A stretch of 64,000 nucleotides of DNA from Candidatus Lloydbacteria bacterium RIFCSPHIGHO2_02_FULL_50_18. GTDB taxonomy: Bacteria; Patescibacteriota; Minisyncoccia; Phycocordibacterales; UBA6899. The notes beneath the pieces are model-generated. The model did no database searches and was not told where the DNA came from. It saw only the letters and a list, made by a program, of their open reading frames with translations. The position numbers and the translations under genes are program-made. The stretch lies in the NCBI GenBank assembly GCA_001821395.1, contig MHLM01000012.1, positions 1 through 64,000 of the forward strand, in the 5' to 3' direction. Positions 1 through 64,000 of the stretch are shown here, in pieces. How positions within the stretch are numbered: position 1 is the first letter of the stretch; the number at the start of each line of letters is the position of its first letter.

Positions 1-121
1 GGTACGTGGAAAGATCGACGGCACCGGACAGCGGTCCAAGCGGGGCGAGGAGCGTGTAGGTGGGGGCGGCAGCGAGGGCGGAGAAAGGAAGCGTAAGGAG
101 CAAGGTTGCAAATTTTTTCAT
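1..121 (-). CDS. N-terminal fragment of a secreted protein; the gene continues beyond the window edge
   Basis: Minus-strand ATG at 121-119 reads MKKFATLLLTLPFSALAAAPTYTLL, a signal-peptide-like N-terminus. The ORF runs off the window start. Confidence 0.3.
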   Translation of the reverse strand, partial: MKKFATLLLTLPFSALAAAPTYTLLAPLGPLSGAVDLSTY

Positions 122-128
122 AGTGTTA

Positions 129-1499
129 TTATCGAATTGAACCTGCTGCATCTTTTTGTTCCTCAGGCGTTAGAGGGGGAAGTGTCTCGGAGACATTCAT
201 AGACCCAAGGTCTCCCGTGGGTTTCGGCAGCCGCATTGACCACAACGAATCATCTTCTTTGTTCACAAATATGAAGTGACGCCCACTCTTATCAATGAGC
301 GGCATGATAACATCGAAGTGTTTTTGGATGACCGATTCCGGATCCGCAATGAAGGTGATCTCCGTTGTATCGGTGTTCACCATCCAGAATGTATCACTCA
401 GACTAATGAGACCTTGATACCATTCATCAGGAAGTTTCGTTCCCGTTGAACCGACAAATGAACCGCAATAGAGCGTAGAGGGTAATACCCCCCATGCGCA
501 TTTCTCAGGAAGCGTCGCGAGTGGGATAAGTGCTTCGTGGTTCTCGACGCCCTCATGCGAGGAAAAACTTTTCTTTGTATACATTCCAAGGAATGGTGCA
601 TTTGCGACATTTTCGCCAAAGAGAATGCGACTCCCGACACTGTCTCCAAAAGTTGTGAGTCCATTCTTTTCTCGCACAATACGGGTAAGCGTTTTCTTGA
701 TCGGATCATACAAATAGGAATACCCGGCGATACCGGCAGATGGTTTTGTCGTGAGGAGAATAGTGCCATCGTCAAAAAGTTGAGGCAGCCATTCACTAAA
801 TGAGTTACGGAATACCTCCTTAGGGAAAAGCGTCGCATTGAGTGAGATGAGGGTGCCAGATACACCATCGGAAACAGGAAGCAGATAAAAAAGGCGAGTC
901 CCGTCAGGTGAAATGCTGACCGCACTGATATTGTCGGGAAGAAACTCCGTGCTACTGCGAATACTCCCCATACTTTCTTCATTGGTCGGAAGTTCAAGAT
1001 TTCCGAGATAGGTGACAATAACATCATTATTCAGCACACGTTTTAAGTAGCGCATGATGATCGTGTTGCCGTTGTTCCCAAAGAATGCCTCGTAGACACG
1101 AGGAATAGTCGTGTTGGTGATCTGACGGTCCGTTCCTGTTGACGGATCAACCTCATGGATATTCCCATTTTCTCGAAGCACGTAGCGTACATAGGTTATT
1201 CCGTCCCGAATCACGGTGGTAAATCCTGCAACGGACTCTTTCGACAATTGTCGGAACACTGGCTCTTCACCTGTGATTACCGGTGTCTCCTCGCTTCCTG
1301 TTGGAGTAATGTCTCCGATTATATCACTCACCGGTGTCTCCGGTAATACTTGTCCGAAGGGAAGGACTGCACCAACCTTTCTTGCGATAGAAGTATCCTT
1401 CCCAAGGGTGAGCAGTAGAACAAGAATGACCAGCAGAACGACGACGATTCCCGCAACGATCCATATCCACCACCTTTTGCGTTGTTCTTCTTGCTCCAT
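129..1499 (-). CDS. hypothetical membrane-anchored protein (N-terminal TM helix, large extracytoplasmic domain)
   Basis: 456-aa ORF. Its N-terminus WWIWIVAGIVVVLLVILVLLLTLG is a single TM anchor. No recognisable catalytic motif. Confidence 0.55.
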   Translation of the reverse strand: MEQEEQRKRWWIWIVAGIVVVLLVILVLLLTLGKDTSIARKVGAVLPFGQVLPETPVSDIIGDITPTGSEETPVITGEEPVFRQLSKESVAGFTTVIRDGITYVRYVLRENGNIHEVDPSTGTDRQITNTTIPRVYEAFFGNNGNTIIMRYLKRVLNNDVIVTYLGNLELPTNEESMGSIRSSTEFLPDNISAVSISPDGTRLFYLLPVSDGVSGTLISLNATLFPKEVFRNSFSEWLPQLFDDGTILLTTKPSAGIAGYSYLYDPIKKTLTRIVREKNGLTTFGDSVGSRILFGENVANAPFLGMYTKKSFSSHEGVENHEALIPLATLPEKCAWGVLPSTLYCGSFVGSTGTKLPDEWYQGLISLSDTFWMVNTDTTEITFIADPESVIQKHFDVIMPLIDKSGRHFIFVNKEDDSLWSMRLPKPTGDLGSMNVSETLPPLTPEEQKDAAGSIR

Positions 1500-1511
1500 A
1501 TGTTGATGAGA

Positions 1512-2501
1512 TTATTCTTGTGACGTAAATGATATAACTCCTTGAACTCTTGCATGCTGCAGAATACGTTTTGGATTTTGCACGTCGAGCGAGATCGTTT
1601 GTGATTCCAAATTTTTACCCGACCTCACGAGTGTCAGGTTCTGTGCGTCAACTTCTGATTGTCGATATTGATTGCCGACATTCCATTTATAGGAAAGTTC
1701 ACCATTGAGTAAGCCGTCAAGAGAAAAGAAATACGGCACAGCGCGTACAGTGAATTCCGTACCTGTCGTTTCCGTAGATTGTTTTAGTGCATGATGAAAG
1801 AGGGTGCCAAGAAGTGGTGCTTGCTCATAGAGTGTGACTTTTGGATCTGAAACAGGAATTGCGACGTATTTTGCCCCCTTCCACTCAGTCCCAGGAAGAC
1901 TTGTTTCGACATCGACGGGTACTGAGGACCCGGCATAACCAACGGGAATAACGATGCTGTTTCGTCCGATAGCTTCTCCCGCCCCCTTTATGCGGTCATA
2001 GGTCCATTTGTAATAGTATTCAGCAGGATTGCTTGTCAGGGTGTTGAATCTCGGGATCGCCGTTACCCGCACCATGCTTTTGTAGCTGGGGAGCGCTTTT
2101 CCTTTGTAGAATGGAGGTGTATATGTTTGAGCTTCCCAGAGAATGTCGACTTCTGCAGGGGCAATAACAAGCTGCTTATTAAGCGTCTGTCCTTCGGCGG
2201 TGAGAATGATTACGTCGATAATGGTCTGCTCTCCAAAGTCTCCCGTCCGAACAGTGATCGATTTTTCCGCCATGCCATTTTTGATTGGCTCTTTATTGAC
2301 ATACCAGGTGATATTTGCGGTACTGAGATTCACTGCGAAGGAATTCATGAGTACGAGGACGCTCTCGTTTGCGCCGGGTGTTTTTGGGGTCGTCGTGAAT
2401 TTCACGAGATCAAATCCTGCTGCAAATAGCGTTCCAGGAAAAGTTGTTAATGAGAAAATTATTCCAATGAGCAATAGTGCTCGTTTTGTACTAAGATACA
2501 T
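1512..2501 (-). CDS. hypothetical secreted protein
   Basis: 329-aa ORF with signal peptide MYLSTKRALLLIGIIFSLTTFPGTLFAAG. Confidence 0.55.
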   Translation of the reverse strand: MYLSTKRALLLIGIIFSLTTFPGTLFAAGFDLVKFTTTPKTPGANESVLVLMNSFAVNLSTANITWYVNKEPIKNGMAEKSITVRTGDFGEQTIIDVIILTAEGQTLNKQLVIAPAEVDILWEAQTYTPPFYKGKALPSYKSMVRVTAIPRFNTLTSNPAEYYYKWTYDRIKGAGEAIGRNSIVIPVGYAGSSVPVDVETSLPGTEWKGAKYVAIPVSDPKVTLYEQAPLLGTLFHHALKQSTETTGTEFTVRAVPYFFSLDGLLNGELSYKWNVGNQYRQSEVDAQNLTLVRSGKNLESQTISLDVQNPKRILQHARVQGVISFTSQE

Positions 2502-2642
2502 GGAATAATTTTACCTTATTTACCTCCAACCCTCAACTGAGTTATCAAGTACCGGTTGCTGTTTTCCTTGTGTTGTAAAGATCAATATTCTCCTCAACAG
2601 AGCTGGGGTGTATGTCGCGCGGATCAAGTCATTCAATCTGCA

Positions 2643-3089
2643 CTAAGTACTCGGAATAACGAGTCTCCCGGCACCAGAAATAACTTTTTTGGCAATGCCC
2701 ATTGCTCGTCCGACAAAGAAAGATGCAAAAAAGGCGATACTTGCGTCAGGGAGAAGATTAATGATGGGGATCATCCCCATAAGCGCACAAATACTGGTGA
2801 TCATAAATTTTGTCATGATCCCTCGACGTGAATAGAGGTGATAGATCATTGCGATGATTCCAACAGTAAGCGTCATAATCCCACCGAGAATCATGCAAGC
2901 GATAGAGATGGGAATACCGATGACCGTTGCCGCGGTCATTGCCTCAATGCCAGAAAGGAAGAGGTCGATAATGTCCTTAAGTATCATGATCCCTGCGACA
3001 AGCCAAAAAAAGAGCATATTTGTAGCTGCCTTCGCAGCAGATTCGCCGGAATTATCAGGTTTTGCTGTTTTTAGTGAAGATAGTGCCAT
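2643..3089 (-). CDS. small polytopic membrane protein; possible T4SS pilin / VirB2-VirB3-like subunit
   Basis: 148 aa with 3-4 hydrophobic helices. It sits immediately downstream of the VirB4-like ATPase in the same orientation. Confidence 0.45.
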   Translation of the reverse strand: MALSSLKTAKPDNSGESAAKAATNMLFFWLVAGIMILKDIIDLFLSGIEAMTAATVIGIPISIACMILGGIMTLTVGIIAMIYHLYSRRGIMTKFMITSICALMGMIPIINLLPDASIAFFASFFVGRAMGIAKKVISGAGRLVIPST

Positions 3090-3095
3090 TCTGTA

Positions 3096-4895
3096 TTATC
3101 CTTTAGCCTCCGCAAGCTCCTTTTTTGCCTTCGCTATTGCCAGCATTTGTGCCGGATCGGAGCTGACGATCTGGTCTTCGGTGTAAGAAGCGTAGACCTT
3201 GATAGCGACGTGCTTTAATCCTGCGAAGAAAAGTCCTTCCCCTACCCCTGACTCGAGTAAGAGATACTTTTCTTCATCAGTTAAATGGAACGTCTGCTGT
3301 ACAAGATCGATCGTCGTCGGTGATTGCTTGAGGAGTATTTGGATCGATGAGTTGGTGAGGATCGGAAGCCCATACGGAGAACGAAGGAAATCGTTGACGT
3401 CCTGGGTGATGGTCGCAATACCGAGGTAGTATTTACGACCGCGTTTCGCAAGACCAAAAAGGAATGATGCCGTATCCTCGGATTTCATCATCCACCACGC
3501 TTCATCAACAACGAGGAGGCGTTTGCGTATCTCCTTTCGTATCGCTGTCCAAATATGGTGCGTGACGATATAGACGGCGACTGGCTTCAACTCGTCCTCC
3601 ATGTTGCGGACAGAGAACACGGTGAAGCGCTTTGTGATATCCACATTCGTTGGCTGGTTCAAGAATCCCGACCAGGTTCCTCTCGTGTATTTCTCAAGGC
3701 GCTGAAGGAGCGACTCCGTTCCGTTCATTCCGGAGAGGACGATCTCGAAGTCCGACAGTAGTGGCGGCTCGATATCAGCAAAATTAATATCAGGCGTGAT
3801 ATCCTTGAGTGCGTATGTTTCTGAAATTGCACGGTCAATGATCGAGTCTTCCTCCGGAGTGAGTCCTCCGAGCATAATGCGGAACAGTCCGACGAGGAAG
3901 ATGATATTCGAGCGCAGCACGTCCGCACCGGACTCATCTTCGCGTGGGGCAGGAAGGTCGAACGGATTGATGTGATGTTCTGATGTCAGTGAGATATTAA
4001 AGTAGCGCCCTCCCGTCGCTTCCGCAAGAAATCCGTACTCTTGCTCAGGGTCGATAACGATCACATCCGCATCGAACATGAGTGTTCGGATGATCTCGAG
4101 TTTTGTTGAATAGGATTTTCCCGAACCTGAGACGGCAAATGTGACCGAATTGTAGTTCGGCATTGAGAATCGATCAAAAAGTACAAGCGAAGCATTGTGC
4201 CTGTTGATCCCCCAAAGAATTCCCTTGTCCGAGGTAAGGTCGAAGGAAACGAACGGGAATATCGACGAAAGTGGCGCAGAGTTCATCTTGTAGTGGACCT
4301 CAAGCTCGTCAGTCATGAGCGGGAGAACGCTGCGGTATGCTTGCTCTTGCTGGAAGATCGCCGGTTTTAAATATACGAGTTTCGCATCAAGGATCGACTT
4401 GAGCTCACTCTCTACTTTGTCGAGCTCGTTTCGATCGTTGGCATAGATCGTGATATAGACACCAACATCAAAAAGGCGCTCTTCCGCTTGTTGGAGCTTG
4501 TCACGCAGTCCCTCGAGGTCTTGGTATGCGATATCAAGCACCGGGTCACGGACAAACCCCTTGCGCTCACGTTCGTTGATCTGGCTCTGTACCTCAGCGA
4601 CCTTTTTCTGGAACGAACGGAGCGCGAGTTCTGTTTGCACGGGATGGATCATGATTGCGACATCGAACACTTTGTCGAGATTGATGATAGGAGTGAACCA
4701 ATCCTGCGACAAGAACCGAGGATAGGAGATCACGAACAACGTGCGTGCGATCTTGTCGCCGATAAAGATATCTTTTGGAGTGATGTCTACGGCGGCGGGA
4801 GCAAGAATATCCTTCATGTCGAGGTTTGTTGACTCGAATATATCAGAAGGAAGCACCCCGGTATTTAAATTTTCAAATCCTTTTTTTTCTGCCAT
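3096..4895 (-). CDS. virB4: VirB4/TrbE/CagE-family type IV secretion ATPase (ATPase domain portion)
   Basis: Walker A FAVSGSGKSYST and Walker B LLVVDEAWWMM, both typical of the VirB4 family. The N-terminal region TLFVISYPRFLSQDWF resembles the VirB4 central conserved block. Confidence 0.8.
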   Translation of the reverse strand: MAEKKGFENLNTGVLPSDIFESTNLDMKDILAPAAVDITPKDIFIGDKIARTLFVISYPRFLSQDWFTPIINLDKVFDVAIMIHPVQTELALRSFQKKVAEVQSQINERERKGFVRDPVLDIAYQDLEGLRDKLQQAEERLFDVGVYITIYANDRNELDKVESELKSILDAKLVYLKPAIFQQEQAYRSVLPLMTDELEVHYKMNSAPLSSIFPFVSFDLTSDKGILWGINRHNASLVLFDRFSMPNYNSVTFAVSGSGKSYSTKLEIIRTLMFDADVIVIDPEQEYGFLAEATGGRYFNISLTSEHHINPFDLPAPREDESGADVLRSNIIFLVGLFRIMLGGLTPEEDSIIDRAISETYALKDITPDINFADIEPPLLSDFEIVLSGMNGTESLLQRLEKYTRGTWSGFLNQPTNVDITKRFTVFSVRNMEDELKPVAVYIVTHHIWTAIRKEIRKRLLVVDEAWWMMKSEDTASFLFGLAKRGRKYYLGIATITQDVNDFLRSPYGLPILTNSSIQILLKQSPTTIDLVQQTFHLTDEEKYLLLESGVGEGLFFAGLKHVAIKVYASYTEDQIVSSDPAQMLAIAKAKKELAEAKG

Positions 4896-4900
4896 AGCGA

Positions 4901-5548
4901 TTACATGACTGAAGACTCAAGTTCTCCGGGATTAAATTTCTTGTAAAAAAGTTCGGTTATTTCTTCGGTTCCAAGTCGGATCGTGCGCAAGTCGCATCGG
5001 GAAAGACCTTGTTCGACGATTGATGCACGCTGCTCAAGCTGGACGCGTGCTTCCTCAAAGCTGTGTGTTTCTGCGGCGGTCAGTTTTTTGCTCGAGGCCT
5101 TCTTTCCGAAAATACCGGACAGGAGACCTCCTCCCCCGCTCCCCTTAGCAAGGCTCACTCCTCCCGAATATGGGATGATGATAAAAAAGTTCTTTGACAT
5201 GATATTCGTGCGGCTCGTGAAGTCTCTGACGAAGCTGATATATTCATGCACTTGAATCTTCATGGCATCAACGAGTTGTGCCCGTTCTCGTTCCTCAAGC
5301 ATCTTGAGGTATGGCCGGATGTCGAGACGCTTCGATTGGATGGAGATCTGAATAGGAAATTCGAGTGAGTTCAGGACATTTTGGAATTGCATCAGTATCG
5401 CGGCTTGCTCATCCCCAGATTTTAGTCCAAAGTTAAGGGATGAGGTCATCAGCATCATGCGGAGGTCGCCATTGTTGAGTACGATGACACCATTCCTGAT
5501 ATCACGAATGGGAACGAAATCTTGTGACGGTTTTCCTAATGTTGGCAT
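4901..5548 (-). CDS. VirB4 N-terminal-domain-like protein (apparent split VirB4); start assumed at MPTLGKP
   Basis: The segment IVLNNGDLRMMLMTSSLNFGLKSGDEQAAILMQFQNVLNSL matches the VirB4/TrbE N-terminal region pattern. It ends 5 nt before the ATPase ORF start. The two ORFs together are about 814 aa, the normal VirB4 length. Confidence 0.45.
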   Translation of the reverse strand: MPTLGKPSQDFVPIRDIRNGVIVLNNGDLRMMLMTSSLNFGLKSGDEQAAILMQFQNVLNSLEFPIQISIQSKRLDIRPYLKMLEERERAQLVDAMKIQVHEYISFVRDFTSRTNIMSKNFFIIIPYSGGVSLAKGSGGGGLLSGIFGKKASSKKLTAAETHSFEEARVQLEQRASIVEQGLSRCDLRTIRLGTEEITELFYKKFNPGELESSVM

Positions 5549-5562
5549 GCTGCAATTATAAC

Positions 5563-6009
5563 TTAAATAACGGCTGATTCCGAGCCTCGTTTCTCTATGA
5601 CCTTCGGTTTCGTGTCGATATCCATGGACCACGTAAGGTCACTCAGCTTATTTCCTGTTCCGGCGATCGGAAGTGACCCCACTTTGATTGTCGTTTGAAA
5701 ATTATTCAGATTGAGTTCGGTCGGCATGAGTGTTTTTTCTGATCTTTTCCACACGTAGCGACGCACATTTTTCATATAGTTAAATGCGGACTCGATCATG
5801 TTCGCAAACGGTTTTTTATTTGGGCGGTAGAATCCGAGTGCTCCCCCAAGACCAACGCACCCGAGAGCGAGGAACCAGCCGATAAATGGTATACGAGAGC
5901 ATATGTAGCCGAGACCGACACTGCCCGCGATGTAGAGAAACTGCTTGATCGTGAGCGGACCAATGACCTTATCTTCAACATCAAGAAATTGTGGTACCTG
6001 GAACTGCAT
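5563..6009 (-). CDS. PrgI/VirB3-like small T4SS membrane protein
   Basis: N-terminus MQFQVPQFLDVEDKVIGPLTIKQFLYIAGSVGLGYI followed by two TM helices, as in PrgI/TcpE-like proteins of monoderm conjugation systems. Start assumed at the internal Met. Confidence 0.5.
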   Translation of the reverse strand: MQFQVPQFLDVEDKVIGPLTIKQFLYIAGSVGLGYICSRIPFIGWFLALGCVGLGGALGFYRPNKKPFANMIESAFNYMKNVRRYVWKRSEKTLMPTELNLNNFQTTIKVGSLPIAGTGNKLSDLTWSMDIDTKPKVIEKRGSESAVI

Positions 6010-6105
6010 TATGGTTAGTTTACCTTTTTTTGTTTTAGGTGAACAGCGATCCGCCACTCACTGGGGAAGCACTAGCATTTCTTCCGCAAAGAGGCCTAGG
6101 AGTTT

Positions 6106-6750
6106 TTACCCTTCGGTCGTCTCCCTATAAGCATCTGGCTGTGTAGTCAGACTCGGTGCTTTTGTCTCGACAGGCTGAAAAGGAACAGTTGGCGTCGGTG
6201 GAGGGGGAACGACGAGCATGGGGTCCATGACCCGCTCCCTTGTCGGTGTCGGTATGGGGCTACTCATACGGAATGCGCCGCCAAGTTTTTGTTCGAATAT
6301 ACTCCCCACCGGCCTTGTCGGTGTCGGAGGTGTGGGGGTGACGATGATCGGTCGTTCTACGGTTGTTGTCGCCTGTGGTGCGCTCGCTGTCCCAGATCCG
6401 GAAATAGTTGACGGCGTGGTTTCAGTATATAGAGCGGTAAGAGAACCTTTGACACTGTTAAAGATATTTAAGTTGAGGTCCTGAGCAATAAGTGCTGCTT
6501 GTTCGCGAGATATCTTTAGCTCGTCTGTGAGCGCTATCACAAACTGCTGTGGCTGGGTGACGCCCATGAGGAGTAGACTGGATTGATGAGAGAGTGATTT
6601 TCGCTGCGCGGTACTGAGTACGAATTTTGTTGCGATCGCATCGTAGTACTCTGAAGTTTGCGGAGAAAAAATGACATCCTGAAGATCATCCGGCAGAGAG
6701 CGGTATATCGATAAAAGATCTTCTTTGGTATAAGTGTATGCCATGATCAC
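6106..6750 (-). CDS. hypothetical protein with Pro/Thr-rich C-terminal region
   Basis: 214 aa with PTPPTPTRP and PPPPTPTVP low-complexity linker-like stretches. It lies between the VirB6-like and PrgI-like genes. Confidence 0.45.
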   Translation of the reverse strand: MIMAYTYTKEDLLSIYRSLPDDLQDVIFSPQTSEYYDAIATKFVLSTAQRKSLSHQSSLLLMGVTQPQQFVIALTDELKISREQAALIAQDLNLNIFNSVKGSLTALYTETTPSTISGSGTASAPQATTTVERPIIVTPTPPTPTRPVGSIFEQKLGGAFRMSSPIPTPTRERVMDPMLVVPPPPTPTVPFQPVETKAPSLTTQPDAYRETTEG

Positions 6751-6753
6751 AGA

Positions 6754-9132
6754 TTAGCTCGCAAGCTTGTTTAGGTTGTCCTGGATCGATTTTTCACTTG
6801 CCTCTGCTGCATCGTGTGCTTTCTGCGCATCACCGATCTTTGTAGATATCCCCGTTGCTTTTGCCGCAGCAAGTCTCGCCTCTGTCTCTGCGCTTCTCAG
6901 TTTTGCTGCGCCGAGATCGATCTTCAGAGCGTCTCCACTCTTTGTTTTTGCAGCTCGAGCGATGTTGCGCTGGTAATTTTTCATATCACTTTCTTGGATG
7001 GTTCCCATTTCGAAAAGTGAAGATTTTCCTTCCGGAGAATTCATGTAGTTCACCACCTCTTCTCTCCCTCCGATTGCCACACTCTTAGTGAGCTTTTCTG
7101 TAACGCCTGCCTTGTAGCCGTCCTCGCTGACCGCCTTCCTCTGTATTGCATGAAGGTCTGCCTTCGTGAGATTACGTGCAAACGCGACACTTTCATAGTG
7201 GTCTTCTGCCAGCTTAGCTCGATCAATAGAAGTGAGGCCTTGCATTGCTTTCTTCATTTCTTCAGATACCTCCTTTGTTATTCGAATGACCTCATCATCA
7301 GCAGATTTGTTTATGGCGAGCTTCTCCTCATCTGTTTTGGCGTCTTTAATGGCAGCGGTGCGTTTCGTCTCGATATCGTTGATCCTTTCTTTTTCTGCTT
7401 TTGCGTGTTCCGCAATCTCCTCCTTGCTTTTTGCTAGGGCTATCCCCTTATTGAGCTCCTTTCGTGTCGCATCGTTACGCTTTGCGTCTGCGATGATCTC
7501 GCCAGGTTTGTTCGTAATATCTACCCCTCTTTGTTTTAAGTATGCTTGTTGCGCCGTCGGGTCATTTGGGAACCGTGCTTTTGCTGTGGCGATAAGCGCT
7601 TTCTCGTTTTCTGTGCCCACATAACCACCCACACCCTTATAAGAGAGAGAGCCCTCAGCGCCACCCGTTGTTGCATAACTCCTCTTGCTCCCAGCGCCTG
7701 TTTGAATCCCTACTGCTCCCAATGCGGCTCCGACACCAAGTCCTTTCATTGGCGCATTGCGTATGTCGTAGGTCCCCTTACTTGCTTTCTCTGCGGCGGC
7801 AAGTTTGAGGTTTGCGGAGCGGGCTGCAAACTTATCTCCTATCTTTGCGTCTTTCATACCACCCTTTGCAATAAGCTTATTTTGTTCAGCGACCCATTTT
7901 TCATTTTGGAGCTTACTCCTGCCCGCCCTACCCGCCGTTTGTCTCCCTACTGCTCCTGCGGCACCGAAACCGGCTGCGGCTCCATAGCCAAGGCCTCTCT
8001 TCGCCCACCTACTTCCACTGTCTCCCGCGCCCGCACTCACCGCATTTGCAACCGTGAGTGATGCGAGCAGCAGTATGATCATCAGTACGTAGTTGTAGAT
8101 GATTGGCAGACTACCAGGGTCTCCTGCGAGTGCGGCACCCCATTTTAATCCCTTGGCGCCGCCAAGAGTGTTGAGGTCAACACCGTTAATGATGATGATC
8201 ACGAGATAGAGCATCGCAAGGAATGCGGGCGCTACAAAGGCGTTGCCGATTAGTTTACTCAGCCATTTTTGGCTGAATCCGCCTCCCACAGGTAGGGCAA
8301 AAGAAAGAAAGGCAAATGGAGAAACGATCATCAGAAATATAAGGGTCACCGTGCGAATGATCATCATGATCGCTCCCGCGAGAAATACATATCCGGCAAC
8401 CAGCATAACGAGCGCACCGCCAATATAAATAAGGATACGATTTATGGGTTGTATGCCCGGAATCGTGTTTCCATCCTTATCTTTAAAGTCAGCGATCGAC
8501 TGGAGTTTTAACGCACCCAGGAGATGCTGTGCAGCAGAAGAATCTCCCGGCACTTTTCCCATCTCCATTTTTGACCAAAATCCCATAGCGAGCACGTTGC
8601 CGGCATCAATAACTACTTTTGTGGCAAAGAGGCTGAAATTGATCAGTATTGCGGCGAGGATCAGATTTGCAACCCAGCGTTTAGTGCTTGAGCCACCCAT
8701 GCCAAGAATCGTCTTGATGGCAATATAGAGTAGTGCAAAAATAAAGAACATATTTGAAAAGTCGCGCACCGTCGTCCAACCGACATTGATCACCTGGAGA
8801 CTCGAATACATATTGCTGTCGATAGTGGACTGAATTGCCATATCAAGCAAGAGGCCGCATCCCTCAAGAAACAAGCCGGCCGCCCAAAATATTGCCTGCG
8901 CGAGCATTTCCAGTAATGCGAGCGCAGCGTTCCCCGCCGCATCAAGTGCAGCTCCGCCAAAAAGCTTTGCTGCTACATACGACCCCCCCGCCCAGAGCGC
9001 CCAGGCAATTGGAAGAAATCCTCTAGAAGTACTATTGAAGCGATCTATCTTTTGGTTCTCTGCTGTGTCTGCCGAGTTCCGAAAAAGCGGTTTGAATTTT
9101 TTGTGTGCTATCGAGTAGTAATAAAGTTTCAT
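6754..9132 (-). CDS. VirB6/TrbL-like polytopic membrane protein with long hydrophilic Ala/Lys-rich C-terminal domain
   Basis: 792 aa. The N-terminal ~380 aa hold 6 or more TM helices separated by Gly-rich loops (TrbL/VirB6 architecture). The C-terminal half is charged and coiled-coil-like (KAEKERINDIETKRTAAIKDAK...). Confidence 0.55.
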   Translation of the reverse strand: MKLYYYSIAHKKFKPLFRNSADTAENQKIDRFNSTSRGFLPIAWALWAGGSYVAAKLFGGAALDAAGNAALALLEMLAQAIFWAAGLFLEGCGLLLDMAIQSTIDSNMYSSLQVINVGWTTVRDFSNMFFIFALLYIAIKTILGMGGSSTKRWVANLILAAILINFSLFATKVVIDAGNVLAMGFWSKMEMGKVPGDSSAAQHLLGALKLQSIADFKDKDGNTIPGIQPINRILIYIGGALVMLVAGYVFLAGAIMMIIRTVTLIFLMIVSPFAFLSFALPVGGGFSQKWLSKLIGNAFVAPAFLAMLYLVIIIINGVDLNTLGGAKGLKWGAALAGDPGSLPIIYNYVLMIILLLASLTVANAVSAGAGDSGSRWAKRGLGYGAAAGFGAAGAVGRQTAGRAGRSKLQNEKWVAEQNKLIAKGGMKDAKIGDKFAARSANLKLAAAEKASKGTYDIRNAPMKGLGVGAALGAVGIQTGAGSKRSYATTGGAEGSLSYKGVGGYVGTENEKALIATAKARFPNDPTAQQAYLKQRGVDITNKPGEIIADAKRNDATRKELNKGIALAKSKEEIAEHAKAEKERINDIETKRTAAIKDAKTDEEKLAINKSADDEVIRITKEVSEEMKKAMQGLTSIDRAKLAEDHYESVAFARNLTKADLHAIQRKAVSEDGYKAGVTEKLTKSVAIGGREEVVNYMNSPEGKSSLFEMGTIQESDMKNYQRNIARAAKTKSGDALKIDLGAAKLRSAETEARLAAAKATGISTKIGDAQKAHDAAEASEKSIQDNLNKLAS

Positions 9133-9201
9133 GTTGTGGGAATATGTGTGGCGAGATGGCTAGAGCGTGTTTTTTCCTCTTACAATTACATTGCACATAA
9201 A

Positions 9202-10752
9202 TTATGGGAATGCCCAACCCGAATATCCGGTATCAAGTGCGTCCTGCTGGTTTGTATCCGTGACGACAACAGCTGTTGATTGTGAATTGAATTTCATTTC
9301 ATCATAGATCATAAGCATTGTTGCTTGAGACCAGTAGGAGGTGTCTTTTGAGACACCAAAATATCCGATATACATTGTATCGTAGAGCTCCTTCACGAGC
9401 TCATTCACTGCGTTCTTGCTCGTTTGGAGTGGAGTGGTGTCGAAATCATTGAGCCCTTCCTGAGCTATTTGTGCTGACTGGGCTTCTGCAGGGTTGCCCG
9501 CACCAGAGTCAAGTGTTTTTGTATCACGCACTTGCTGATTACCGCTTCCCGCAGAATCACCAACGCTCCGTTGTGCTTCTCCTGCCGGGGTGACGGCGAT
9601 TGAGTTTTGTTGCTCAAGACAGTAGGGGTCATCAGGACGACCCGAGCATTCTGTCACGCTTGAGAAGCCGCTGCTCATCATATCTTGTCTCTTTGCTTCC
9701 TCTTGGCGCGCCAGTCGTCCCTGTACGACCTGGTCCGCTAGCGTGCTTGCACCGAGAGGAGAATTTGCAGGATTGTTCAGCATTGCACTAAACGTGGAAA
9801 TTCCGTCAACGAGATTGGCGGGGTCGTTGAAATTTTCCATGAATTTTGATGAATCACCAGGATTAAGGTATGTCGAAAGAGAGGATCCAGTTATCGATTG
9901 TGTGTAATTGAATGGATCTTCTGTTGATGACCGAGCATTATTGGCCATGTTTGCCGCAGTATCGAGACGCCAATCAGGGAATACATCCCATGAGCCGACA
10001 GGGTTTCCGGACAGTGGGTCCGATGCCGCCTGATCAACCGCGTGTTCAAGCTGGCGTGCTTTAACGTTGTAAATACTCTGTGAAGCATTGGTGTTGTAGA
10101 CAGCAGAATTTGACACCATTCCATTGTCGACGACCTCGTTTCCCGCTTTTGCCCAGTTTATGTTGGCGGCCGACATCTTGTTCATCAGCTGGTTGTTGAG
10201 CTGCGCGGTCTGCGCATCGGTAATATAGCTTTTGAGCAGCTGATGTATCTGGAGTGAGAGTCCTAATTTTTGCCATTCCACCTGTTCCTCGAGGAGGCAT
10301 CGGAGTGAGTGGCTATAATTGACCTGGACATATGGACCGGTTTTTGTTGCTGCTGGCGGACCTGCCGGAACTCCAAGGGGAAGTGTTGATGACGCCGAGG
10401 CATCCTTCCATGGTGTTGAACTGCCGGTAGTATAAGCAAATGCGGCATTTGGAAACCCCTCCATGTTATCACCCCTAATACATGGACCCCCCGCTTGTGC
10501 CATTGTGAGATTGTTTGCGGTAATGAGGTTCCGCAGTGAATCGGGATTATTTTTGAGGACATCGTTCATGTCTTTTGCATAAGTATCGAATTTCGTTGCG
10601 TACGAATTGAAGTCCGATATCAGGGTGGCATCATTGACCGGCACATATTGCGCGCTTGCATCTATCGGAGCAAGAAGGAGGACAAAAAATAATAGCATCA
10701 TCGTAAAAAAAACGTTGATGCTGTTCTCAATATTCATTATCTTATTGTACAT
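9202..10752 (-). CDS. hypothetical secreted protein
   Basis: 516 aa with signal peptide (FFTMMLLFFVLLLAPIDASA) and an Asn/Gln/Ser-rich mature region. Confidence 0.55.
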   Translation of the reverse strand: MYNKIMNIENSINVFFTMMLLFFVLLLAPIDASAQYVPVNDATLISDFNSYATKFDTYAKDMNDVLKNNPDSLRNLITANNLTMAQAGGPCIRGDNMEGFPNAAFAYTTGSSTPWKDASASSTLPLGVPAGPPAATKTGPYVQVNYSHSLRCLLEEQVEWQKLGLSLQIHQLLKSYITDAQTAQLNNQLMNKMSAANINWAKAGNEVVDNGMVSNSAVYNTNASQSIYNVKARQLEHAVDQAASDPLSGNPVGSWDVFPDWRLDTAANMANNARSSTEDPFNYTQSITGSSLSTYLNPGDSSKFMENFNDPANLVDGISTFSAMLNNPANSPLGASTLADQVVQGRLARQEEAKRQDMMSSGFSSVTECSGRPDDPYCLEQQNSIAVTPAGEAQRSVGDSAGSGNQQVRDTKTLDSGAGNPAEAQSAQIAQEGLNDFDTTPLQTSKNAVNELVKELYDTMYIGYFGVSKDTSYWSQATMLMIYDEMKFNSQSTAVVVTDTNQQDALDTGYSGWAFP

Positions 10753-10764
10753 GATTTTGGATAG

Positions 10765-11763
10765 TTATTGAATAGTCTGAACAGGTCCTGGCGTCTGCAT
10801 AAGGACTCGCGTGAATGGATACCCGGGTTCCCCCTCAGTGAAGACGATCCCGCTGGTCTTCAAAAATGAAACTACTTCACTGTATCCGGTGGTGACGTCA
10901 AGGCGAGTTTTTGTGTATGTTTGATATCCGGCTGCTCCATTGATCGGGTCAGAAAAAAGATGCTGCATACCAAGAAGGCCTCGCGACATACCGTCATAAC
11001 TATTCACAATAATGAGGTGTGACTGAGCTAGTCCTGAGGGGGTTTTTAATGCGCGCAGGTCAAGAGAAAATTTTTGATACACGATCGTGAGTAGCTGTAA
11101 TTCCTTGAGGGTTTCATCATCTTTTGTTTTTAGTCCATCAGCAAGTATCTCCTCTTCCGTGCGGAGGTGCGTAGAAGTGTATTTGTTGATGAGCTCACCG
11201 AAGGCGTTACCATAGGAACGCAGTGCCTCGGGACTATTGTCTCCGATGATATTGAGATCAGCGAGCTCATTCGCGGGTTTATATTTCTCCGGATTGAAAC
11301 CTTTGATAAGGTCGCGATAGGTTGTTTCACGGACCTCCTTACCTTGTAGTGCAAGAAACTTTGCATAGAATTCCTTTCGTTTTCCCTCTATGTCGGTCGT
11401 AGATGTTGCAAAATTGGGGTCTTGCATGATGGCAAGCTTGTCATCAGGTCCTGCCTTCACCGGGTTTCTGCCTTGTGCGACCTCTGCCCCATCGAGAGTG
11501 CCATCCCCATCTGTATCAGGGTTATGCGAATCGCTCCCATAAAGGCCTTCCTCCCAGTCAAGAAGACCATCATCGTCGGAATCTCGCGTGTCAATATTAT
11601 TTGCGTTGTTTAGACCCTGTTCAACAAGCTCTTGCGCATCGCTGCTGATTTGGGGTGCGCGGTTCACAAAAAAACCTACACCAACAATGGTAAGCGCGAC
11701 GAGGCTGCTGATCACAAGATTTTTGTGCGGTGAATGCAAAAAGTCCATAAGATTTCTCAACAA
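10765..11763 (-). CDS. membrane-anchored protein with Asp-rich calcium-binding (thrombospondin type-3-like) repeats
   Basis: TM anchor (LVISSLVALTIVGVGFFV) followed by DSDDDGLLDWEEGLYGSDSHNPDTDGDGTLDGAE, a DxDxDG-type motif. Confidence 0.55.
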   Translation of the reverse strand: MLRNLMDFLHSPHKNLVISSLVALTIVGVGFFVNRAPQISSDAQELVEQGLNNANNIDTRDSDDDGLLDWEEGLYGSDSHNPDTDGDGTLDGAEVAQGRNPVKAGPDDKLAIMQDPNFATSTTDIEGKRKEFYAKFLALQGKEVRETTYRDLIKGFNPEKYKPANELADLNIIGDNSPEALRSYGNAFGELINKYTSTHLRTEEEILADGLKTKDDETLKELQLLTIVYQKFSLDLRALKTPSGLAQSHLIIVNSYDGMSRGLLGMQHLFSDPINGAAGYQTYTKTRLDVTTGYSEVVSFLKTSGIVFTEGEPGYPFTRVLMQTPGPVQTIQ

Positions 11764-11897
11764 AAGAATGCTCCACTATTGTATCAATAATAGAATAAGA
11801 ACGGGTGAGAATATATATATGTGTGTGGATAACTGACGCTCGAGTAATCGATATTTCTGAATACAAAAAAGCGGAGCATGGTGCTCCGCATTCTCTC

Positions 11898-12464
11898 TTA
11901 CCGTCCTTTACCACCGATGATGCCAAGTGCTCTCTGGAGCGCATCCTTCGGTATCGCGTCGAGGATCTCTTGTGCCGCATTTCTTTCCGGTGTTTCACGC
12001 TTATCTGTCGCAAGATTGGGGTCATTTCCATTTCCCGAACCCGCGAATTGCTGTGCTTCACTGCTTTCAAAAATAAGGACACCTATGTTGTTTGCATCAA
12101 ATACAACCCAGGGTGTCAACTTGTGGCTGTTGATTTTCCAGACGCGGTCTACTGTTCCATGGATTATTGTTCGAATACGCCAAGCTTGCTTTCCATCCAC
12201 CGACCTCACGTCAAAACACCTGATACCCTGCCTTGAGGGGATGATGTTTCCATCCGGATCGCAACCCCCTATAGCGAAACCTCTCCCAACTATTTTTTTG
12301 GGCAGATATGGCCGTACGTAGGAATTTTTTTCAATAATAATCTCTTCCAAGGTCTGCTGCTTTGGGTCAGAGGCCGTGCGATTTTCGTCACCTTTATTGG
12401 CAAGTGCCAGTGGAGAAAAAGTGACCGCCAGTATTACCGAGGCTAAAAGAAACAATTTTTTCAT
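11898..12464 (-). CDS. hypothetical secreted protein
   Basis: 188 aa with signal peptide MKKLFLLASVILAVTFSPLALA. Confidence 0.55.
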   Translation of the reverse strand: MKKLFLLASVILAVTFSPLALANKGDENRTASDPKQQTLEEIIIEKNSYVRPYLPKKIVGRGFAIGGCDPDGNIIPSRQGIRCFDVRSVDGKQAWRIRTIIHGTVDRVWKINSHKLTPWVVFDANNIGVLIFESSEAQQFAGSGNGNDPNLATDKRETPERNAAQEILDAIPKDALQRALGIIGGKGR

Positions 12465-12622
12465 TCCGATCTCCTGTGTAAAGTAACATTCCGAGAGTCA
12501 TGTTATAACGAATTTGTGAATTGTCAATGGTCTTGAGGTGGAAAGCGATCATTTTGCAATAGTGCAGACAGAACGGAGGCACACTGCTATAATTTATTGT
12601 AATAGTTGCTTAACCACCCTAT

Positions 12623-13714
12623 ATGATGCACATGCGAACATTTATTATCCTTCTTGTATCGTGTTTTTCATTATTCACTGCACTCCCCGTCTTTGCCGCG
12701 ACCGATTGTGTGACCCTTTCGCGCAATCTCTCGCTTGGTATGAGCGGTACCGACGTTACGCTACTTCAGCAGGTTTTGAACAGAGACCCAAGAACCAATG
12801 TAGCCGTGACTGGTCCGGGGTCAGCCGGTTTTGAGAGTCGCTACTTTGGGCCGCTCACGAAGCAAGCGGTTGTTGCTTTTCAGAATATTTATGCCGGAGA
12901 AGTACTCAGTCCGGTCGGACTTACGACAGGGAGCGGTTATGTGGGGACATTCACAAGGGCGAAGATCCTCACGTTGTGTAATAAGTCGCAAGTAGCGATT
13001 TCCACTCCTATCACAACGCCAACCCCCATTCCCCCTAATCCCGTCACTCCAGTTGCAGTGGTCAATCAGGCACCTTCGACCGTAGCTCCGAGCACCGCCA
13101 CGACAAATAAGTCCGAGGTGGTGAATGATACTGTCGCATCACTTGCGGCATTTCATTCTGCAACCCCCGTCATGATGTTTCCCTCGACATATACTGCTTC
13201 GCGCGGAACTAAGGTGCTGCTCTATGGGGTCGGTCTTGCTACTGAAGGGAATATCGTTCACCTTGGTGACTATTTGATCGCTAGTACCAGTGTTGATAAG
13301 TTGGGTGTGCTCACCTTTATCGTCCCGGAAAACGCACCACGAGGAAAGCACGACCTCTGGATATCAAGCAGTAAGGGTGCAACAAACAAAATGTTCCTTA
13401 TCGTTACCGAATTGAATGTTCCTGCACCAACTATTGTCAGTTTTTCTCCGGCAGAGGGGCTGCTCGGCACCATGGTGACGGTTACCGGTACTGGGTTTAC
13501 TGCACAAGGGAATGAAGTTATCGGCGGACAAGGTTTTCAAAAAAATATTATCTCGGCAGATGGGAAGACGCTACAGTTTAAGGTTACCGCCGAAGTACCC
13601 GGAGTAGAACAAGGGATCGATTACTCGTCGGTTGACGCCCGTATCCCTGTTTGGTACGGCATCCTCAACGAAAACGGAATCTCTAAAAAATTAATGTTCA
13701 CCGTAATTATATAG
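12623..13714 (+). CDS. secreted protein with N-terminal peptidoglycan-binding domain (PG_binding_1-like) and Pro/Thr linker
   Basis: Signal peptide, then LSLGMSGTDVTLLQQVLN...FGPLTKQAVVAFQ (PGBD pattern), then TPITTPTPIPPNPVTP linker and a beta-rich C-terminus. Confidence 0.6.
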   Translation: MMHMRTFIILLVSCFSLFTALPVFAATDCVTLSRNLSLGMSGTDVTLLQQVLNRDPRTNVAVTGPGSAGFESRYFGPLTKQAVVAFQNIYAGEVLSPVGLTTGSGYVGTFTRAKILTLCNKSQVAISTPITTPTPIPPNPVTPVAVVNQAPSTVAPSTATTNKSEVVNDTVASLAAFHSATPVMMFPSTYTASRGTKVLLYGVGLATEGNIVHLGDYLIASTSVDKLGVLTFIVPENAPRGKHDLWISSSKGATNKMFLIVTELNVPAPTIVSFSPAEGLLGTMVTVTGTGFTAQGNEVIGGQGFQKNIISADGKTLQFKVTAEVPGVEQGIDYSSVDARIPVWYGILNENGISKKLMFTVII

Positions 13715-13750
13715 TTGGAATGCGCGTGCCATACTATAATCATCATACTT

Positions 13751-14179
13751 ATGAAATATCTTGCCATTCTTGTAAAAAAGCTTAAACAAAACATCAGTGC
13801 GGCATCCCGCATACTGATCGCAGTAACTGTTGTGATCGTTGGCGGAGCGATCGCATTTGGTGTTTACGTACACCCGACAGAGGCAGACACGGGTATCCCA
13901 TTCGGCGGACTTTCGACCTGGATCCAGTACTGCACTTGTACCGGCCCAGGAGTGATTGCGGTGACGGTGATGGATCTTAGTACCACGCCGGGAACTCCGA
14001 CTAATTATATTTATTATCCCGGCGGTACGATCCTTCACCCGGAGTACAATATCTACAGTTTGGGTGTGTGGCTGCTCGGTAATCGCAGCCCCGGTGGGGT
14101 ATGTATGTATTGGGTCGGAAAGATCTGCGTTACTTGGCCGACAGATGGAAGTATGGTTCGCGTTGGAACATCACTGTAA
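13751..14179 (+). CDS. small Cys-rich membrane-anchored/secreted hypothetical protein
   Basis: Start assumed at MKYLAILVKK. One TM helix (ILIAVTVVIVGGAIAFGV) and 6 Cys in the mature part. Confidence 0.4.
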   Translation: MKYLAILVKKLKQNISAASRILIAVTVVIVGGAIAFGVYVHPTEADTGIPFGGLSTWIQYCTCTGPGVIAVTVMDLSTTPGTPTNYIYYPGGTILHPEYNIYSLGVWLLGNRSPGGVCMYWVGKICVTWPTDGSMVRVGTSL

Positions 14180-14207
14180 GAGAAGTTACGTATACAAAAC
14201 ACCCTCA

Positions 14208-15050
14208 CTATTTTTCGTGAGGGTGTTTTGTATGACTTGAGATTTTCTTAGTAAGCCACATCCATGTTCCGATCGGCAGATCCTCTCCCCGTGCTTTTTT
14301 ATCAATACTGAGCTCGTCAAAGTACTCAATTATCTTGTCTTTATGTATACCTAATCCCTCTGAAAGATTTCCGACGAGCATTTTTCGTTTCGCGCGAAAA
14401 CCGGCCTTGATGAGGGTGAAGAATTCTTTTTCAGTAAAATCTTCGATCCTTTGTTTGCTGATATTGGTGATCATGAGGATCGCAGAATCGACCTTTGGCA
14501 CCGGATCAAAGGATTCCTTTGGGACCGTTGCAACATATACCGGGTCACCAAATATCTTAATTGAGAGTGAAAGGATCGTCTCTTTTTTGTTGCGCGAGAC
14601 GATCTGCTCCGCGACCTCTTTTTGTACGAGGAAGGTGAGCTGTGAAGGAGCACGGTGTTCCTCGAGAAAATAGCGGAAAAGCATTCCGGTAATGTAATAA
14701 GGAATGTTGGCGACGACTTTATATGTCGGCACATTACCGAGTAGTTCATCAAATAATTCCCGCGTAATATTTTTTTCCAGAATGTCGCCTTCTAAAAGTA
14801 TTAGGTGACCATCGCGAAGCGCATCAGCAAATCGGTCAGTAAGAATGGGGATGCAGCGCGTATCCTTTTCAATCGCGATCACATGAGCCCCAGCGTTCAA
14901 GAGGGCATTCGTGAGCGCCCCTTCCCCGGGGCCGACTTCAATGACGATGTCTCCGGGGAATATACCGGATGCATCAATGATCTTTTCAATGGTCGTTTCC
15001 GAGCGGAGAAAATTCTGTCCTAATGATTTTTTTGCTTGAATATTTTTCAT
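14208..15050 (-). CDS. rsmA: 16S rRNA (adenine1518/1519-N6)-dimethyltransferase
   Basis: KKSLGQNFL and VIEVGPGEGALT are the KsgA/RsmA signatures. Start taken at the internal Met MKNIQAKK. Confidence 0.85.
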   Translation of the reverse strand: MKNIQAKKSLGQNFLRSETTIEKIIDASGIFPGDIVIEVGPGEGALTNALLNAGAHVIAIEKDTRCIPILTDRFADALRDGHLILLEGDILEKNITRELFDELLGNVPTYKVVANIPYYITGMLFRYFLEEHRAPSQLTFLVQKEVAEQIVSRNKKETILSLSIKIFGDPVYVATVPKESFDPVPKVDSAILMITNISKQRIEDFTEKEFFTLIKAGFRAKRKMLVGNLSEGLGIHKDKIIEYFDELSIDKKARGEDLPIGTWMWLTKKISSHTKHPHEK

Positions 15051-15071
15051 AGAATCTACGCAAGCGGATGA

Positions 15072-15124
15072 AATTCGAGGCGTGGAGAAAGCGAAGAAGA
15101 CATATTCATATATGTTGACCGAGT
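15072..15124. repeat. short repeat, inverted copy of the one at 19503-19611
   Basis: The motifs GCTTTCTCCACGCCTCGAAT and GTCAACATATATGAATATGTCTT are shared (in reverse complement) with 19503-19611. Confidence 0.45.
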
Positions 15125-15170
15125 CGCAGAGGCTCCACAACGAAGAAGTTCGCCACTTGCGTAGATTCTA

Positions 15171-17195
15171 TTATATATAGACAACGCTGTCATTATCCTC
15201 ATCCCAGCCGAGGAGACTGACGCGTTTGCCGTTTGACTTGAAGGTATTCTCCGGAAAGGCTTCACCTTCTCGGGATTCATTCACCAGCAGTGCTTGGTCA
15301 AGGTCATCAAGAAATTCTGAAGGAATATTCACCGTACGGCTGCCGAAGATGGTGCGGAACGATGCGTAGGACAGAAAGACCTTCTTTGCAGCTCGGGTGA
15401 GTGCGACATAGAAAAGCCGCCGTTCTTCTTCTTGTTCGGATTGATCCTTGCTCTCATCGCGTGAGCGACGAGACGGGAAAAGGTCTTGTTCCATTCCGGT
15501 AATGAACACGTATGGGAATTCAAGACCCTTTGATGCGTGAATGGTCATGAGGCGTACTGCGTCAACCTCGCCCTTCATTGTGTCTTGATCGGACTCAAGT
15601 GCAACATCGGCAAGAAACTGCTCGATCCCTTCCTCTCCTTCAAAGACGTCATAGCGCGTGGCGACCGAGACGAGTTCGCGCACGTTCGCAAGTCGTTCCG
15701 TATCTTCTTCATCCCCGTCCGACAGTATACGCTCGATACCCGTCTCTTTGATGATGAAGGCGATGAGCACCGACGGCTTCATTGTCTCCTCGGCATGCTT
15801 GATCTTCTCAAGTAGTGCGTAGAATAGCGCGACCTTTGCACGCATCGTCGCGGGCAGTTTATCCGCTTCGCCTGCGAGGATCTTCATGAGCGTGACCTTC
15901 CCCACTCCCCGCGCGGGAACATTGATGACGCGCTCAAGATCAAACGGAGAGTTCGGATTTCGTGCGGCCTTCAGGTATGAAAGAACATCCTTCACTTCCT
16001 TGCGCTCATAGAAGCGGACCCCCAGCACTTGATACGGGATGCCTGCAAAGAGGAGTGCTTCCTCAAGCACGCGAGATTGGAAGTTCGTGCGGTAGAGAAT
16101 CGCCACTTCATTGGGACGCGCACCGCTTGATAAGAGGGCGGCAATGCGCATCGCAACGAAGCGCGCCTCGTCCGTTTCATCATATCCCGCAAAAAGTGAA
16201 AGCTTTTCTCCAGCAACATTTTCGGTGAATAACTTTTTTTGCTTGCGCATCGTGTTCTTGGCTATCACCGTGTTGGCTGCCGAGAGAATGTTCTGTGTTG
16301 AACGATAGTTCTGTTCGAGCAGGATCACCCGTGCACCGGGATAGTCCTCCTCGAAATTGAGAATATTCGCTATTGATGCACCGCGCCAGCTATAAATATT
16401 CTGGTCACTATCACCGACGACGCAGATATTCTTCGTTTTTCCTGCAAGCAGTCGAACGAGCTGATATTGGACTTGGTTTGTGTCTTGATATTCGTCGACG
16501 TGGATGTATTGCCATTGCGTCTGATAGTACCGGAGTATCTCCTCATGGGATTGGAGCAGTTTTACGGTCTTTTCCAGAAGATCATCAAAATCAAGCACGT
16601 TTGCTGACCGCAATGCCTCTTCGTAGAGCACAAAGACCCGCTTCAGTGTCGTTGCGAGGTAGCGGTTATTCGTCGTCTGCTCGATCGTATCTGGAGTTCC
16701 GAGATTTCCCTTATGGCGGGAAATGAGACCTTGAACCTTGCGCGGTTCGAACTGTTTTGGGTCAACTCCGGCTTTCACCATGGATTGTTTGATGAGTTTG
16801 AGTGATTCGTCTTGGGCAAGAATGCTCGCACTTTTCGGTATGCCAATCGCCTCCCCTTTTTCACGCAAAATGGAGATGCCGAGGCCGTGGAAGGTCCCGA
16901 TAAAGGGAAGATCTCTCCGGCGCCCGAACCCACCCACCATTCCTTCTGCCCCCAGCAGCGCAAAAACGCGTTCCCGCATTTCCTTGGCCGCTTTGTTGGT
17001 GAAAGTGATAGCGAGGATGGCACCACCCGGGACCCCTCCCTCCATAATATGGCCGATGCGATGGGTCAACGTTTTAGTTTTTCCCGCTCCTGCTCCGGCA
17101 ACAATGAGCACGGGGCCTTCCGTGGCAAGGACCGCCTTTTTCTGCGCTGGGTTCAGGTTTGCAAGGAGGTCTTTTGTCTTTTTTTCGGAATACAT
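15171..17195 (-). CDS. pcrA: ATP-dependent DNA helicase PcrA/UvrD family
   Basis: Walker A AGAGAGKTKTLTHRI, helicase motif YIHVDEYQDTNQVQY, and the UvrD-type motif III/IV spacing. 674 aa. Confidence 0.9.
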   Translation of the reverse strand: MYSEKKTKDLLANLNPAQKKAVLATEGPVLIVAGAGAGKTKTLTHRIGHIMEGGVPGGAILAITFTNKAAKEMRERVFALLGAEGMVGGFGRRRDLPFIGTFHGLGISILREKGEAIGIPKSASILAQDESLKLIKQSMVKAGVDPKQFEPRKVQGLISRHKGNLGTPDTIEQTTNNRYLATTLKRVFVLYEEALRSANVLDFDDLLEKTVKLLQSHEEILRYYQTQWQYIHVDEYQDTNQVQYQLVRLLAGKTKNICVVGDSDQNIYSWRGASIANILNFEEDYPGARVILLEQNYRSTQNILSAANTVIAKNTMRKQKKLFTENVAGEKLSLFAGYDETDEARFVAMRIAALLSSGARPNEVAILYRTNFQSRVLEEALLFAGIPYQVLGVRFYERKEVKDVLSYLKAARNPNSPFDLERVINVPARGVGKVTLMKILAGEADKLPATMRAKVALFYALLEKIKHAEETMKPSVLIAFIIKETGIERILSDGDEEDTERLANVRELVSVATRYDVFEGEEGIEQFLADVALESDQDTMKGEVDAVRLMTIHASKGLEFPYVFITGMEQDLFPSRRSRDESKDQSEQEEERRLFYVALTRAAKKVFLSYASFRTIFGSRTVNIPSEFLDDLDQALLVNESREGEAFPENTFKSNGKRVSLLGWDEDNDSVVYI

Positions 17196-17418
17196 TAGCC
17201 ATCATATTAGCACCCATTGGCAACAATTTCCTAAGATAAAAATATCTATATTTTAAGCCATATATTGCGACGCAGCAAAGAATTCCCCAGTTTGAAAAAT
17301 ATGGCTTAACATAGCCCGAATGTGACATCCTCATATGCTGTAAAAATGTATAGCGTATATTTATAGCCATATATTTGCCATATTTTTTTGCAAATTTGTT
17401 AATTCAAGCTAAAAAATG

Positions 17419-17448
17419 GTTGACTGAGTCGAATTGAGTTAGATATAA
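17419..17448 (+). promoter_or_regulatory. sigma70-like promoter upstream of the LysM-M23 peptidase gene
   Basis: TTGACT - 17 nt - ATATAAT, reading toward the 17575 gene. Confidence 0.4.
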
Positions 17449-17574
17449 TCTTTCTATACGGTTGTCAAATGGAAGTTCGGAAGAATGACGTTAAGGCAGG
17501 ACGAAAGAACGAAGGACGCGTAACTAAATAGGCTTATCGCATTTAACACCCCCCAAATACCTGAACTTCGCTTT

Positions 17575-18621
17575 TTGCGAAGTCTGGTCAGTCTGTTTCG
17601 GATGAGCACGCTTTCATTGAAAAAGCTGAGTTTTTCTCTATTTCTCCTCCTCATCATTCCCGGAGCTGTCGCATCTGCCAGCTTCTTTTCTTTTTTCGGA
17701 GACATCTTCAGCAAGGTGAGCACTCAGGAGAAGATCATCAATTCACAGAATGTTGCCCTGCTCGCAGCCGCGATAGGCCCCGGGGAATATATCAATCCAG
17801 ACTCTGCTGAGATCAGTACTGTCGGTGAAAGTGCGATATTGCCTGATGTTGGTCCGGACGGGGGGCTTTCGGATGTTGACGGAATGGAAGGCGGCCATGG
17901 ACAGATCAGTATTTACGTTGTCCACGAGGGTGATTCTCTTTCTGCGATCGCGCAGATGTTTGATGTTTCGGTGAACACCATTCTTTGGGCAAATAGCCTG
18001 CCTCGGGGCACGAAGCTTTCTGTCGGACAGACGCTGGTGATCCTTCCTGTGTCAGGGGTAAGGCATATCGTAAAACGAGGTGATACGGTATCGTCGATCG
18101 CGAAGAAGTATGCGGGGGATCCCGATGAGATCCGTTTATATAATGGCATTGATGGAGACACACTCGCGATCGACTCCGAGATCATCATTCCTGATGGAGA
18201 GGTTGCTGCGGTCGTGGTCAAGACAAAGCCCGCTTCCTCGAAATTAGGCGGCGGAAATGTCCCACTTTATAATGGGTACTATCAGGCGCCGTTCGGAGGT
18301 TATCGAAAGACACAGCGGCTTCATGGTTACAACGGCGTTGATCTCGTCTCCTCGCTCGGGATAGGGGCGCCGGTGATGGCCGCCGCAAGAGGAACAGTCA
18401 TTATTGCTCGACGGGGCGGCTATAATGGGGGGTACGGGAGTTACGTCGTCATTCAGCATGGCAATGGAACACAGACGCTCTACGGGCATCTAAAGTCGGT
18501 GACTGTGTCATCAGGAGAGATCGTCGTTCAGGGGCAGACGATCGGGACGATGGGAAATTCGGGGCGATCGACGGGACCACATTTGCACTTCGAGATCCGC
18601 GGCGCACGAAATCCTTTCTAA
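17575..18621 (+). CDS. secreted LysM-domain M23 (lysostaphin-like) peptidoglycan endopeptidase
   Basis: Signal peptide, two LysM motifs (VHEGDSLSAIAQMF, VKRGDTVSSIAKKY), and M23 motifs GVDLVSSLGIGAPVMAAARGTV and HLHFEI. Confidence 0.9.
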   Translation: MRSLVSLFRMSTLSLKKLSFSLFLLLIIPGAVASASFFSFFGDIFSKVSTQEKIINSQNVALLAAAIGPGEYINPDSAEISTVGESAILPDVGPDGGLSDVDGMEGGHGQISIYVVHEGDSLSAIAQMFDVSVNTILWANSLPRGTKLSVGQTLVILPVSGVRHIVKRGDTVSSIAKKYAGDPDEIRLYNGIDGDTLAIDSEIIIPDGEVAAVVVKTKPASSKLGGGNVPLYNGYYQAPFGGYRKTQRLHGYNGVDLVSSLGIGAPVMAAARGTVIIARRGGYNGGYGSYVVIQHGNGTQTLYGHLKSVTVSSGEIVVQGQTIGTMGNSGRSTGPHLHFEIRGARNPF

Positions 18622-18727
18622 ATTTGACGCATTACTTTGCTAAAGTATAAAAATGCGCTGCACCGTACTCAGAGTATGGCTTGCTTGCCTTAAGGCGGGG
18701 GTCGGTCGTTTTTGATACACTACAAAC

Positions 18728-19363
18728 GTGAAGAAGATAATTTTTGATAATGAAAAGATCGGCTTGAGTGAAAAAGAGCTGGAGATCTTCTCTGCGCTCG
18801 GCACCCCCGCAGCAATTCAGTCGTTTGTTTCCGCTATTCCCCATAATTTCGAACGAAACGGTGATTCGTGCATGTCGGTGCGTGAGGTCCTTGCGAAGCG
18901 TCGCGCGCATTGCATCGAGGGTGCAGTGGTCGCAGCACTCGCATTTTGGGTTCACGGAGAGAAGCCGCTCTTAATGGACCTCGTCGCCGGTGGCGGTGAT
19001 TTTGATCATGTTGTTGCGTTGTTCAAGCGGAATGGCTGTTGGGGTGCGATATCGAAAGGCAATCACGCGTATACGCTGTATCGTGATCCCATATATCGCA
19101 CACTACGCGAACTCGCAATGTCATATTTTCATGAATACTACGACACCGATGGCATCAAGACGCTTCGTGCATACTCGCTGCCTTTTGATATACGAAAATA
19201 TCAGCCTGAAGAATGGGTGACCGGTGAGGATGCTTGGACCATCGCGGAAGATATCGGTAAGGTACGACATTTCCCGCTCATCTCCGCACACCAGGCGTCA
19301 TCATTGCGAGAGATCGATGATATTGAGCGTACTGTGGCGAAGATCACCATAACGAAGCGTTAG
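18728..19363 (+). CDS. hypothetical protein with conserved Cys/His/Asp pattern (possible transglutaminase-like/papain-like fold)
   Basis: 211 aa containing CIEGAVVAALAFWVHG ... DFDHVVALFKRNGCWGAIS. No secure family assignment. Confidence 0.5.
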   Translation: MKKIIFDNEKIGLSEKELEIFSALGTPAAIQSFVSAIPHNFERNGDSCMSVREVLAKRRAHCIEGAVVAALAFWVHGEKPLLMDLVAGGGDFDHVVALFKRNGCWGAISKGNHAYTLYRDPIYRTLRELAMSYFHEYYDTDGIKTLRAYSLPFDIRKYQPEEWVTGEDAWTIAEDIGKVRHFPLISAHQASSLREIDDIERTVAKITITKR

Positions 19364-19502
19364 CGAGTCAACAAAAGCACCCATTTGCTTTGTTGTGTTT
19401 CCCTACAGGAACTGTCCACTCGTTGGGTTTCTTTTTCACTTCATTCAAAGAATCCTCAACGAGTCTTGCGAAGCTCCATGTATTCGCTTCTCACCTCAGC
19501 AA

Positions 19503-19611
19503 CTCAGTCAACGTATATGAATACGTCTTTCCCCATACTGGGACTTCCAAATTCATACTCCCTACGGTCGTTGAATTTTAGGTCGCTCGTTGCTTTCTCC
19601 ACGCCTCGCAT
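19503..19611. repeat. short repeat, inverted copy of the one at 15072-15124
   Basis: CTCAGTCAACGTATATGAATACGTCTTT and GCTTTCTCCACGCCTCGCAT match the reverse complement of the 15072-15124 motifs, with a ~60-nt divergent insert. Confidence 0.45.
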
Positions 19612-19631
19612 CTGGGTTCTTTTGTCGACGC

Positions 19632-21188
19632 TCATGCAAATAATCTTTTTGGGCGATACTGCAACGCCTCGAGGATGTGTGCTTCCTTGATGTGGCGTGA
19701 TTCATCGATGTCGGCGATGGTTCGCGCAAGTTTGATGATGCGATGGTATGCGCGCGGTGAGAGGTCGAGGCGTTTTGCGCTCTCATTCAATAGTGTGATG
19801 ACGCTCTCGTCGAGCTTGATGAATTGGTCGATCGCATGAACGCTCATTTTTGCATTTTGTGTGACCGTGGAGCCGGCGAATCGTTTTGCTTGATGTGCGC
19901 GAGCGCGAGCGATGTCTGATTGGAGTTGCTCTATTTCCTTGTTGTCGTTTTTTCTTTTTCCCGGTGCTAATGTGTCGTGTGCAATTCGCGGGACCTCGAT
20001 CCAAAGATCGATCCGGTCGATGATCGGGCCGGATATCTTGCGTTGGTAGCGTTGAATAGCACCCGGTACGCACACGCAGGGTTTTTTGGTGTCCCCCCAA
20101 TACCCACACGGGCAAGGATTCATCGCCGCGATAAGGATGAATTCCGCAGGAAAATGTTCCGAACCTTTCGCGCGAGATACGTGCACGTAACCCTCTTCGA
20201 GCGGTTGGCGCAGTGATTCGATGACGCGCTTATCAAACTCAGGGAACTCGTCGAGAAAAAGCACACCACGATGCGCAAGTGTCACTTCACCCGGCTTTGG
20301 AATAGCACCGCCTCCGATGATGGAGACATAGGATGAGGTGTGATGCGGTGCGCGCATGGGCGAAGTCACGATGATCTCACTCGTGAGTGCCCCCGCAACG
20401 GAGTGGATCGCGGTGACCTCCAGTGCTTCTTTTTCAGAAAGTGGCGGTAAGAGTTCGGTGAATGCTTTTGCGAGCATGGTCTTTCCTGTGCCGGGAGGTC
20501 CCCAGAGGGCAATGTTGTGTCCGCCTGCGGCGGCGATCATGAGTCCACGCTTCGCACCTTCTTGCCCGCGAATATCGCTCCATGATCGATGTACTATTCG
20601 TGAAAGTGGTGTGTCGAGTGGCGTGGCTTCTTGCGGAGTGATGCGTTCATGCGCCGCCCCGCCTTTGAGGTCTGGTGTGAGGTGCGCGATCACTTGCTTC
20701 AATGAGGTGACAGGATAAACAGTGATACCGGAGACGAGTGCCGCCTCGCGCGCATTTTCTTTGGGCACGAAGACCTCCGTCATTCCAAGATTCTTTGCCG
20801 CACTCGCGATCGCAAGCGCCCCTCTGATCGCACGCACGTCGCCATTGAGCGCAAGTTCCCCTGCGAACGACCTGTTTTCCGTGGCGAAGCGGCAGTCTTC
20901 CGTTGCAAGGAGATAACAGAGCGCGATCGGTAGATCAAAAGACGGTCCTTCTTTTTTGAGTGAGGCGGGTGCGAGGGCAACCGTGATCTTTTGGTTGCGC
21001 TGTTTTGGTGATTTGTATCCGCTATTTTTAATTGCGGCACTGACGCGGTCGCGTGATTCTTCGACGGCCTTGTCGGGAAGTCCTACGATTGTAAAGGCGT
21101 GAATACCTTTCGTAAGATCAGCCTCAATCGTGATACGATGTCCGCCGGAAAGCGTCGGTTGGATGGAATACAGTTTTGCAAATGCCAT
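19632..21188 (-). CDS. comM: Mg-chelatase-like AAA+ ATPase ComM/YifB family
   Basis: MAFAKLYSIQPTLSGGHRITIEADLTKGIHAFTIVGLPD is a ComM N-terminus. Walker A GPPGTGKTMLAKA, Walker B VLFLDEFPEF, and a Cys-rich zinc motif NPCPCGYWGDTKKPCVC. Confidence 0.85.
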   Translation of the reverse strand: MAFAKLYSIQPTLSGGHRITIEADLTKGIHAFTIVGLPDKAVEESRDRVSAAIKNSGYKSPKQRNQKITVALAPASLKKEGPSFDLPIALCYLLATEDCRFATENRSFAGELALNGDVRAIRGALAIASAAKNLGMTEVFVPKENAREAALVSGITVYPVTSLKQVIAHLTPDLKGGAAHERITPQEATPLDTPLSRIVHRSWSDIRGQEGAKRGLMIAAAGGHNIALWGPPGTGKTMLAKAFTELLPPLSEKEALEVTAIHSVAGALTSEIIVTSPMRAPHHTSSYVSIIGGGAIPKPGEVTLAHRGVLFLDEFPEFDKRVIESLRQPLEEGYVHVSRAKGSEHFPAEFILIAAMNPCPCGYWGDTKKPCVCVPGAIQRYQRKISGPIIDRIDLWIEVPRIAHDTLAPGKRKNDNKEIEQLQSDIARARAHQAKRFAGSTVTQNAKMSVHAIDQFIKLDESVITLLNESAKRLDLSPRAYHRIIKLARTIADIDESRHIKEAHILEALQYRPKRLFA

Positions 21189-21199
21189 GATGCGTCGGG

Positions 21200-21559
21200 T
21201 TATTCCATGTGTGCGATGCACGTGGTTGCTGCGGGATTTGCCAGCAGCCGGGATTCTTCGATGTCCATATTGCAAACGACACAACTTCCGTAGGTGCCTG
21301 CGTCGATCGCGGTGAGTGCGGCGTTGACTTCGTTCCATCTTTTTTCGAGTTCAAATTCGACCGCGCTGCGATCTTCAAAGTTAGTGATCTCACCCGCCCT
21401 TTCCTCCTCTTCGGCAGTATCGAGATTCAGGTCTGCCGCAACGGGTTCCCAGTCCGCGAGATTGTCCGGATTAATGCGCCCAACCTTCTGTAATTCTTGA
21501 ACAAGTATTGCTTTCTCTTCTTCGAGTTTTTGTTTTAATTGTGCGAATTGTGTTCCCAT
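21200..21559 (-). CDS. DksA/TraR-family C4 zinc-finger protein
   Basis: C-terminal YGSCVVCNMDIEESRLLANPAATTCIAHME (CxxC-17-C) preceded by a coiled-coil N-terminus. Confidence 0.65.
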   Translation of the reverse strand: MGTQFAQLKQKLEEEKAILVQELQKVGRINPDNLADWEPVAADLNLDTAEEEERAGEITNFEDRSAVEFELEKRWNEVNAALTAIDAGTYGSCVVCNMDIEESRLLANPAATTCIAHME

Positions 21560-21603
21560 ATGTAGTTATCATACGCGAAAAAAGTATAGTGGCAACATTT
21601 TTT

Positions 21604-22536
21604 CTACTGTACGGTTGTCTCGGTAAGAGAGAGAATGAGTCCTCGCAATGCTTCTTCGCCGCCGGCGATGACGAGTGTTTTTCTTTCGAGGATCGTGTAT
21701 GCGATAAGTAGTATTCCGGAATCGTCACGCAGTACGCGTGCATCGACACCCTCAAGGCGTTCATCAGTGAAGGGCTTGTTGCGAACGGTCACGAGGCCGG
21801 TCCTTCCATAATTGGGGTTAAGTGCCGGGGCGAGGTCGTTCGCCATGCTATTTTCCCACTCAAGCATTCCCGCAAAGGTTTCCGGATATGAGCGTGAGGT
21901 GACCTTGAAAAATCCCGCGAGTGAGTGTTCCCCTGTATAAATTCCATATGTGTTGGTCTCATCGAGCGAACGGAGCAATGTTTCAGGCGGAATGGAGTGT
22001 GCAAGTGCGGTGAAAAGTTCTGCTGTAGACGCGTCACTCGTGCCACCTTCGACATTGTTCACCGTGAACGCTATTTCACGTATTTTTCCCGATGCAAGCG
22101 TTGTGTCGCCGAAAGCAATGAAAATGTCAGCCATGATCTGCTCGCGCGGGGAGCCGGTGATAGCAATCTCCGCTGATATTTGGCGCTCAGGTTTGTTGGG
22201 TGTCGTTACCTCCGTGGTAGTGGTTGTTTTTGATCCCACAAGTACATAGAGTGCGATGCCGATACCGAAAGTGAGCACGAGCAGAAGGACAAAGATGATC
22301 CTGCCAAGATGAGATCCCCCTTCATGTATAGTGCGTGTTTCCCCTCGCTCTTCGCGACGCTCCGTCTCTGCGATGACCATTTGTGTTTTGGTCATGTTTT
22401 GTTTTGTGACGAGGTCGGCTACATCGCCGCGAAAAGTACGTAGCGGTGGTACTTTTTCCGAGCCGCGGCTGCGCGCCTTCTTTCTGCGCTGTTCGCTCTC
22501 GTCGTACGTTGGTCCATCGTAGGATATCTCTTTCAT
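21604..22536 (-). CDS. hypothetical single-pass membrane protein
   Basis: 310 aa with a charged N-terminus, one TM (IIFVLLLVLTFGIGIALYVLVG) and a Thr-rich stalk. Confidence 0.5.
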   Translation of the reverse strand: MKEISYDGPTYDESEQRRKKARSRGSEKVPPLRTFRGDVADLVTKQNMTKTQMVIAETERREERGETRTIHEGGSHLGRIIFVLLLVLTFGIGIALYVLVGSKTTTTTEVTTPNKPERQISAEIAITGSPREQIMADIFIAFGDTTLASGKIREIAFTVNNVEGGTSDASTAELFTALAHSIPPETLLRSLDETNTYGIYTGEHSLAGFFKVTSRSYPETFAGMLEWENSMANDLAPALNPNYGRTGLVTVRNKPFTDERLEGVDARVLRDDSGILLIAYTILERKTLVIAGGEEALRGLILSLTETTVQ

Positions 22537-22640
22537 GTGTTTGCATTATACCGTTGTTCTCTTTTGTGAGGAAATTACATTTGAACAGCAATAGGTCATA
22601 CGTCCGACAGATAAACATGTTTTCGATCCGAGTTGAAAAT

Positions 22641-22668
22641 GAAAGACCATCCTTGGCGGTGGTCTTTC
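22641..22668 (-). terminator. hairpin terminator downstream of pnp
   Basis: GAAAGACCA ... TGGTCTTTC perfect 9-bp stem just 3' of the pnp stop. Confidence 0.45.
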
Positions 22669-22674
22669 ATCTAG

Positions 22675-24870
22675 CTATATCCCCGGTTTTGGCGTGGGGA
22701 CGAATCTTTTTGGTGTCGGACCGGTGTCATCGCCATGAGATTCACTCATCATCTTTGCATCTCGCTCGTTTGGCTTGATGAAATCCTTGTCGGCGCGCTT
22801 GATGGAGAGGTTGATGCGACCCTTATCATCGACTTCTTTGACGACGACGGGGACTTCCATTCCCTCCTTAACATAATCAGCGACGCGCTCGATACGGAAT
22901 GGGGCAATTTCAGAGACGTGAACGAGTCCTTCCGCGCTGTGCCCTATCTTTACAAAGGCACCAAAGTCCATGAGTCGCGTGACGACACCCTTGAACATTT
23001 CTCCTGCAACGTACTCGTGGGTCATTTCCGCAATAATATCGCGTGCCTTCTCCGCGGAGCCGCTCTTTCCGGTGCAGAACACTGTGCCATCATCTTCAAT
23101 ATCGATCTCCGCTCCTGTTTGCTCGCGGATCTCTTTTACTGTTTTTCCTCCGGAGCCGATTACCATCCCGATCTGGTCGGGCTTGATCTTGATGACCACG
23201 ATCTTCGGAGCAAAGGGAGAAATGTCCGCACGTGGTGCTGCAATTGCGGCCTTCATTGTCTCAAGAATAGTGAGGCGAGCGGCTTTCGCTTTTGCAAACG
23301 CTTCCGCGAGTATCGGTAGTGGAATTCCATTAACCTTTACATCCATTTGAATTGCAGTAACACCGTTCTTTGTGCCGGCAACCTTGAAATCCATATCGCC
23401 GTGATGATCCTCAGGTCCCTGGATATCAGTGAGTACCTTATACTTTGTCGGTGTTTCCATCATCAGTCCCGATGCGATGCCTGCGACCGGCTCCGTAATG
23501 GGCACGCCTGCATCCATGAGGGCCAACGTGGAACCGCAGACCGAGGCCATTGATGTCGAACCATTCGAGGCCATTGATTCAGAAACGATGCGGATGGTGT
23601 ACGGAAAGGCCTCCTTCGCAGGAAGTACCGGCAGGAGTGCCTTTTCGGCAAGCGCCCCGTGCCCGATCGCTCGGCGGTTCATTCCCCCCATGCGTCCTGT
23701 CTCACCCGAAGAAAATGGCGGAAAGTTGTAATGATGCAGGTAGCGTTTCTTCCCCTGCACCTCCATTCCTTCAATGATGAGTGAATCCTGCGGTCCGCCT
23801 AATGTGAGTACGGAAAGCACGTGTGTTCCTCCGCGATAAAAGACTCCCGATCCGTGAAGTACGGGCGAGATCCCTCCTGCCTCTGCAAGAAGCGGGCGTA
23901 CCTCATCGAATGAGCGGCCATCAGGGCGCTTGTTCTCGTTGATTGCCTTTTTGTGCAGGAGATCATTTACCTCGTCATCAAAATATTGTGCTGCAAGTTT
24001 GTCATTCATCCCCTCGACGGCTTTGACGCATGTCATCCACTCATCCATGAGTGCATATTCGCGTGTACGGCCGGCCTCTCCCCAGATTGTTGATTCAAAT
24101 TTTGGAGCGATCTTCTCTGTAAACAATGCCTTGATGTCTTCACCAACCTCGTCGAGCTCTATGATGCGTTTCGTTTTTCCTAGTTTTGCAATAATCGCTT
24201 CCTGAAACTTTTGTAGTTTCTCGATCTCAGCACTTGCATAGGTGAGTCCTTCCATGACGACATCTTCTGAGATCTGCTCTCCCCCCATCTCGATCATGTT
24301 GACGTTGCCGTCCTTGCCGCAGACGATAAGCTCGCAGTCACCTTCAATGATCTCTACATTTTCTTCGACACGAAATGACGGCATCGTGACCCATTTTCCG
24401 TTCTGTCTAGAAACGCGTACCGCAGAGACCGGCCCGCCGAACGGAATCTCGGAAACCGCAAGCGCGATCGACGCACCGTTCACCGCGAGTACGTCCGGCT
24501 CGTCTTTATCGATCGAAAGAACGGTGATGACGACTTGTACGTCGTATCGTATGCGTCCATCGAAAAGTGGGCGTATTGCACGGTCGATGATGCGACCGGA
24601 CAAAACCGCGACATCCGAGGGACGTCCCTCGCGGCGCATGTATTGGCTACCAAGGATCTTGCCTGCGGCATAAAAGCGCTCCTCATAATCCACCGTAAGC
24701 GGGAAAAAATCTCCTCCCTCACGCTTCTTATTCGACATCACCGCGGTCGCAAGGATAGTCGTATTCCCATATCGGATAAAGACCGAACCGTGGGCTTGGT
24801 TCGCAAGGTCATTGAACTCCGCGATAAGCTTCTTTCCCCCGATCTCGATCTCGAATGATTCTTTTTTCAT
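22675..24870 (-). CDS. pnp: polyribonucleotide nucleotidyltransferase (PNPase)
   Basis: 731 aa with two RNase PH domains, KH and S1 C-terminal domains (GEMFKGVVTRLMDFGAFVKIG) and N-terminus MKKESFEIEIGGKKL. Confidence 0.95.
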   Translation of the reverse strand: MKKESFEIEIGGKKLIAEFNDLANQAHGSVFIRYGNTTILATAVMSNKKREGGDFFPLTVDYEERFYAAGKILGSQYMRREGRPSDVAVLSGRIIDRAIRPLFDGRIRYDVQVVITVLSIDKDEPDVLAVNGASIALAVSEIPFGGPVSAVRVSRQNGKWVTMPSFRVEENVEIIEGDCELIVCGKDGNVNMIEMGGEQISEDVVMEGLTYASAEIEKLQKFQEAIIAKLGKTKRIIELDEVGEDIKALFTEKIAPKFESTIWGEAGRTREYALMDEWMTCVKAVEGMNDKLAAQYFDDEVNDLLHKKAINENKRPDGRSFDEVRPLLAEAGGISPVLHGSGVFYRGGTHVLSVLTLGGPQDSLIIEGMEVQGKKRYLHHYNFPPFSSGETGRMGGMNRRAIGHGALAEKALLPVLPAKEAFPYTIRIVSESMASNGSTSMASVCGSTLALMDAGVPITEPVAGIASGLMMETPTKYKVLTDIQGPEDHHGDMDFKVAGTKNGVTAIQMDVKVNGIPLPILAEAFAKAKAARLTILETMKAAIAAPRADISPFAPKIVVIKIKPDQIGMVIGSGGKTVKEIREQTGAEIDIEDDGTVFCTGKSGSAEKARDIIAEMTHEYVAGEMFKGVVTRLMDFGAFVKIGHSAEGLVHVSEIAPFRIERVADYVKEGMEVPVVVKEVDDKGRINLSIKRADKDFIKPNERDAKMMSESHGDDTGPTPKRFVPTPKPGI

Positions 24871-24982
24871 AACATGAATTTACGTTGTGGTGTCCAGATT
24901 CTCGCATTGAAAGAGTGCCTTCAATTCGATGATCCGGACGCCGCAGCGGCTGGTAATGGAGTCACTATAGCAAACGCAGATA

Positions 24983-25222
24983 AAAATAAAAGGTAATTAA
25001 ACCCTAGGGCACAAGCCCTGGACTCGCAGTGAGCTCGCAAAGCCTCGCGCGAGTCCAGGGCTTGTGCCGCCAGGATATCGAACCTTTTTAGCACTCCTCG
25101 GCACCACGGGGAGTACTTCCATTTTTCTAAAGCAGAATACTGCTAAGAAAAATTGGTCGCCCGGAAATGAAAAAGAAGACTTTTTTATTTCGCTCGCTCT
25201 ACGTCGGCAATAAAAGCGGGGC
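24983..25222. repeat. copy A of a 230-290 bp intergenic repeat element containing a ~20-bp perfect-stem hairpin; copy B is at 51613-51905 in inverted orientation
   Basis: GGCACAAGCCCTGGACTCGC...GCGAGTCCAGGGCTTGTGCC hairpin plus a shared ~150-nt flank (…CTCCTCGGCACCACGGGGAGTACTTCCATTTTTCTAAAGCAGAATACTGCTAAGAAAAATTGGTCGCCCGGAAATGAAAAAGAAGAC…). Confidence 0.6.
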
Positions 25223-25247
25223 AATGGCCACACCTTTTTCCAGATTC

Positions 25248-25847
25248 CTAAAGCGACACTGCGCGCCGGGGTCGCGGCTCATTTCCCTCCCTTCCGCTCC
25301 GTCCTCCTCCGCGTGGCACACTTCTGCGTTTTTCCTTGAATCCCAAGAGATATGCGCTCGGATCTCCGGAAAGATCAAAGAAGTCGTCGGCGGCATCGCG
25401 CAATTTTGATGAAGCAGACTTACCGAATGCAACGACTTCGACTTGGATGCCCATATTGATTTGAAGGTATTTTACAAGCGGTTCGAAATCGCCGTCTCCG
25501 GAGGCGATGATGATCGCATCAAGTTTCGGTGCAAGCGTGATTGCGTCGACTGCGAGGCCGACGTCCCAGTCACCCTTCTTAGCTCCACCCCAGAATTCCT
25601 GGAGTTCTTTCGATCGTGTTTCGATGCCAATCTTACCGAGTGCCTCGAAGAATGCCTGTTCCTCACCGGATTTTGTTGAGATGACATATGCCATTGCGCG
25701 AATAAGTTTTCTGCCCGCAACGGCATCTTCGAGAATGTTACTAAAATTCACTCGGGCATCATCATAAAGATTCTTTGCACTGTGATAGAGATTCTGCGCA
25801 TCAATAAAGACACCGACGCGCTGGTCTTTGTGTTTTGTGACTGACAT
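25248..25847 (-). CDS. NYN-domain (LabA-like) putative ribonuclease
   Basis: RVGVFIDAQNLYHSAKN ... IIIASGDGDFEPLV, typical NYN/LabA residues. It lies between rpsO and pnp. Confidence 0.65.
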   Translation of the reverse strand: MSVTKHKDQRVGVFIDAQNLYHSAKNLYDDARVNFSNILEDAVAGRKLIRAMAYVISTKSGEEQAFFEALGKIGIETRSKELQEFWGGAKKGDWDVGLAVDAITLAPKLDAIIIASGDGDFEPLVKYLQINMGIQVEVVAFGKSASSKLRDAADDFFDLSGDPSAYLLGFKEKRRSVPRGGGRSGREGNEPRPRRAVSL

Positions 25848-26070
25848 AAGTGTGGCGATTCGCGGATCTTGATGAATTTCTTCGCTGTCTTCACGTCAAG
25901 GTCCCTAAGAACTTACGGTGAGTAAGTCTGGAGAGCCCCGCTCGGCTCGACGCCTCGAACTTCATTCAAGATCTACAAAACGTTAGTTATAAAAAGTAAT
26001 CAAACGTTTATAAAAATGTGCGAACAGTAGATAGATTAAATAATGCGGTCTCGAAAATTCTCACACAAAA

Positions 26071-26103
26071 AATAATAATGCACGCTTGTCGTGCATTATT
26101 ATT
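26071..26103 (-). terminator. rho-independent terminator after rpsO
   Basis: AATAATAATGCACG-loop-CGTGCATTATTATT perfect stem followed by a T-run on the coding strand. Confidence 0.55.
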
Positions 26104-26367
26104 TTACTTGATTCCTAATTTCTTGACGAGTGAGTTGTACTTTGCCTCACTCTTCTTTTTTAAATATTTGAGGTGGGCACGGCGGTCAGAAACCATTTTG
26201 AGCAAACCGCGGCGTGAATGATTGTCCTTCTTGTTCTCCTTCAGGTGCGCTGCAAGCTCATTGATCTTTTGACTTAAAATAGCGATCTGAACCTCCGGAG
26301 AACCGGTATCGGTATCGTGACGCTGGGTTTTGGCCATAACGACCTGCTTTTTCTTTGCTGTTAACAT
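26104..26367 (-). CDS. rpsO: 30S ribosomal protein S15
   Basis: [59 protein letters not shown] matches the S15 consensus. Start trimmed to MLTAKKK. Confidence 0.85.
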
Positions 26368-26415
26368 GGGAGACATCCTAGCACGAAAGAAAAAAAAACG
26401 CAACCTTGATCGCTG

Positions 26416-26646
26416 CTAAAATTTTTCGTCAAGAAATCGCTGAAGTTCTTGGTCGGGGGTAAGACTGACATGTGAATATTCGATACTATCGTCTGCAGCA
26501 AGCATTTGTTTTGTCTCGTCATTTATCGCTCTGATGTCGACGGGGGTGCTGCCCCCCTCCTCTTCTTCGCTAAAAATATCCCCATCTTTGATAAAGATGA
26601 TCTGCGTGCCGAGGCTTTGTTTTCCCGTGTAACTTGGGATTGGCAT
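26416..26646 (-). CDS. small acidic hypothetical protein
   Basis: 76-aa ORF, Glu/Asp-rich, no motif recognised. Confidence 0.4.
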   Translation of the reverse strand: MPIPSYTGKQSLGTQIIFIKDGDIFSEEEEGGSTPVDIRAINDETKQMLAADDSIEYSHVSLTPDQELQRFLDEKF

Positions 26647-26657
26647 AGTGGTTTGTA

Positions 26658-26978
26658 CTATTCTGCGTAGTGAGATGACCTGAAGGCTTCAAGCGCATCA
26701 GGGCTTAAGTTTGTCGCGTTCAGGACGTCCTCGATATTTTCCACCTCAATCTCTTCCGGTAGTTGCTCGAGTCCATCTTCGGCGGAAGCATATGCTCTTC
26801 GGAGCATAGTACTAATATCTGCTTCGTTTTCTTCTCCTCCTTCGAACACTGGTGCTTCGTTTGGGTTAAACATAGATTCTGTTGCTCTCATCGTATCACT
26901 CGTGTTTGTTTTTTTCAACAAGCAAAGATATGCACAACCTTTCTTTTTCATTATGTCTAACCCCATCTTCTGCGCCAA
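26658..26978 (-). CDS. small acidic hypothetical protein (start uncertain, possibly internal Met MRATES)
   Basis: 106-aa ORF with an acidic C-terminal half (EEIEVENIEDVLN). Confidence 0.4.
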   Translation of the reverse strand: MAQKMGLDIMKKKGCAYLCLLKKTNTSDTMRATESMFNPNEAPVFEGGEENEADISTMLRRAYASAEDGLEQLPEEIEVENIEDVLNATNLSPDALEAFRSSHYAE

Positions 26979-27006
26979 AGATCGATTCGCTTGCTACAAT
27001 GAATAA

Positions 27007-27948
27007 ATGGACTTACATGAGTGGAAAAAACATTTTCTTGAATACACGGAAATAGAAAAAGGAAGAAGTATTCATACGGTAGAAAATTATGATCGCTATT
27101 TGACGCGTTTTCTTGAATATTCGAAGCTGACGCAGCCGTCGGATATTACCTATGACGTCGTCCGTGAATACCGTCTTTGGCTCAATAGGCAGCTCGCAAC
27201 GGAGTCGCGTCGGGGGGTTCCGGAAACTACATTAAAAAAGCGGACACAGAACTATTATCTGATCGCTCTTCGCGCATTCCTGAAATATTTGATGCGTCAG
27301 GGTGCTGAAAATATCATGTCGCCGGAGAAGATCGAGCTCGCAAAAGTTTCAGAGCGTGAATTAGACCTGATATCCACACAGGATCTTGATCGTCTGCTCA
27401 TGGCCCCACGGGGTGATACGCTTGTTGCGCTTCGCGATACAGCGATACTGGAATTATTATTCTCCACCGGTCTGCGTGTATCTGAATTGTGCGGGCTGCC
27501 ACGCGACTTGGATCTTTCCCGCGATGAGTTTTCCGTGCGGGGAAAGGGTGAAAAGGTGCGTGTCGTATTTTTGTCCGAGACGGCGAAAGCAGCACTGAAG
27601 GCTTATCTTCACAGAAGGACAGATGTTGATGACGCCCTTTTTGTGCAGGTGGGCCGCGGCGGAGAACGATCCCAAATCAAAAAAGAAGGTTCGTTAAGGC
27701 TTACTTCCCGTTCCGTGGAACGCCTTGTGAAACACTATGCAATAAAGTCAGGAATCTCAAAAAAGGTCACCCCTCATGTTATTCGTCACAGTTTTGCCAC
27801 TGACCTATTGGAAAATGGGGCCGACCTTCGTTCCGTGCAGGCGTTATTGGGGCATGCAAATATTGCCACCACGCAGATATACACACATGTGACTGATAGC
27901 AAACTTCGTGAAGTGCATAAGCTGTTTCACGATAAGCGCAAAAGGTGA
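27007..27948 (+). CDS. tyrosine site-specific recombinase, XerC/XerD family
   Basis: C-terminal catalytic block HVIRHSFATDLLENGADLRSVQALLGHANIATTQIYTHV (R..H..R..Y). The N-terminal SAM-like domain has the conserved W/Y residues. Confidence 0.9.
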   Translation: MDLHEWKKHFLEYTEIEKGRSIHTVENYDRYLTRFLEYSKLTQPSDITYDVVREYRLWLNRQLATESRRGVPETTLKKRTQNYYLIALRAFLKYLMRQGAENIMSPEKIELAKVSERELDLISTQDLDRLLMAPRGDTLVALRDTAILELLFSTGLRVSELCGLPRDLDLSRDEFSVRGKGEKVRVVFLSETAKAALKAYLHRRTDVDDALFVQVGRGGERSQIKKEGSLRLTSRSVERLVKHYAIKSGISKKVTPHVIRHSFATDLLENGADLRSVQALLGHANIATTQIYTHVTDSKLREVHKLFHDKRKR

Positions 27949-28055
27949 TCGTTCCGTGAAACGTAATGCTTTTGTTATTCGTGTAACAATTTAGTTTTTT
28001 ATAGGCGTTCTACTGGTGATAGGCGGGAATATTTCTTTTGCGATATAATCATGAA

Positions 28056-28823
28056 ATGTATTACGTTTCATGGAATGTGAATGGACTTCGTGCAGCAGCA
28101 AAGAAGGGATTTTTGGATTGGCTGTATGAAACGCAGCCCGATGTACTCGGGTTGCAGGAAACAAAAGTAGAAGCGGAGCAGTTGCCTGAAGAAGTGCGCA
28201 GTCCAAAGGGGTATTTTGCTTACTTCACGCATTCAAAAGGGCGGAAGGGTTACAGTGGTGTCGCCTTGTACTCAAGGACAAAGCCCGACAAGGTAGAATA
28301 CGGTATAGGAATTAAGCGCTTTGACGACGAAGGACGGATCATTATCGGACATTATGGAGATCTTGTCCTTTTGAATGTCTATTTCCCGAACGGAGGTGGG
28401 GGGCCAGAGCGCCTCAAGTATAAACTCGATTTTTATGATGCTTTCTTGCTGCATATAGAAAAGCTGCGGAAACAAGGGAAAAAGGTCATGGTCTGCGGGG
28501 ACGTCAATACGGCACATGAGGAGATTGACCTGGCGCGACCGAAAGAGAATGAGAACAACACGGGATTCCTTCCGGAAGAACGCGCGTGGATCGACGAGCT
28601 TGTGTATCACGGCTATGTTGATACGTTTCGTTATTTTCATCCGAACAAAGAAGGTGCGTATAGTTTTTGGGATATGAAGACACATGCTCGAGAGCGCAAT
28701 GTTGGATGGAGGATCGATTATTTTTTTGTTGTACCTGATCTTGTCAGCAAACTTAAGTCGGCAGGTATCTCGGACCAGACGCCTGGCTCCGATCACTGTC
28801 CAGTATGGGTGGTTCTTAAATAA
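28056..28823 (+). CDS. xth: exodeoxyribonuclease III (AP endonuclease, ExoIII/APE1 family)
   Basis: MYYVSWNVNGLRA, LQETK, the GDVNTAHEEIDL region, and the C-terminal SDHCPVWVVLK. Confidence 0.85.
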   Translation: MYYVSWNVNGLRAAAKKGFLDWLYETQPDVLGLQETKVEAEQLPEEVRSPKGYFAYFTHSKGRKGYSGVALYSRTKPDKVEYGIGIKRFDDEGRIIIGHYGDLVLLNVYFPNGGGGPERLKYKLDFYDAFLLHIEKLRKQGKKVMVCGDVNTAHEEIDLARPKENENNTGFLPEERAWIDELVYHGYVDTFRYFHPNKEGAYSFWDMKTHARERNVGWRIDYFFVVPDLVSKLKSAGISDQTPGSDHCPVWVVLK

Positions 28824-28879
28824 TAAATAGAATAAAAAATCCGCACCAGAGTATGGTGCGGAGAAGTCTATGGTGGGAC

Positions 28880-29656
28880 TCATTGCTGGATCACGGGAAT
28901 GTAGTTTTTCGCCCAATGCGAGGTGTTGTACACACCGCGAGCAAGCGGAAGGGTGCGTTGAATCAACTCATAAACAGGTTTTGGTAGTGTGGCTCCAAAC
29001 ATGTCCCATAGTGTGATGATCGCAGTGGCAACCGCGAGCCGTTGTGTTTGCGGAAGCACCCTCTTTTCGGCGGAACTTGTCGTTCGTAACAGTTCTTCCG
29101 GCGAAAGCACGCGACGATCCCCGGTTTCTCCATTGTGTGCACGGTATGCACTGAGCCGATCATCAACGGAAGCAACGAAGTATGCATCAGCGCAGACCTT
29201 ACCGTTCATCATCTTGACCTCACTCGATCGATCTTCCGTTATTGTCCGGAGGCCGACGAGCTTGACTTCGTTAGGGTTAAGGTCGATACCTAATTCTTCC
29301 TTCACTTCACGGAGCAGGCAGTCGATTACGGACTCTTCTGCATCGACATCGCCTTCTTCACGAAATTCGCCGGAGTAGGGTTCGAGCCGCCCCCCGCCGA
29401 GCGTGTTATCACAGACGCCCGAACGCAGGTCTTCGCTGCAGACAATGCCATACTCGTCGCCAAGCGGCCCTCCGGGGAGTTCTCGTCCGATGAGGGTTAT
29501 GCGCGTCGAGGTGACGGAGTATTCCGTTGGGAGACCTTGGTCGTTGACTACCACGACAGAGTCTGAGGGGATTGCGCAGGCTTCCAGGCTGTTCGGATTG
29601 AAGAGGCGAGCGATTTGGTAACCGTCTCGCAAGAGAAAAGCGGTGTTCTTGTCCAC
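28880..29656 (-). CDS. NUDIX hydrolase
   Basis: Nudix box GGGRLEPYSGEFREEGDVDAEESVIDCLLREVKEELGI. Confidence 0.75.
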   Translation of the reverse strand: MDKNTAFLLRDGYQIARLFNPNSLEACAIPSDSVVVVNDQGLPTEYSVTSTRITLIGRELPGGPLGDEYGIVCSEDLRSGVCDNTLGGGRLEPYSGEFREEGDVDAEESVIDCLLREVKEELGIDLNPNEVKLVGLRTITEDRSSEVKMMNGKVCADAYFVASVDDRLSAYRAHNGETGDRRVLSPEELLRTTSSAEKRVLPQTQRLAVATAIITLWDMFGATLPKPVYELIQRTLPLARGVYNTSHWAKNYIPVIQQ

Positions 29657-29851
29657 GACGTACTCCTAAAAAAGTTGATGGTTGATGGCTCCAGAATTTG
29701 TAAGGTGCCTACTCTTCATACTACACAGATTGTGCGATTTGTCAATACATTGCCTGCGTGTTGAGGTCTGAAACACAAAGACCATAAAGTCCTGCGCTGC
29801 GAGTTGAGGTCGTGACGGCAGTGACGTTCTTTGTGAGCGCGCAAAGATCGC

Positions 29852-31339
29852 CTACTTCACTCCATATTTCTTGCGTATGGCACTCACCTCACCTTTTTCC
29901 TCCGCTTCTTTTTTCTCCTTACCCGCTTCTCCGAGTTGCTCAAGCTCCCTTCTCGGAAGCGTGTAGAGTGCTATCGCTCGTTGTTTAAGATAGTCAGCCG
30001 TGTTCTTTTCGGGATTATCAAGCACTTCATTGAAGAGTGCATGAAGTATCCATCCTATTTCCCGCCCCGGCTTCAAGTTGGCTGCGCTCATTATTCCCGC
30101 ACCATCGATTTTCAGCATACCCACCGATACCGGTGCACGCATTGCTTCCTCGATCATTGAATGATATTTGCGTAGTCGATAGGGGGTTTCTTTCGGACGC
30201 CCCATTCCGATACGGTCGCAGGCACGCACGTTCATGAGATCCCACACAAGTTCGGGTCCCACATGCGCAACGATGCGTCGTACTGCAGAGAGCGTAATCT
30301 TCTCAATATCGGAAAAAAATAAATGATAACGCACTAGCGTCGAGACGTCATGAATGAATTGCTTCGGAAAACGCAAGCGTTCAAGAATTTTTGCCGCCAT
30401 GCGCCCTCCGACGACATCGTGCCCGTAGAACGTCCAATCTTTCTTTTCGTCCGACCACTTACGCGTGTGGGGCTTCCCAACATCATGGAGTAACGCCGCG
30501 ATGCGCACGTGGAGCGGCCATCCCCTTTCTTTTGCATGCTGCAGAGCGCGCAGGTTATGTTCCCACACTTCATAGATGTGGTCGCCATTTTGCTCGCATC
30601 CAATGCCTGCCTCGAGTTCCGGTGCGATATATTTGAGTACCCCCGTTCTATTGAGCAGAACGATACCCTCCATGGGGCGATCCGACATGATGATCTTGAT
30701 GAACTCGTCACGAATGCGTTCCCCCGCGATGTGTTCAAGTCGGTGCGTAAATTTTACGACCGCATCCATGGTCTCTTTCTCGATGGCAAAGCCGAGCTCT
30801 GCGCCAAAGCGCACCGCGCGCAGTATGCGCAACGCGTCCTCGTGAAAACGATCTTCCGGCGCACCTACGGTTTTTATCAAATGGCGTTCGATGTCTTCTT
30901 CCCCTCCGTAGGGATCGATGATCATTCCTTGTGAAACATTGTACGCGATAGCATTCATGGTGAAATCGCGACGCTGTAGATCATCAGTAAGACTGCCGGA
31001 GAATGCAATCTCATCAGGATGGCGAAAGTTTGAATAGGCGCTTTCTTTGCGATATGGGGTCACTTCGACGATGCGCATGCTTCCCCGCTCCGCATCGTCT
31101 TCTGCGATGTCTTCATTGACGACGCCCACTGTTCCGTAATCATTCTCATAAAATGTTTTTGGGAAAAGTGCGATGATCTCTTCCGGCTTCGCGTTCGTTG
31201 TGACATCCCAATCCTTTGGCTTGACCCCTCGGTAAAGATCACGAACGCAACCACCTACGAGATATGCTTCATAGCCGGCTGCTTCGAGCGTTTTATTGAC
31301 CTGTGATATTTCGGGTGGAATAGTAAAGTGTTTCTGCAT
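29852..31339 (-). CDS. cca: CCA-adding tRNA nucleotidyltransferase with HD domain
   Basis: LVGGCVRDLYRGVKPKDWDVTT polymerase-beta-like head. HD motif LLHDVGKP. 495 aa. Confidence 0.85.
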   Translation of the reverse strand: MQKHFTIPPEISQVNKTLEAAGYEAYLVGGCVRDLYRGVKPKDWDVTTNAKPEEIIALFPKTFYENDYGTVGVVNEDIAEDDAERGSMRIVEVTPYRKESAYSNFRHPDEIAFSGSLTDDLQRRDFTMNAIAYNVSQGMIIDPYGGEEDIERHLIKTVGAPEDRFHEDALRILRAVRFGAELGFAIEKETMDAVVKFTHRLEHIAGERIRDEFIKIIMSDRPMEGIVLLNRTGVLKYIAPELEAGIGCEQNGDHIYEVWEHNLRALQHAKERGWPLHVRIAALLHDVGKPHTRKWSDEKKDWTFYGHDVVGGRMAAKILERLRFPKQFIHDVSTLVRYHLFFSDIEKITLSAVRRIVAHVGPELVWDLMNVRACDRIGMGRPKETPYRLRKYHSMIEEAMRAPVSVGMLKIDGAGIMSAANLKPGREIGWILHALFNEVLDNPEKNTADYLKQRAIALYTLPRRELEQLGEAGKEKKEAEEKGEVSAIRKKYGVK

Positions 31340-31389
31340 GACTCTATTATATAGGATTCACAATTATTGGAATGGTTGGATTCACGAAA

Positions 31390-31503
31390 GAAATATTCGC
31401 CAGGAATTTCGACCCCTACTGGGTCAGTACCTCATTCCCATTTTTCAGATTAAGAAATCTTCAAAAACATGGTAATGGGCTTCGAATCCTGTCGAAGCTG
31501 AAG
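31390..31503 (-). repeat. tRNA-3'-associated structured element (Arg copy) plus degenerate duplicate of the tRNA-Arg 3' end
   Basis: Read on the minus strand: GGATTCGAAGCCC...TTTTTGAAGATTTCTTAATCTGAAAAATGGGAATGAGGTACTGACCCAGTAGGGGTCGAAATTCCTGGCG. It is homologous to the elements at 32048-32150 and 35191-35302. Confidence 0.5.
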
Positions 31504-31543
31504 CAGTTCAGCTTCTCGGGAGCACAACTCGCTTCGCTCTTTG

Positions 31544-31615
31544 TGCTCCCGCCAGGATTCGAACCTGGAATAACTGCTTCGAAGGCAGTCGTGATATCCA
31601 TTTCACTACGAGAGC
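31544..31615 (-). tRNA. tRNA-Arg (anticodon TCG)
   Basis: Manual cloverleaf: acceptor GCTCTCG/CGGGAGC, D-stem GTGA/TCAC, anticodon stem ACTGC/GCAGT with loop CTTCGAA, T-arm CCAGG-TTCGAAT-CCTGG. Confidence 0.85.
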
Positions 31616-31731
31616 GTACTTTGTATTAAAGCAGATGATCAATGATAAAGCACGGCCAATAGAGATGAAGCGCTTGAAGGATGTATCCCTGTTTGCCATT
31701 TTCGTGTGAATTCGTTAGTATTGGTCCACAA

Positions 31732-31805
31732 GCGGGTATGGTTTAGTGGTAGAATACGTCCTTGCCAAGGATGAGACGGGAGTTCGATTCTCCCTACCCG
31801 CACCA
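31732..31805 (+). tRNA. tRNA-Gly (anticodon GCC), CCA encoded
   Basis: Acceptor GCGGGTA/TACCCGC, anticodon loop TTGCCAA, T-arm GGGAG-TTCGATT-CTCCC, 3' ACCA. Confidence 0.9.
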
Positions 31806-31828
31806 GGGTTGAGTGAAGCGGAAGTTAG

Positions 31829-31888
31829 CAAATCGTGAAATAGCAAAAATAACGAGATATCTCGTTATTTTTGCTATTTCACGATTTG
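31829..31888. repeat. 60-bp perfect palindrome immediately downstream of tRNA-Gly
   Basis: CAAATCGTGAAATAGCAAAAATAACGAGAT|ATCTCGTTATTTTTGCTATTTCACGATTTG has exact dyad symmetry. Confidence 0.7.
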
Positions 31889-32047
31889 TAACGATTTCCA
31901 TTTCCGAAAATCGCCGTGCGAGGAAAACTCTGCTTACCCGCATTAATTTTGCACTGTGCATGGTTTAAGGAAAGAAATCGTTCCGCCTCACTCAACTCTG
32001 TTGTTTCATATGCAAGCCTGTTTGGAAGTGTTTTGCCCCACTTCCGT

Positions 32048-32150
32048 GGGAGAATCGAAGCCTTTTCCCTTATTTTTGAAGGATTCATATCCTGAAAAAA
32101 TGGGAAATGGGCACTGAAACTGTAAGTTTCGATTCTCCCTACCCGCACTA
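32048..32150 (+). repeat. tRNA-3'-associated structured element (Gly copy) followed by a duplicate of the tRNA-Gly 3' end (att-like)
   Basis: GGGAGAATCGAAGCC...TTTTTGAAGGATTCATATCCTGAAAAAATGGGAAATGGGCACTGAAACTGTAAG, then TTTCGATTCTCCCTACCCGCACTA (compare the tRNA 3' end TTCGATTCTCCCTACCCGCACCA). Confidence 0.55.
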
Positions 32151-32310
32151 GGAACGAGCGTGATAAAAGGCCCTTCATAGGGCTTTTTATCACCGAGTGA
32201 CGACGTGCGGGAGGCTTTGCCTACGCGCACTAGGATGAACAACGAGCGTGATAAAAGGCCCTTCATAGGGCTTTTTATCACCGAGTGACGACGTGCGGGA
32301 GGCTTTGCCT
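32144..32310. repeat. tandem direct repeat (2 units of about 85 bp), each unit carrying a bidirectional terminator-like hairpin
   Basis: The unit CGCACTAGGA(TGAAC)AACGAGCGTGATAAAAGGCCCTTCATAGGGCTTTTTATCACCGAGTGACGACGTGCGGGAGGCTTTGCCTAC occurs twice. The hairpin is AAAAGGCCC-TTCAT-AGGGCTTTTT. Confidence 0.6.
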
Positions 32311-32496
32311 ACTCAGCAGTCATTTTTGATCAACTTGAGCTTTTGGTGTGCTGCTCACAAAGAATATACGTTTTTTATGAAATACAGGTAAATGCAAAGC
32401 ATTTTCTCCTTAAAAAATTAAACGTCGGCAATAAAATATTTTTTCTGAAATTCGTCAATAATTCCTAAAATATGTGATTTTAAGCATTTTTTGAAC

Positions 32497-32544
32497 TTAT
32501 CCACACCTGCTGTGCATAAAAACTGTGGATAAGTCTGTGGAAAG
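32497..32544. promoter_or_regulatory. cluster of DnaA boxes (three matches to TTATNCACA plus one 7/9) beside an AT-rich tract
   Basis: TTATCCACA at 32497-32505. TGTGCATAA at 32511-32519 and TGTGGATAA at 32524-32532 are reverse-complement boxes. TGTGGAAAG sits at 32536-32544. The stretch 32380-32490 is highly AT-rich. Confidence 0.5.
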
Positions 32545-32706
32545 TGGGTATAAAGGACATTATAATGACTTTTATTATGTCCTTTAGGAATTTGATTGAG
32601 GGCGGCGTTGTGCCGTTTCACGGAAAGCAAAGAATTAATGTTACTACGTAACAAATTAAGCAACAGTACAATATATCTGACTTGAATAACGTAAATTGGG
32701 TTTCAC

Positions 32707-33126
32707 ATGAAACTGAATAGTGAGAAACTTGAAAAAATGGGACAAATTACTGAAAAACAGCAAATAGGGAGGACCGGAGAGGATATTGCATGCTTGTTTC
32801 TCGTGAAACGTGGCTTTCAAATCGTTGAGCGTAATTTTTGGAAGAAGGTCGGTGAAATAGATATTATTTGCACAAAAGAGGAAAAATTTTACTTTGTTGA
32901 AGTAAAAACGATCGTAAAAAGAGGTGTTTCACGTGAAATGAGCGATAATTATCGTCCAGAAGATAATCTGCATGCTCAAAAGATCGTTCGACTTGGAAGA
33001 GCAATTGATATTTACCTTGAAGAGCAAAATATTGATGGTGATTGGGAAATACTTGGGGTCATGATAATTATTGACCCAAAGACTAAGATTGCAAAAGTGT
33101 CGCTTTTGGAAAATTTCGCCTGGTAG
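32707..33126 (+). CDS. YraN/UPF0102-family endonuclease
   Basis: GEDIACLFLVKRGFQIVERNFW...GEIDIICTKEEKFYFVEVKT matches the YraN signature. Confidence 0.7.
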   Translation: MKLNSEKLEKMGQITEKQQIGRTGEDIACLFLVKRGFQIVERNFWKKVGEIDIICTKEEKFYFVEVKTIVKRGVSREMSDNYRPEDNLHAQKIVRLGRAIDIYLEEQNIDGDWEILGVMIIIDPKTKIAKVSLLENFAW

Positions 33127-33403
33127 TCTTTTCACGTGAAACATAATGAACGAGAAGGATGACGGACCCAGGTCATAAGGTCGTTTTGTCTATTATGGGT
33201 GTTTCACGTGAAATCCTGCCTCAAATCTGTCTTGATCATCGCTTTGTTTTTGCGGTTTTATGTTTAGTGAAAGATAACTACAAAGTATAAATGAGCATAG
33301 CGCTGCTTGGGGATTACTCTTGAATTTTTTATGAGTATAATATGGAAAAGACAATCTTTATGAACAGGTTGCGTAGTTTAAAATTCTATGATATAATATT
33401 TCC

Positions 33404-33688
33404 ATGACTGATTCAAAACGCACCGAGTTGACACTGCATGCGATCGAGATCATTCACGGATCTCGTCTTTCAAGCGACGAGAAGATGATGCTTGAGGGGA
33501 GAATCCCGTTTATCTCTGATTCCATGCTTGAAATGTTTGTGCAGGTTTGCGATGAAGATCCGTTCGGCGTTGATGCAATCGTTAAAAATCTAAAGAAGAA
33601 ACTTGATGCAGGAGGGAATTTAAAACGATTGCATGAGATCGTAAAACAGGAGCGCAGGGAAATCGAAGATTCATTAGTCCTAGGATAA
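33404..33688 (+). CDS. hypothetical small protein
   Basis: 94-aa ORF, helical and charged, no motif. Confidence 0.45.
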   Translation: MTDSKRTELTLHAIEIIHGSRLSSDEKMMLEGRIPFISDSMLEMFVQVCDEDPFGVDAIVKNLKKKLDAGGNLKRLHEIVKQERREIEDSLVLG

Positions 33689-33698
33689 TAAATTTTAT

Positions 33699-34835
33699 AT
33701 GAGCGAGAAAATTCAGCAACAGGCAGAAGACGGAGAGGTGCAGCAAATTTCTTCCTTGACTGACATTGATTCAAGCACTAGGACGACAAGCACCGAGGAA
33801 GGTGATGGCGTTGTCACGGGTGATATCGGTACATCAGAAACGGTTTTTCCGCAGTTTGGTACCGTCGGAGATGTGGGAGAAACCTATGAATTGACGAGTA
33901 ATTTTTCCGAACTCGGTGATCCGATGCAAACTCTGGAACGATCACAACTACTTTGGGATGCACTTGCGCCGGAGGTTGTTGATCGACTCCTCGCAGATTC
34001 TCCGTTTAGCAGCGAGGAATTTTTGGCACTACCTGATGCAGATAAGAATGCCGCGCTTAATATCGTTGAAGATAGCGCAGTCGCTGCTGCCATGGCGCAG
34101 GAAGCCCCATCCGCCCGTGTCGCAGTGGTTTCATCAGAACTTACCCTAGCTGACGATCAGTCGATCGCGGCGAAGTCGATGAGGTGGGGTCGGTCTCTCG
34201 GTGCCGCATTAATAGTGGGGCTTGGCGCAACCCTTGCGCCGGGTGTTGCAAGTGCCGGTGGTCATGATGATAATATTTTCAAGTCATTTGGAGATAGCAT
34301 CGTGCATGGAGTTAAAAGAGATGTGCGTGAGGCGGGGAGAGATAGCGGCGCGGTGTTGGGAGGGGTTGTGCGCATCATCATCGATCGTTCGGTAAATCAG
34401 ACAGCAGTGCAAATACTTGGAGCGGCCGGAGTGCCGGCACAGCAGGCCCCGGAGGAAGTTGTTGTTGTGCCGAGAAGTGTTCCTGGCGCGTATGGCGGCG
34501 GATACGGAGGTCAATACGAAGTACGCGGACGGAGTGCCGGCGAATACGAAGCGCATGGATACGGCGGTCGCGGAATGGAGAGCAGTGAGCGTATTCGCAT
34601 AAAACAGGATATTAACCGTCTCGTGTCACAAGAGAGGGCACTCACAATTCAGGCGGAAAATTCACGGAGAACGGTAATGCAAACTTACGCTCAGTTGAGC
34701 GGGAGCAGAAATGACCTGAGTCTTCGGGCAAGATATGATGCAGAGCGGAGCCAGTACGAATATACCGTGGGAATGATTAGGACTCTCCGGGGTCAGATCG
34801 GCGACCTGAGCGGTAGACTCAGTCAGACGCCATAA
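33699..34835 (+). CDS. hypothetical protein, acidic N-terminal part, Gly/Tyr-rich segment and coiled-coil C-terminus
   Basis: 378 aa containing GAYGGGYGGQYEVRGRSAGEYEAHGYGGRG low-complexity and C-terminal heptad-like repeats. Confidence 0.5.
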   Translation: MSEKIQQQAEDGEVQQISSLTDIDSSTRTTSTEEGDGVVTGDIGTSETVFPQFGTVGDVGETYELTSNFSELGDPMQTLERSQLLWDALAPEVVDRLLADSPFSSEEFLALPDADKNAALNIVEDSAVAAAMAQEAPSARVAVVSSELTLADDQSIAAKSMRWGRSLGAALIVGLGATLAPGVASAGGHDDNIFKSFGDSIVHGVKRDVREAGRDSGAVLGGVVRIIIDRSVNQTAVQILGAAGVPAQQAPEEVVVVPRSVPGAYGGGYGGQYEVRGRSAGEYEAHGYGGRGMESSERIRIKQDINRLVSQERALTIQAENSRRTVMQTYAQLSGSRNDLSLRARYDAERSQYEYTVGMIRTLRGQIGDLSGRLSQTP

Positions 34836-34946
34836 GGTGTTGATCAGCGTCTGGTGAAAAACATCCCATATTCGATGGGGTGTTTTTATTATCGCAAACG
34901 AGATAGTTGCCCTAATTTGAATTTTAAGCTACTCTTGCGACACGAC

Positions 34947-34983
34947 CGAAGTATATCGGGGCGTGGTGTAATGGCTAACATGT
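34947..34983 (+). pseudogene. tRNA-Pro 5'-half pseudo-copy (degenerate duplicate upstream of the intact gene)
   Basis: CGGGGCGTGGTGTAATGGCTAACATGTCTGGTTTT is near-identical to the 5' half of tRNA-Pro at 35047. The anticodon loop is disrupted (TTTTCAGGATAGAGA) and the T-arm is missing. Confidence 0.5.
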
Positions 34984-35046
34984 CTGGTTTTCAGGATAGA
35001 GACCAGATGACAAGAGACAGCGTGACGTAGTGAGGAAGAAGTATAT

Positions 35047-35119
35047 CGGGGCGTGGTGTAACGGCTAACATGTCTGGTTTGGGACCAGATGACTCCGGGT
35101 TCGAATCCCGGCGCCCCGA
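35047..35119 (+). tRNA. tRNA-Pro (anticodon TGG)
   Basis: Acceptor CGGGGCG/CGCCCCG, anticodon stem TCTGG/CCAGA with loop TTTGGGA, T-arm CCGGG-TTCGAAT-CCCGG. Confidence 0.9.
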
Positions 35120-35163
35120 CTAAATAAAGAAAAGACCTTCAAGGAGGTCTTTTCTTTATTTAG
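35120..35163 (+). terminator. long AT-rich hairpin immediately 3' of tRNA-Pro
   Basis: CTAAATAAAGAAAAGACC-loop-GGTCTTTTCTTTATTTAG perfect 18-bp inverted repeat. Confidence 0.45.
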
Positions 35164-35190
35164 TCGAAGGCGCGAGGAGCACAGCTCCGA

Positions 35191-35302
35191 GAGGGATTCG
35201 AAGCCCTTCTCCCATATTTATGAAGGATTCTTATCCTGAGTAAATGGGAAAGGGGTACTGACGCAGTAGGCGTCGAAATTCCCGGCGCCCCGACTAAATA
35301 AA
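35191..35302 (+). repeat. tRNA-3'-associated structured element (Pro copy) followed by an exact duplicate of the tRNA-Pro 3' end plus 11 nt (att-like)
   Basis: GAGGGATTCGAAGCCCTTCTCCCATATTTATGAAGGATTCTTATCCTGAGTAAATGGGAAAGGGGTACTGACGCAGTAGGCG, then TCGAAATTCCCGGCGCCCCGACTAAATAAA. Confidence 0.55.
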
Positions 35303-35476
35303 AAAACTGCCTTTTGGCGGTTTTTTTATTAAATCTTCAAGATTGAAAATCACCTGCGGCGGTAAGGGTAGATCTCAGTTTTCAATGACTGAGAAGGCGT
35401 CATCGATAAAAAGTGTTTCACGTGGAACACCTGCGAGCTCGCAATGAATAACTTCTCACGATAGAATGAGTTTCTT

Positions 35477-36058
35477 GTGAAGAATCCCGAATACGAAGAA
35501 GGTGGACATGATGAAAAAAAAGACCTATTCCTTTTTGAGTTGGACGGGGATCTTTACGCTGTACCCGTTGAACTCGTCGATCGAGTAATGAAAATACCTC
35601 CGATCACTCCGATCCCCAATGCGCCGGCGGCAATTGTTGGTATCTTCCACTTGCGCGGAAAGGTCGTTTTGACCCTCGACCTCTCAAGTCGTATGGGTAT
35701 TTCCAGAATGAAGCCCTTAAGTCAAAACTTTCTTTTTGTCGTGCGGTATAAAAATGATCAGTTCGCCATTTTGATCGATACACCTAAGGTCATTGTACAC
35801 ATCCCAGCGAGCGAAATTCATCGTCCCGACTCCATTCTTACGGCCCGATTATCACCGCAATATGTCCAGGGAACCTTCATGTTTCAGGAGGTAACAAAAG
35901 TGAAAGTCCCTAATCATTCGATCTTCATCGAGCATATTGGTGGGGTTGACCGGAGGCCTGAAGAAATTCCACCATCACTTCGACCGGTACTCCTCCTTGA
36001 CCTTGAGCGAGTCCTTGACCAGGAGGATCTTCAGCACATGTTTATTTCACAGGAGTAA
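35477..36058 (+). CDS. cheW: chemotaxis coupling protein CheW
   Basis: CheW-like domain LFLFELDGDLYAVPVELVDRVMKIPPITPIPNAPAAIVGIFHLRGKVVLTLDL. Confidence 0.8.
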   Translation: MKNPEYEEGGHDEKKDLFLFELDGDLYAVPVELVDRVMKIPPITPIPNAPAAIVGIFHLRGKVVLTLDLSSRMGISRMKPLSQNFLFVVRYKNDQFAILIDTPKVIVHIPASEIHRPDSILTARLSPQYVQGTFMFQEVTKVKVPNHSIFIEHIGGVDRRPEEIPPSLRPVLLLDLERVLDQEDLQHMFISQE

Positions 36059-36079
36059 AGTCTATGGTACAATTTTAGT

Positions 36080-36442
36080 ATGGCAAAGGATATAAAAATA
36101 CTTCTTGTTGATGACTCAGCTTTTATGCGTAAGGTATTGCGTGACATCTTTGAAAGTGCCGGATATACGAATTTCATAGAGGCGGGAAATGGAACAGAAG
36201 CGATCCAAAAATTCAGAACAGAGAAGCCCGATTTTATCTTTCTTGATATCATCATGCCTGACGTGAACGGTATGGATGTACTTCGTGAGATCGGGAGCGA
36301 AGCGAAGGTCATCGTCGTATCGGCGGTTGGACAAAAGGATGTGATCGAGCAGGCAAAAACACTTGGTGCACTCGATTACATCGTAAAGCCTTTTGATCGT
36401 GATCAGGTGCTCGAAAAGGCCCAGCGGCATTTCGGTCAGTAA
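36080..36442 (+). CDS. cheY: chemotaxis response regulator CheY
   Basis: 120-aa single REC domain KILLVDDSAFMRKVL...DFIFLDIIMPDVNGMDVL...KP with the phospho-acceptor Asp. Confidence 0.85.
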   Translation: MAKDIKILLVDDSAFMRKVLRDIFESAGYTNFIEAGNGTEAIQKFRTEKPDFIFLDIIMPDVNGMDVLREIGSEAKVIVVSAVGQKDVIEQAKTLGALDYIVKPFDRDQVLEKAQRHFGQ

Positions 36443-36456
36443 GTAGCCCGACACGC

Positions 36457-37566
36457 TTGGTCAAATGTTTCATGAATAGTCAACCAACCGAAAAGATCCG
36501 TGTACTTATTGCAGATGATTCTTTTTTTATACGCACCTATCTTCAGGAGGTATTGAAAGCAAGTGAATCGATCGAAGTCGTTGGGCTTGCTTCATCGGGA
36601 ATCGAAGTAGTTGAGTTGGCACGTAAATTAAAACCCCATGTGATCACGATGGATTATCACATGCCGGGAAAAAATGGAATTGAAGCAACCGCAGAGATTA
36701 TGCGTGATGATCACCCGCTTCCGGCAATCATCATGCTTTCTGCTTTCGAGGGGGATGATGGCGAACATGTTCGAAAGACCCTTTTGTCCACCGGTGCCCA
36801 TGTGATCGAAAAACCGTCGGGAGAAGTGTCTCTTGATATAGAAAAGATTGCACGCACTATCGTACAACGGATCGAGGAGGTCGGGTGGACCGAAGTACGC
36901 ATGCGACACTCCTTTGCCCGCATGAAACACACTAGGGAACGAAGCCTAAATGGGCAGGATCGCACACTGCCATTTTCGGGGGTTGTCGTGATCGGTGCGT
37001 CTACCGGTGGGCCATCCTTGGTTGAAGGTTTGATCAAGTCGTTTGATCAGTATCACGGAATTTCGATCGTGATAGTTCAGCACATGTCTGCATATTTTAC
37101 TTCGCTGTTTGCTGAGCGGCTCGGACACGTTACCTCATTCCGTGTTTATGAAGCAAAGAGCGGAGACGTTCTTCTTCCGAACGATGCCCTCGTTGTCCCC
37201 GGTGGTTCTTTTTTGTTACCTACTTCGCTACCGGGTTCCCCGATGTGCAGCTTTGATATTATCGAAAGTGAAACTCATGCACCGGAGGCGCAGATCGACA
37301 ATTCGATGCGCGCGATAGCCGCTTGTTACCAGGGACCAATCGCCGGCGTATTACTTTCCGGAATGGGAAATGACGGAGCCGTCGGACTGCACGCACTGCG
37401 ATTGCGTGGAGGACTTTGTCTTGCGCAGGATCCGGAAACAGCACCGGTGCGTTCTATGCCGGCGCATGCGATTGATAGCGGTGAGGCAGTCGGAGTGCGG
37501 ATAGAGGATATCCCCGAACGTATCATGAGTCATTTTCGTCGACCATCACCGTCACGGCTTGCGTGA
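36457..37566 (+). CDS. cheB: chemotaxis protein-glutamate methylesterase CheB (REC + CheB_methylest)
   Basis: N-terminal REC (IRVLIADDSFFIR). C-terminal VVVIGASTGGPSLVEGLI, HMSAYFT and a GMGNDGAVG-like catalytic region. Confidence 0.85.
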   Translation: MVKCFMNSQPTEKIRVLIADDSFFIRTYLQEVLKASESIEVVGLASSGIEVVELARKLKPHVITMDYHMPGKNGIEATAEIMRDDHPLPAIIMLSAFEGDDGEHVRKTLLSTGAHVIEKPSGEVSLDIEKIARTIVQRIEEVGWTEVRMRHSFARMKHTRERSLNGQDRTLPFSGVVVIGASTGGPSLVEGLIKSFDQYHGISIVIVQHMSAYFTSLFAERLGHVTSFRVYEAKSGDVLLPNDALVVPGGSFLLPTSLPGSPMCSFDIIESETHAPEAQIDNSMRAIAACYQGPIAGVLLSGMGNDGAVGLHALRLRGGLCLAQDPETAPVRSMPAHAIDSGEAVGVRIEDIPERIMSHFRRPSPSRLA

Positions 37567-39250
37567 TATAATCAACCATATGCCGTTGAACATGAATAAG
37601 TATAAGGATCTCTTCTGCGCGGAAGCAGAGGAGCAGCTTGCAATACTCTCTCGTTTATTGCTTGTGCTTGAGAAATCAACAAACCACATGGAATACCATG
37701 AGGAGTTAATGCGCAGCGCACACACCATCAAGGGTGCCGCTGCGACAATGGGGTATGCTTCAATGGCAGAACTTGCTCATGCGGTTGAAGATATTTTTCA
37801 TGCAGCCGAGCGGGGTGCCCTTGTGGTTGATACACGGATCATTACACTATTGCTCTCAGCGATCGACCTCATGACGCATTCACTCGCCTCGATCAAGAGT
37901 AGTGACGTTGAACTTCCCAGTAAGGAAGTTGTTGATAAATTGAAAAAAATTCTTGAAGAAAATGCCGGTGTACAGACCGTTGTTCCGCAAGAAAAAACCG
38001 GTACTGATGTTCAGCAATTGCATATCGTCACTCCGGATACCATCAAGGTTAGTGTCGAAAAACTCGATACATTAATGGGGCTATTTGAGGAAATGTTGAT
38101 GCTCAGACTGAAGGCAAATTCAATGATCGAGCCTGCTGTGGAATTTGTTCGGACGACGACTGACCCTGTATTGAAGCAGCAATTATTCTTCATTGCCGAG
38201 CTCGAGGCATTGTTTGCAGAACTTGCGCGGCTCATGACTGAGCATCAAGACGCTCTTCTTGCTATTCGCCTCGTTCCCCTTGAACAGATCTTCGGCCAGT
38301 TCCCTCGTATGGTGAGGGATCTGTCGGTGCGAGAAGAAAAAGCGATCGAATTTTTTGTTGAAGGTGGAGATATCGCCTTAGACCGTACCGTGATCGAGGG
38401 CCTTGGCGGTGCACTAGCGCATCTTCTTCGCAATGCGGTCGACCACGGGATCGTTTCACGTGGAACAATATCTCTTTCGGCGGTAAGGGAAAAGGGACGC
38501 GTACGGATCTTTGTGGAGGATTCGGGCGCCGGGATCGATTATGGGCGGGTCAAAGAGGTGGCAACGGCTCAAGGGGTAGGCACGAGTGAAGAGATCGCAC
38601 TTATGGGAAACGAACAGCTCGCAGAATTATTGTTTCATCAAAATATGTCGACCAACAAAGTGGTGACGGATATTTCGGGAAGAGGAGTTGGTCTTGCTGC
38701 GGTGCGCGGGTTTGCTGAGGATGTCGGAGGACGCGTTGAAGTCATTTCTCCCATTCCGGAAATAGGGAAGGGGACCCGCTTTGTTCTTGATCTTCCGATC
38801 TCTCTTGCAACAGTGCGCGTGCTCGTCGTGCAAGCACGAGGGTACACATTTGCGATACCTTTCGATCATGTCATTAAAACACTTCACTTTGAAACGCGGG
38901 AGGTCGGTGACGCGGCGCATCAGGAAACACTTTTTCTCGACGGGACATTGTTGCCGCTGATGCATCTCGATAAAATTCTCAAACTATCATACGGTTCCGC
39001 TCCATCTCCGGAACATTCTCGAACCGCGGTGTTGATCCGAACGGGAGAGAAAACATTTCTTCTCGAAGTAGATGCGTGCACGGGTGAACAAGACCTATTG
39101 ATCAAATCGCTTCCTCCGGTTCTCCGTAATAATAAGGGATTTTCAGGCTCAGCGCTTCTCCCGGACGGACGAACAATATTATTACTCGATGGCCATGGTT
39201 TACTCATACAAGCAATAGACGATATACTGAACACCCAATCATTATCTTAA
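37559..39250 (+). CDS. cheA: chemotaxis histidine kinase CheA
   Basis: HPt motif HTIKGAAATMGY, HATPase_c HLLRNAVDHGI ... GRGVGLAAV, and a C-terminal CheW-like domain. Confidence 0.85.
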   Translation: MRDIINHMPLNMNKYKDLFCAEAEEQLAILSRLLLVLEKSTNHMEYHEELMRSAHTIKGAAATMGYASMAELAHAVEDIFHAAERGALVVDTRIITLLLSAIDLMTHSLASIKSSDVELPSKEVVDKLKKILEENAGVQTVVPQEKTGTDVQQLHIVTPDTIKVSVEKLDTLMGLFEEMLMLRLKANSMIEPAVEFVRTTTDPVLKQQLFFIAELEALFAELARLMTEHQDALLAIRLVPLEQIFGQFPRMVRDLSVREEKAIEFFVEGGDIALDRTVIEGLGGALAHLLRNAVDHGIVSRGTISLSAVREKGRVRIFVEDSGAGIDYGRVKEVATAQGVGTSEEIALMGNEQLAELLFHQNMSTNKVVTDISGRGVGLAAVRGFAEDVGGRVEVISPIPEIGKGTRFVLDLPISLATVRVLVVQARGYTFAIPFDHVIKTLHFETREVGDAAHQETLFLDGTLLPLMHLDKILKLSYGSAPSPEHSRTAVLIRTGEKTFLLEVDACTGEQDLLIKSLPPVLRNNKGFSGSALLPDGRTILLLDGHGLLIQAIDDILNTQSLS

Positions 39251-39255
39251 GTATT

Positions 39256-39921
39256 ATGCCATCACTATTTCAACTCACAGAAAATGATAATGACCAGTTA
39301 CGAGAACTTGTAAATATCGGAGTTTCGCATGCCGGAGACACGTTGTCTTTGATGATGGGGAAACATATCACGGTAAGTATTCCGGGGATATCCGTACAAA
39401 GCGCATCCACTACGCTCTGTTTGCCGCAAGGTGATGAGGATCTCACCGTCTCAGTGTTGCTCCGCGTATACGGGTTAATTAATGGATATGTCTTTTTGTT
39501 TTTTCCGCGCACTGCCGCTCTCCGCTTGCTGCAAGTACTTTCAGGAAAGAGTATCAGCGATGTGCGCGCACTCGATCGATTCGACCGGTCAATATTTCAA
39601 GAACTAGGAAACGTGATCACCGGCGGTACGTTGAACGGACTATCAAAATTTCTCCACATCGAGATGCTTCACTCCGTCCCCAACGTTGTCGTGGATATGA
39701 GTGGTGCAATATTCAATTCCTTATCAGCATCGATGGTGAAGCAGCACGAGGAATTTCTTTCTCTTGATGTTTCGATCTGCATCGATTCTCCATCGAGCTC
39801 TGCTGTGTGTGTTGATAGCGAGGCCTCCGCTGCGCGCATGTATCTTTTTATGGGACCGGATGCCGTGGAGAGGATCCTTGCGATCACCAATGCGATGATC
39901 GGCAAAAAAAATGACCTATGA
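39256..39921 (+). CDS. cheC: CheC-family CheY-P phosphatase
   Basis: Two CheC-type motifs (NIGVSHAGDTLSLMMG and ELGNVITGGTLNGLS). Confidence 0.65.
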   Translation: MPSLFQLTENDNDQLRELVNIGVSHAGDTLSLMMGKHITVSIPGISVQSASTTLCLPQGDEDLTVSVLLRVYGLINGYVFLFFPRTAALRLLQVLSGKSISDVRALDRFDRSIFQELGNVITGGTLNGLSKFLHIEMLHSVPNVVVDMSGAIFNSLSASMVKQHEEFLSLDVSICIDSPSSSAVCVDSEASAARMYLFMGPDAVERILAITNAMIGKKNDL

Positions 39922-40406
39922 GCAATACTATCGAAATACGGATTGCTGAGCTTTTTGTTGGTGATCAGTCGAATGTCATCATCACAAAGGGGGTCGGCTC
40001 ATGTATCGTGATCGTCCTCTATGATCGCCTCGTGCGCATCGGAGGGATGGCACATGCGATACTTCCAGAAGCGAGCATCGAGCATGCAGAGGTTGGTGTG
40101 CATGTGGATTTAGGAAAACGATTTGTGAAGTATGCGGATCTTGCAGTGGACACATTGATCGCTGATATGGAGTCATTGGGTGGAACACGGCAGCATCTTG
40201 TCGCAAAATTGATCGGAGGTGCGCATATGTTTGCGTTGCTTGAAGGTGATACGTTTGGTATCGGGTGGGAAAATACAGAAAGTGCACGCGCGCGATTGGT
40301 CCACCATGGAATACCGATTGAAACGGAGGTGGTAGGCGGAACGGTCGGTCGGAATGTACGTCTTGATTGTGCAACAGGCATCGTCGAGATTATCACGAAG
40401 GTTTAA
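39918..40406 (+). CDS. cheD: chemoreceptor glutamine deamidase CheD
   Basis: GVGSCIVIVLYDRLVRIGGMAHAILP matches the CheD catalytic Cys/His region. 4-nt overlap with cheC. Confidence 0.8.
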   Translation: MSNTIEIRIAELFVGDQSNVIITKGVGSCIVIVLYDRLVRIGGMAHAILPEASIEHAEVGVHVDLGKRFVKYADLAVDTLIADMESLGGTRQHLVAKLIGGAHMFALLEGDTFGIGWENTESARARLVHHGIPIETEVVGGTVGRNVRLDCATGIVEIITKV

Positions 40407-40454
40407 CCTGAAGGTATCCTCAGTCAACTCACGCTTCATTGAATTTTATCTATT

Positions 40455-40994
40455 TTGCTATACACTGGGCAAATGCTCATCCGTCGTAACCCACTAACCC
40501 TTTTGTCCTTTGTGCTGTTCGTTATTGCTCTCTACTCTGCGGGCATGCTTTCTTCTTCAGCTCGTGTTACACATGAAACAACGATCCCCGAAAACCTTTT
40601 TTCTGTGAAACAGGGTGTTACTCAGGATGGAACGGTGTCTATTTCCGAGGTTTCACGGGTTCCCGCCGTCCCGATCTTTCTAAAGAGTGCGAATCATCCA
40701 CGAACACTGCGAGCATTTGTCGGACCAAGTCAGGGTGACAAAGCATCACTTTTTATAGAGTCGGTACTACCGCGTGGCTATTTTGTTATTTCAGGAGGTT
40801 ATACTGTTTCACAAGATTTCCCGACACTTTTATGGAATAACGCAGTGACACTTCAGTTTTACGGAACAAAAGAGAACAACGAGCAGCTCTACCGTATTCG
40901 TCTTAACGTGCATGCACTTACGGTTGATGCTTTGCCCGTTGATCCGACAGCAACCAGTAGCGATCCGACGGGGTATCGTGTGACGCCGGATTAA
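40455..40994 (+). CDS. hypothetical membrane-anchored protein
   Basis: 179 aa with N-terminal TM LTLLSFVLFVIALYSAGML. Confidence 0.5.
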   Translation: MLYTGQMLIRRNPLTLLSFVLFVIALYSAGMLSSSARVTHETTIPENLFSVKQGVTQDGTVSISEVSRVPAVPIFLKSANHPRTLRAFVGPSQGDKASLFIESVLPRGYFVISGGYTVSQDFPTLLWNNAVTLQFYGTKENNEQLYRIRLNVHALTVDALPVDPTATSSDPTGYRVTPD

Positions 40995-40998
40995 TACT

Positions 40999-41652
40999 AT
41001 GTCCGATATTCACCTTTGTTCCGATGCAGGATCAAAAAAAGCACGCGCGCTGTGCATGCTACGCAATCTGAAACTCCTGTTTCCTGACGCAAAAATGTTT
41101 TTGCAATTCAGCAACAATTGGGAGCTGCTCGTAGCCGTCGAGCTATCAGCACAATGCACCGATAAGAAGGTGAACGAGATCACCCCGGCGTTGTTTCAGA
41201 AGTATCCGACACTTGAGGACTACATTCGCGCCAAGCCAGTCGAGTTCGAACAAATGATCTTTCAGTCAGGATTTTATCGCAATAAGACGAAAAATATTCT
41301 CGCGGCGGCAAAAATAATTCACGATAAATTTGGGGGAAAAATTCCAAAAACAATGACGGAAATGTTATCGATTCCCGGCGTGGCAAGAAAGACCGCCAAT
41401 GTCGTATTGGGAAATGCGTATGGAATTGTGGAGGGTGTTGCTGTTGATACGCACGTGAAACGATTGGCATCTGTACTCGGTCTTTCTTCAGAAAAAGATC
41501 CGAATAAGATCGAGAAAGACCTCATGGCATTATTTCCAAAAAAAGAGTGGTTTTATCTTACCTATCTTTTGATTGAATTTGGTCGCACCTATTGCCCGGC
41601 GCGTAAACATGACCATGATGCATGCCGGGTACTTCTTGGTCTTAAGCATTGA
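40999..41652 (+). CDS. nth: endonuclease III (HhH-GPD DNA glycosylase)
   Basis: LVAVELSAQCTD and the HhH motif IPGVARKTANVVLGNAYG. The C-terminal region has Cys residues. Confidence 0.8.
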   Translation: MSDIHLCSDAGSKKARALCMLRNLKLLFPDAKMFLQFSNNWELLVAVELSAQCTDKKVNEITPALFQKYPTLEDYIRAKPVEFEQMIFQSGFYRNKTKNILAAAKIIHDKFGGKIPKTMTEMLSIPGVARKTANVVLGNAYGIVEGVAVDTHVKRLASVLGLSSEKDPNKIEKDLMALFPKKEWFYLTYLLIEFGRTYCPARKHDHDACRVLLGLKH

Positions 41653-41662
41653 GTAATAATAA

Positions 41663-43006
41663 TTATTTTACGAGATTGATGAGGGAAAGCAGTTCAAGCT
41701 TTTTGTCTTCCAGTATCATCGATGTATCACCCTCAATATTTAATCGTACAAGAGGTTCGGTGTTTGATGCGCGGAGAGAAAACCACCAATTGGGATAACT
41801 GATTTTGATACCGTCTAATGTGTCAAGTTTACCATCAGCATATTTTTCTTTCGTGATTGTAAAAAGTGCAGCAGAATTTTTTATTGCGAAATTCAATTCC
41901 CCGGAGTGTGCATAGCGACTGACATGTTGCACGAGTTCAGAAAGTTTTTTTCCTGATGACGCCATTATGTTCATTATGAGGATTGCGGGAAGTGCCCCCA
42001 TTTCTGCCGCATATCCGTTTTCCGTAAAATAATAATGGCCTGAAAGTTCTCCTGCAAATACTGCTCCTGTTTCGCGCATGTGCTTTTTAATATTTGCATG
42101 ACCAACCATGCATTCTTTCGCGATTCCACCTGCGGCTTCGATCTCTTCTTTTACTGTGCGCGATGAGCGAAGATCATAAAGTATTGTTGCACCTGGATGA
42201 CGTCGCAATACTTCCGGTGCAATGATCGCGGTGATGAGGTCCATCGGGACAGGATTTCCAAGTTCGTCGACAAAGCCAACACGGTCGGCATCACCATCAA
42301 ACGCAACTCCCATATCCGCCTTTTTTTCTTTTACTAGAAGAGAGAGTTCCTCGAGTGTTTCTGTGTTGAGAGGATTTGCTTCATGGGGGCACGTACCGGG
42401 AGCTTCTAGTGTGTCGTAAAGTGAGCCTACAATTTCAATATTTTTAATCTGATGAAAAATTGGAAGCTCAAGTACTCCCATTGCGTGAGCAGGGTCAAAT
42501 GCAAGTCGAAAATTCATGTCATGCAGATCCGCGAATGATAATAAAAAACTGTGATAGTCCGCAGTGATGGAGCGAGTCGTCATATTCCCCCTCTCCCCGT
42601 CTTTTTTAAAATTGGACTTCATCATGATGTCGCGAATGTCACTCAGCCCACTGTTGAGACCAAGCGGTATCGCATTTTCTTGACAGATCTTTAGTCCATT
42701 ATATTGACCTGGATTGTGTGATGCGGTAATCATTACGGCTCCATCAACAGAAAGGGTTGCTGATGCAAAATAGAGCATAGGAGTGGACACAAGTCCGAGG
42801 TCGATAATCGTACAGCCCTCATCCATCGCACCCCTGGTGAATGCGTCAAATAAAGAAGGGGAGGAGTCACGATTGTCACGTCCTACCGCAAGTGATTTTG
42901 CTCTTAGTTTTATAACCGTTGCGTGCCCGATTTTCTCGATAATTTCCTCGTTTAATTCTGAAGGATAAACGCCACGAATGTCATAGGATTTAAAGATATT
43001 GGTCAT
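41663..43006 (-). CDS. phosphoglucomutase/phosphomannomutase family protein
   Basis: Active-site loop TASHNPGQYNGLK and the Mg-binding FDGDADRVGFVDE. Confidence 0.85.
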   Translation of the reverse strand: MTNIFKSYDIRGVYPSELNEEIIEKIGHATVIKLRAKSLAVGRDNRDSSPSLFDAFTRGAMDEGCTIIDLGLVSTPMLYFASATLSVDGAVMITASHNPGQYNGLKICQENAIPLGLNSGLSDIRDIMMKSNFKKDGERGNMTTRSITADYHSFLLSFADLHDMNFRLAFDPAHAMGVLELPIFHQIKNIEIVGSLYDTLEAPGTCPHEANPLNTETLEELSLLVKEKKADMGVAFDGDADRVGFVDELGNPVPMDLITAIIAPEVLRRHPGATILYDLRSSRTVKEEIEAAGGIAKECMVGHANIKKHMRETGAVFAGELSGHYYFTENGYAAEMGALPAILIMNIMASSGKKLSELVQHVSRYAHSGELNFAIKNSAALFTITKEKYADGKLDTLDGIKISYPNWWFSLRASNTEPLVRLNIEGDTSMILEDKKLELLSLINLVK

Positions 43007-43088
43007 ACAACCATTATATCGTTGTTTGGATATTGTAAAAGTTGTGCTTGTTGTCTCTCTGCCTTCAATCTGCTAGGATGTGCTCATT

Positions 43089-43159
43089 GCGGGATTAGTT
43101 TAGTGGCAAAATAGGAGTTTTCCAAACTCTTGTCGCCGGTTCGATTCCGGCATCCCGCA
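43089..43159 (+). tRNA. tRNA-Gly (anticodon TCC)
   Basis: Acceptor GCGGGAT/ATCCCGC, anticodon stem GGAGT/ACTCT with loop TTTCCAA, T-arm GCCGG-TTCGATT-CCGGC. Confidence 0.75.
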
Positions 43160-43434
43160 CAGAAATGAGATTCAAAGAGCGCATTACTGCGCTCTTTGTA
43201 TTTTTGTGAACCACAGCGATGTTTCGCCAGCGGGTGAAACTGCAGGGTGGGGCCACGAATACTTACATTTTTTGTGCGAGTAGCTATAAAAAATCTAGTG
43301 ATTCGTGATCTGGGATACGAAACACTACCGATAGATGGTTGTTTTGTATGTGCGCGGAAGGCTGCCAGAATGACTTGGTCAGGGCTAAATCGGAAGGTTC
43401 TTCGACAACGACCGACTAATTTTTTCTTGTAACA

Positions 43435-44004
43435 GTGTTGCACGTATGGCGATGTCGGTTATATAGTATGTTCATGCCAAAAAAAGAAAAGATCGGAAGC
43501 GACGGATATTCTGAGGAAATTTATGACGCTAAGCGTAATGAGCTTGAGGAGCTGGGAATTGCTTATCAGCCCCCGTCTCCGGAGCGAAATTCCGATGAAG
43601 AGTGGAAATCGCTCAACGATGAGGTCTCGCATGAGGCAAAGAAGATCATCGCAACACTCGATCGACTGAGTGCAAACGCAAAACGACTTGCCGAAAAAGA
43701 TGAGTTACATCGTGAATATCTTGGGCTGGTTCCGAGAGTAGAAGAGGCAAGAGAGGAGATCAAAAAAACTCTTGCAGAGGTTTCTGACACCGCCTCATTT
43801 GGGGTGGTGCGCGAGGCGGGGGAAGTACTGCGGATGGGCGATGAGCTTGAGGATGTATTACAAAGTGAATCGCCGGTTCAGCCGCGTTCACTCGTCAGAA
43901 TGCTTATCGAGGAGTTTTTAAATGCAAAAAAATACGTGTTGGGAAAATTGCGAAAGTGGCTCGGTTTGCAGCATCGGTATGGTGATCCGCTGCCTCCCGC
44001 TTGA
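43435..44004 (+). CDS. hypothetical charged helical protein (start probably at MFMPKK, 43471)
   Basis: 189-aa ORF, Glu/Lys-rich, followed by a strong terminator. Confidence 0.5.
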   Translation: MLHVWRCRLYSMFMPKKEKIGSDGYSEEIYDAKRNELEELGIAYQPPSPERNSDEEWKSLNDEVSHEAKKIIATLDRLSANAKRLAEKDELHREYLGLVPRVEEAREEIKKTLAEVSDTASFGVVREAGEVLRMGDELEDVLQSESPVQPRSLVRMLIEEFLNAKKYVLGKLRKWLGLQHRYGDPLPPA

Positions 44005-44021
44005 CGAATGCTTCTTGTACT

Positions 44022-44049
44022 AAAAAACCCGCCATAAGGCGGGTTTTTT
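44022..44049. terminator. bidirectional rho-independent terminator between the convergent genes 43435-44004 and hup
   Basis: AAAAAACCCGCC-ATAA-GGCGGGTTTTTT. Confidence 0.65.
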
Positions 44050-44070
44050 AGTGTATGTTTGATTCACTGC

Positions 44071-44346
44071 TTATTCCTTGACGGCGTCCTTGAGTGCCTT
44101 TGCGGGGCGGAACTTAGGAACGCGCATTGCTGCGACCTTGATGGCCTCACCTGTGCGTGGATTGCGCGCAGTGCGTGCAGCACGAGTCTTCACGGACCAG
44201 ATGCCGAGGCCGGCAACCGAGACCTCGTCGCCCTTCTTGAGGGCTCCGGTGATCGTCTCGATCATCGTCTCAACAGCCTGCTCTGCAGCGACCTTTGTGC
44301 CGCCGAGCTTTTCGTGGACTGCCTCAACTATTGACTGCTTGTTCAT
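44071..44346 (-). CDS. hup: DNA-binding protein HU
   Basis: MNKQSIVEAVHEKLGGTKVAAEQAVETMIETITGALKKGDEVSVAGLGIWSVKTRAARTARNPRTGEAIKV with the HU/IHF arm motif. Confidence 0.9.
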   Translation of the reverse strand: MNKQSIVEAVHEKLGGTKVAAEQAVETMIETITGALKKGDEVSVAGLGIWSVKTRAARTARNPRTGEAIKVAAMRVPKFRPAKALKDAVKE

Positions 44347-44510
44347 CGTTTTCTGATTAGCAGATGCTAATAAATCTTTGTTATGTACGATCACTCGCAA
44401 TAACCCTGCATGCAGAGGTTTCTAGCCTCTATATATATTATATAGGAGCGGTACTTTCGCGCAACAGAGCCATTATTTTGCGGTGGATAACGGAATAAGT
44501 GTCAAAATAT

Positions 44511-44545
44511 TGACAAACATAAAGCAATATGCTAAAATATGACTA
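44511..44545 (+). promoter_or_regulatory. strong sigma70-type promoter (TTGACA-17-TAAAAT)
   Basis: TTGACAAACATAAAGCAATATGCTAAAATAT. Confidence 0.5.
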
Positions 44546-44546
44546 C

Positions 44547-44708
44547 GAGTGCGATCTCAGAAAATTGAGGAAAGAGTGAATCAAGAAATTTTTTACTCCA
44601 TGTCACTTCTCTTCAGCAGTATTAAGGATTTAATGGGTAATTATGCCCAGTCAGTAGTATAAAAAAGAGCAGCATTCCCGAAAAACCGCTAGACAAAGCG
44701 GTTTTTCA
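44547..44708 (+). ncRNA. candidate small non-coding RNA (about 160 nt) bracketed by a consensus promoter and an intrinsic terminator
   Basis: No ORF longer than 19 codons and no ribosome-binding site. It ends with GAAAAACCGCT-AGACAA-AGCGGTTTTTC. Identity unknown. Confidence 0.35.
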
Positions 44709-44713
44709 ACACA

Positions 44714-44744
44714 TTGACAAATCGCCCAAATCAGGTACAATCAC
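44714..44744 (+). promoter_or_regulatory. second sigma70-type promoter (TTGACA-16-TACAAT)
   Basis: TTGACAAATCGCCCAAATCAGGTACAATC, upstream of the micro-ORF at 44771. Confidence 0.4.
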
Positions 44745-44770
44745 TGTAGGTCATGTAGATGGAGACATCC

Positions 44771-44875
44771 ATGGGAAACAACTGGATTGGATATTTGGCG
44801 ATAGGGTTTGTGGCATTGGTCGTGTGTTTTGGCGCTTGGGAGGCCTGGCGCGCATATCAGAAAAGACCGCGATAG
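44771..44875 (+). CDS. candidate 34-aa hydrophobic micro-protein
   Basis: GGAGACATCC then ATG. It encodes MGNNWIGYLAIGFVALVVCFGAWEAWRAYQKRPR, a single TM helix. It is below the ORF-track size cutoff. Confidence 0.3.
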   Translation: MGNNWIGYLAIGFVALVVCFGAWEAWRAYQKRPR

Positions 44876-44960
44876 AATCTGGAGGAGCAGAAGCCGCTCG
44901 ACTGAGTGGCTTTTTTTATGCAGTATTCTTACTCCCTACCTACTACTTGATGCACTTTAA

Positions 44961-46490
44961 TTATCTCGCGTACTCGATGCAGCGCATCTCACGGATAACG
45001 GTTATCTTGATCTCCCCGGGATATTTCATTTCCTGCTCTATTTGAAGAGCGATATCTCGTGCGAGTGCATGTGCCTCAAGGTCACTGATTGTCTGCGGTG
45101 TAACGAAGACACGCATTTCGCGGCCAGCCTGAAGCGCGTAGGCTTTTTCTACGCCCGGTTTTGCGCAAGCAATCTTCTCAAGTTCCTCAAGTTTTTTGAG
45201 ATAATTCTCCACCGACGCGCGTCGCGCACCAGGTCTTCCTCCTGAGATCGCATCGGCAGTCTGCACGATGATCGATTCGATCGTTTCATAAGGATATTCC
45301 TCATGGTGGGATTGCATTGCCTTCACGATGCGCTCATCTGCACCGAATTTCGCTAAGATGCGCCGTCCGATCTCCACATGAGTTCCTTGCACTTCATGGT
45401 CAAGCGCCTTTCCGATGTCATGGAAGAGCGCCCCCGCTCGTGCTATCTGCACATTTGCACCCAACTCCTCCGCAAGCATGCCGGAAATATGAGCCATTTC
45501 AATGGAATGCTGAAGCACGTTCTGTCCGTAACTCGTACGGAAGTAAAGCCGTCCGAGAATAGAGACAAGACGGGGATCCATGTTGAGCACGCCGCATTCG
45601 TAGCATGCTTGTTCACCCTTCTCTTTGATGATCTTATTGATGTCGAGGCTGGCTTTTTCCACGAGTTCTTCGATCTTGGAAGGCTGAATGCGTCCGTCGA
45701 GAATAAGATTCTCGAGTGCAACACGTGCGATCTGCCGTCGCACCGGGTCAAATGCGGAAATGATGATCGTTCCCGGAGTGTCATCAACAATGAGTTCAAC
45801 ACCGGCAACGCGCTCGAAGGTGCGGATGTTGCGCCCTTCTTTGCCGATGATCTTACCTTTGATCTCATCGTTTGGAATATTGACCGCTGAGGTCATGATG
45901 TCACCGGCGGTTGACGCAGCGAGGCGTTGAATTGAGGTGGAAAGGATGTCTTTCGCGCGTCGGTCGAGCCGCTCGATGCCCTCGCGCTCCAGCTTTTGTA
46001 ATCGCACACGAAAATCTTCCTCGAACCGTTCGTCGATCTTTTTGACAAGGGCCTGCTTTGCTTCTTCCTCGGAGAGCCCCGCAACCTTCTCAAGTTCCTT
46101 CTCAACAAGCTGTTTCCGCTCTTCGATCGTTGTTTTGATGGCGCGGATCTCTTCTGCTTTTGCCTTGATATTGTCGACTTCCTTGTCGACGTCCTCTTGC
46201 TTTCGGTCGAGTGTTTCCTCCTTCTTTATGAGACGTTCTTCCGTTTTACGCCACTCGTGCTCCTTTTCCTTTTCCTGAGCACGCAATTCTTCGGCTTTTC
46301 TCTCCCCTTTTTTCTCTGATTCTTGAATGATCTTCTGCGCCTCTTCCTTTGCGGAAAGCAGCAATTGCTTGACCTCGATCTCGATCGTACCCTTTTTGCC
46401 TACAGTGAGAGCCCAGCGGATGACATATCCGGCGATAAGGCCGAAAATGCCGCTGCCCACACCAATGGCGATAACCATGGTGAAATCCAT
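44961..46490 (-). CDS. rny: ribonuclease Y
   Basis: N-terminal TM, Glu/Lys coiled coil, KH domain, and HD domain HSIEMAHISGMLAEELGANVQIARAGALFHDIGK. 509 aa. Confidence 0.9.
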   Translation of the reverse strand: MDFTMVIAIGVGSGIFGLIAGYVIRWALTVGKKGTIEIEVKQLLLSAKEEAQKIIQESEKKGERKAEELRAQEKEKEHEWRKTEERLIKKEETLDRKQEDVDKEVDNIKAKAEEIRAIKTTIEERKQLVEKELEKVAGLSEEEAKQALVKKIDERFEEDFRVRLQKLEREGIERLDRRAKDILSTSIQRLAASTAGDIMTSAVNIPNDEIKGKIIGKEGRNIRTFERVAGVELIVDDTPGTIIISAFDPVRRQIARVALENLILDGRIQPSKIEELVEKASLDINKIIKEKGEQACYECGVLNMDPRLVSILGRLYFRTSYGQNVLQHSIEMAHISGMLAEELGANVQIARAGALFHDIGKALDHEVQGTHVEIGRRILAKFGADERIVKAMQSHHEEYPYETIESIIVQTADAISGGRPGARRASVENYLKKLEELEKIACAKPGVEKAYALQAGREMRVFVTPQTISDLEAHALARDIALQIEQEMKYPGEIKITVIREMRCIEYAR

Positions 46491-46812
46491 ATATGTAAAA
46501 ACCGTACCCTACATGACGGATTCGTGTGCGTGCGAAAAAATACGGATGTTCTTTAGGTTTCTTAGCGTAGGTCGGTGAAAGTCGAGAGCATCTGGAGATT
46601 TAAGTGCATACGAGTGGTGTAGGAGGAGGTTCAGATTACGTTGATAAATAACGATATTTCTTCAAATGTCAGTTTGCGTGCCTGCGTGAGATGGATACTG
46701 ACATTCTCAATGTATCAGATTGTCACATAAAGGCAAATTCGATAATGTATTTGGGGATATAAATAAAAAACGACGCATAGTGCGCCGTTGTGGTTGCTGA
46801 GCCCTCGTTTCG

Positions 46813-47103
46813 TCATGAAAGGTATCCCGCATACCAAGTAGTTGCAATAATCATCGCAAGTATTAGTGTTTTTACAAAATAGGTCTTCGATATGTCGCGA
46901 AGCGACGGATGCCAGAGAGCAAAAAACCCGACATAGAGCGCCCAGACCACAATTGCCACAGCAAGTGGAAGGGATCCAATTAGTCCGATTAGCAGGCTAA
47001 TGATCATGACGCGCATGGTCATATTTCTCTCTGAGTGACCGAAGATGATCGCTCCGCCGAGGCGATAGATAGCCTCAAGGCACGTGTAGAAAAACTCCTC
47101 CAT
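46813..47103 (-). CDS. small hydrophobic membrane protein
   Basis: 96 aa with 2-3 TM helices. Confidence 0.45.
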   Translation of the reverse strand: MEEFFYTCLEAIYRLGGAIIFGHSERNMTMRVMIISLLIGLIGSLPLAVAIVVWALYVGFFALWHPSLRDISKTYFVKTLILAMIIATTWYAGYLS

Positions 47104-47170
47104 CTATTTCCCCTCTAAAAAACATCCCATGAATATTCTTTCATGGGATGTCTGTTATTGCAAGCAGTGG

Positions 47171-47767
47171 CTATTTGCTGTTCATTTTTGGTTTCAGCAC
47201 CTCATCGATGAGACCATACTTTTTGGACTCATCGGCAGACATGTAGTTGTCTCGGTCGGAGTCTTTTTCTATCTGATCAATGTTTTTTCCGGTGTTTTTG
47301 GCAAGAATACGATTTAAGTTCTCTTTGGTGCGAAGAATATGTTTCGCGGAAATAGCGATATCGGAGGCTTGTCCCTCGACGCCACCCATCACTTGATGGA
47401 TCATGACCTCAGCGTTCGGAAGTGCGAACCGCTTTCCCTTTGTACCGGAGGCGAGCAATACGGCCGCCATGCTTGCGGCGATGCCGACGCAGATCGTCGA
47501 AACATCAGGCTTGATATGATTCATCGTGTCATAGATCGCTAGTCCTGCGCTCACTGACCCGCCAGGGGAGTGAATATATAATTTAATGTCTTTCTTCGGG
47601 TCTTCTGACTCAAGAAAGAGCATTTGTGCAATGATGATATTGGCGGAATCATCATCAATAGCACCGGACATGAAAATGATACGCTCTTTTAAAAGACGTG
47701 AGTAAATATCATATGCGCGTTCGCCCATGGATGTTTTTTCGATGACCGTTGGAATGAGGTAGCCCAT
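47171..47767 (-). CDS. clpP: ATP-dependent Clp protease proteolytic subunit
   Basis: [15 protein letters not shown], catalytic GIAASMAA (Ser) and MIHQ (His). Start taken at MGYLIPTV. Confidence 0.9.
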
Positions 47768-47821
47768 AGTTTGTAGGTTAGTTAGATAACGGGACCAATG
47801 TAGCACGCAAATCTTCCCTTG

Positions 47822-48553
47822 TCAAAATGCTTTCGTTCCAGCATTTTTGTTTTTTGCTGCAGCGATGAATGCCTGAAAAAGTCTTGTCGACGGTTCATCT
47901 AAGAGCTCTTCCGGATGCCATTGAACACCAATATAAAATGGATGACCCCGTAGTTCGACAGCCTCAATGAGTCCGTCACTGGTCGCACCAGAAGCGGTGA
48001 GTTTGTTAGACAGTCTTTTTATTCCCTGATGGTGAAGACTATTAGTCATAGCTTTCCCCCCTCCATATATTTGTGCGAGCAGCGACCCACTCTTGATTTC
48101 CACTTCGTGTGCGAGAAAGTTGCGTTTTTGACCATCGTGCATGTCGTGTGTGAGTGACCCTGAAAGATCCGTCGTGAGGTGTTGATAGAGTGATCCTCCG
48201 AGAGTAATATTCATTACTTGTAATCCACGACAGATCCCGAGAATTGGTATATTTTTTTCTTGAGCAAGGCGTGCCAGCGTTATCTCTACTCGGTCACGGT
48301 CCTGATCAACGTTGCATGTATGTTCATTTTTTTCTTCTCCGTATGTGTTGGGATCTACGTCATGACCGCCGGCAAGTAAAATTCCATCGATAGTAGAAAG
48401 TAGTTCTTGCAGTGTTTGATCGTCCGGACGTGCAACCATGATAGGGTTGCCACCCGCACGACAGATCGCTTCCGCATATGTTTGATTCAGCTTGTATATT
48501 ATCGGGCGTTGGTCATTTTGAGTAGCGAGCGGGATCAATATGTTTGGTATCAT
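47822..48553 (-). CDS. class I glutamine amidotransferase-like / gamma-glutamyl hydrolase (peptidase C26, PuuD-like)
   Basis: PILGICRGLQVMN (nucleophile Cys) and SLHHQGI (His). Start trimmed to MIPNILIP. Confidence 0.7.
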   Translation of the reverse strand: MIPNILIPLATQNDQRPIIYKLNQTYAEAICRAGGNPIMVARPDDQTLQELLSTIDGILLAGGHDVDPNTYGEEKNEHTCNVDQDRDRVEITLARLAQEKNIPILGICRGLQVMNITLGGSLYQHLTTDLSGSLTHDMHDGQKRNFLAHEVEIKSGSLLAQIYGGGKAMTNSLHHQGIKRLSNKLTASGATSDGLIEAVELRGHPFYIGVQWHPEELLDEPSTRLFQAFIAAAKNKNAGTKAF

Positions 48554-48615
48554 TATTTGTTGAGTATATGAAAACCCACGCTTTGTGTAAACGTGGGTCT
48601 GTGTGCGTAACGATA

Positions 48616-49149
48616 TCAATACCAGGCATGTCGCACCATCTGCGTATGCGATGGAGTGAACCAGTGGATATGTTCTTTGGCGTTTTCTCTCTTGAGGAAT
48701 GAGCGCATGCCCACATTGTCCGACTTGGTGTCGCAATAGAGAGGTAGTGCAAGCAGTGTGGCCAGCCACTTTGCGTTATCAAGCAGCATCGCGCCGTATC
48801 CATTTCCCCGTTCATCAAGAAGAATGATGAGCCTGCGAATGAATATTCCGCTCACTGATGCTTGTTGCACCCCATCAAAAACATATTGCTGTTCATACGC
48901 TGTAGGTTTTGCATTTTGGACGACAGAAACCCCGATACATCCAATTACTGCACCATTCGCATTTGTCATTGTTTTCTCGAGGCGTATCCGCGAGCGGAGA
49001 ACGAGAGTCCTTGCGTTGTATTGTTCCGTGTTTTTTATTTCCGCGAGAATATCCTTCAGATACGGCATGCCACCCATGGCATTTTTCATTTTTGTATCCG
49101 CAGTAAAAAGTTGACGAATACTTTCTATTTTTGAAAGGAGCACGAGCAT
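48616..49149 (-). CDS. putative GNAT-family acetyltransferase
   Basis: IRRLIILLDERGNGYGAMLL resembles GNAT motif A. Weak assignment. Confidence 0.45.
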   Translation of the reverse strand: MLVLLSKIESIRQLFTADTKMKNAMGGMPYLKDILAEIKNTEQYNARTLVLRSRIRLEKTMTNANGAVIGCIGVSVVQNAKPTAYEQQYVFDGVQQASVSGIFIRRLIILLDERGNGYGAMLLDNAKWLATLLALPLYCDTKSDNVGMRSFLKRENAKEHIHWFTPSHTQMVRHAWY

Positions 49150-49208
49150 TCTCCTCTATATTTTATTCTTTACGCACACTAACAACAGAAAAAACTTTCT
49201 GCAAGACC

Positions 49209-50276
49209 CTAGGAAATTTGAGACTCTAGGAATTCGAACACCTTTTCATTCGTAAGCAGCATGTGTACATAACTGTGAATGCGATCTTTTTCCGCTTCGG
49301 GGTAGCGTGCTTGAAGTGCTTTTACGTCACGCTCAATAAGTGTTTGGTCAGGTTCAATTTTTTCCGCATCGGCGATCTTTCCGACAAGGATCTGAATGAT
49401 CGCTCTTTTGATCGCATCAGGGCGCCAGTCTTTCCGCATGTCTTCTTTTGTTTTTTCAACTTTCTTTAAGTATCCCTCGATATCGAGTCCCATGCGCGCA
49501 ACATCCGCGGAAAATTCATCTTCCATACGCAAAAGCTCCTGGTCGATGATGATCTCGGGAAGTTCGATCTTCGTATCAGCGACGATCGCTTCCATGATGG
49601 CAATACGTTTTTTATCTTTTACTTCGCGCGACTTCTCGGTGAGCATGTTTTCCTGTAATTTCGCCCTGAGTTCCTCAAGGTTTTTGAACTCACCAAGCGT
49701 TGCCACGTACGCATCGTCTAATTCGGGGAGCGGTGCACTCTCATCAAATTCTTTTCCTTCACTCTCCGCTATGCTCTGTGCACGCATACGACGTATCTGT
49801 TCGAGGGTCTTCGTCATGTCTTCCTCGTTCACGGTGACCTCTGCTTTTGTCTTTCCCGCCTTCGCCGCAATCTTTTTGTAGTCGGGGAGTTCATACTCCG
49901 GAAATACGGCTGTTGTGATCGTGAACTCAAGGGGATTCCCTCGTGCGATCTTCGAGATGTGTATCTCCGGTCGTCCAAGTACGTCGATCTTCTCCGCGAC
50001 GACGATCGTCGGATATGCCCTACTGATCGAAATTTCCGCCATTTCCTCAAGGAGCGCAGCTTCCCCGATCTTGGTGATCAAGACCTTCTCAGGAACGTGG
50101 CCTTTCCGGAAGCCCGGAAGTTCGACGTCGGCACCGATACGCCTTATCGCTTCACTCTGCGTCGCGTCAAATTCGTCTGCACCGACAGATGTCTTTATTT
50201 CAATTCGTGAGCCTGATAATTTTTTGATCGCTACCGGATATGTTGTGTTGGTTTGTTGGTCCATAAGTGCGCGCAT
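49209..50276 (-). CDS. tig: trigger factor (short form)
   Basis: N-terminal ribosome-binding signature ELPGFRKGHVPEKVL. The position upstream of clpP is typical. Start assumed at MRALMDQQ. Confidence 0.75.
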   Translation of the reverse strand: MRALMDQQTNTTYPVAIKKLSGSRIEIKTSVGADEFDATQSEAIRRIGADVELPGFRKGHVPEKVLITKIGEAALLEEMAEISISRAYPTIVVAEKIDVLGRPEIHISKIARGNPLEFTITTAVFPEYELPDYKKIAAKAGKTKAEVTVNEEDMTKTLEQIRRMRAQSIAESEGKEFDESAPLPELDDAYVATLGEFKNLEELRAKLQENMLTEKSREVKDKKRIAIMEAIVADTKIELPEIIIDQELLRMEDEFSADVARMGLDIEGYLKKVEKTKEDMRKDWRPDAIKRAIIQILVGKIADAEKIEPDQTLIERDVKALQARYPEAEKDRIHSYVHMLLTNEKVFEFLESQIS

Positions 50277-50358
50277 AGTAGCGTTTTTGCGGCATTTTCG
50301 CAAGCAAAAAACACGACATCGTGGGATGTCGTGTTTTTCAGCAAAGTGCACGCAACGA

Positions 50359-50658
50359 CTATATGCTATTTATGTCATTGAGCGAGTTGAGGTCTGTTGC
50401 CTCTAGATCCGCATCGATGGCGCTGATCTCGTCCGAGGTGCCTTGCACCTGGAACGCGGCTGTCGCAGTGTCGACCTCGGTGCTTGCCGCACCCGTCGTA
50501 TCCGAAGGGGTTGCTGCAGGCGATCCCGCGTCGTATTGCTGCATGAAGATGTACCAGCCGCCGACGAGGAGGGCGATGAGTAATGATAATCCGGCAATGA
50601 CGTTTCCTAACGTTCGGTGATGCCCCGCTAGTACGGGAATGTTTGTGTCTTGATCCAT
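50359..50658 (-). CDS. small membrane-anchored hypothetical protein
   Basis: 99 aa with one TM GLSLLIALLVGGWYIF and an acidic Thr/Ala-rich tail. Confidence 0.45.
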   Translation of the reverse strand: MDQDTNIPVLAGHHRTLGNVIAGLSLLIALLVGGWYIFMQQYDAGSPAATPSDTTGAASTEVDTATAAFQVQGTSDEISAIDADLEATDLNSLNDINSI

Positions 50659-50667
50659 AGTGATGAA

Positions 50668-51450
50668 TTAATTAACTGTGGATGAAGCGGTGCTTGTAGC
50701 TGCAACCCCCTCGATCTTCACATTGGCTTTTAATGATACTATCGCCACGACAAGCGCCTTGTGTGCTGCGACGACGGCAATGCGGGCTTCCTCGAGGGCT
50801 TCACGGACCGGTTTGCCTGCGTCGCTCGGAGTTGTACTCCCGGTCATCGCATCAGCCTGAGTCGCCGCTCCCAATATTGAAGCTTCTGCTTTTGCGACTG
50901 CCGCTCTAGCCTCAGTAATCTTTGTTCGCGTGATTGCTACATTTGCAGTAGCGGAAGTAGTATCGACCCCTTTTTCTATGAGTTTTGCGATCCGTGAATC
51001 AACACGATCCGCTAATTTTTCGATGCGCTCGATCGCAGCATTCATGCGTCCGATCATTTGCCGAGCCATGCGTTTCAATATTTCGCTGCGGCGCTCTTCT
51101 TTGCGATCATTCATTTCCTGGCGCCGCTCGTCGATGCGCTCCTTGCGCTCCCCAAGAGGTGGCGTGCCACTCCCGATCAATCGGTCGCGTTCCTCCATTT
51201 CACGCTTGATCTGTGGAGGTAATGACCTCGTGCCACTGGCAACCATGCGCTCTTTTGTTGCGGGGGTACCGAGTGGTTGCGACCGCGTCGTCGTGGCACC
51301 ACGCGGGGGCAGCGGCATGACTCTTGGTAAATTGTTGCGCATCATTACCGGCGCAACGGTTGCTTCTTCAGATTGTTGCGCAAGCGCCGAAAGCGGGGTG
51401 CACAGTAAGAGTCCGAGGACACTGAATGAAATGAGTTGTGTTGTTTTCAT
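50668..51450 (-). CDS. secreted coiled-coil hypothetical protein
   Basis: Start at MKTTQLISFSVLGLLLCTPLSALA (signal peptide). The rest is Arg/Glu-rich helical (ERRQEMNDRKEERRSEILKRM). Confidence 0.55.
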   Translation of the reverse strand: MKTTQLISFSVLGLLLCTPLSALAQQSEEATVAPVMMRNNLPRVMPLPPRGATTTRSQPLGTPATKERMVASGTRSLPPQIKREMEERDRLIGSGTPPLGERKERIDERRQEMNDRKEERRSEILKRMARQMIGRMNAAIERIEKLADRVDSRIAKLIEKGVDTTSATANVAITRTKITEARAAVAKAEASILGAATQADAMTGSTTPSDAGKPVREALEEARIAVVAAHKALVVAIVSLKANVKIEGVAATSTASSTVN

Positions 51451-51612
51451 AAAAAGTGTGGATAAATTAATACTAAAATTACTTTCTCCAGTATAGCAAA
51501 ACCCACACTTTTTGTGACGATACCGATCGCAACAGAGAAATTCAGCAAAATGAAAGCCATCCGACCACGCTTCTCCGCGGGGCATTCGCCTCCGCTGGTG
51601 TTCGGTAATAGT

Positions 51613-51905
51613 GCTTTATTGCCGACGTAGAGCGAGCGACCTAAAATTTCATCGAGTCTCTGCGAGTACTGAAATTTGGAAGTACTCTCTGTGGTGCGAA
51701 ATGAAAAAGTCTTCTTTTTCATTTCCGGGCGACCAATTTTTCTTAGCAGTATTCTGCTTTAGAAAAATGGAAGTACTCACCGTGGTGCCGAGGAGAGCTA
51801 AAAAAGGTTTAATACCCCGCGGCACAGCCCTAGACTCGCGCGAGGCTTTGCGAGCCCATCGCGAGTCCAGGGCTTGCCCTGGGGTTTAATACCTTTTATT
51901 AAACA
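51613..51905. repeat. copy B of the 230-290 bp hairpin-containing repeat element (inverted relative to copy A at 24983-25222), with a ~55-bp internal partial duplication
   Basis: The reverse complement aligns with copy A across the hairpin GCCCTAGACTCGCG...CGCGAGTCCAGGGC and the flank GAAATGAAAAAGTCTTCTTTTTCATTTCCGGGCGACCAATTTTTCTTAGCAGTATTCTGCTTTAGAAAAATGGAAGTACTC. Confidence 0.6.
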
Positions 51906-51957
51906 AAACGTCCCCAATGTAACATTGGGGACGTTTGCGCGAAAAGATTGCCCGATA

Positions 51958-53961
51958 CTATTTTGCCATTAAGGCGACAAGGAGCAATGCAACAATGTTC
52001 AAAATCTTGATCATCGGATTGATTGCGGGTCCAGCAGTATCTTTATAAGGATCACCGACCGTGTCACCGGTTACTGCGGCCTTATGGGCATCACTGCCCT
52101 TGCCGCCAAAGTTCCCTTGCTCGATATACTTCTTTGCGTTGTCCCACGCACCTCCACCCGTGGTCATGGAAATTGCCACAAAGAGTCCAGTAACGATGCT
52201 TCCCACGAGGAGTCCACCGAGTGCCTCGGGGCCAAGCACGAACCAAACGATAACTGGAGCAAGCACAGGAATAAGTGCCGGAACGATCATTTCTTTCAGT
52301 GCAGCTGCGGTGACGATCTCAACTGCCTTGGAATAATCGGGTTTTCCGGTACCGTCCATGATTCCCTTGATCTCGCGAAATTGTCTGCGAACTTCTTCCA
52401 CAACGCTCCCCGCTGTTTTTCCGACAGCCTCCATGCAGAGTGCAGCGAAGTAGTAGGGAAGCATTCCTCCGATAAAGAGTCCGACGATAACGTACGGGTC
52501 CCCGAGCTCAAAGACCAATTTGTGACCGATGGCCTCAAACTCCTGCGTGTATGATGCAAAAAGAACGAGTGCCGCAAGTCCTGCTGAGCCGATCGCATAA
52601 CCTTTGGTTACCGCCTTCGTGGTGTTTCCCACGGCATCGAGAGGGTCAGTGATCGCACGTACTGACTCAGGAAGTTCTGCCATTTCCGCAATCCCTCCGG
52701 CATTGTCGGTGATTGGACCGAATGTGTCGATTGCGATGATAACTCCAGCGATAGAGAGCATGCTCATTGCGGCAACTGCGATGCCGTAGATTCCGGCGAA
52801 GGAGTGCGCAATTAAAATTCCCCCCACGATTGCAATGACGGGGAGTGCCGTTGCCTTCATCGAGATTGCCAGTCCTTGGATGACGTTTGTCCCATGTCCT
52901 GAGGTCGACGCCTTCGCTATCGACTGAACTGGTGCGTGGTTTGTGCCAGTGTAGTAGTCAGTAATGACGACAAGCAATCCGGTTACCACAAGACCAACGA
53001 GCGCCGCGATGAAAAGATTAATGGTTGGCCATGATCCGTTGTCGGTCATGAGCATATTTGTGACAGGGTAAAACGCGGCGGCTGATACAATCCCAGATAC
53101 GATGAGCGCCTTATAAAGCGCGCCCATGATATTTTGTGATTTACCGAGTTTGACGAACCACGTCCCTATAATTGATGCGATGATGGAAACTCCGCCGAGC
53201 ACAAGGGGGAACACGACCGCATTGGGAAAGTTGGGGAACATGAGTTCTCCGAGCAGCATCGCTGCGATTGATGTCACTGCATATGTTTCGAATAGGTCTG
53301 CTGCCATTCCTGCGCAGTCTCCGACGTTGTCTCCGACGTTGTCTGCAATGACCGCGGGATTTCGTGGATCATCTTCAGGGATACCTGCCTCTACTTTTCC
53401 AACCAAGTCCGCACCCACATCGGCTGCTTTGGTAAAAATTCCACCACCCAATCGGGCAAAGACAGATATCAAACTCGCACCAAAGCCAAGTCCGATAAGT
53501 GACTTTACATCACCAGTCCACCAAAAGAAGACGGTCAACGAAAGAAGCGCGAGTCCAACCACCATGAGGCCGGTGACGGCACCACCGCGAAATGCGACGG
53601 ATAGCGCGGGTGCTAATCCACCCTTTGCTGCCTCCGCTGTTCGGACGTTGGAGCGCACTGATACGTTCATTCCAATATACCCTGCAATGGCAGATGAAAC
53701 TGCACCAACGAGAAACCCTATTCCCGTAGTAATATCAAGAAAGTACGAGAGCAATCCAAATATGATGAGCGCTATTGGCGCAATCGCTTTGTATTGCTTA
53801 TTGAGGAACGCCTCTGCACCGATACGAATGGCACCCGATATCTCTTGCATGCGTGCGCTTCCCGCACTCATGCTCAAGATGCTTTTTGCAGTCCATAGAC
53901 CATAGAGAATGGCCAACAGAGAACTTGCTATTGCGAACAGAATATAATTACTCATATACAT
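51958..53961 (-). CDS. hppA: membrane-bound proton/sodium-translocating pyrophosphatase
   Basis: About 16 TM helices with the motifs [32 protein letters not shown] and [19 protein letters not shown]. Confidence 0.9.
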
Positions 53962-54050
53962 CTTTATACTATTTTTAATAATGAGATTTCCAAAGATTAT
54001 CGCTATTTTACCTACAAAGCACATGCTCGCGCAATACGCGAATGTGACCG

Positions 54051-55397
54051 CTAGTTATTGTCGGTGTTCGTATTTTCCTCGACAACCTCTTTGTCTTCTG
54101 CGGCCTCCTCCGCCTCGGTAACAAGCTCAGTGTTTGGCTCTCCGGCTGACTCGTCGGATGCGATGAATTCCGCCACTTCTTCCTCGGGAGTACTCATTGG
54201 TTCAGCAATCGCTCCCGGTGTCCCCGCATAGGCCTCCCCTTCGGTTGATTTGATGTCGATACGGAATCCCGTAAGTTTTGCGGCAAGGCGTACATTCTGT
54301 CCGCCGCGTCCGATCGCAAGGGAGAGCTGATCAGAGGTAACTTCCACGGTCGCATGTCGTTCTTCTTTGTTGACGATCACACTGCGAACCTTTGCCGGAG
54401 AAAGGGCGTCTGAAATGAATTTTTCGATATCGGGTGACCATTCAATGACATCGATCTTCTCTCCCGCAAGTTCGGAGATGACCGTTGCGACACGTACCCC
54501 GCGTTGTCCGACGCACGAACCAACAGGATCGATGTGTGGATCGTTTGAATACACCGCAATCTTCGTGCGGGATCCCGCTTCACGCGCGATCTCTTTCAGT
54601 TCGACTACGCCGGTGGATACTTCAGGTGCTTCGATCGCAAAGAGTGCGCGAACAAAGTTTGGATGGGCGCGTGAGAGTCGAAGATTAATCCCTCGCGGTG
54701 ATTCCTCAACACTATAGAGGTAACTACGCAAACGTTCTCCGGTACGATAACGCTCCCCCGGGATCTGGTCTTCATATGACAGCAGTCCTGGTGCGCGCCC
54801 AAGGTCAATAAAGATATTTCCGCGCTCGATGCGCTGGACGATACCCGTCACGATCTCCTCTCCCTTTTGTGCGAATTCGTCTAAGACCGAAGACTTCTCA
54901 GCCTCACGGATCTTTTGGATGATCACCTGCTTTGCGGTCTGAGCGGCAATTCGGCCGTAATCATCCTTTGCTTCGAGATTAAAGACGAGCTCTTCGCCAA
55001 GCTCCGCGTCTTTTTTGATGAGTCGCGCATCTTCGATCATGATGTGATGCTCAGGATTGAAGCGCACGCGCGTGTCGATGTCTCCCTCTCCCTCAGCGCC
55101 GACGATCGGCTCGGGTGCGGAAACGAACGGACGCACTGGAGCATCATCTTCTTCCTCCTCTCCCTCGATCGGCTGGCGCACCATCGTGTCGTCGACGACG
55201 ATCTTTACCTGCTCAAAGTCCGTCTTTCCGGTGTCCATGTCGAGTCTTGCGCGCACGATCTGCCCCTTTTTGCCGTAGTCTTTCTTGTATGCGGCAGCAA
55301 GCGCAGCCTCGATGGCGTCGATGATCTTTTCCTTCGAGATACCGCGCTCCTCCTCAAGCTGCTCTAGAGCCGACTTCATTGTTTTTAGATCCAACAT
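54051..55397 (-). CDS. nusA: transcription termination/antitermination factor NusA
   Basis: N-terminal domain, S1 domain ([21 protein letters not shown]), two KH domains and an acidic C-terminal tail. Confidence 0.9.
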
Positions 55398-55518
55398 ATA
55401 TAGTACGAATTATGAATAACTGGTAATTCATGGTTTCCCTTAAATAGGAAAAATTAAAACAGCGTACCGTAGTACCCTGTTTATGATGATTGAATGCTAG
55501 CAAGGGGAGTGATTCCCG

Positions 55519-55944
55519 TCAATGCTTGATCCCGGTTGCGTGATTCTTCTCCGATTTTTTGGCTGAACCATTCTTCTGCACTACGAATTCGGGTGCAAAT
55601 ACGAAATGTTCCCGCTTTTCACCGCATCTCGGACATTTGTACGCGACGCCATAGCTGCGGACATGAGTGTTGAGTCTGTCGGGTCTTCCTCCGAGCCACT
55701 TCAGCTCATATTCTGTATCCGGAGGCAGCGCACCGGAGACCCCAGAGATCACCCCCCTCGCGATGTAGTGCTTATTACTCATAAGGCACTCGCGTTGCTC
55801 CAATATCGTGACCTTGTCCCCGACCTTTGCAACGGCGGCTTCGACCGGCAGTTTTTCGCATGCCTCGCACGCTTTTTTGGATGAATACGCCGTTTTACAC
55901 GTTTTGCAAATATAGGTTGTGACGATCTTCCTCTTCGCTTTCAT
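55519..55944 (-). CDS. zinc-ribbon hypothetical protein (start at MKAKRKIV with AAGGGGGG ribosome-binding site)
   Basis: CKTCKTAY...CEACEK and CPRCGEKREH cysteine pairs. Confidence 0.5.
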   Translation of the reverse strand: MKAKRKIVTTYICKTCKTAYSSKKACEACEKLPVEAAVAKVGDKVTILEQRECLMSNKHYIARGVISGVSGALPPDTEYELKWLGGRPDRLNTHVRSYGVAYKCPRCGEKREHFVFAPEFVVQKNGSAKKSEKNHATGIKH

Positions 55945-56041
55945 GTTCTGACCCCCCTTATGATGAACGACTTTTTGCATCATACACGCAATTATCGGTG
56001 TTGCAACGGGTAATCCTTGATATAATGAATCAAGCAAATTT

Positions 56042-57793
56042 ATGCTCGTCCAAGAAAGCAAATTAAAGAAATTTATTCTCGATTCCGGGCTCACATCACG
56101 GTCGGAGATCCTTGCCGCCGAGAAAGATGCCGAGAAGGAAGGTGGGAGTATCGGAGATGTATTAGTGAAGCAGGGCAAAATATCCTCTGATGACCTGCGC
56201 CGTGTCCAGGCATATATTCTCGGCATTCCATTTGTGGATCTGCGCGGGCAGAAGATCGATTTTGCCATCCTTTCATTGATCCCCGAGCCGATTGCACGCA
56301 AGCACAATATCGTCGCATTTCGAAAAACGGATTCCGGTCTTGAGGTCGCAATGCTTGACGTTGATGATCTTGAGGCGATCGACTTTGTGCGTAAAAAGGT
56401 GGGGTTACGTATTCTCCCGCGATTGACGGATCAAGAGTCGGTAAAGGGATCATTGCTGCAGTATCAAAAATCTCTGAAGGCGGAGTTTGGTGACCTCATT
56501 CAGCAAGAAGCACAGTCGATACAAATGCTTGCCGAAGATGAAGATAATCCTGCGTCAGAAAAAGATCTGAAGAAACTCGCGGAAGACCTTCCTGTGGTGC
56601 GTATTGTTGATACGCTCTTGAATCATGCCATCATTCAGTCAGCGTCCGACATTCATATTGAACCGATGGAAAATCAATTGCTGGTGCGCTATCGCATCGA
56701 CGGTATTCTTCACGATGCCATGGTGCTTCCACGAAATTCTGCACCGGGTATTACCGCGCGTATCAAGGTGCTTTCGAATTTAAAATTGGATGAAAAGCGG
56801 TTGCCTCAGGACGGACGGTTCAAGATCCAATTGAACAATGAGAAGGTCTCTTTTCGTGTCTCGACGCTTCCGACACATCATGGAGAGAAGACGGTTATGC
56901 GTCTTTTGCGCGAATCATCAGGAGGTTTCTCGCTTGAATCATTGGGTTTTCACGGGCAGGGACTTGAGGCGCTCCATTCGGCGATGAATCAGCACGTCGG
57001 AATGCTGCTCGTGACCGGGCCGACCGGTTCCGGTAAGACAACGACGCTCTATACATTGCTCGATATCCTGAATACTCCCGATGTGAACATCTCCACCATT
57101 GAGGATCCCGTTGAGTATCAGATGCCGCGTATCAATCAGACACAAGTGAAGCCGGAGATCGGCCTCACCTTTGCCATGGGGTTACGCGCACTCCTTCGCC
57201 AGGACCCCGATATCATCATGGTGGGAGAGATCCGCGACGGTGAGACAGCCTCACTTGGAATCAATGCCGCGCTTACGGGACATTTAGTGCTGTCGACCCT
57301 GCATACGAATTCCGCCGCCGGAACATTACCGCGTTTCATTGATATGGGCGCAGAGCCGTTCCTCATCATCTCAACGGTGAACGTCATCATCGGACAACGG
57401 CTCGTACGTAAGTTGTGCGCCACGAAAGAGAAATATAATCTCTCAAAGGCGGAGCTTGATGCATTAGGGAAAAAGGCAAACCTCGATATCGTCCTCGCTT
57501 CACTCAAGGAGGAGGGGATAGTAGCAAAAGATATAGCGTGGGCGGATGTCCCGTTTTATAAAGCGAAACCTTCCCCTGAATGTGATGAGGGCTATAAGGG
57601 GCGTCTGAGTATTCATGAAGTGCTACACATGTCGTCGGGGATCCGTGAACTTGCCGTCGCAAGTGCATCTGCAGAAAAGATCGAGATACAGGCGCGCAAA
57701 GAAGGGATGCTGACGATGCTTGAAGACGGGATATTCAAGGCAGCCCAAGGACTCACGTCCATCGAAGAAGTCTATAGAGTAGTCAGCGAGTGA
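56042..57793 (+). CDS. pilB: type IV pilus assembly ATPase PilB (GspE family)
   Basis: N-terminal T2SSE_N-like domain. Walker A LVTGPTGSGKTTTLY, Asp box, Walker B, His box. C-terminal tetracysteine-like CxxC region. Confidence 0.9.
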   Translation: MLVQESKLKKFILDSGLTSRSEILAAEKDAEKEGGSIGDVLVKQGKISSDDLRRVQAYILGIPFVDLRGQKIDFAILSLIPEPIARKHNIVAFRKTDSGLEVAMLDVDDLEAIDFVRKKVGLRILPRLTDQESVKGSLLQYQKSLKAEFGDLIQQEAQSIQMLAEDEDNPASEKDLKKLAEDLPVVRIVDTLLNHAIIQSASDIHIEPMENQLLVRYRIDGILHDAMVLPRNSAPGITARIKVLSNLKLDEKRLPQDGRFKIQLNNEKVSFRVSTLPTHHGEKTVMRLLRESSGGFSLESLGFHGQGLEALHSAMNQHVGMLLVTGPTGSGKTTTLYTLLDILNTPDVNISTIEDPVEYQMPRINQTQVKPEIGLTFAMGLRALLRQDPDIIMVGEIRDGETASLGINAALTGHLVLSTLHTNSAAGTLPRFIDMGAEPFLIISTVNVIIGQRLVRKLCATKEKYNLSKAELDALGKKANLDIVLASLKEEGIVAKDIAWADVPFYKAKPSPECDEGYKGRLSIHEVLHMSSGIRELAVASASAEKIEIQARKEGMLTMLEDGIFKAAQGLTSIEEVYRVVSE

Positions 57794-58069
57794 CGGGCAT
57801 TCTCGCGGATTATTTCGTTGAAAGCTTGCGAGGCTCATTCACCGTACTCAGAAGTACGCCTCATATCGCTTCGCGCTTTCGCCTCGTACTCCATCGAGAA
57901 TACCAATCACTCTATTCGGCTAAATCTGGCGTCTATATTTGTTAGCGGCCCACTGCCCGTCCTTCCTAGCTTTCGTTTCGCATCAAGATCATTCACTCAC
58001 TCGGGAACAGCGAATGAATGATTTTGCGTTTTATTTGTGAAAAGAGTAGAACTACAAAGGAACAATTGA

Positions 58070-58375
58070 ATGAAATTTCACATGAAACTTATTCGTGACA
58101 AGATACCCGGCATCGCTCATGCAAAGGGTGAACAGCTGCAGTGCCATAAGGCGGATCCCGCAGAATATCGCTATCATCTTCGAGAAAAGATTCTTGAAGA
58201 GGTTCATGAATTTCGTGAGTCTGGAGAGGCAGAGGAATTAGCTGATATTCTGGAGGTTGTACGGGCGATAGCAAATGAGCGCGGTTTATCGATGCGCAAT
58301 CTTTATCTCCTTCGTGATAAAAAGCGCCGAGCACGGGGAGGATTTGACGGACGGATCATTTGGCAAAATGAGTAG
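58070..58375 (+). CDS. MazG-like/PRA-PH-superfamily nucleotide pyrophosphohydrolase
   Basis: MKLIRDKIP...EELADILEVVRAIANERGLS...RGGFDGRI. 101 aa. Confidence 0.55.
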   Translation: MKFHMKLIRDKIPGIAHAKGEQLQCHKADPAEYRYHLREKILEEVHEFRESGEAEELADILEVVRAIANERGLSMRNLYLLRDKKRRARGGFDGRIIWQNE

Positions 58376-58527
58376 ATCGAGCAAGTCGGCTTGTAGGATC
58401 GGACATCGTGTCCGGTCTTTTGTTATTGCCCATGAGAATGCCATGAGTTTCGGTCACGACCATGCGCGAGTAAGGAGTGTGGAAAAGCGTGTCACGCAGA
58501 CTATTTTCCTATATAATAAAATGAACT

Positions 58528-59745
58528 ATGCCCAAGTACACCTATAAAGCACAATTGCTCGCAACTGGTAGTGAGATGGAAGGAACCGCAGAAGCAGCGG
58601 ATAAATTTGAACTTGCAAAGAATATAAAGATGGAAGGAAAACTTCTTCTTAGCGCAACCGAGCTCTCCGATTCACCCTGGAACATGGACAAGATCAACGC
58701 CTTGCTGACGAAGGTTGACCTGCGTGAAAAGATCTTGTTTGCGCGCAATATGGCGACGATGATCCAGGCAGGACTTCCTCTTTCACGAGCATTGCAGATC
58801 TTTGTGAAACAAACGAAGAATCCGAAGTTTCGTACGGTATTGAGCTCCATCATCGAAGACATTAATAAAGGCACTTCTTTTTCCGATGCCATGGGAAAAT
58901 TCGAAGATATTTTTCCGGCCGTCTTCATTTCAATGGTACGTGCAGGTGAGGAATCCGGCGGACTCGTTGAGGCGCTCAATGTTGTTGGCGGACAGATGGA
59001 AAAGACCTATACGATAAAGAAAAAAGTAAAAGGCGCAATGATGTATCCTGGGATCGTCCTCATCGTCATGCTTGCGGTGGGGGTGCTGATGATGATCTAC
59101 GTTGTTCCCGGACTTGCGGCAGGGTTCAAGGAGGCCGGCGCTGAATTGCCCCCCCTGACAAAGGCCATCGTGGCTATAAGTGATTTTCTGCAGAATGACC
59201 TCCTCCTCGCATTGCTCGGTGTCGCCGGTGTCACTGCAGCATTCTGGTGGTACAAGCGCACGACGCTCGGTTCTCGTTCCATTGACTGGCTAGTAATCCG
59301 CCTCCCTGTTTTTGGTAAATTGATCAAGGAGTTCAACTCCGCACTTGCTACTCGTACGCTGTCATCACTCATATCTGCGGGGGTGGATATCGTCCATGCG
59401 ATCGAGATCACCCAAGACGTGCTCGGTAATATCTTTTATAAAGAAACGCTAGAACAGGCGAAGATTAATGTGCAGAAAGGAGTCCCTCTTTCCCAGGTGT
59501 TCATCGAAAATAATGAGATCTACCCGGTCATGGTGGGAGACATGATGGAGGTTGGGGAAGAGACCGGACAGCTCTCGGGAATGCTGCTCAAGATCGCGAC
59601 GTTCTATGAAGAAGAGGTTAGTCAGGCGACCGAGGACATGTCAAAGCTCATCGAACCGCTGCTCATGGCCATCATCGCCGTCTTTGTCGGCATTTTCGCG
59701 GTCGCAATGATCACCCCCATGTACTCGATGATGCAAAATATCTAA
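58528..59745 (+). CDS. pilC: type IV pilus inner-membrane platform protein PilC (GspF family)
   Basis: Two T2SSF repeats and 3 TM helices. 405 aa. Confidence 0.9.
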   Translation: MPKYTYKAQLLATGSEMEGTAEAADKFELAKNIKMEGKLLLSATELSDSPWNMDKINALLTKVDLREKILFARNMATMIQAGLPLSRALQIFVKQTKNPKFRTVLSSIIEDINKGTSFSDAMGKFEDIFPAVFISMVRAGEESGGLVEALNVVGGQMEKTYTIKKKVKGAMMYPGIVLIVMLAVGVLMMIYVVPGLAAGFKEAGAELPPLTKAIVAISDFLQNDLLLALLGVAGVTAAFWWYKRTTLGSRSIDWLVIRLPVFGKLIKEFNSALATRTLSSLISAGVDIVHAIEITQDVLGNIFYKETLEQAKINVQKGVPLSQVFIENNEIYPVMVGDMMEVGEETGQLSGMLLKIATFYEEEVSQATEDMSKLIEPLLMAIIAVFVGIFAVAMITPMYSMMQNI

Positions 59746-59885
59746 GCATTTATTTGTATTATCGTTTCATGAGGTGTGACGACGGAGGATGCATGCGGAG
59801 GGGGCGGACATGCTGCGGTGCTTCGGTCTCGCGGTGATCGTTGGATTTTCGGCAAACGAAAATATTTTAGGCGACATTTCGAATT

Positions 59886-60359
59886 ATGCTCAATTCACAA
59901 CACACAACTCGCGGAGTGACACTCGTTGAAATATTGCTGGTGATCGCAATCACGATACTGCTTGCGTCTGTCGTGCTTTCTTCGTTTGGACAATATCGGT
60001 TGCGGCAGAGTCTCGCAGGTTCGATCGAAAGCGTGCTCGCGGCAATAAGCGCGGCACATCTGAATACCATTTCTTCAAAAAATGACAGTCCTTATGGGGT
60101 CAATCTCAAGCCTGACGAGGCGATCTATTTTGCCGGTGATTCTTATCCGGGAGATACCGATCCCGCTAATATTCATTACGTGCTACCGGCGACGATCGAG
60201 ATCGCAAATGTCAGTCTTAATGGTGGTGATACAAAAATATATTTTAAGAAGCTTATGGGGGCTACCGACAATTATGGAACATTTGATATTCGCGCAAAAA
60301 CAAGCACCGGCGTAGGTACGACAGTGACGATCTATCAGACCGGGGCGACATCCATCTGA
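59886..60359 (+). CDS. type IV pilin-like protein (prepilin N-terminal motif)
   Basis: TTRG|VTLVEILLVIAITILLASVVL is a class III signal with Glu+5. Confidence 0.75.
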   Translation: MLNSQHTTRGVTLVEILLVIAITILLASVVLSSFGQYRLRQSLAGSIESVLAAISAAHLNTISSKNDSPYGVNLKPDEAIYFAGDSYPGDTDPANIHYVLPATIEIANVSLNGGDTKIYFKKLMGATDNYGTFDIRAKTSTGVGTTVTIYQTGATSI

Positions 60360-60373
60360 TTGTTCATATAAAT

Positions 60374-60943
60374 ATGATGAAACTCAAACACACAAAGACA
60401 GCAGTAAGAGCAGCACTGAATGGAGGCAGCTTCTTCCTCACTTGCCGTCCGTCGCGATGCCGTCGAGGTCCGACATCGGGATTTTCCATCGTTGAGATCA
60501 TTCTTGGTATCGGAATGCTGACAACGGCACTCGTTGCTGTTTCAGCGTACTATATAAGGCTGCTCACCGTCAGTGAGTTGACTACCGAGCACATTCAGTC
60601 AGGGTTCTTGCTTGAGGAGGGGGTTGAGGTTATGAAGCTGTTGCGTGACGAGAGTTGGTCGACAACAATCGCCCCACTTTCCACTACGACGACGTACTAT
60701 TTGTCCTGGAATGGAACGAAGTGGACAGCGACAACAACAAAGCAGGTCATAGAGAATATTTTCACACGCTCATTGGAGATCAGTGACGTGAATCGTGACA
60801 ATGTAACCTACAATATTGATCCTACGGGTACATATGATCCTGGAACTAAGAAGGTCACCGTGAGTATTGGATGGCAGAGAAGAGGCGGGAACGTCGCTAC
60901 CGACACGGCGCAAACTTACATCATGAACCTTTTTAATAATTAG
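60374..60943 (+). CDS. type IV pilin-like protein (long leader)
   Basis: PTSG|FSIVEIILGIGMLTTALVAV. Confidence 0.7.
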   Translation: MMKLKHTKTAVRAALNGGSFFLTCRPSRCRRGPTSGFSIVEIILGIGMLTTALVAVSAYYIRLLTVSELTTEHIQSGFLLEEGVEVMKLLRDESWSTTIAPLSTTTTYYLSWNGTKWTATTTKQVIENIFTRSLEISDVNRDNVTYNIDPTGTYDPGTKKVTVSIGWQRRGGNVATDTAQTYIMNLFNN

Positions 60944-60944
60944 T

Positions 60945-61478
60945 ATGATCTTTTTACGAAACAATTCGGACAGGACACAGAGCAGGGGCTTCACTCTTGT
61001 TGAAATGGTCCTTTATATTGGACTGTTCGTATTGCTTTCAACGATGTCGATGACTGCGCTCTTTCAGACGGTTAGGGCTTTCAACGAACTACGGGTATCC
61101 CGCGATATCGATGATTCTGCAGTAAAGATCATGGAGCGACTGACGCGCGATATTAAGAGCTCGACATCTGTCGATCTTGCAAACAGCACCTTTGGGTCAT
61201 CTCCGGGAAGGTTGACGCTATTAACGGTCAATGCCTCAGGAACACCCCTCACCGTCGAATACTATGTCTCAGGTTCCATATTGAGCATAAGAGAGAACGG
61301 CGTCGACAGAGGAGCGCTTATGTCTGCTCGTACGAACATCGATGCATTGGTATTTTATTACATCAGCTCGGGCCCAACATTTGGAATAAAAACAGAATTG
61401 CACATTTCATCGACGCGCGGAAAGGCCGGCGAGGTGGATGATTTCTACGATACCAGTGTCCTACGGGGATCGTATTAA
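60945..61478 (+). CDS. type IV pilin-like protein
   Basis: QSRG|FTLVEMVLYIGLFVLLST. Confidence 0.75.
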   Translation: MIFLRNNSDRTQSRGFTLVEMVLYIGLFVLLSTMSMTALFQTVRAFNELRVSRDIDDSAVKIMERLTRDIKSSTSVDLANSTFGSSPGRLTLLTVNASGTPLTVEYYVSGSILSIRENGVDRGALMSARTNIDALVFYYISSGPTFGIKTELHISSTRGKAGEVDDFYDTSVLRGSY

Positions 61479-61483
61479 CGCTT

Positions 61484-63340
61484 ATGAAGATATTTTTTAT
61501 GCAAATTCGCTCACGATCCGCACATATGTTTTCTCATGCAAGTCAGACGAGGGGTGCCGCGCTCATTATCTTGGTCTTCTTTTTTATCTCGATATCTCTC
61601 GCGATCATTCAAACCGCTACCATCGGTGCTCTTGTCGAACTTCGGACCTATCGCACGATTGCGAGCTCTAAGGCCGCGTACGCCGCCGCCGAGGCGGGCG
61701 TTGAAGATATTTTTTACCGCACGATAAATAGTAAGCCCGTCCCAGTAAGCGAGTCACTCACATTGGACGGGGCAACGGCCAGCGTGGGAGTGGCGCCTAT
61801 TTCGGCGTCCCAGAGTGATGTGTATGTCGTCGGCACGGCTGGTAACGGCGAAGTACGCAAGCTGTATCTGTCGATATCGAAGAACAGAACGGCTTCGTTT
61901 TCCTACGGCGCACAGGTCGGAGAGGGCGGGATTATCATGGATAACAACGTGGATATCGATGGTATGGGTCTTGCAAATGGTGATATTTACTCGAACGGTC
62001 AGGTTGTCGGCGGTACGAATGTCCACGTGATGGGTAACGTTATTTCATCATCCAGTTTGTTCGCTGACCAGATCGCAAGTTCCACGTTGTGTGAGAGTGA
62101 TGAGGCTGTCGGCAAAACAAATCCGCGCATTGATTATGCGCAAAGCTTTATGCTCTCTACTACGACGGCGAGCATTGACCTTGCCAGTGTCTCGCTCTAC
62201 ATCAAGCGGAATAATGGTCCGACCGGCGCGAATATTCGCATTACCGCAGATGATAGCGGTAAGCCGTCAACGGTCGCTCTCGCTACTCAACCGCTTCCAT
62301 ATTCAAGTGTCGCCACTACTTACGGATGGGTGACGGTCAGCTTTGCGACACCCGCCACGCTTGACCCCGGGACATTGTACTGGATCGTTCTTGACGCGAC
62401 GCAGAATGCGTCAAAGTATTGGTATTGGTGCAGGAGTAACGCCGACAATTATGCAACCGGTACCCCGGCCTACAAGCTCGACAGTTCTACGTCCGGTGCG
62501 TGGACGGCGGTATCGGGTGATATGGCGTTTGGAACGACATTTGGCGGCGGTATCAGTAAGATCGATGATGTTGACGTCCTTGGTATCGCTAAGGCCGATA
62601 CGATAACAGATTCGCATATTCACAGTGATGCTTACTACAAGACCATCTCCGATTCGACCGTCGACGGGGCGTCCTATGCCGGAACACCGACTCCTCCATA
62701 TGTCCCACTTCCGATCTCGAGTTCGACGATCACACAGTGGGAGGGCGATGCCGCTAGTGGTGGTATCATAAGCGGTGATTGTGGCGTTGGCGGCATCGCG
62801 GCATGCAACACGTTTCCCCTCTCTCTCGGGCCGAAGCGGATCAACGGCAACCTCGTCGTTGATAATGGAGCAGTGCTGACCGTCACTGGGACGATCTATG
62901 TTACCGGGAATGTCGTCATTGATAATGGCGGATCGATCCGTTGCGCATTCGGCTTCATGGGTAATAGCTGTATCATCATCGCAGATGGCCATATCAGTGT
63001 ATCCAACAATGCGACCTTCGGCGGATCCGGAGTGTCCGGAAGTTTTATCATGTTACTGTCAACAAAGGAGGGCTGTCTGGGGACAAGCGGCACCGGCTGC
63101 GCTACAAATTTTAGCGCAATAGGAATAAAGAATAATGTTACCGGTGCGCTCTTCTATACCAGTAGATCGCTTATCGATATTTCGAATCAGGCTACCGTGA
63201 CTGCGGTTGTCGGGTATATGCTTATGCTGCAAAACGGATCCGGAATCATGTATGATCCGCTGGTTGCGAACATCTCATTTGCGCCGGCCACGAGTGGAGT
63301 AACCGGCGCCTGGAATGCAGTTCGCTGGAATGAATATTGA
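61484..63340 (+). CDS. large pilus-associated protein with degenerate pilin-like N-terminus (candidate tip/adhesin component)
   Basis: N-terminal TRG|AALIILVFFFISISLAI is hydrophobic and pilin-like but lacks Glu+5. The 600-aa Gly/Thr/Ser-rich beta-type body follows three pilin genes. Confidence 0.5.
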   Translation: MKIFFMQIRSRSAHMFSHASQTRGAALIILVFFFISISLAIIQTATIGALVELRTYRTIASSKAAYAAAEAGVEDIFYRTINSKPVPVSESLTLDGATASVGVAPISASQSDVYVVGTAGNGEVRKLYLSISKNRTASFSYGAQVGEGGIIMDNNVDIDGMGLANGDIYSNGQVVGGTNVHVMGNVISSSSLFADQIASSTLCESDEAVGKTNPRIDYAQSFMLSTTTASIDLASVSLYIKRNNGPTGANIRITADDSGKPSTVALATQPLPYSSVATTYGWVTVSFATPATLDPGTLYWIVLDATQNASKYWYWCRSNADNYATGTPAYKLDSSTSGAWTAVSGDMAFGTTFGGGISKIDDVDVLGIAKADTITDSHIHSDAYYKTISDSTVDGASYAGTPTPPYVPLPISSSTITQWEGDAASGGIISGDCGVGGIAACNTFPLSLGPKRINGNLVVDNGAVLTVTGTIYVTGNVVIDNGGSIRCAFGFMGNSCIIIADGHISVSNNATFGGSGVSGSFIMLLSTKEGCLGTSGTGCATNFSAIGIKNNVTGALFYTSRSLIDISNQATVTAVVGYMLMLQNGSGIMYDPLVANISFAPATSGVTGAWNAVRWNEY

Positions 63341-63442
63341 TGGAGCTCGTAAGTGTTTTAGCGCGGAGTATCCCGGAGGCGTCTTTATTTGGTGTTTACG
63401 TTCATCGCCCGTTATACTGCAGATGAACATTCATATTGCATC

Positions 63443-64000
63443 ATGAAGTCATTTTTATCTTTTAACCAGCGACAAGACCAGGGGCTATCACTTATTGAGA
63501 CAGTGATTGGCGCTGCGCTTTTTGCTTTTATTTCGATGATGCTCGCTACTACCTATCAACGGGTCTTTGTCGTTGCGCGGGCGGCGCAGGAACGAGTGGA
63601 TGCGATCGCGCTTGCGAACGCGCAATTTGAAATTGTGCGTAATCTTTCTTATGCAAATGTCGGTACGGTGGGTGGAATTCCCAATGGGGTACTTCCGCAG
63701 GTGAGGACACTCATGAGCGGTGGAAAAACCTTCGTAGCTACGACGACGGTGCGAAATATTGACCTGCCGTTTGATGGTACTGCGGGGGGTGTTCCGGACG
63801 ACCTCTCTCCCGCAGACAATAAGCTCGTGGAAATGGAAGTGACCTGTACAAGTTGCAAAAATTTTCGACCGCTCATCTTCACCACCTCCGTCGGTCCGAG
63901 AGACCTGGAGAATGTATCAACGAATGGCTCCCTCTTTGTGAGGGTGCTTGATGCGAGCGGTGCTCCTGTCCCGGGTGCTACTGTTAAAGTAGTGAACAAT
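63443..64000 (+). CDS. type IV pilin-like protein, 3'-truncated by the window end
   Basis: MKSFLSFNQRQDQG|LSLIETVIGAALFAFISMM. The ORF is open to the end of the window. Confidence 0.6.
   Translation, partial: MKSFLSFNQRQDQGLSLIETVIGAALFAFISMMLATTYQRVFVVARAAQERVDAIALANAQFEIVRNLSYANVGTVGGIPNGVLPQVRTLMSGGKTFVATTTVRNIDLPFDGTAGGVPDDLSPADNKLVEMEVTCTSCKNFRPLIFTTSVGPRDLENVSTNGSLFVRVLDASGAPVPGATVKVVNN

Follow-up and report, generated by a model that had tools for sequence, protein, structure and literature searches.

What are the structured elements that follow tRNA genes in this genome, and how did they come to end in a second copy of the tRNA 3' end? In the window, by which we mean the whole 64,000-nt stretch of DNA analysed (Candidatus Lloydbacteria contig MHLM01000012.1, positions 1 to 64,000), three homologous elements were found, one just downstream of each of three tRNA genes (Arg-TCG, Gly-GCC and Pro-TGG) that were identified by ARAGORN and Rfam. 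Their invariant core, AAATGGGAANNNGGNACTGA, is located at 31424-31443 (-), 32098-32117 (+) and 35242-35261 (+), with 0.03 occurrences expected by chance. The core matches and the adjacent tRNAs bear out the initial annotation, which had noted two of these copies and a third at tRNA-Pro, and had attributed them to insertion by a tyrosine integrase or, alternatively, to a tRNA-linked small RNA. Our results indicate that the units behave like a previously undescribed small mobile element homing to tRNA genes.

Anatomy and fold of the units

Reading away from the tRNA, each unit begins with a terminator or a short loop, followed by a first arm that is the exact antisense of tRNA positions ~75 to 66, the hairpin P0, a second arm antisense to positions 65-54, a core of variable type (A in the window, B and C elsewhere), the hairpin P3 with its GUA loop, and a sense copy of the tRNA from the T-loop to the 3' end. 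P0 sits exactly at the acceptor/T-stem boundary and splits the antisense arm in two. The folded element measures ~140-200 nt and the whole inserted unit about 150-185 nt, and no ORF was found inside any unit. This is in agreement with the earlier view of miniature insertions that carry no gene, and argues against the suggestion that they are remnants or arms of larger islands. The features of the three units are as follows.

Unit 1, tRNA-Arg
31543..31615, minus strand: tRNA-Arg(TCG), target and left boundary of the unit (ARAGORN; Rfam tRNA, 67.7 bits)
31527..31541, minus strand: connector loop of 15 nt, without a terminator
31517..31526, minus strand: anti-acceptor arm TGTGCTCCCG, complementary to CGGGAGCACA in the tRNA 3' strand
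31494..31515, minus strand: P0 hairpin, 9 bp with a CUGC loop, at the acceptor/T-stem boundary of the antisense arm
31481..31491, minus strand: anti-T arm CAGGATTCGAA, complementary to T-loop and T-stem 3' strand; forms the 5' strand of P1
31429..31480, minus strand: P2, long type A core hairpin with a tandem G.A motif
31411..31425, minus strand: P3 hairpin, GACCC-AGUAG-GGGUC
31398..31412, minus strand: sense copy, only partial, of T-loop and T-stem 3' strand of the tRNA (TCGAA+AT+TCCTGGCG); forms the 3' strand of P1

Unit 2, tRNA-Gly
31732..31805, plus strand: tRNA-Gly(GCC), target of the unit (ARAGORN; Rfam)
31806..31998, plus strand: different segment of ~190 nt, bounded by inverted repeats, separating tRNA-Gly from its unit
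31999..32023, plus strand: remnant (right half) of the unit's own terminator and decayed anti-acceptor arm (comparison with L010 unit 1)
32024..32045, plus strand: P0 hairpin
32047..32059, plus strand: anti-T arm TGGGAGAATCGAA
32060..32112, plus strand: P2, type A core of a Gly-specific sub-lineage
32116..32130, plus strand: P3 hairpin, GAAAC-UGUAA-GUUUC
32128..32148, plus strand: DR2, exact 21-nt sense copy of tRNA-Gly positions 54-74
32149..32320, plus strand: stripped older units, two tandem repeats of ~88 nt

Unit 3, tRNA-Pro
35047..35120, plus strand: tRNA-Pro(TGG), target of the unit (ARAGORN; Rfam)
35120..35163, plus strand: the unit's own bidirectional terminator T1, unlike the native terminator
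35164..35174, plus strand: imperfect anti-acceptor arm TCGAAGGCGCG
35176..35188, plus strand: short P0 hairpin, GGAGC-ACA-GCTCC
35191..35202, plus strand: anti-T arm GAGGGATTCGAA
35203..35256, plus strand: P2, type A core of the consensus type
35260..35274, plus strand: P3 hairpin, GACGC-AGUAG-GCGUC
35273..35302, plus strand: sense copy, TCGAA+AT+ an exact 23-nt repeat of the tRNA-Pro 3' end
35300..35327, plus strand: native tRNA-Pro terminator, displaced along with the old 3' end (alignment)
35341..35372, plus strand: remnant left by an older type B unit (GATTGAAAATCACC TGCGGCGGTAAGGG; comparison with type B units of L035 and L039)

A direct repeat of the last ~25 nt of the tRNA had been described at every copy. 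The repeat is exact at tRNA-Gly (21 nt, 31783-31803 and 32128-32148) and at tRNA-Pro (23 nt, 35106-35128 and 35280-35302), where it extends 9 nt beyond the tRNA end into the trailer. At tRNA-Arg it is only partial, as the acceptor part of the sense copy is decayed and the copy diverges after TCGAA, AT and TCCTGGCG. The earlier description thus holds for two of the three copies. The Gly copy at 32128-32148 is read as the displaced original tRNA 3' end. The repeat and terminator following tRNA-Pro in the window are orthologous to the 3' end of tRNA-Pro and its directly adjoining terminator at the related locus L037. Downstream of the Gly unit, each ~88-nt repeat consists of a terminator, an anti-acceptor-like GTGCGGGAGG (32205-32214 and 32293-32302) and an acceptor copy (32220-32235). 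The segment at 31806-31998 is conserved in L010 and L037. The initial annotation had overlooked this ~190-nt element, the stretch antisense to the acceptor 3' strand, the splitting of the antisense arm by hairpin P0, and the decayed downstream units (32149-32320 and 35341-35372).

Covariation was observed in all hairpins (P0, P1, P2 and P3), with 37 of 43 pairs changed on both sides, and the earlier proposal that the 5' antisense T-arm pairs with the 3' sense copy was confirmed. In total, 92% of the cells were paired, compared with 72% in shuffles and 37-50% when slid. The covarying hairpins indicate that a single strand folds. DNA folding parameters gave the same fold (z -4.9 to -7.5), and the tRNA-sense strand folded better in 15 of 18 copies. 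G.U and A.C cells were about equally rare (19 vs 22), counts that do not distinguish the strands, so the question of strand and of RNA or DNA rests mainly on the strand-specific tandem G.A and the folding energies. Loop and junction nucleotides are invariant, and tandem G.A is typical of RNA motifs. The topology is tRNA-like, with an acceptor-like stem, a side hairpin and a T-like stem. P0 and the flanking A...GU/GA vary least among core types A, B and C, while P2 is hypervariable among the types and tolerates insertions. The self-pairing 3' arm usually bulges by 2 nt, and its acceptor part is often decayed, so that the antisense arm pairs better with the real tRNA sequence than within the unit. 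The arms are complementary to tRNA positions 54-75 specifically and not to the trailer, and internal loops lie between the terminator stem and the acceptor stem.

Two other readings of P2 were rejected. On inspection, a K-turn or box C/D motif for UGAAG...CUGA did not fit, as the helix is continuous through the tandem G.A and has no 3-nt bulge. A 7-aa mini-ORF (ATG AAG GAT TCT TAT CCT GAG TAA) was dropped because the compensatory stem changes alter the peptide and the frame is missing in other copies.

Occurrence, arm specificity and filled or empty sites

More than 30 additional copies were found in other Parcubacteria/Paceibacteria, adjoining at least 14 tRNA types, which answers the earlier call for a search for further copies. 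At E<=1e-9 there were 27 copies from 17 sources, every one adjoining a tRNA. The pattern scans of genomes and metagenomes used the type A motif, and types B and C were therefore found only via synteny. In two scans of viral contigs only chance matches were obtained, and phage-borne parent elements were rejected. A permissive Rfam cmscan (E<=1) of the window region and two related loci returned only tRNAs and chance miRNA-type matches; hammerhead, hairpin, twister, group II, HEARO, T-box and Y-RNA-like readings were dropped accordingly. Full-text literature searches did not reveal a description of such elements.

The arms are specific for the adjoining tRNA, with 1.6 mismatches in 19 positions to the cognate tRNA and 5.0 to other tRNAs. 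At tRNA-Ala, G3:U70 and G49:U65 correspond to A in the arm, so the arm is the complement of the 3' strand. These positions rule out that the 5' arm is a copy of tRNA 5' strands, as it would be if the unit were a degenerate tRNA gene. The orientation of the units is always that of the tRNA. Type A cores share 90-97% identity between genomes and between different tRNAs, whereas the arms, P0 and the terminators vary. Such identity would require either strong selection on the core or some means of re-targeting the arms.

Filled and empty sites were compared among relatives, as had also been proposed. At tRNA-Gly, L010 has the same arrangement as the window with one additional unit of 183 nt, bounded by a 21-nt repeat. 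Together with the orthology at L037 tRNA-Pro, this supports the initial claim of insertion at tRNA 3' ends with displacement of the old end. Among syntenic loci, whose cca genes are 68-95% identical, these three tRNAs carry type A, B, C or other cores or stand empty, and some of the tRNA sequences are identical between filled and empty loci. Close relatives with an identical tRNA-Gly or tRNA-Pro have no unit or an unrelated core, and L040 has no unit at any of the three tRNAs. Core types thus turn over at the same tRNA, and in arrays the decayed units are those farther from the tRNA. Presence and absence could also arise by deletion between direct repeats, or by homologous exchange after DNA uptake. 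Neither an excised form nor a circle junction nor a responsible recombinase was seen.

At most loci an intrinsic terminator lies between the tRNA and the unit, and no promoter-like site was predicted at the units. The Arg unit of the window and those of L012 and L039 have no preceding terminator and would be transcribed together with the tRNA.

Possible origins of the units

The leading explanation, to which we give roughly even chances, is a mostly non-autonomous insertion element that folds as a single strand and homes to tRNA 3' ends. On this view, the units of Parcubacteria/Paceibacteria form a superfamily of small, mostly gene-less elements targeting the region from the T-loop to the 3' end of tRNA genes. 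A unit would bring a replacement tRNA 3' end, usually its own terminator, the split antisense arm (54-75), P0, an exchangeable core and P3. Its insertion would shift the original tRNA 3' end and native terminator downstream, and the displaced piece would be the apparent duplicate. The mobile or recombining form is probably single-stranded, with DNA most likely. Its sense and antisense arms may fold into a branched hairpin that mimics the double-stranded target, by analogy with integron attC and CTX-phage attP, and an enzyme encoded in trans would join the element to the tRNA gene. Points against this explanation are the other possible routes to presence and absence, the uniform type A core, the even G.U and A.C counts, the units that would be transcribed with their tRNA, and the limited occurrence of the HNH gene described below.

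A possible but doubtful, more specific form of this explanation is guide-directed homing. The split antisense arm would be a nucleic-acid guide for the sense strand of the tRNA gene, and pairing would make P0 protrude at position 65/66, forming a three-way junction. Cutting there or nearby by a small HNH nuclease would be followed by repair from a copy that bears the element, or by direct joining, and so install the unit. This is consistent with the limits of the arms at positions 54-75, the internal loops that part terminator and acceptor stems, the constancy of P0 and its flanks, and the better pairing of the arm with the real tRNA. In addition, an HNH ORF of ~110 aa lies directly 3' of type C units at three loci (L036, L037 and L042). 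It was assigned to the HNH / endonuclease VII families by PHROGs and to HNH domains by a fold search. Its best structural matches were Cas9 HNH domains, although at E about 0.01 and TM about 0.5 these matches were weak, and they are generic for HNH. Cas9 HNH domains cut the guide-paired strand. However, neither the window nor most of the loci with units contain the gene, and it also occurs away from tRNAs and units (L044 and L045). The intact tRNA beside a unit retains the supposed target, and self-cutting would need to be prevented. To our knowledge, a guided HNH protein of 110 aa has no biochemical precedent. The nuclease is the only lead to a candidate enzyme. More doubtful still is the full proposal that the units are non-autonomous members of a new guide-directed homing system, in which a ~21-nt split arm would direct a ~110-aa Cas9-HNH-like nuclease to cut at the junction. 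If guide-directed homing were true, any tRNA could be targeted by changing the arm alone, and a nuclease guided by these arms would be a very compact programmable one.

Similarly, group II introns (EBS/IBS), the bridge (seek) RNA of IS110/IS1111 and the omega RNA of IscB/TnpB carry a complement of the insertion site beside a structured scaffold, and some unit relatives share an HNH nuclease with such guide-bearing elements. Unlike these, the units have no reverse transcriptase, DEDD recombinase, RuvC or intron domains and no Rfam match, and the putative guide of 21 nt is interrupted by a hairpin and pairs in cis with the sense copy as well. No Y1 transposase, DEDD recombinase, reverse transcriptase or RuvC-HNH gene was found in the window. 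Pfam analysis of 50 ORFs from the window identified no transposase, reverse transcriptase, HUH or HNH protein; only the syntenic Xer-like recombinase, PNPase, RNase Y, an NYN protein and the CCA-adding enzyme were detected.

That the units are structured RNAs encoded in cis in the tRNA 3' trailer and serving the host is unlikely, and less likely than a mobile element. Such an RNA might mask or present the tRNA 3' half in processing, serve as an acceptor/T minihelix decoy, or give rise to a trailer-derived sRNA. The strong covariation, the invariant loop and junction nucleotides with their tandem G.A, the constant orientation, the better folding of the tRNA-sense strand and the tRNA-like topology would all suit it, as would co-transcription of the units that have no terminator. 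Likewise, sRNAs from tRNA 3' external transcribed spacers and tRNA-like structures are alike in their trailer location and in a fold that imitates the coaxial acceptor/T-arm helix. However, a strong intrinsic terminator precedes most units, which also have no promoter of their own, and presence is patchy at identical tRNAs; both weaken the sRNA alternative of the initial annotation. Also against a host RNA are the exchange of cores among close relatives, the empty tRNAs of L040, the decay of extra units, the equal rarity of G.U and A.C, and the lack of an Rfam family.

It is very unlikely that the units are ordinary scars of integrase-borne genomic islands or prophages, that is, att sites with an arm retained after cargo loss. 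The direct repeat from the T-loop to the 3' end is the classical footprint of such insertions, and the T-loop is a known crossover sublocation of integrases. Tyrosine-integrase islands and prophages also insert in or after this region with a replacement 3' end, leave the displaced original as a direct repeat, and stack successively downstream of the tRNA. The nearest tyrosine recombinase (a Phage_integrase gene at 27007-27948) is 3.4 kb away and outside the units. However, it is syntenic with rpsO and pnp in all relatives, whether units are present or not, and is an Xer-like housekeeping gene. The proposed search for full-length integrative elements was negative, with no integrase, cargo or parent element beside any of the more than 30 copies and no copies in viral contigs, and the tyrosine-integrase origin is thus not upheld. 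The complete insert in the filled/empty comparison is 183 nt. Unlike islands, the units have no integrase or cargo at 150-185 nt, contain an antisense target copy split by a hairpin, have covarying hairpins, and serve at least 14 tRNAs with one family. The integrase reading is further weakened because double-stranded att arms are not expected to show compensatory changes in three hairpins or an antisense arm fitted to the tRNA.

An origin without mobility, in which template switching at tRNA terminators made palindromes grow locally and tandem duplication and unequal crossing-over followed, is extremely improbable and largely refuted: tRNA end, terminator and antisense arm do form a long inverted repeat and tandem partial units exist, but homologous cores, P0 and P3 are shared by at least 14 different tRNAs in many genomes, and the same tRNA holds different core types in relatives. 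Snap-back copying at the terminator was also rejected as the origin of the arms, as the palindromes are interrupted between terminator and acceptor stems and P0 is fixed at one internal position.

Relation to known elements

The proposed insertion element resembles integron attC and the folded attP of CTX-type filamentous phages, in which an imperfect hairpin of one strand recreates a double-stranded recombination site. With attC it also shares extrahelical bases (the 2-nt bulge in the unit 3' arm), a variable terminal structure and conservation of structure over sequence, a resemblance of design only. As in integron arrays, decayed units are distal, consistent with new units entering beside a fixed site. 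In contrast to attC, the base of the unit hairpin is formed by the tRNA-specific arm and the sense copy, and the arms, being derived from tRNA, lack R''/R' (RYYYAAC/GTTRRRY) or dif-like consensus sequences. A tRNA gene would serve as the fixed site, and no IntI, attI or Pc platform was found in the window.

MITEs, REP/BIME and IS200/IS605-derived palindromes are likewise small, gene-less, repeated, hairpin-forming and intergenic, and depend on an enzyme encoded elsewhere. All of them differ from the units, which are limited strictly to tRNA 3' ends. The terminal inverted repeats of the units, unlike those of MITEs, vary per copy because they are copied from the local target, and the repeat is 21-28 nt rather than a target-site duplication of 2-10 nt or none. 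IS200/IS605-type and REP elements combine conserved subterminal hairpins with a fixed target of four or five nucleotides and lack a flanking repeat, whereas the units have long tRNA-derived repeats and no conserved short target at their boundaries.

If mobile, the units would be the smallest known elements homing to tRNA genes and the first of these in which the target choice is written as an internal antisense copy, and single-strand folding, base pairing or both could replace a sequence-specific integrase. They offer a concrete system for seeking a new enzyme of recombination or nicking within the Candidate Phyla Radiation. The units account for part of the odd intergenic content of very small genomes. 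In addition, the tRNA-flanking repeats can confuse the annotation of tRNAs and att sites and drive local inversions. The carriers are tiny groundwater bacteria (Parcubacteria), and many of their tRNA genes are followed by such an element.

Units adjoining tRNA genes in the window and their anatomy

ARAGORN and Rfam identified four tRNA genes in the window.

Window tRNA genes
31543-31615, minus strand, tRNA-Arg-TCG
31732-31805, plus strand, tRNA-Gly-GCC
35047-35120, plus strand, tRNA-Pro-TGG
43089-43160, plus strand, tRNA-Gly-TCC

As the initial annotation had claimed, homologous elements lie 3' of tRNA genes (three of the four: Arg, Gly-GCC and Pro), each on the strand of its tRNA. Exactly three occurrences of the invariant block AAATGGGAANNNGGNACTGA were counted in the window, where 0.03 would be expected by chance; the copies are alignable over ~110 nt, and all three have much stronger folds than shuffled sequence, whether treated as RNA (z -3.0 to -5.0) or single-stranded DNA (z -4.9 to -7.5). 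The Rfam scan of these elements matched no family. The duplicated tRNA 3' end described behind every element was found as an exact direct repeat for Gly (21 nt) and Pro (23 nt, extending 9 nt beyond the tRNA), and was only partial for Arg. The anatomy of a unit was read directly off the sequences, moving away from the tRNA.

Parts of a unit
(a) intrinsic terminator hairpin, A/T-flanked; in some units a ~15-nt loop instead
(b) anti-acceptor arm, exact reverse complement of the acceptor 3' strand, the discriminator and 1-3 more bases
(c) P0, hairpin of 5-9 bp, mostly with a CUGC-type loop, flanks A...GU/GA
(d) anti-T arm, T-stem 3' strand and T-loop, reverse-complemented (65 to 54)
(e) core; in type A, P2 (a ~52-nt rod with tandem G.A), then UACUGA
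(f) P3, 4-5 bp, loop N-GUA-N
(g) sense copy, tRNA 55-59 and, in most cases after a 2-nt bulge (AU), 60 to 75 and beyond

P0 is inserted at the exact junction of the acceptor 3' strand and the T-stem 3' strand (65/66), and P1 is the helix between the anti-T arm and the sense copy. The arms are complements of the tRNA 3' strand and not copies of the 5' strands, because G3:U70 and G49:U65 of tRNA-Ala give A, not G, in the arm. Arms showed 1.6 mismatches in 19 to their own tRNA and 5.0 to other tRNAs; the low non-cognate values belong to units that adjoin a tRNA of the same type in another genome. The antisense arm still matches the functional tRNA despite a decayed downstream sense copy at the window tRNA-Arg and at tRNA-Val and tRNA-Ser of two related loci (L003 and L012). 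Three exchangeable cores, types A, B, and C, were distinguished, which are completely different from each other; all three types have the arms and P0, with the sense copy at a common position, and types A and B also have P3 with its GUA loop in common.

Distribution, insertion and turnover at tRNA ends

Scanning genomes for the pattern, each species represented by one genome, yielded 10 true matches, all in Patescibacteria (Parcubacteria group, Paceibacterota, Lloydbacteria), and 6 chance matches within genes of unrelated organisms. Further copies were gained from a metagenome scan, and two scans of viral contigs returned chance matches only. The covariance model that had been proposed, built here on 13 copies, identified 27 copies at E<=1e-9 from 17 sources. 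Several copies per 8-13 kb locus were common, and full-length copies adjoined tRNA genes only. The host tRNAs include Pro, Val, Ala, Gly (GCC, CCC), Ser, Arg (TCG, GCG), Trp, Gln, Leu (TAG, TAA, GAG), Cys, Met, and Thr; some tRNAs carry no unit. The closest named relatives of the window CCA-adding enzyme (gene cca) belong to Parcubacteria GW2011_GWA2_47_7 (83%) and Candidatus Lloydbacteria (77%).

Comparison with relatives revealed both additional units and empty sites. At tRNA-Gly, L010 has the whole arrangement of the window locus (tRNA, inverted-repeat segment of ~190 nt, unit) and, in addition, one further unit of 183 nt, placed between the T-stem 5' strand and a 21-nt repeat; the inserted piece consists of tRNA 55-75, terminator, arms, P0, core, and P3. 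The window sequence 3' of the Pro unit (the repeat and AAAAAAACTGCCTTTTGGCGGTTTTTTT) has its orthologue in the tRNA-Pro 3' end and terminator of L037, and the terminator now adjoining the window tRNA-Pro is unrelated to that of L037. By this orthology, the downstream 'duplicate' is the original tRNA-Pro end, pushed aside. Eight syntenic loci were retrieved through CCA-adding enzyme homologues (68-95% identity). The Pro/Gly/Arg trio is kept in six of them (L035-L037, L039-L041), L034 has no tRNA gene and L038 has tRNA-Arg only. Their occupancy is patchy.

Occupancy of tRNA sites in the window and the syntenic loci
Arg: type A in the window; type B core in L039 and L035; type C core with a small ORF, L036 and L037; unoccupied in L038 (tRNA-cca distance 17 nt), L040, L041
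Gly: filled in the window, L035, L037, L041; empty in L036, L039, L040
Pro: type A, then type B remnant in the window; units ordered B-A-A in L035; unoccupied in L040, L041

The tRNA-Gly genes of L036 and L040 are identical to that of the window, yet their sites are empty. In unit arrays at these loci the intact unit lies beside the tRNA and decayed units lie farther off, and at tRNA-Arg of L035 a P3 and repeat remnant of an older type A unit is retained besides the type B core. The window holds evidence of an earlier occupant of its tRNA-Pro site:

35341-35372, plus strand, type B core remnant (GATTGAAAATCACC TGCGGCGGTAAGGG), 3' of the native tRNA-Pro terminator

A good intrinsic terminator precedes most units, and promoter prediction at the units found no promoter-like site. 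The filled and empty sites, the displaced terminator, the patchy occupancy and the upstream terminators favour repeated insertion at tRNA ends over an indispensable host RNA. In addition, L035, L036, and L040 have tRNA-Arg and/or tRNA-Gly, units included, flipped with respect to cca (compared with window 31390-31810), which suggests recombination between oppositely oriented units.

Fold, known systems and exchangeable cores

In the 27-copy alignment, which is fitted to the covariance model and so biased toward structure, paired cells made up 92.2%, against 71.7% in shuffles and 37-50% with slid partners. Changes on both sides occurred in 37 of 43 pairs, and the covariation score (0.472 versus 0.153) was reached by none of 500 shuffles; an independent MAFFT/RNAalifold run gave 22 compensated pairs. 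The covariation of P1 is partly due to the tRNA origin of both strands, and that of P0, P2, and P3 is not so explained. In the L003 Leu-GAG and L020 Cys copies, P2 has a wholly different sequence with the same pairing. These features indicate that the structure is under selection and that a single-stranded nucleic acid, RNA or DNA, folds. Of about 810 cells, 19 are G.U and 22 are A.C, so that both are equally rare, which is unusual for RNA. The tRNA-sense strand is the better folder in 15 of 18 copies (mean 3.5 kcal/mol), and the invariant tandem G.A is strand-specific.

The initial reading as integrative elements holds for insertion at the tRNA end and for the footprint, both like those of tRNA-targeting integrative elements, but the defining integrase and cargo are absent from the units. 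Integron attC and CTX-phage attP, in which a folded single strand mimics a double-stranded recombination target, resemble the units in design; however, the units have no attC R-box consensus. They also lack the shared terminal repeats and short target duplication of MITEs, the fixed short target of IS200/IS605, a fold match in Rfam, and the adjacent recombinase or reverse transcriptase of families linked to these enzymes. The units fail the defining tests of every family considered, and our literature search found no description of such elements. We rate them as belonging with site-specific insertion elements at tRNA genes, and a categorically new mechanism is a realistic possibility.

A type C core motif is also present in the window:

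43206-43310, plus strand, GTGAACCACAGCGATGTTTC ... GAAAC.GC.GGTGGGG.C ... TAGTGATTCGTGA, 3' of tRNA-Gly(TCC) 43089-43160

It has no recognisable arms or ORF and no match in Rfam. Its treatment as a separate conserved motif was dropped: the motif forms the type C core of the L042 units at tRNA-Thr and at two tRNA-Met genes, flanked there by a proper P0/anti-T arm on one side and a sense copy on the other, and the unit at tRNA-Thr has a perfect 20-nt repeat. Within ~70 nt after the type C unit, three loci carry an ORF of ~110 aa (L036 5640-5963, L037 5646-5969, L042 2501-2833), located between tRNA-Arg and cca or after tRNA-Met; it is absent from the window. The family to which it belongs numbers about 125 proteins. 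All come from uncultured bacteria, and the few with a source name are assigned to candidate phyla (Pacebacteria, Microgenomates, Yonathbacteria); the ORF also occurs away from tRNAs (L044, L045). Pfam gave no significant domain (best HNH_5, E 0.089, below threshold). The invariant residues are CxxC...EH..N...CCxxCN, and the ORF matches PHROG HNH and endonuclease VII families (E 5e-6 to 1e-3). The top PDB fold matches of its AlphaFold model (pLDDT 91) are HNH domains, those of type II-C Cas9 ranking highest (E about 0.009, TM about 0.5). This putative HNH protein is a lead as a candidate enzyme partner of the units. A further small element is nested in P2 of type A units (L035 about 2080-2180, minus strand; L015 about 521-560, plus strand); it always enters after AAATGGG (..CGACCAAGAAAATAATGAGCG...GAAGTACTCATTGTGGTG..), and its GACCAAG end is similar to the 3' end of type C cores.

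Possible mechanism and neighbouring features

The comparisons demonstrate the anatomy, the tRNA-specific complementarity, the folding constraint, and insertion and turnover at tRNA ends with the original 3' end displaced. As to mechanism, we give about an even chance to the units being mostly non-autonomous homing elements that form a single-strand branched hairpin and are joined by a trans-encoded enzyme. Each unit lineage would be dedicated to one tRNA and would bring a new tRNA 3' end, so that only insertion at the cognate tRNA would leave a working gene. With sense and antisense arms, one strand could fold into a branched hairpin imitating the double-stranded target, in which the bulge and P0 may be extrahelical marks and P2 a variable tip. 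A guide variant is possible but rather improbable; in it, the arms would pair with the sense strand of the tRNA gene, with P0 giving rise to a three-way junction that the small HNH nuclease would cut. The other explanations are less likely than these homing readings. A tRNA-trailer RNA with host function is unlikely in view of the patchy occupancy, the position of most units behind terminators and the absence of a predicted promoter. Scars of classical integrase islands are very doubtful, as no integrase or cargo is found in the units, and purely local palindrome growth is highly improbable.

Type A cores are 90-97% identical across different tRNAs and genomes, while the arms, P0, and terminators differ. 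The tRNAs are less conserved than these cores: by our own count, tRNA-Pro of the window and of L002 share about 85% identity, with differences throughout the anticodon stem. This would reflect either very strong sequence constraint, or core exchange between lineages, or arm rewriting.

Several other features were observed near the tRNA genes.

31806-31998, plus strand, ~190-nt segment bounded by inverted repeats GGTTGAGTGAAGCGGAAGT / CGTTCCGCCTCACTCAAC, inserted right after the tRNA-Gly CCA
32127-32320, plus strand, two tandem repeats of ~88 nt
34957-35020, plus strand, duplicate of the 5' two-thirds of tRNA-Pro and its 9-nt upstream flank (GAAGTATAT), just 5' of tRNA-Pro

The first segment holds a 57-nt perfect palindrome and a further partial copy of the tRNA-Gly acceptor strand, and is conserved in L010 and L037 after the tRNA-Gly end or its copy. 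Each ~88-nt repeat contains an acceptor-strand copy, the terminator GATAAAAGGCCCTTCATAGGGCTTTTTATC and the anti-acceptor-like GTGCGGGAGG; these repeats look like stripped-down older units. The tRNA-Pro duplicate has an anticodon loop expanded to 15 nt and no T-arm, and is absent from related loci. Enzymes acting on RNA ends lie near the tRNAs: PNPase, NUDIX protein, EEP nuclease, and RNase Y (within 22675-31339 and 44961-46490), an NYN-domain protein (25248-25847), and the CCA-adding enzyme (29852-31339), directly 3' of the Arg unit. This cluster is probably unrelated to the units, because the arrangement is syntenic in relatives. Elsewhere in the window, large ORFs without a Pfam match flank a TraG-like P-loop ATPase (3096-4895) in the block 129-11763, and a complete chemotaxis operon (CheW, CheY-like, CheB, CheA, CheC/X, CheD) lies in 35477-40406 in this Parcubacterium.

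Follow-up and report, generated by a model that had tools for sequence, protein, structure and literature searches.

Bidirectional intrinsic terminators consist of a stem-loop with arms of roughly 5–14 nt, a U-tract and a preceding A-tract, and they are located at the end of a transcription unit. Such two-way, Rho-independent terminators have reportedly been treated by Ju et al. 2019 in Nat Microbiol (cited in PMC13613805). A second system that invites comparison when a palindrome is found behind a tRNA gene is the tRNA-gene att site, with direct copies of the tRNA 3' end nearby. A third is the target site of protelomerases (e.g., telRL of phage N15), which is perfectly palindromic over some tens of base pairs. 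Long palindromes are unstable in model bacteria, and de Bruijn assemblers often break at palindromes. Template switching at quasipalindromes is a documented mutational route that removes the imperfections of inverted repeats (PMC7202029). This process of quasipalindrome correction (Ripley model; Lovett laboratory, PMC7202029) is characterized by perfection in a single step and by multi-base changes.

The locus compared here with these systems lies in a 64-kb stretch of DNA, the whole of which is referred to as the window. The window is chromosomal DNA of Candidatus Lloydbacteria (Paceibacteria, CPR), and besides the genes listed in Table 1 it includes those of PNPase, ribosomal protein S15, a Nudix protein and a chemotaxis cluster. 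In the one-genome-per-species GTDB, the nearest relatives of its CCA-adding enzyme belong to Candidatus Lloydbacteria and other Paceibacteria MAGs, with at most 84% identity, and the exact protein is present on Rifle-type groundwater metagenome contigs. An earlier note on this DNA had described a 60-bp perfect palindrome with two arms of 30 nt and no loop, and the sequence confirms it. The repeat is exact, with zero mismatches and zero spacer, and it ends where it does because the next pair outward, G31828/T31889, does not allow Watson–Crick extension. The palindrome was said to follow tRNA-Gly directly. It is indeed found behind that gene, but 23 nt lie between the tRNA 3' end and its first letter. 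Other copies of the 30-nt arm, for which a search had been proposed, were not found in the 64-kb window at up to three mismatches besides the two arms themselves, and 100 shuffles used as a control gave 0 matches.

Folded as single-stranded DNA, the palindrome reaches -29.9 kcal/mol (z = -13.9 relative to shuffled sequences), and as RNA together with its flanks it reaches -64.5 kcal/mol (z = -11.4, likewise against shuffles). The assembly support, which the earlier note had wanted checked, is good: four metagenome assemblies of this species, made independently of one another, contain the identical palindrome, namely JGI 3300002502 and the ENA assemblies ERZ4903055, ERZ4903070 and ERZ27254756. 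Over positions 31340-32710, the contigs of these assemblies are 99.9-100% identical to the window, and the sole difference is an 88-bp unit present in one or two copies.

Table 1. Features of the locus and its orthologues (positions are those of the window; a dot in the strand column marks features assigned to neither strand).
Feature	Position	Strand	Details
Perfect hairpin, A-tract/G+C stem/T-tract	14192-14233		between convergent ORFs
Perfect hairpin, A-tract/G+C stem/T-tract	26069-26105		between co-oriented ORFs
XerC/D-type recombinase gene	27007-27948		
CCA-adding enzyme gene	29852-31339	-	
E copy behind tRNA-Arg	31396-31494	-	
Promoter-like site ahead of tRNA-Gly	31693-31721		promoter scan
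tRNA-Gly(GCC), CCA encoded	31732-31805	+	ARAGORN; Rfam tRNA, 68.7 bits
Segment S, conserved tRNA-Gly trailer holding the palindrome	31806-31998	+	about 193 bp; alignments A1-A3
H1, 5' arm	31806-31823	+	GGGTTGAGTGAAGCGGAA; pairs with 31981-31998
Perfect palindrome	31829-31888	.	30+30; left arm CAAATCGTGAAATAGCAAAAATAACGAGAT, right arm ATCTCGTTATTTTTGCTATTTCACGATTTG
A-rich tract	31838-31851	.	AAATAGCAAAAATA; alignment A2, per-pair table
Inner stem-loop	31852-31865	.	ACGAG-ATAT-CTCGT; 5 pairs, 3 of them G-C, loop of 4
T-rich tract directly 3' of the inner stem	31866-31879	+	TATTTTTGCTATTT; alignment A2
Conserved 3' flank of the palindrome	31890-31942	+	AACGATTTCCATTTCCGAA..GCCGTGCGAGG..GCTTACCCGCA; alignments A1-A3, RNAalifold helices
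H1, 3' arm	31981-31998	+	TTCCGCCTCACTCAACTC
E_gly, 80-nt element, with the tRNA-Gly 3'-end duplicate (32128-32152)	32048-32152	+	
UPF0102/YraN-type predicted nuclease gene	32707-33126	+	next gene downstream of the palindrome
Perfect hairpin	35117-35166		22+6+22; start inside tRNA-Pro 3' end
E copy behind tRNA-Pro	about 35196-35300		
Perfect hairpin, A-tract/G+C stem/T-tract	44019-44052		between convergent ORFs
Orthologous palindrome, L110			30+2+30; arm GCAAGGTACAAAATAGCAAAATAAACGAGA; Logan SRR22388057, sample also holding a 95%-identical CCA enzyme
Orthologous palindrome, L101			31+1+31; arm GCAACACAATAAAATGCAAAAAGAACGAGAT; JGI Ga0255338, behind tRNA-Gly(CCC)
Orthologous palindrome, L015			31+1+31; arm ACAATACAACCAATAGCAAAAAGGACGAGAA; JAYUQG01, CCA enzyme 80% identical
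Orthologous palindrome, L099			31+31; arm GCAAAATAACAAAAAGCAAAAAAGGAGTGAA; JGI Ga0120147, CCA enzyme 84% identical

Orthologous palindromes of 60–63 bp are found in four further lineages of Lloydbacteria. Their arms are perfect throughout, they always start 22–24 nt past a tRNA-Gly 3' end, and in four of the five orthologues, the window included, the symmetry runs through the very centre. Two further relatives stayed outside the set: the contig of L093 (CCA enzyme 95% identical, P0001) stops short of the locus, and P0002 (92% identical) sits on a contig of 1.7 kb. Downstream of the palindrome, the L099/L098 sequence is composite, being joined from two contigs that belong to near-identical strains.

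Alignment of the five sequences gives 30 arm pairs in each, i.e., 150 pair cells, and every one of them is paired. Both sides have changed in 16 of the 30 pairs (27 such cells), and in this set of five related, non-independent sequences the observed covariation was reached by 0 of 500 shuffles. When the alignment is slid out of register, only 43–53% of the cells remain paired. The single G.U pair among the 150 cells is the outermost pair of the window. Some parts of the arms do not vary at all, namely the outer CAA/TTG, the GCAAAA with its mirror image TTTTGC, and pairs near the centre; for the latter, the per-pair table shows no change at columns 66, 68 and 69. Between the outer CAA/TTG and GCAAAA there is a hypervariable block of 6–7 nt, which nevertheless stays paired. 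It differs at 6 of 6 positions between the window and L110 (ATCGTG versus GGTACA), with the change mirrored in the opposite arm. In the same comparison the flanks are about 90% identical and the arms 73%.

The best reading, and one that can be held with moderate confidence on the basis of these comparisons, is that the palindrome is a hairpin with which the tRNA-Gly(GCC) unit ends, an intrinsic terminator for both directions. It is suggested by the place behind the tRNA, by the invariant inner stem and TTTTGC, and by membership of a class of hairpins with A-tract, stem and T-tract. The earlier note had offered three options, and on these same grounds its "extremely stable terminator" is the one to be favoured, while a recombination site and a replication-related hairpin find no support.

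The anatomy agrees with that of intrinsic terminators in several respects. These have a stem of about 5–14 bp with G-C pairs and a loop of 3–8 nt. The inner stem-loop lies within these limits, with a weak stem in the window and 7–9 pairs in the orthologues (GGACGAGAA/TTCTCGTCC in L015, AGGAGTGAA/TTCACTCCT in L099). A U-rich tract follows immediately 3' of the stem. In the window, ACGAG-ATAT-CTCGT is followed by UAUUUUUGCUAUUU, and in L015, GGACGAGAA-A-UUCUCGUCC is followed by UUUUUGCUAUU; TTTTGC is invariant in 5 of 5 orthologues and TTTTTGC is found in 4 of 5. The position at the 3' end of a transcription unit is likewise that of a terminator (23 nt after the tRNA-Gly gene, 22–24 nt in the orthologues), and in the window, L110 and L101 no other hairpin lies between tRNA-Gly and the palindrome. 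The complementary upstream A-tract of bidirectional terminators is present as well, as a result of the perfect symmetry. AAATAGCAAAAATA mirrors the T-tract and would become the U-tract of a minus-strand transcript, and GCAAAA(A) is invariant in the orthologues.

In the proposed mechanism, transcription would proceed from the tRNA promoter through the tRNA and into the 23-nt trailer. The inner stem would then fold while the polymerase stands on TATTTTTGC (31866 onward), and the transcript would be released. With a sequence identical to its reverse complement, the palindrome carries the same signal on both strands. A polymerase transcribing the minus strand would meet the same stem and U-tract, and the tRNA would be insulated from antisense read-through. 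In RNA that reads through, the full 30-bp duplex may additionally act as a processing or stability stem.

There are also differences from known bidirectional terminators. The arms measure 30 nt instead of roughly 5–14, and their pairing is perfect from the outer ends across the middle. The inner stem contains little G+C, there is no convergent gene opposite the palindrome, and the symmetry goes beyond functional need. A simple consensus terminator scan did not flag the palindrome, whose T-rich tract lies inside the 30-bp arm and not after it. No convincing minus-strand promoter is directed at it; the sole promoter-like match on that strand (32392-32363) is separated from the palindrome by other intervening hairpins. 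Termination requires only the inner stem and the U-tract and can do without the outer two thirds of each arm. It does not explain the 30-bp arm length, the constant 60–63 bp, or the outer GCAA/TTGC around a hypervariable block. The constant length and the conserved outer GCAA/TTGC leave room for an extra role of the full duplex.

The palindrome does not stand alone. Hairpins of the same anatomy, as in bidirectional terminators, are found between genes elsewhere in the window, in two cases between convergent ORFs, and also at tRNA-Pro (Table 1). A census of the clade, covering 886 kb from 81 Paceibacteria genomes, yielded 281 perfect hairpins with arms of at least 10 nt, compared with about 10 after shuffling; the arms reach at least 14 nt in 106 of them and at least 24 nt in 10. 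At 45 of 225 tRNAs, a perfect hairpin starts between -14 and +30 from the 3' end, and tRNA 3' ends account for 6 of the 10 hairpins with the longest arms. Examples are a 32+32 zero-loop palindrome overlapping tRNA-Gly(TCC) in L044 and a 25+5+25 hairpin overlapping tRNA-Arg in L013. The 60-bp palindrome is the long end of this continuous class, which is common in the clade and enriched at tRNA 3' ends. A literature search for palindromes at CPR tRNAs found nothing specific to them.

What sets these palindromes apart is the exactness of their symmetry. Across the clade, 34 of 172 palindromes have no loop, compared with 14 that have a loop of 2, and a requirement for an RNA hairpin does not predict such a zero-loop excess. 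In several tRNA-adjacent palindromes, the distal arm repeats the selectively constrained tRNA 3' end in inverted orientation. Among the arm pairs of the orthologues there are many flips from AU to UA and from CG to GC or the reverse, without a possible G.U intermediate. From the near absence of G.U, the mirrored block change, the zero-loop excess and the inverted tRNA ends in distal arms, one may infer that the exact 60–63 bp symmetry, centre included, is kept by copying of one arm from the other at the DNA level. By contrast, the nearby spaced inverted repeat H1, located at the ends of segment S, decays normally in 3 of 5 lineages.

Copying could take place during replication, either by a template switch, as in quasipalindrome correction, or by fold-back priming. 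The mirrored block substitutions and the absent G.U intermediates fit the first of these processes. However, quasipalindrome correction is known from E. coli, T4 and yeast reporters as a mechanism behind mutational hot spots, and is not known as a long-term keeper of a natural 60-bp palindrome. A more far-reaching version of the argument can only be put forward tentatively, and it is not the expected outcome: Paceibacteria may actively keep long tRNA-trailer palindromes symmetric by DNA-level fold-back or template switching, and the tRNA-Gly palindrome may be a length-constrained functional duplex, not a mere terminator. If this were true, the palindromes would evolve in concert and faster than their flanks, and the copying could also carry the tRNA 3' end into the distal arm. 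The duplex of about 60 bp would then have conserved ends, a conserved centre and a hypervariable paired block.

The same copying processes could also have produced a structure without any function. In this case, a short tRNA terminator hairpin would have been lengthened by repeated fold-back or template-switch copying and would persist only through the tolerance of the lineage. Such a by-product is unlikely, although it is consistent with the zero-loop excess, with the tRNA 3' ends copied inverted into distal arms, and with the evident dispensability of the palindrome. L098 and L099 have an identical CCA-enzyme protein, yet in L098 the 80-nt element E and the duplicated tRNA 3' end are missing, and of the palindrome only the last 7 nt are left. 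This deletion has its junction at a TTTTTGTT repeat, which occurs both after T1, a different terminator hairpin, and in the right arm of the palindrome. L103 shows an independent partial deletion, L103-L105 keep only the 3' part of S, and S is absent in L013, L016, L094-L097, L106-L109 and L111, so that many close relatives are without it. Against a by-product, five diverged lineages keep the 60–63 bp, the stem, the T-tract and the outer GCAA/TTGC, and in the three lineages in which it comes straight after the tRNA the palindrome is the first hairpin downstream, which suggests use. At loci with T1 behind the tRNA, the palindrome is displaced (L015, L099), deleted (L098, L103) or absent (L013, L016, L111). 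This pattern of redundancy would fit a replaceable terminator function.

A different role would be that of a structured trailer RNA of tRNA-Gly, in which the 30-bp stem forms part of a three-way junction and serves as an RNase III-type processing site or stability element. Homologues of S are present in L110, L101, L015 and L099/L098, where it always starts right at a tRNA-Gly 3' end, either that of the gene itself or that of a displaced copy. The isoacceptor in front of it is GCC at most loci and CCC in L101. RNAalifold predicts an outer helix formed by H1 and two small hairpins around the palindrome, and the small helices contain G.U pairs that are possible on the plus strand only. H1 is an inverted repeat of 18 nt, with 16 complementary positions in the window and 18 in L101. 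It is also perfect in the L099/L098 composite, with two compensated changes there, and the constant stem of 30–31 bp recalls a duplex 'ruler'.

Nevertheless, a trailer RNA of this kind is distinctly unlikely. H1 is degenerate in three of the five orthologues (window, L110 and L015), and selection on RNA alone should tolerate G.U, which occupies just the one cell of 150. Moreover, if the inner stem and U-tract terminate transcription, the 3' partner of H1 is not transcribed. No Rfam family matches: in a search of Rfam 15, only the two tRNAs pass the gathering threshold, and under permissive settings the palindrome is covered only by sub-threshold microRNA-precursor models, which correspond to generic hairpins. 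The conserved 3' flank holds degenerate copies of the tRNA-Gly acceptor 3' strand, one inverted (31916-31923) and one direct (31932-31942), and it persists in L098 and L103 despite the deletion of the palindrome. An alternative, imperfect hairpin can be drawn from the tRNA acceptor end to GTGC at 31916-31919. As read by eye from the sequences, its helices consist mostly of conserved sequence without covariation, and one of them is broken in L110; either this hairpin or the H1 fold may form.

The palindrome might also belong to a mobile or integrative DNA element, with S as a foldback element targeting tRNA-Gly 3' ends and the palindrome as its cruciform, resolution or binding site. The duplicate of the tRNA 3' end reported in the earlier note as att-like is real (24/25 identical), and, as at tRNA-gene att sites, direct copies of tRNA 3' ends are also found behind tRNA-Arg and tRNA-Pro, each joined to a copy of the 80-nt module. 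E is built from an inverted copy of the local tRNA T-arm, a conserved interior and a direct copy of the 3' end of its own tRNA. Its junctions look like those of attR-type, very small insertions of about 130–345 bp without an integrase.

The palindrome had been assigned to this inserted mini-element on account of its position between the tRNA and the duplicate, and comparison of the gene orders contradicts the assignment. The window has tRNA-Gly, S, a spacer, E and the tRNA 3' copy, in this order. In L110, tRNA-Gly and S with the palindrome are followed by part of the 88-bp unit, with neither E nor the duplicate. In L015 and L099, the order is tRNA-Gly, T1 hairpin, E, the tRNA 3' copy and then S with its palindrome, which thus lies beyond the duplicate. 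Since the palindrome is kept in L110 without the duplicate and lies beyond it in L015 and L099, it does not belong to the att-like mini-insertion, and E with the duplicate is what was inserted or deleted. Unlike an att site, the palindrome is neither junction nor repeated core, and the intervals between the repeats, of only about 130–345 bp, contain no integrase or cargo.

For S itself to be mobile is quite improbable. It does possess 18-bp terminal inverted repeats (H1), as MITE or foldback elements do, its state in close relatives ranges from presence through partial deletion to absence, it occurs behind two isoacceptors, and several partial tRNA 3' copies nearby are typical of integration hot spots. 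However, the dispersed copies and target-site duplications of such elements were not seen, with one copy in the 64-kb window and, among 111 loci, occurrence only behind tRNA-Gly. S is evidently not multi-copy, because a query with its 3' flank against 241 million metagenome records (JGI contigs) gave only two real loci; a further match, L102, has neither tRNA nor palindrome and is apparently due to chance. Neither the palindrome nor S nor E was found in viral contigs in four scans, which leaves S and E without a phage or attP source. In addition, the arms lack the sequence conservation expected of a protein-binding site, no recombinase co-occurs, and S keeps its place at the tRNA 3' end whether or not the module of E and duplicate is present.

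Several more specific assignments were rejected. The recombination or cruciform resolution site of the earlier note lacks a conserved core or protein-binding sequence, only pairing being conserved. The palindrome is not situated at an element boundary; lineages differ in whether it falls inside or outside the interval between tRNA and duplicate, and its presence does not co-vary with any recombinase. The Xer-type gene adjoins the CCA-enzyme gene in relatives with and without the palindrome, and the UPF0102/YraN-type nuclease gene is also present in relatives without it; no link to either gene was accepted. The replication-related hairpin fares no better: a DnaA-box cluster lies 640 bp from the palindrome and is conserved in many relatives without it, and no clear sign of an origin emerges in the window from gene orientation or GC skew. 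REP/BIME-type repeats, which are short and imperfect and occur many times in a genome, do not match a single-copy, perfect 60-bp sequence. The outer arm contains CGTGAAAT, half of the TTTCACGTGAAA motif that is clustered at 32697-33214. This was treated as coincidence, because the block is replaced in L110, the closest relative. With protelomerase targets the palindrome shares perfect symmetry over tens of base pairs, but its flanks are unique, continuous chromosomal DNA in four assemblies, and nothing indicates a linear replicon end.

A chimeric assembly artefact, finally, is very unlikely as far as assemblies and orthologues can show, its probability being close to nil: three short contigs (L008, L009 and L010) do start within the palindrome, but four assemblies from different samples contain the identical sequence with unique and different flanks, and four further lineages have diverged yet perfect orthologues, which point to a real palindrome.

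A terminator-like hairpin behind a tRNA gene is by itself an ordinary feature, and only the proposed concerted evolution of the arms is out of the ordinary. On the practical side, such palindromes break short-read assemblies beside tRNA genes, as in the three contigs here, and they are easily mistaken for mobile-element or recombination sites. For the biology of these tiny-genome bacteria, the comparison suggests tRNA-trailer hairpins with perfect symmetry over 50–64 bp, which remain perfect despite sequence turnover and are lost by small deletions between near-identical strains. Bacterial palindrome arms would thereby offer a naturally occurring instance of concerted evolution, and the pattern is a hint that long palindromes are tolerated, or even produced, by these organisms.

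The E elements form a family, each member being 80–100 nt long and lying ~50–350 nt downstream of genes for tRNA-Arg, tRNA-Gly or tRNA-Pro. At its start stands the T-arm of the local tRNA, copied in inverted orientation, and at its end that tRNA's own 3' end, copied directly; the interior is conserved (..TCGAAGCC..TGAAGGATTC.TA.CCTGA..AATGGGAA..ACTGA..). In their architecture, E elements resemble attR-type junctions belonging to very small insertions (~130–345 bp) that carry no integrase. Viral contigs, searched by a pattern scan, contained no E elements.

In the window, tRNA-Arg and tRNA-Gly are both bracketed by an inverted repeat of ~80 nt (31409-31488 / 32052-32132), which consists of their two E elements. 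Related Paceibacteria differ in how tRNA-Arg(TCG) and tRNA-Gly(GCC) are ordered and oriented beside the CCA-enzyme gene. Upstream of this gene (window equivalent 31340-32160) in loci L013-L039 and L094-L109, all four strand combinations of the pair are found, and the order is swapped as well. This variability in strand and order means that inversion of single tRNA genes has happened repeatedly.

Zero-loop perfect palindromes, such as the 60-bp one behind tRNA-Gly, were counted in 81 Paceibacteria loci (L013-L092 and the window). They are over-represented among long hairpins (arms of at least 12), accounting for 34 of 172 as against 14 with a loop of 2. Most have ATAT, TATA or GATC at the centre, and several contain a tRNA 3' end copied in inverted orientation. 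At the 3' end of tRNA-Pro in the window, a perfect 22+6+22 hairpin (35117-35166) begins inside the tRNA; upstream of the same gene (34946-35010) lies an interrupted, partial copy of its own 5' half.

Positions of E elements, DnaA-box-like nonamers and motifs related to the 12-mer palindrome
Feature	Locus	Position	Strand
E element	window	31396-31494	-
E element	window	32048-32152	+
E element	window	~35196-35300	+
E element	L013	5362-5478	
E element	L015	5018-5132	
E elements	L016, L019, L020, L098, L099, L103, L111		
DnaA-box-like nonamer TTATCCACA	window	32497	+
DnaA-box-like nonamer TTATGCACA	window	32511-32519	-
DnaA-box-like nonamer TTATCCACA	window	32524-32532	-
TTTCACGTGAAA-related motifs in palindromes	L054, L055, L062, L098		
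TTTCACGTGAAA-related motifs, single sites	L015, L111		

Within the region 32497-32590, three DnaA-box-like nonamers occur in 36 bp. Behind them come a conserved hairpin, TAAAGGACA..TGTCCTTTA, and then GTTACTACGTAAC, the last recognized by eye. BLAST matches the stretch of boxes and hairpin (~32510-32594) to over 30 loci of distantly related Paceibacteria, and Rfam has no match; gene orientation and GC skew give no decisive origin signal. The region could be origin-like, DnaA-regulated, or an undescribed non-coding element.

The 12-mer palindrome TTTCACGTGAAA (at most 1 mismatch) has five sites in and around the UPF0102 gene (32697-33214), and the window holds 8 where 0.4 would be expected. Related motifs occupy the equivalent position in relatives, where some of them form the outer portion of a longer palindrome. 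Further along, at 35477-39250, this genome, which is assigned to the Candidate Phyla Radiation, has a cluster of chemotaxis genes for CheW, a CheB-type methylesterase and a CheA-type kinase; on the related contigs L003 and L111, too, the neighbouring CheW gene is present.

An 88-bp tandem unit at 32153-32312 includes a degenerate copy of the tRNA-Gly 3' end as well as a small hairpin resembling a terminator. The window and most of the species' assemblies have this unit twice, contigs L003 and L009 once, reflecting either copy-number polymorphism or assembly collapse. Two near-identical strains differ by a ~230-bp deletion between two TTTTTGTT repeats (L098, 2460-2470, versus L099, 1-260), despite having identical CCA enzymes. 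The deletion takes out E and the palindrome together with the copied tRNA 3' end, which shows fast turnover of these modules within a population.

Follow-up and report, generated by a model that had tools for sequence, protein, structure and literature searches.

The window analysed here, a stretch of DNA 64,000 nt in length, contains a non-coding island (31340-32706) between two divergently oriented genes. On the left is cca (29852..31339, minus strand), which encodes the CCA-adding tRNA nucleotidyltransferase, and on the right is yraN (32707..33126, plus strand), which was assigned to the UPF0102 family of nucleases by Pfam PF02021 and by synteny; all of its matches to NCBIfam YraN-family models were below the curated cut-offs. 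Two tRNA genes are present in the island: tRNA-Arg (31543-31615, minus strand) and tRNA-Gly(GCC) (31732..31805, plus strand), the latter reading towards the DnaA-box module described below. Rfam searches of the island at gathering and permissive thresholds returned these two tRNAs only, and the candidate of a further RNA gene was dropped.

The 3' end of tRNA-Gly (31783-31807) is repeated at 32128-32152 and again at 32210-32234, and the repeats resemble att-site scars. An exact 72-nt repeat with a spacing of 88 bp occupies 32153-32312 and carries a terminator-like hairpin. Co-linearity between strains breaks inside this duplication (~32246-32295), which suggests that its copy number is variable. 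Directly after tRNA-Gly is a perfect 60-bp palindrome (31829-31888) with 30-nt arms and no spacer; when compared to Rfam, it gave sub-threshold chance matches only.

A cluster of DnaA boxes next to an AT-rich tract

Perfect copies of the DnaA box TTATNCACA occur five times in the 64-kb window (1.62 expected). Three of the five fall at 32497-32553, where together with two 7/9 boxes they form a cluster. Four boxes of the cluster are on the minus strand. Box 1 (32545..32553; TTATACCCA, 7/9) reads TTATACACA in most relatives and abuts box 2 (32536..32544; CTTTCCACA, 7/9), which is usually aTGTCCACA in relatives. Box 3 (32524..32532), a perfect TTATCCACA separated from box 2 by 3 bp, varies least of all elements of the module. 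Box 4 (32511..32519; TTATGCACA, perfect TTATNCACA) is an extra tandem box found in some lineages only. Box 5 (32497..32505, plus strand), again a perfect TTATCCACA, is inverted relative to boxes 1-4 and converges with box 4 across 5 bp; inverted boxes like it are present in the closest relatives and are not class-wide. The Poisson expectation for the triple of perfect boxes within 36 bp is ~7e-7, and two boxes within 40 bp were seen in 0/300 first-order Markov simulations of the window.

On the strand on which the tandem boxes are read, an AT-rich tract (32357..32506) lies to their 3' side. Its segment 32380-32490 is 75.7% AT compared to a window mean of 51.6%, a value reached by 0.03% of all 111-bp windows (maximum 76.6%, starting at 32363). 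Only one other region of the window exceeds 74% AT.

What the original prediction had described at this position was recovered. It had listed four boxes within 48 bp, and these were confirmed by reading the sequence and by pattern search (32497-32544); the adjoining fifth box (TTATACCCA, 32545-32553, minus strand) had been missed. The highly AT-rich segment that it had placed beside the boxes does rank in the top 0.03% as given above, and its tRNA-bearing non-coding island was borne out as 31340-32706 with two tRNAs. It had also stated that the window lacks dnaA and dnaN, and gene and domain searches of the window found neither.

A 41-bp core is conserved across Paceibacteria

For comparison, we assembled 80 loci anchored on the cca gene. 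Proteins identical to those encoded in the window are found on metagenome contigs from the Rifle aquifer, and the nearest species-level relatives are Candidatus Lloydbacteria and other Paceibacteria/Parcubacteria MAGs. Across the 80 loci, boxes with at most 1 mismatch occur at 4-6x background in the 2 kb upstream of cca. A position-frequency profile built from 50 sequences (49 relatives and the window) delimits a conserved core of 41 bp (32519..32559, minus strand), which in the window reads TGTCCT-TTATACCCA(box 1)-CTTTCCACA(box 2)-gac-TTATCCACA(box 3)-GTTTT. The consensus of the profile is GTCyTTTATaCACAT.TCCACAGagTTATCCACAGTTtT, and outside the 41-bp core the 50-sequence profile contains no conservation at fixed position. 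Spacing within the core is fixed: box 1 abuts box 2 (or overlaps it by 1 base), and box 3 follows after 3 bp.

When the tandem pair was used as a search criterion, 55 matches were obtained in 51 of the 80 loci, all within 2.7 kb upstream of cca, and none (0 in 1,015 kb) elsewhere in the same loci. The cca identities of the 51 module-bearing loci are 54-85%. At the strain level, the 90-bp module is unchanged in 9 contigs. It is always located upstream of yraN, at 75-310 bp from the yraN 5' end, and its distance to cca is variable (187 to 2305 bp). In one locus (L056), the module and yraN are inverted together. A tRNA-like sequence lies beside the module in several relatives. The gene order around it is conserved class-wide as yraN(-), the module, cca(+), a second box site (see below), xth(-), xer(-), rpsO(+), a gene for a NYN-domain protein(+), pnp(+), h310(+), comM/yifB(+) and uvrD(+). 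Judged by this conservation, the cluster is functional DNA kept class-wide in Paceibacteria.

A partner motif and a second box site

In front of the core there is always an inverted repeat of TAAAGGACA. In the window, this repeat (32551..32586) has the form TAAAGGACA-N18-TGTCCTTTA; its two arms are the only perfect TAAAGGACA copies in the window, and its right arm is overlapped by box 1 by 3 nt. The sequence of the arms is conserved and they are also found as direct copies; both points favour a protein-binding site over an RNA hairpin. In the relatives, AAGGACA is enriched at box sites. A genome-wide role for TAAAGGACA was considered and set aside, as the motif is not enriched in the window as a whole (12 copies at <=1 mismatch vs 11.85 expected).

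The box-density profile of the relatives has a second peak just past the cca stop codon. This corresponds to a second site between the convergent ends of cca and xth (the exonuclease III gene), at +1500 to +2500 relative to the cca start (L051:11771, L049, L058 and L085 are examples). Here, a single perfect box is embedded in copies of the partner motif, AAAGACAtGTAAAGGACA-N3-4-TGTGGATAAc-N3-8-TGTCCTTTA, with AAGGACA directly flanking the lone box, and the site as a whole carries 3-6 copies of TAAAGGACA/TGTCCTTTA. The window has no second site of this kind; a NUDIX gene occupies its place.

parS-like sites are concentrated in and around yraN

We searched for 16-bp palindromes resembling the parS sequence tGTTtCAcGTGAAAca (consensus checked in PMC4368675). 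The window contains 8 such sites, compared to 0.42 expected, and 0/100 shuffles reached 8. All 8 are within 32699-40580. Five of them, starting at 32699, 32795, 32925, 33128 and 33200, make up the central part of the cluster, in and around yraN (32699..33215), and the remaining three are at 35414..35429 (TGTTTCACGTGGAACA, 1 mismatch), 38452..38467 (2 mismatches) and 40565..40580 (2 mismatches). Less than 200 bp separate the end of the DnaA boxes (32553) from the start of the first parS-like site (32699).

The same arrangement is seen in the relatives (L013-L092): parS-like sites gather at -3000 to +1500 relative to the cca start, the flanks having isolated, scattered hits only, and perfect 16/16 copies are present in L042, L046 (and its duplicate L048), L049, L050 and L077. 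In L097, L099, L101 and L102, the dnaA-bearing loci described below, no parS-like site was found within 10 kb of dnaA. Because the clustering is kept in relatives, we regard the locus as a conserved centromere cluster of the chromosome, and the parS cluster around yraN is probably the chromosomal centromere of these bacteria. The ParB signature GERRxRA was found neither in the window nor in any fetched locus, among which this genome is represented by ~85 kb, so that the ParB partner is assumed; searches of the window for ParA/ParB or other replication genes were likewise negative.

The origin is predicted in the dnaA-dnaN spacer

A 198-kb scaffold (L093) matches the window over 11,499 nt with 0 mismatches and is part of the same genome. 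Starting ~6 kb to the left of the window, it carries jag-yidC-yidD-rnpA(-) followed by dnaA(+) and dnaN(+). This canonical gene set for an origin region, rnpA and dnaA-dnaN, is at L093:17075-20305 (window about -5575 to -8805), ~38-40 kb from the box cluster. The dnaA-dnaN spacer contains about 5 boxes, namely TTATCCTCA, a 7/9 box, TCATCCACA, a perfect TTATCCACA and ATATCCACA. Between these and dnaN come GGCG and, directly in front of the gene, an AT-rich tract of 40 bp. DnaA proteins of close relatives (P0005, P0015, P0118 and P0120) were used as stand-ins for the DnaA of this genome.

GC skew at third codon positions (GC3 skew) changes sign at the dnaA/dnaN junction in four related lineages: from -0.172 +/- 0.029 on the left to +0.167 +/- 0.029 on the right in L099, from -0.066 +/- 0.030 to +0.078 +/- 0.029 in L097, from -0.18 +/- 0.03 to +0.24 +/- 0.03 in L101 and from -0.20 +/- 0.03 to +0.18 +/- 0.05 in L102. 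In 4/4 of these, dnaA has a negative skew of its own, and that of dnaN is zero or positive. The position of the sign change thus points to a canonical oriC in the dnaA-dnaN spacer. Within the window itself, the two sides of the box cluster have the same GC3 skew, +0.097 on the plus strand (side effect r = 0.006 +/- 0.018), and this uniformly positive skew predicts an origin to the left of the window. Of the features expected of oriC, the box site has the box cluster; a skew sign change and a flank of rpmH/rnpA, dnaA and dnaN are absent from it.

The original prediction had offered two possibilities for the cluster, a candidate oriC or a DnaA-controlled site. The first is rejected for this genome: the composition switch is at the dnaA-dnaN spacer, ~40 kb to the left, and the GC-skew comparison that had been proposed as a check gave no GC3 change across the cluster (the r value above), the sign switch being elsewhere. 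The second is supported, as the cluster is non-random and conserved in 51 loci. The concern that such boxes might be equally dense everywhere was not borne out by the counts, which are highly non-random at a place that is kept in the 51 related loci.

Genes in the left part of the window (1-31339) have ~81% of their coding bases on the minus strand, head-on to forks arriving from the dnaA-dnaN origin. The point from which gene orientation diverges is the box module and not oriC.

A probable non-origin DnaA-box cluster at the centromere

Our preferred reading, held with moderate confidence, is that the site is an origin-proximal, non-origin, conserved DnaA-box cluster at the parS centromere of a Candidatus Lloydbacteria-like (Paceibacteria, CPR) chromosome. 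Its exact role we infer from sequence and by analogy to characterized clusters. DnaA would bind the tandem boxes cooperatively through its domain IV, and a short head-to-tail DnaA oligomer would form beside a ParB-parS complex, while a putative factor would occupy the TAAAGGACA repeats that overlap box 1. Most likely, by comparison with such clusters, the site would hold DnaA near the origin and thereby tune its availability for oriC. By the same analogy, it may couple initiation to ParB/parS-dependent segregation, and control of yraN transcription is a possible secondary output. Several observations count against this reading. No parB gene was seen in the fetched DNA; the tandem boxes point into an AT-rich tract and in this respect also resemble an unwinding element; the divergent gene orientation at the module is not explained by it; the relatives have a local GC3-skew offset centred on the module; and a good promoter-like match in the window overlaps boxes 1/2, so that transcriptional control of yraN has some probability.

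In an alternative explanation, DnaA would act here as a transcription factor only, at a promoter or operator that serves yraN (or a divergent transcript), and the inverted repeat would be a second operator. As described above, the module keeps a distance of 75-310 bp to the yraN 5' end and has moved together with yraN in L056. In addition, the best sigma-70-like promoter match (32538..32566, plus strand; TGGAAA-17-TATAAT, 10/12) is directed towards yraN, with its -35 element in boxes 1/2 and its -10 element in the loop of the inverted repeat, and some DnaA-box clusters (DBCs) of Bacillus subtilis regulate neighbouring genes too (PMC3245932). However, neither this match nor any other sigma-70-like promoter keeps its position at the module in 48 relatives, so that a conserved promoter overlapping the boxes was rejected as a candidate. 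CPR promoters may differ from the sigma-70 consensus, and for this reason the negative promoter result is weak. The box and its partner motif recur at the second site, between convergent gene ends where there is no promoter, which argues for a role beyond promoter control, and, with parS sites inside yraN, linkage to the gene and linkage to the centromere are inseparable. We rate a role as promoter or operator alone as less likely than the preferred reading and, taken by itself, unlikely.

With appreciably less conviction, one can also entertain that the parS sites, the rigid three-box core and the TAAAGGACA repeats together constitute one composite Paceibacteria element that would couple initiation to segregation and that, in some lineages with the second site flanking cca, might even be a true, dnaA-detached bipartite or back-up origin. 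An origin function of such an element, even as a back-up, would explain why gene orientation diverges here and not at dnaA.

A related and slightly more doubtful possibility is that the site is an auxiliary, dormant or former origin that would once have been the firing site, or would still fire rarely or in some Paceibacteria lineages, and that would be bipartite around cca in the relatives. Its geometry is unwinding-like, with tandem boxes 3 bp apart that lead into the AT-rich tract and fit the tandem-box part of a basal unwinding system (BUS; see below), and the relatives have the second box site just past cca. Gene orientation diverges here, with the ~81% of coding bases head-on towards the dnaA origin already mentioned. 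When GC3 skew was evaluated per locus in the relatives, 11 had an origin-like sign change at the module, 14 (the closest relatives among them) had no change and 4 were positive on both sides; a terminus-like change was found in none (0) of the relatives examined in this way. In a regression of GC3 skew over 677 predicted genes, the side effect was 0.063 +/- 0.007 and orientation had no effect. Against an origin, the skew step is local. Within +/-5 kb of the module, the yraN side of the relatives is ~0.1 more negative and the cca side ~0.1 more positive than the lineage baseline, and this offset is present in all three groups, whether or not the baseline switches. In binned profiles, even the step of the "switch" group decays to about zero by 6-9 kb, and a step that fades over this distance is not a replichore boundary. 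In L051, dnaA with its own 4-box cluster is 9.5 kb from the module and skew is positive on both sides of the module. In the genome studied here, the skew between module and dnaA shows no sign of forks born at the module, and the second site is absent from the window. Because of the head-on gene bias and the local GC3 offset, we keep a small probability for an auxiliary or former origin.

That the site is the primary oriC, detached from dnaA and with DnaA opening the adjacent AT-rich tract, is very improbable. Such a reading could draw on five boxes that adjoin a stretch ranking among the most AT-rich of the window, on the genes that diverge from the box site, on the adjacent parS sites (normally origin-proximal) and on bulk GC skew, in which the yraN side is below the cca side in 35/35 relatives. 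Bulk skew, taken in the window and as a meta-profile over the relatives, did look origin-like. Yet the bulk skew contrast peaks over the two divergent genes and decays within 6-9 kb. Since it is confounded by the divergent gene orientation, bulk skew was discarded as a sign of an origin and replaced by the GC3 regression and the per-group profiles. There is no GC3 sign change at the module in this genome or in its closest relatives (L013, L015, L016 and L019), the sign change is at the dnaA-dnaN spacer in the four related lineages, and 40 kb away, this genome carries the rnpA, dnaA-dnaN set, which comes with boxes and an AT-rich tract of its own.

The weakest explanation, a mobile-element or plasmid-type origin remnant integrated at tRNA-Gly, would account for the tRNA-Gly 3'-end fragments at 32128-32152 and 32210-32234, the variable 88-bp tandem duplication and 60-bp perfect palindrome between tRNA and boxes, and the nearby gene for a Xer-type recombinase, but is scarcely credible given that the box module is outside the repeat-bounded segment, that it has the same chromosomal position and the same flanking genes in 51 loci with cca identities of 54-85%, and that the recombinase is itself part of the conserved synteny.

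Comparison with known DnaA-box clusters

In Escherichia coli, datA and DARS1/DARS2 are short, non-origin box clusters in which the arrangement of the boxes drives formation of a DnaA oligomer that changes DnaA activity. They depend on sites for IHF or Fis and on the cycle of ATP- and ADP-DnaA with Hda, and the DARS core mixes box orientations. The cluster in the window resembles the DARS core in that the tandem boxes 3 and 4 face the inverted box 5. Unlike in DARS, the inverted box is confined to the closest relatives and lies outside the class-wide core.

In B. subtilis, origin-proximal DBCs restrain initiation, in synergy with Spo0J, and are found upstream of different genes in different species (PMC3245932, Okumura et al. 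2012). Like these, the cluster described here has several consensus boxes, is intergenic, is located outside but near oriC and shares a chromosomal domain with parS sites; like some of them, it is beside a gene that it possibly also regulates. It differs from the B. subtilis DBCs in its rigid three-box core conserved across the class and in its fusion to the TAAAGGACA inverted repeat, less than 200 bp from the first parS site.

In the work of Mera, Kalogeraki and Shapiro (2014), as it is cited in PMC6667618, DnaA of Caulobacter crescentus binds the parS centromere, 8 kb from ori, and centromere movement that depends on both DnaA and ParA was demonstrated experimentally. The arrangement here is similar in that a DnaA-binding sequence is found in the parS region, near but apart from the origin, at ~40 kb compared to 8 kb. 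Unlike the experimental link in Caulobacter, the link here consists of juxtaposed motifs. Box architecture and partner motif also differ, and the host gene is yraN compared to the parAB region in Caulobacter.

A BUS is defined by one or more boxes, a spacer of at most 16 bp and at least three DnaA-trios of the form NAN (PMC8287927). The site resembles an oriC with BUS in its tandem boxes, at most 3 bp apart, beside an AT-rich tract. DnaA-trios were set aside as a criterion, since the NAN x3 pattern is too permissive in 75% AT DNA; in addition, the inverted box intervenes, unlike in an oriC with BUS. Further differences from such an origin are that the site is off the skew switch and away from dnaA/dnaN, and that a canonical candidate is present elsewhere in the genome, in the dnaA-dnaN spacer. 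In BUS predictions, the better box tends to be upstream, whereas here the stronger box is nearer to the AT-rich tract.

What sets this DnaA-box cluster apart from other non-origin clusters is the combination of a class-wide fixed architecture, fusion to the centromere and a partner motif. To our knowledge, replication control in CPR bacteria is essentially unstudied, as the organisms are mostly uncultured. The present analysis predicts a canonical oriC candidate in the dnaA-dnaN spacer, a chromosomal parS centromere located in and around yraN, a secondary DnaA-binding module that is conserved class-wide and joined to this centromere, and a 9-bp partner motif for a putative DNA-binding factor. 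If the module modulates DnaA or links DnaA to ParB, control of the type seen with DBCs and in Caulobacter would be ancient and widespread and would not be limited to model organisms. In practical terms, origin-finding pipelines that score box density together with AT-richness would wrongly annotate this site as the oriC of draft Paceibacteria genomes.

Further observations on the window and its surroundings

Perfect DnaA boxes also occur singly. One (11824-11832) is intergenic and upstream of a minus-strand gene (10765-11763), and another (51457-51465) is ~8 nt upstream of a probable ATG at 51449. In relatives, a lone perfect box, TGTGGATAAA (plus strand), is conserved between tyrS and ruvC, ~6 kb to the right of dnaN (L097:17423, L099:17490, L100:12562).

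A T4SS-like block (129-11763) encodes PrgI-like and TraC-like proteins, a TraG/VirB4-like ATPase, T4SS-pilin-like proteins and several orphans. It adjoins jag-yidC near the origin, and this synteny is seen in 5/5 lineages (L093, L097, L099, L101, L102).

YraN has been reported as the nuclease partner of the ComM helicase in the resolution of transformation D-loops (bioRxiv 10.1101/2024.02.06.579203). In the window, comM/yifB (19632-21338) and yraN (32707-33126) are 11 kb apart within the class-wide synteny, and genes for a uvrD-like helicase, for exonuclease III (xth) and for a xer-type recombinase are found alongside them.
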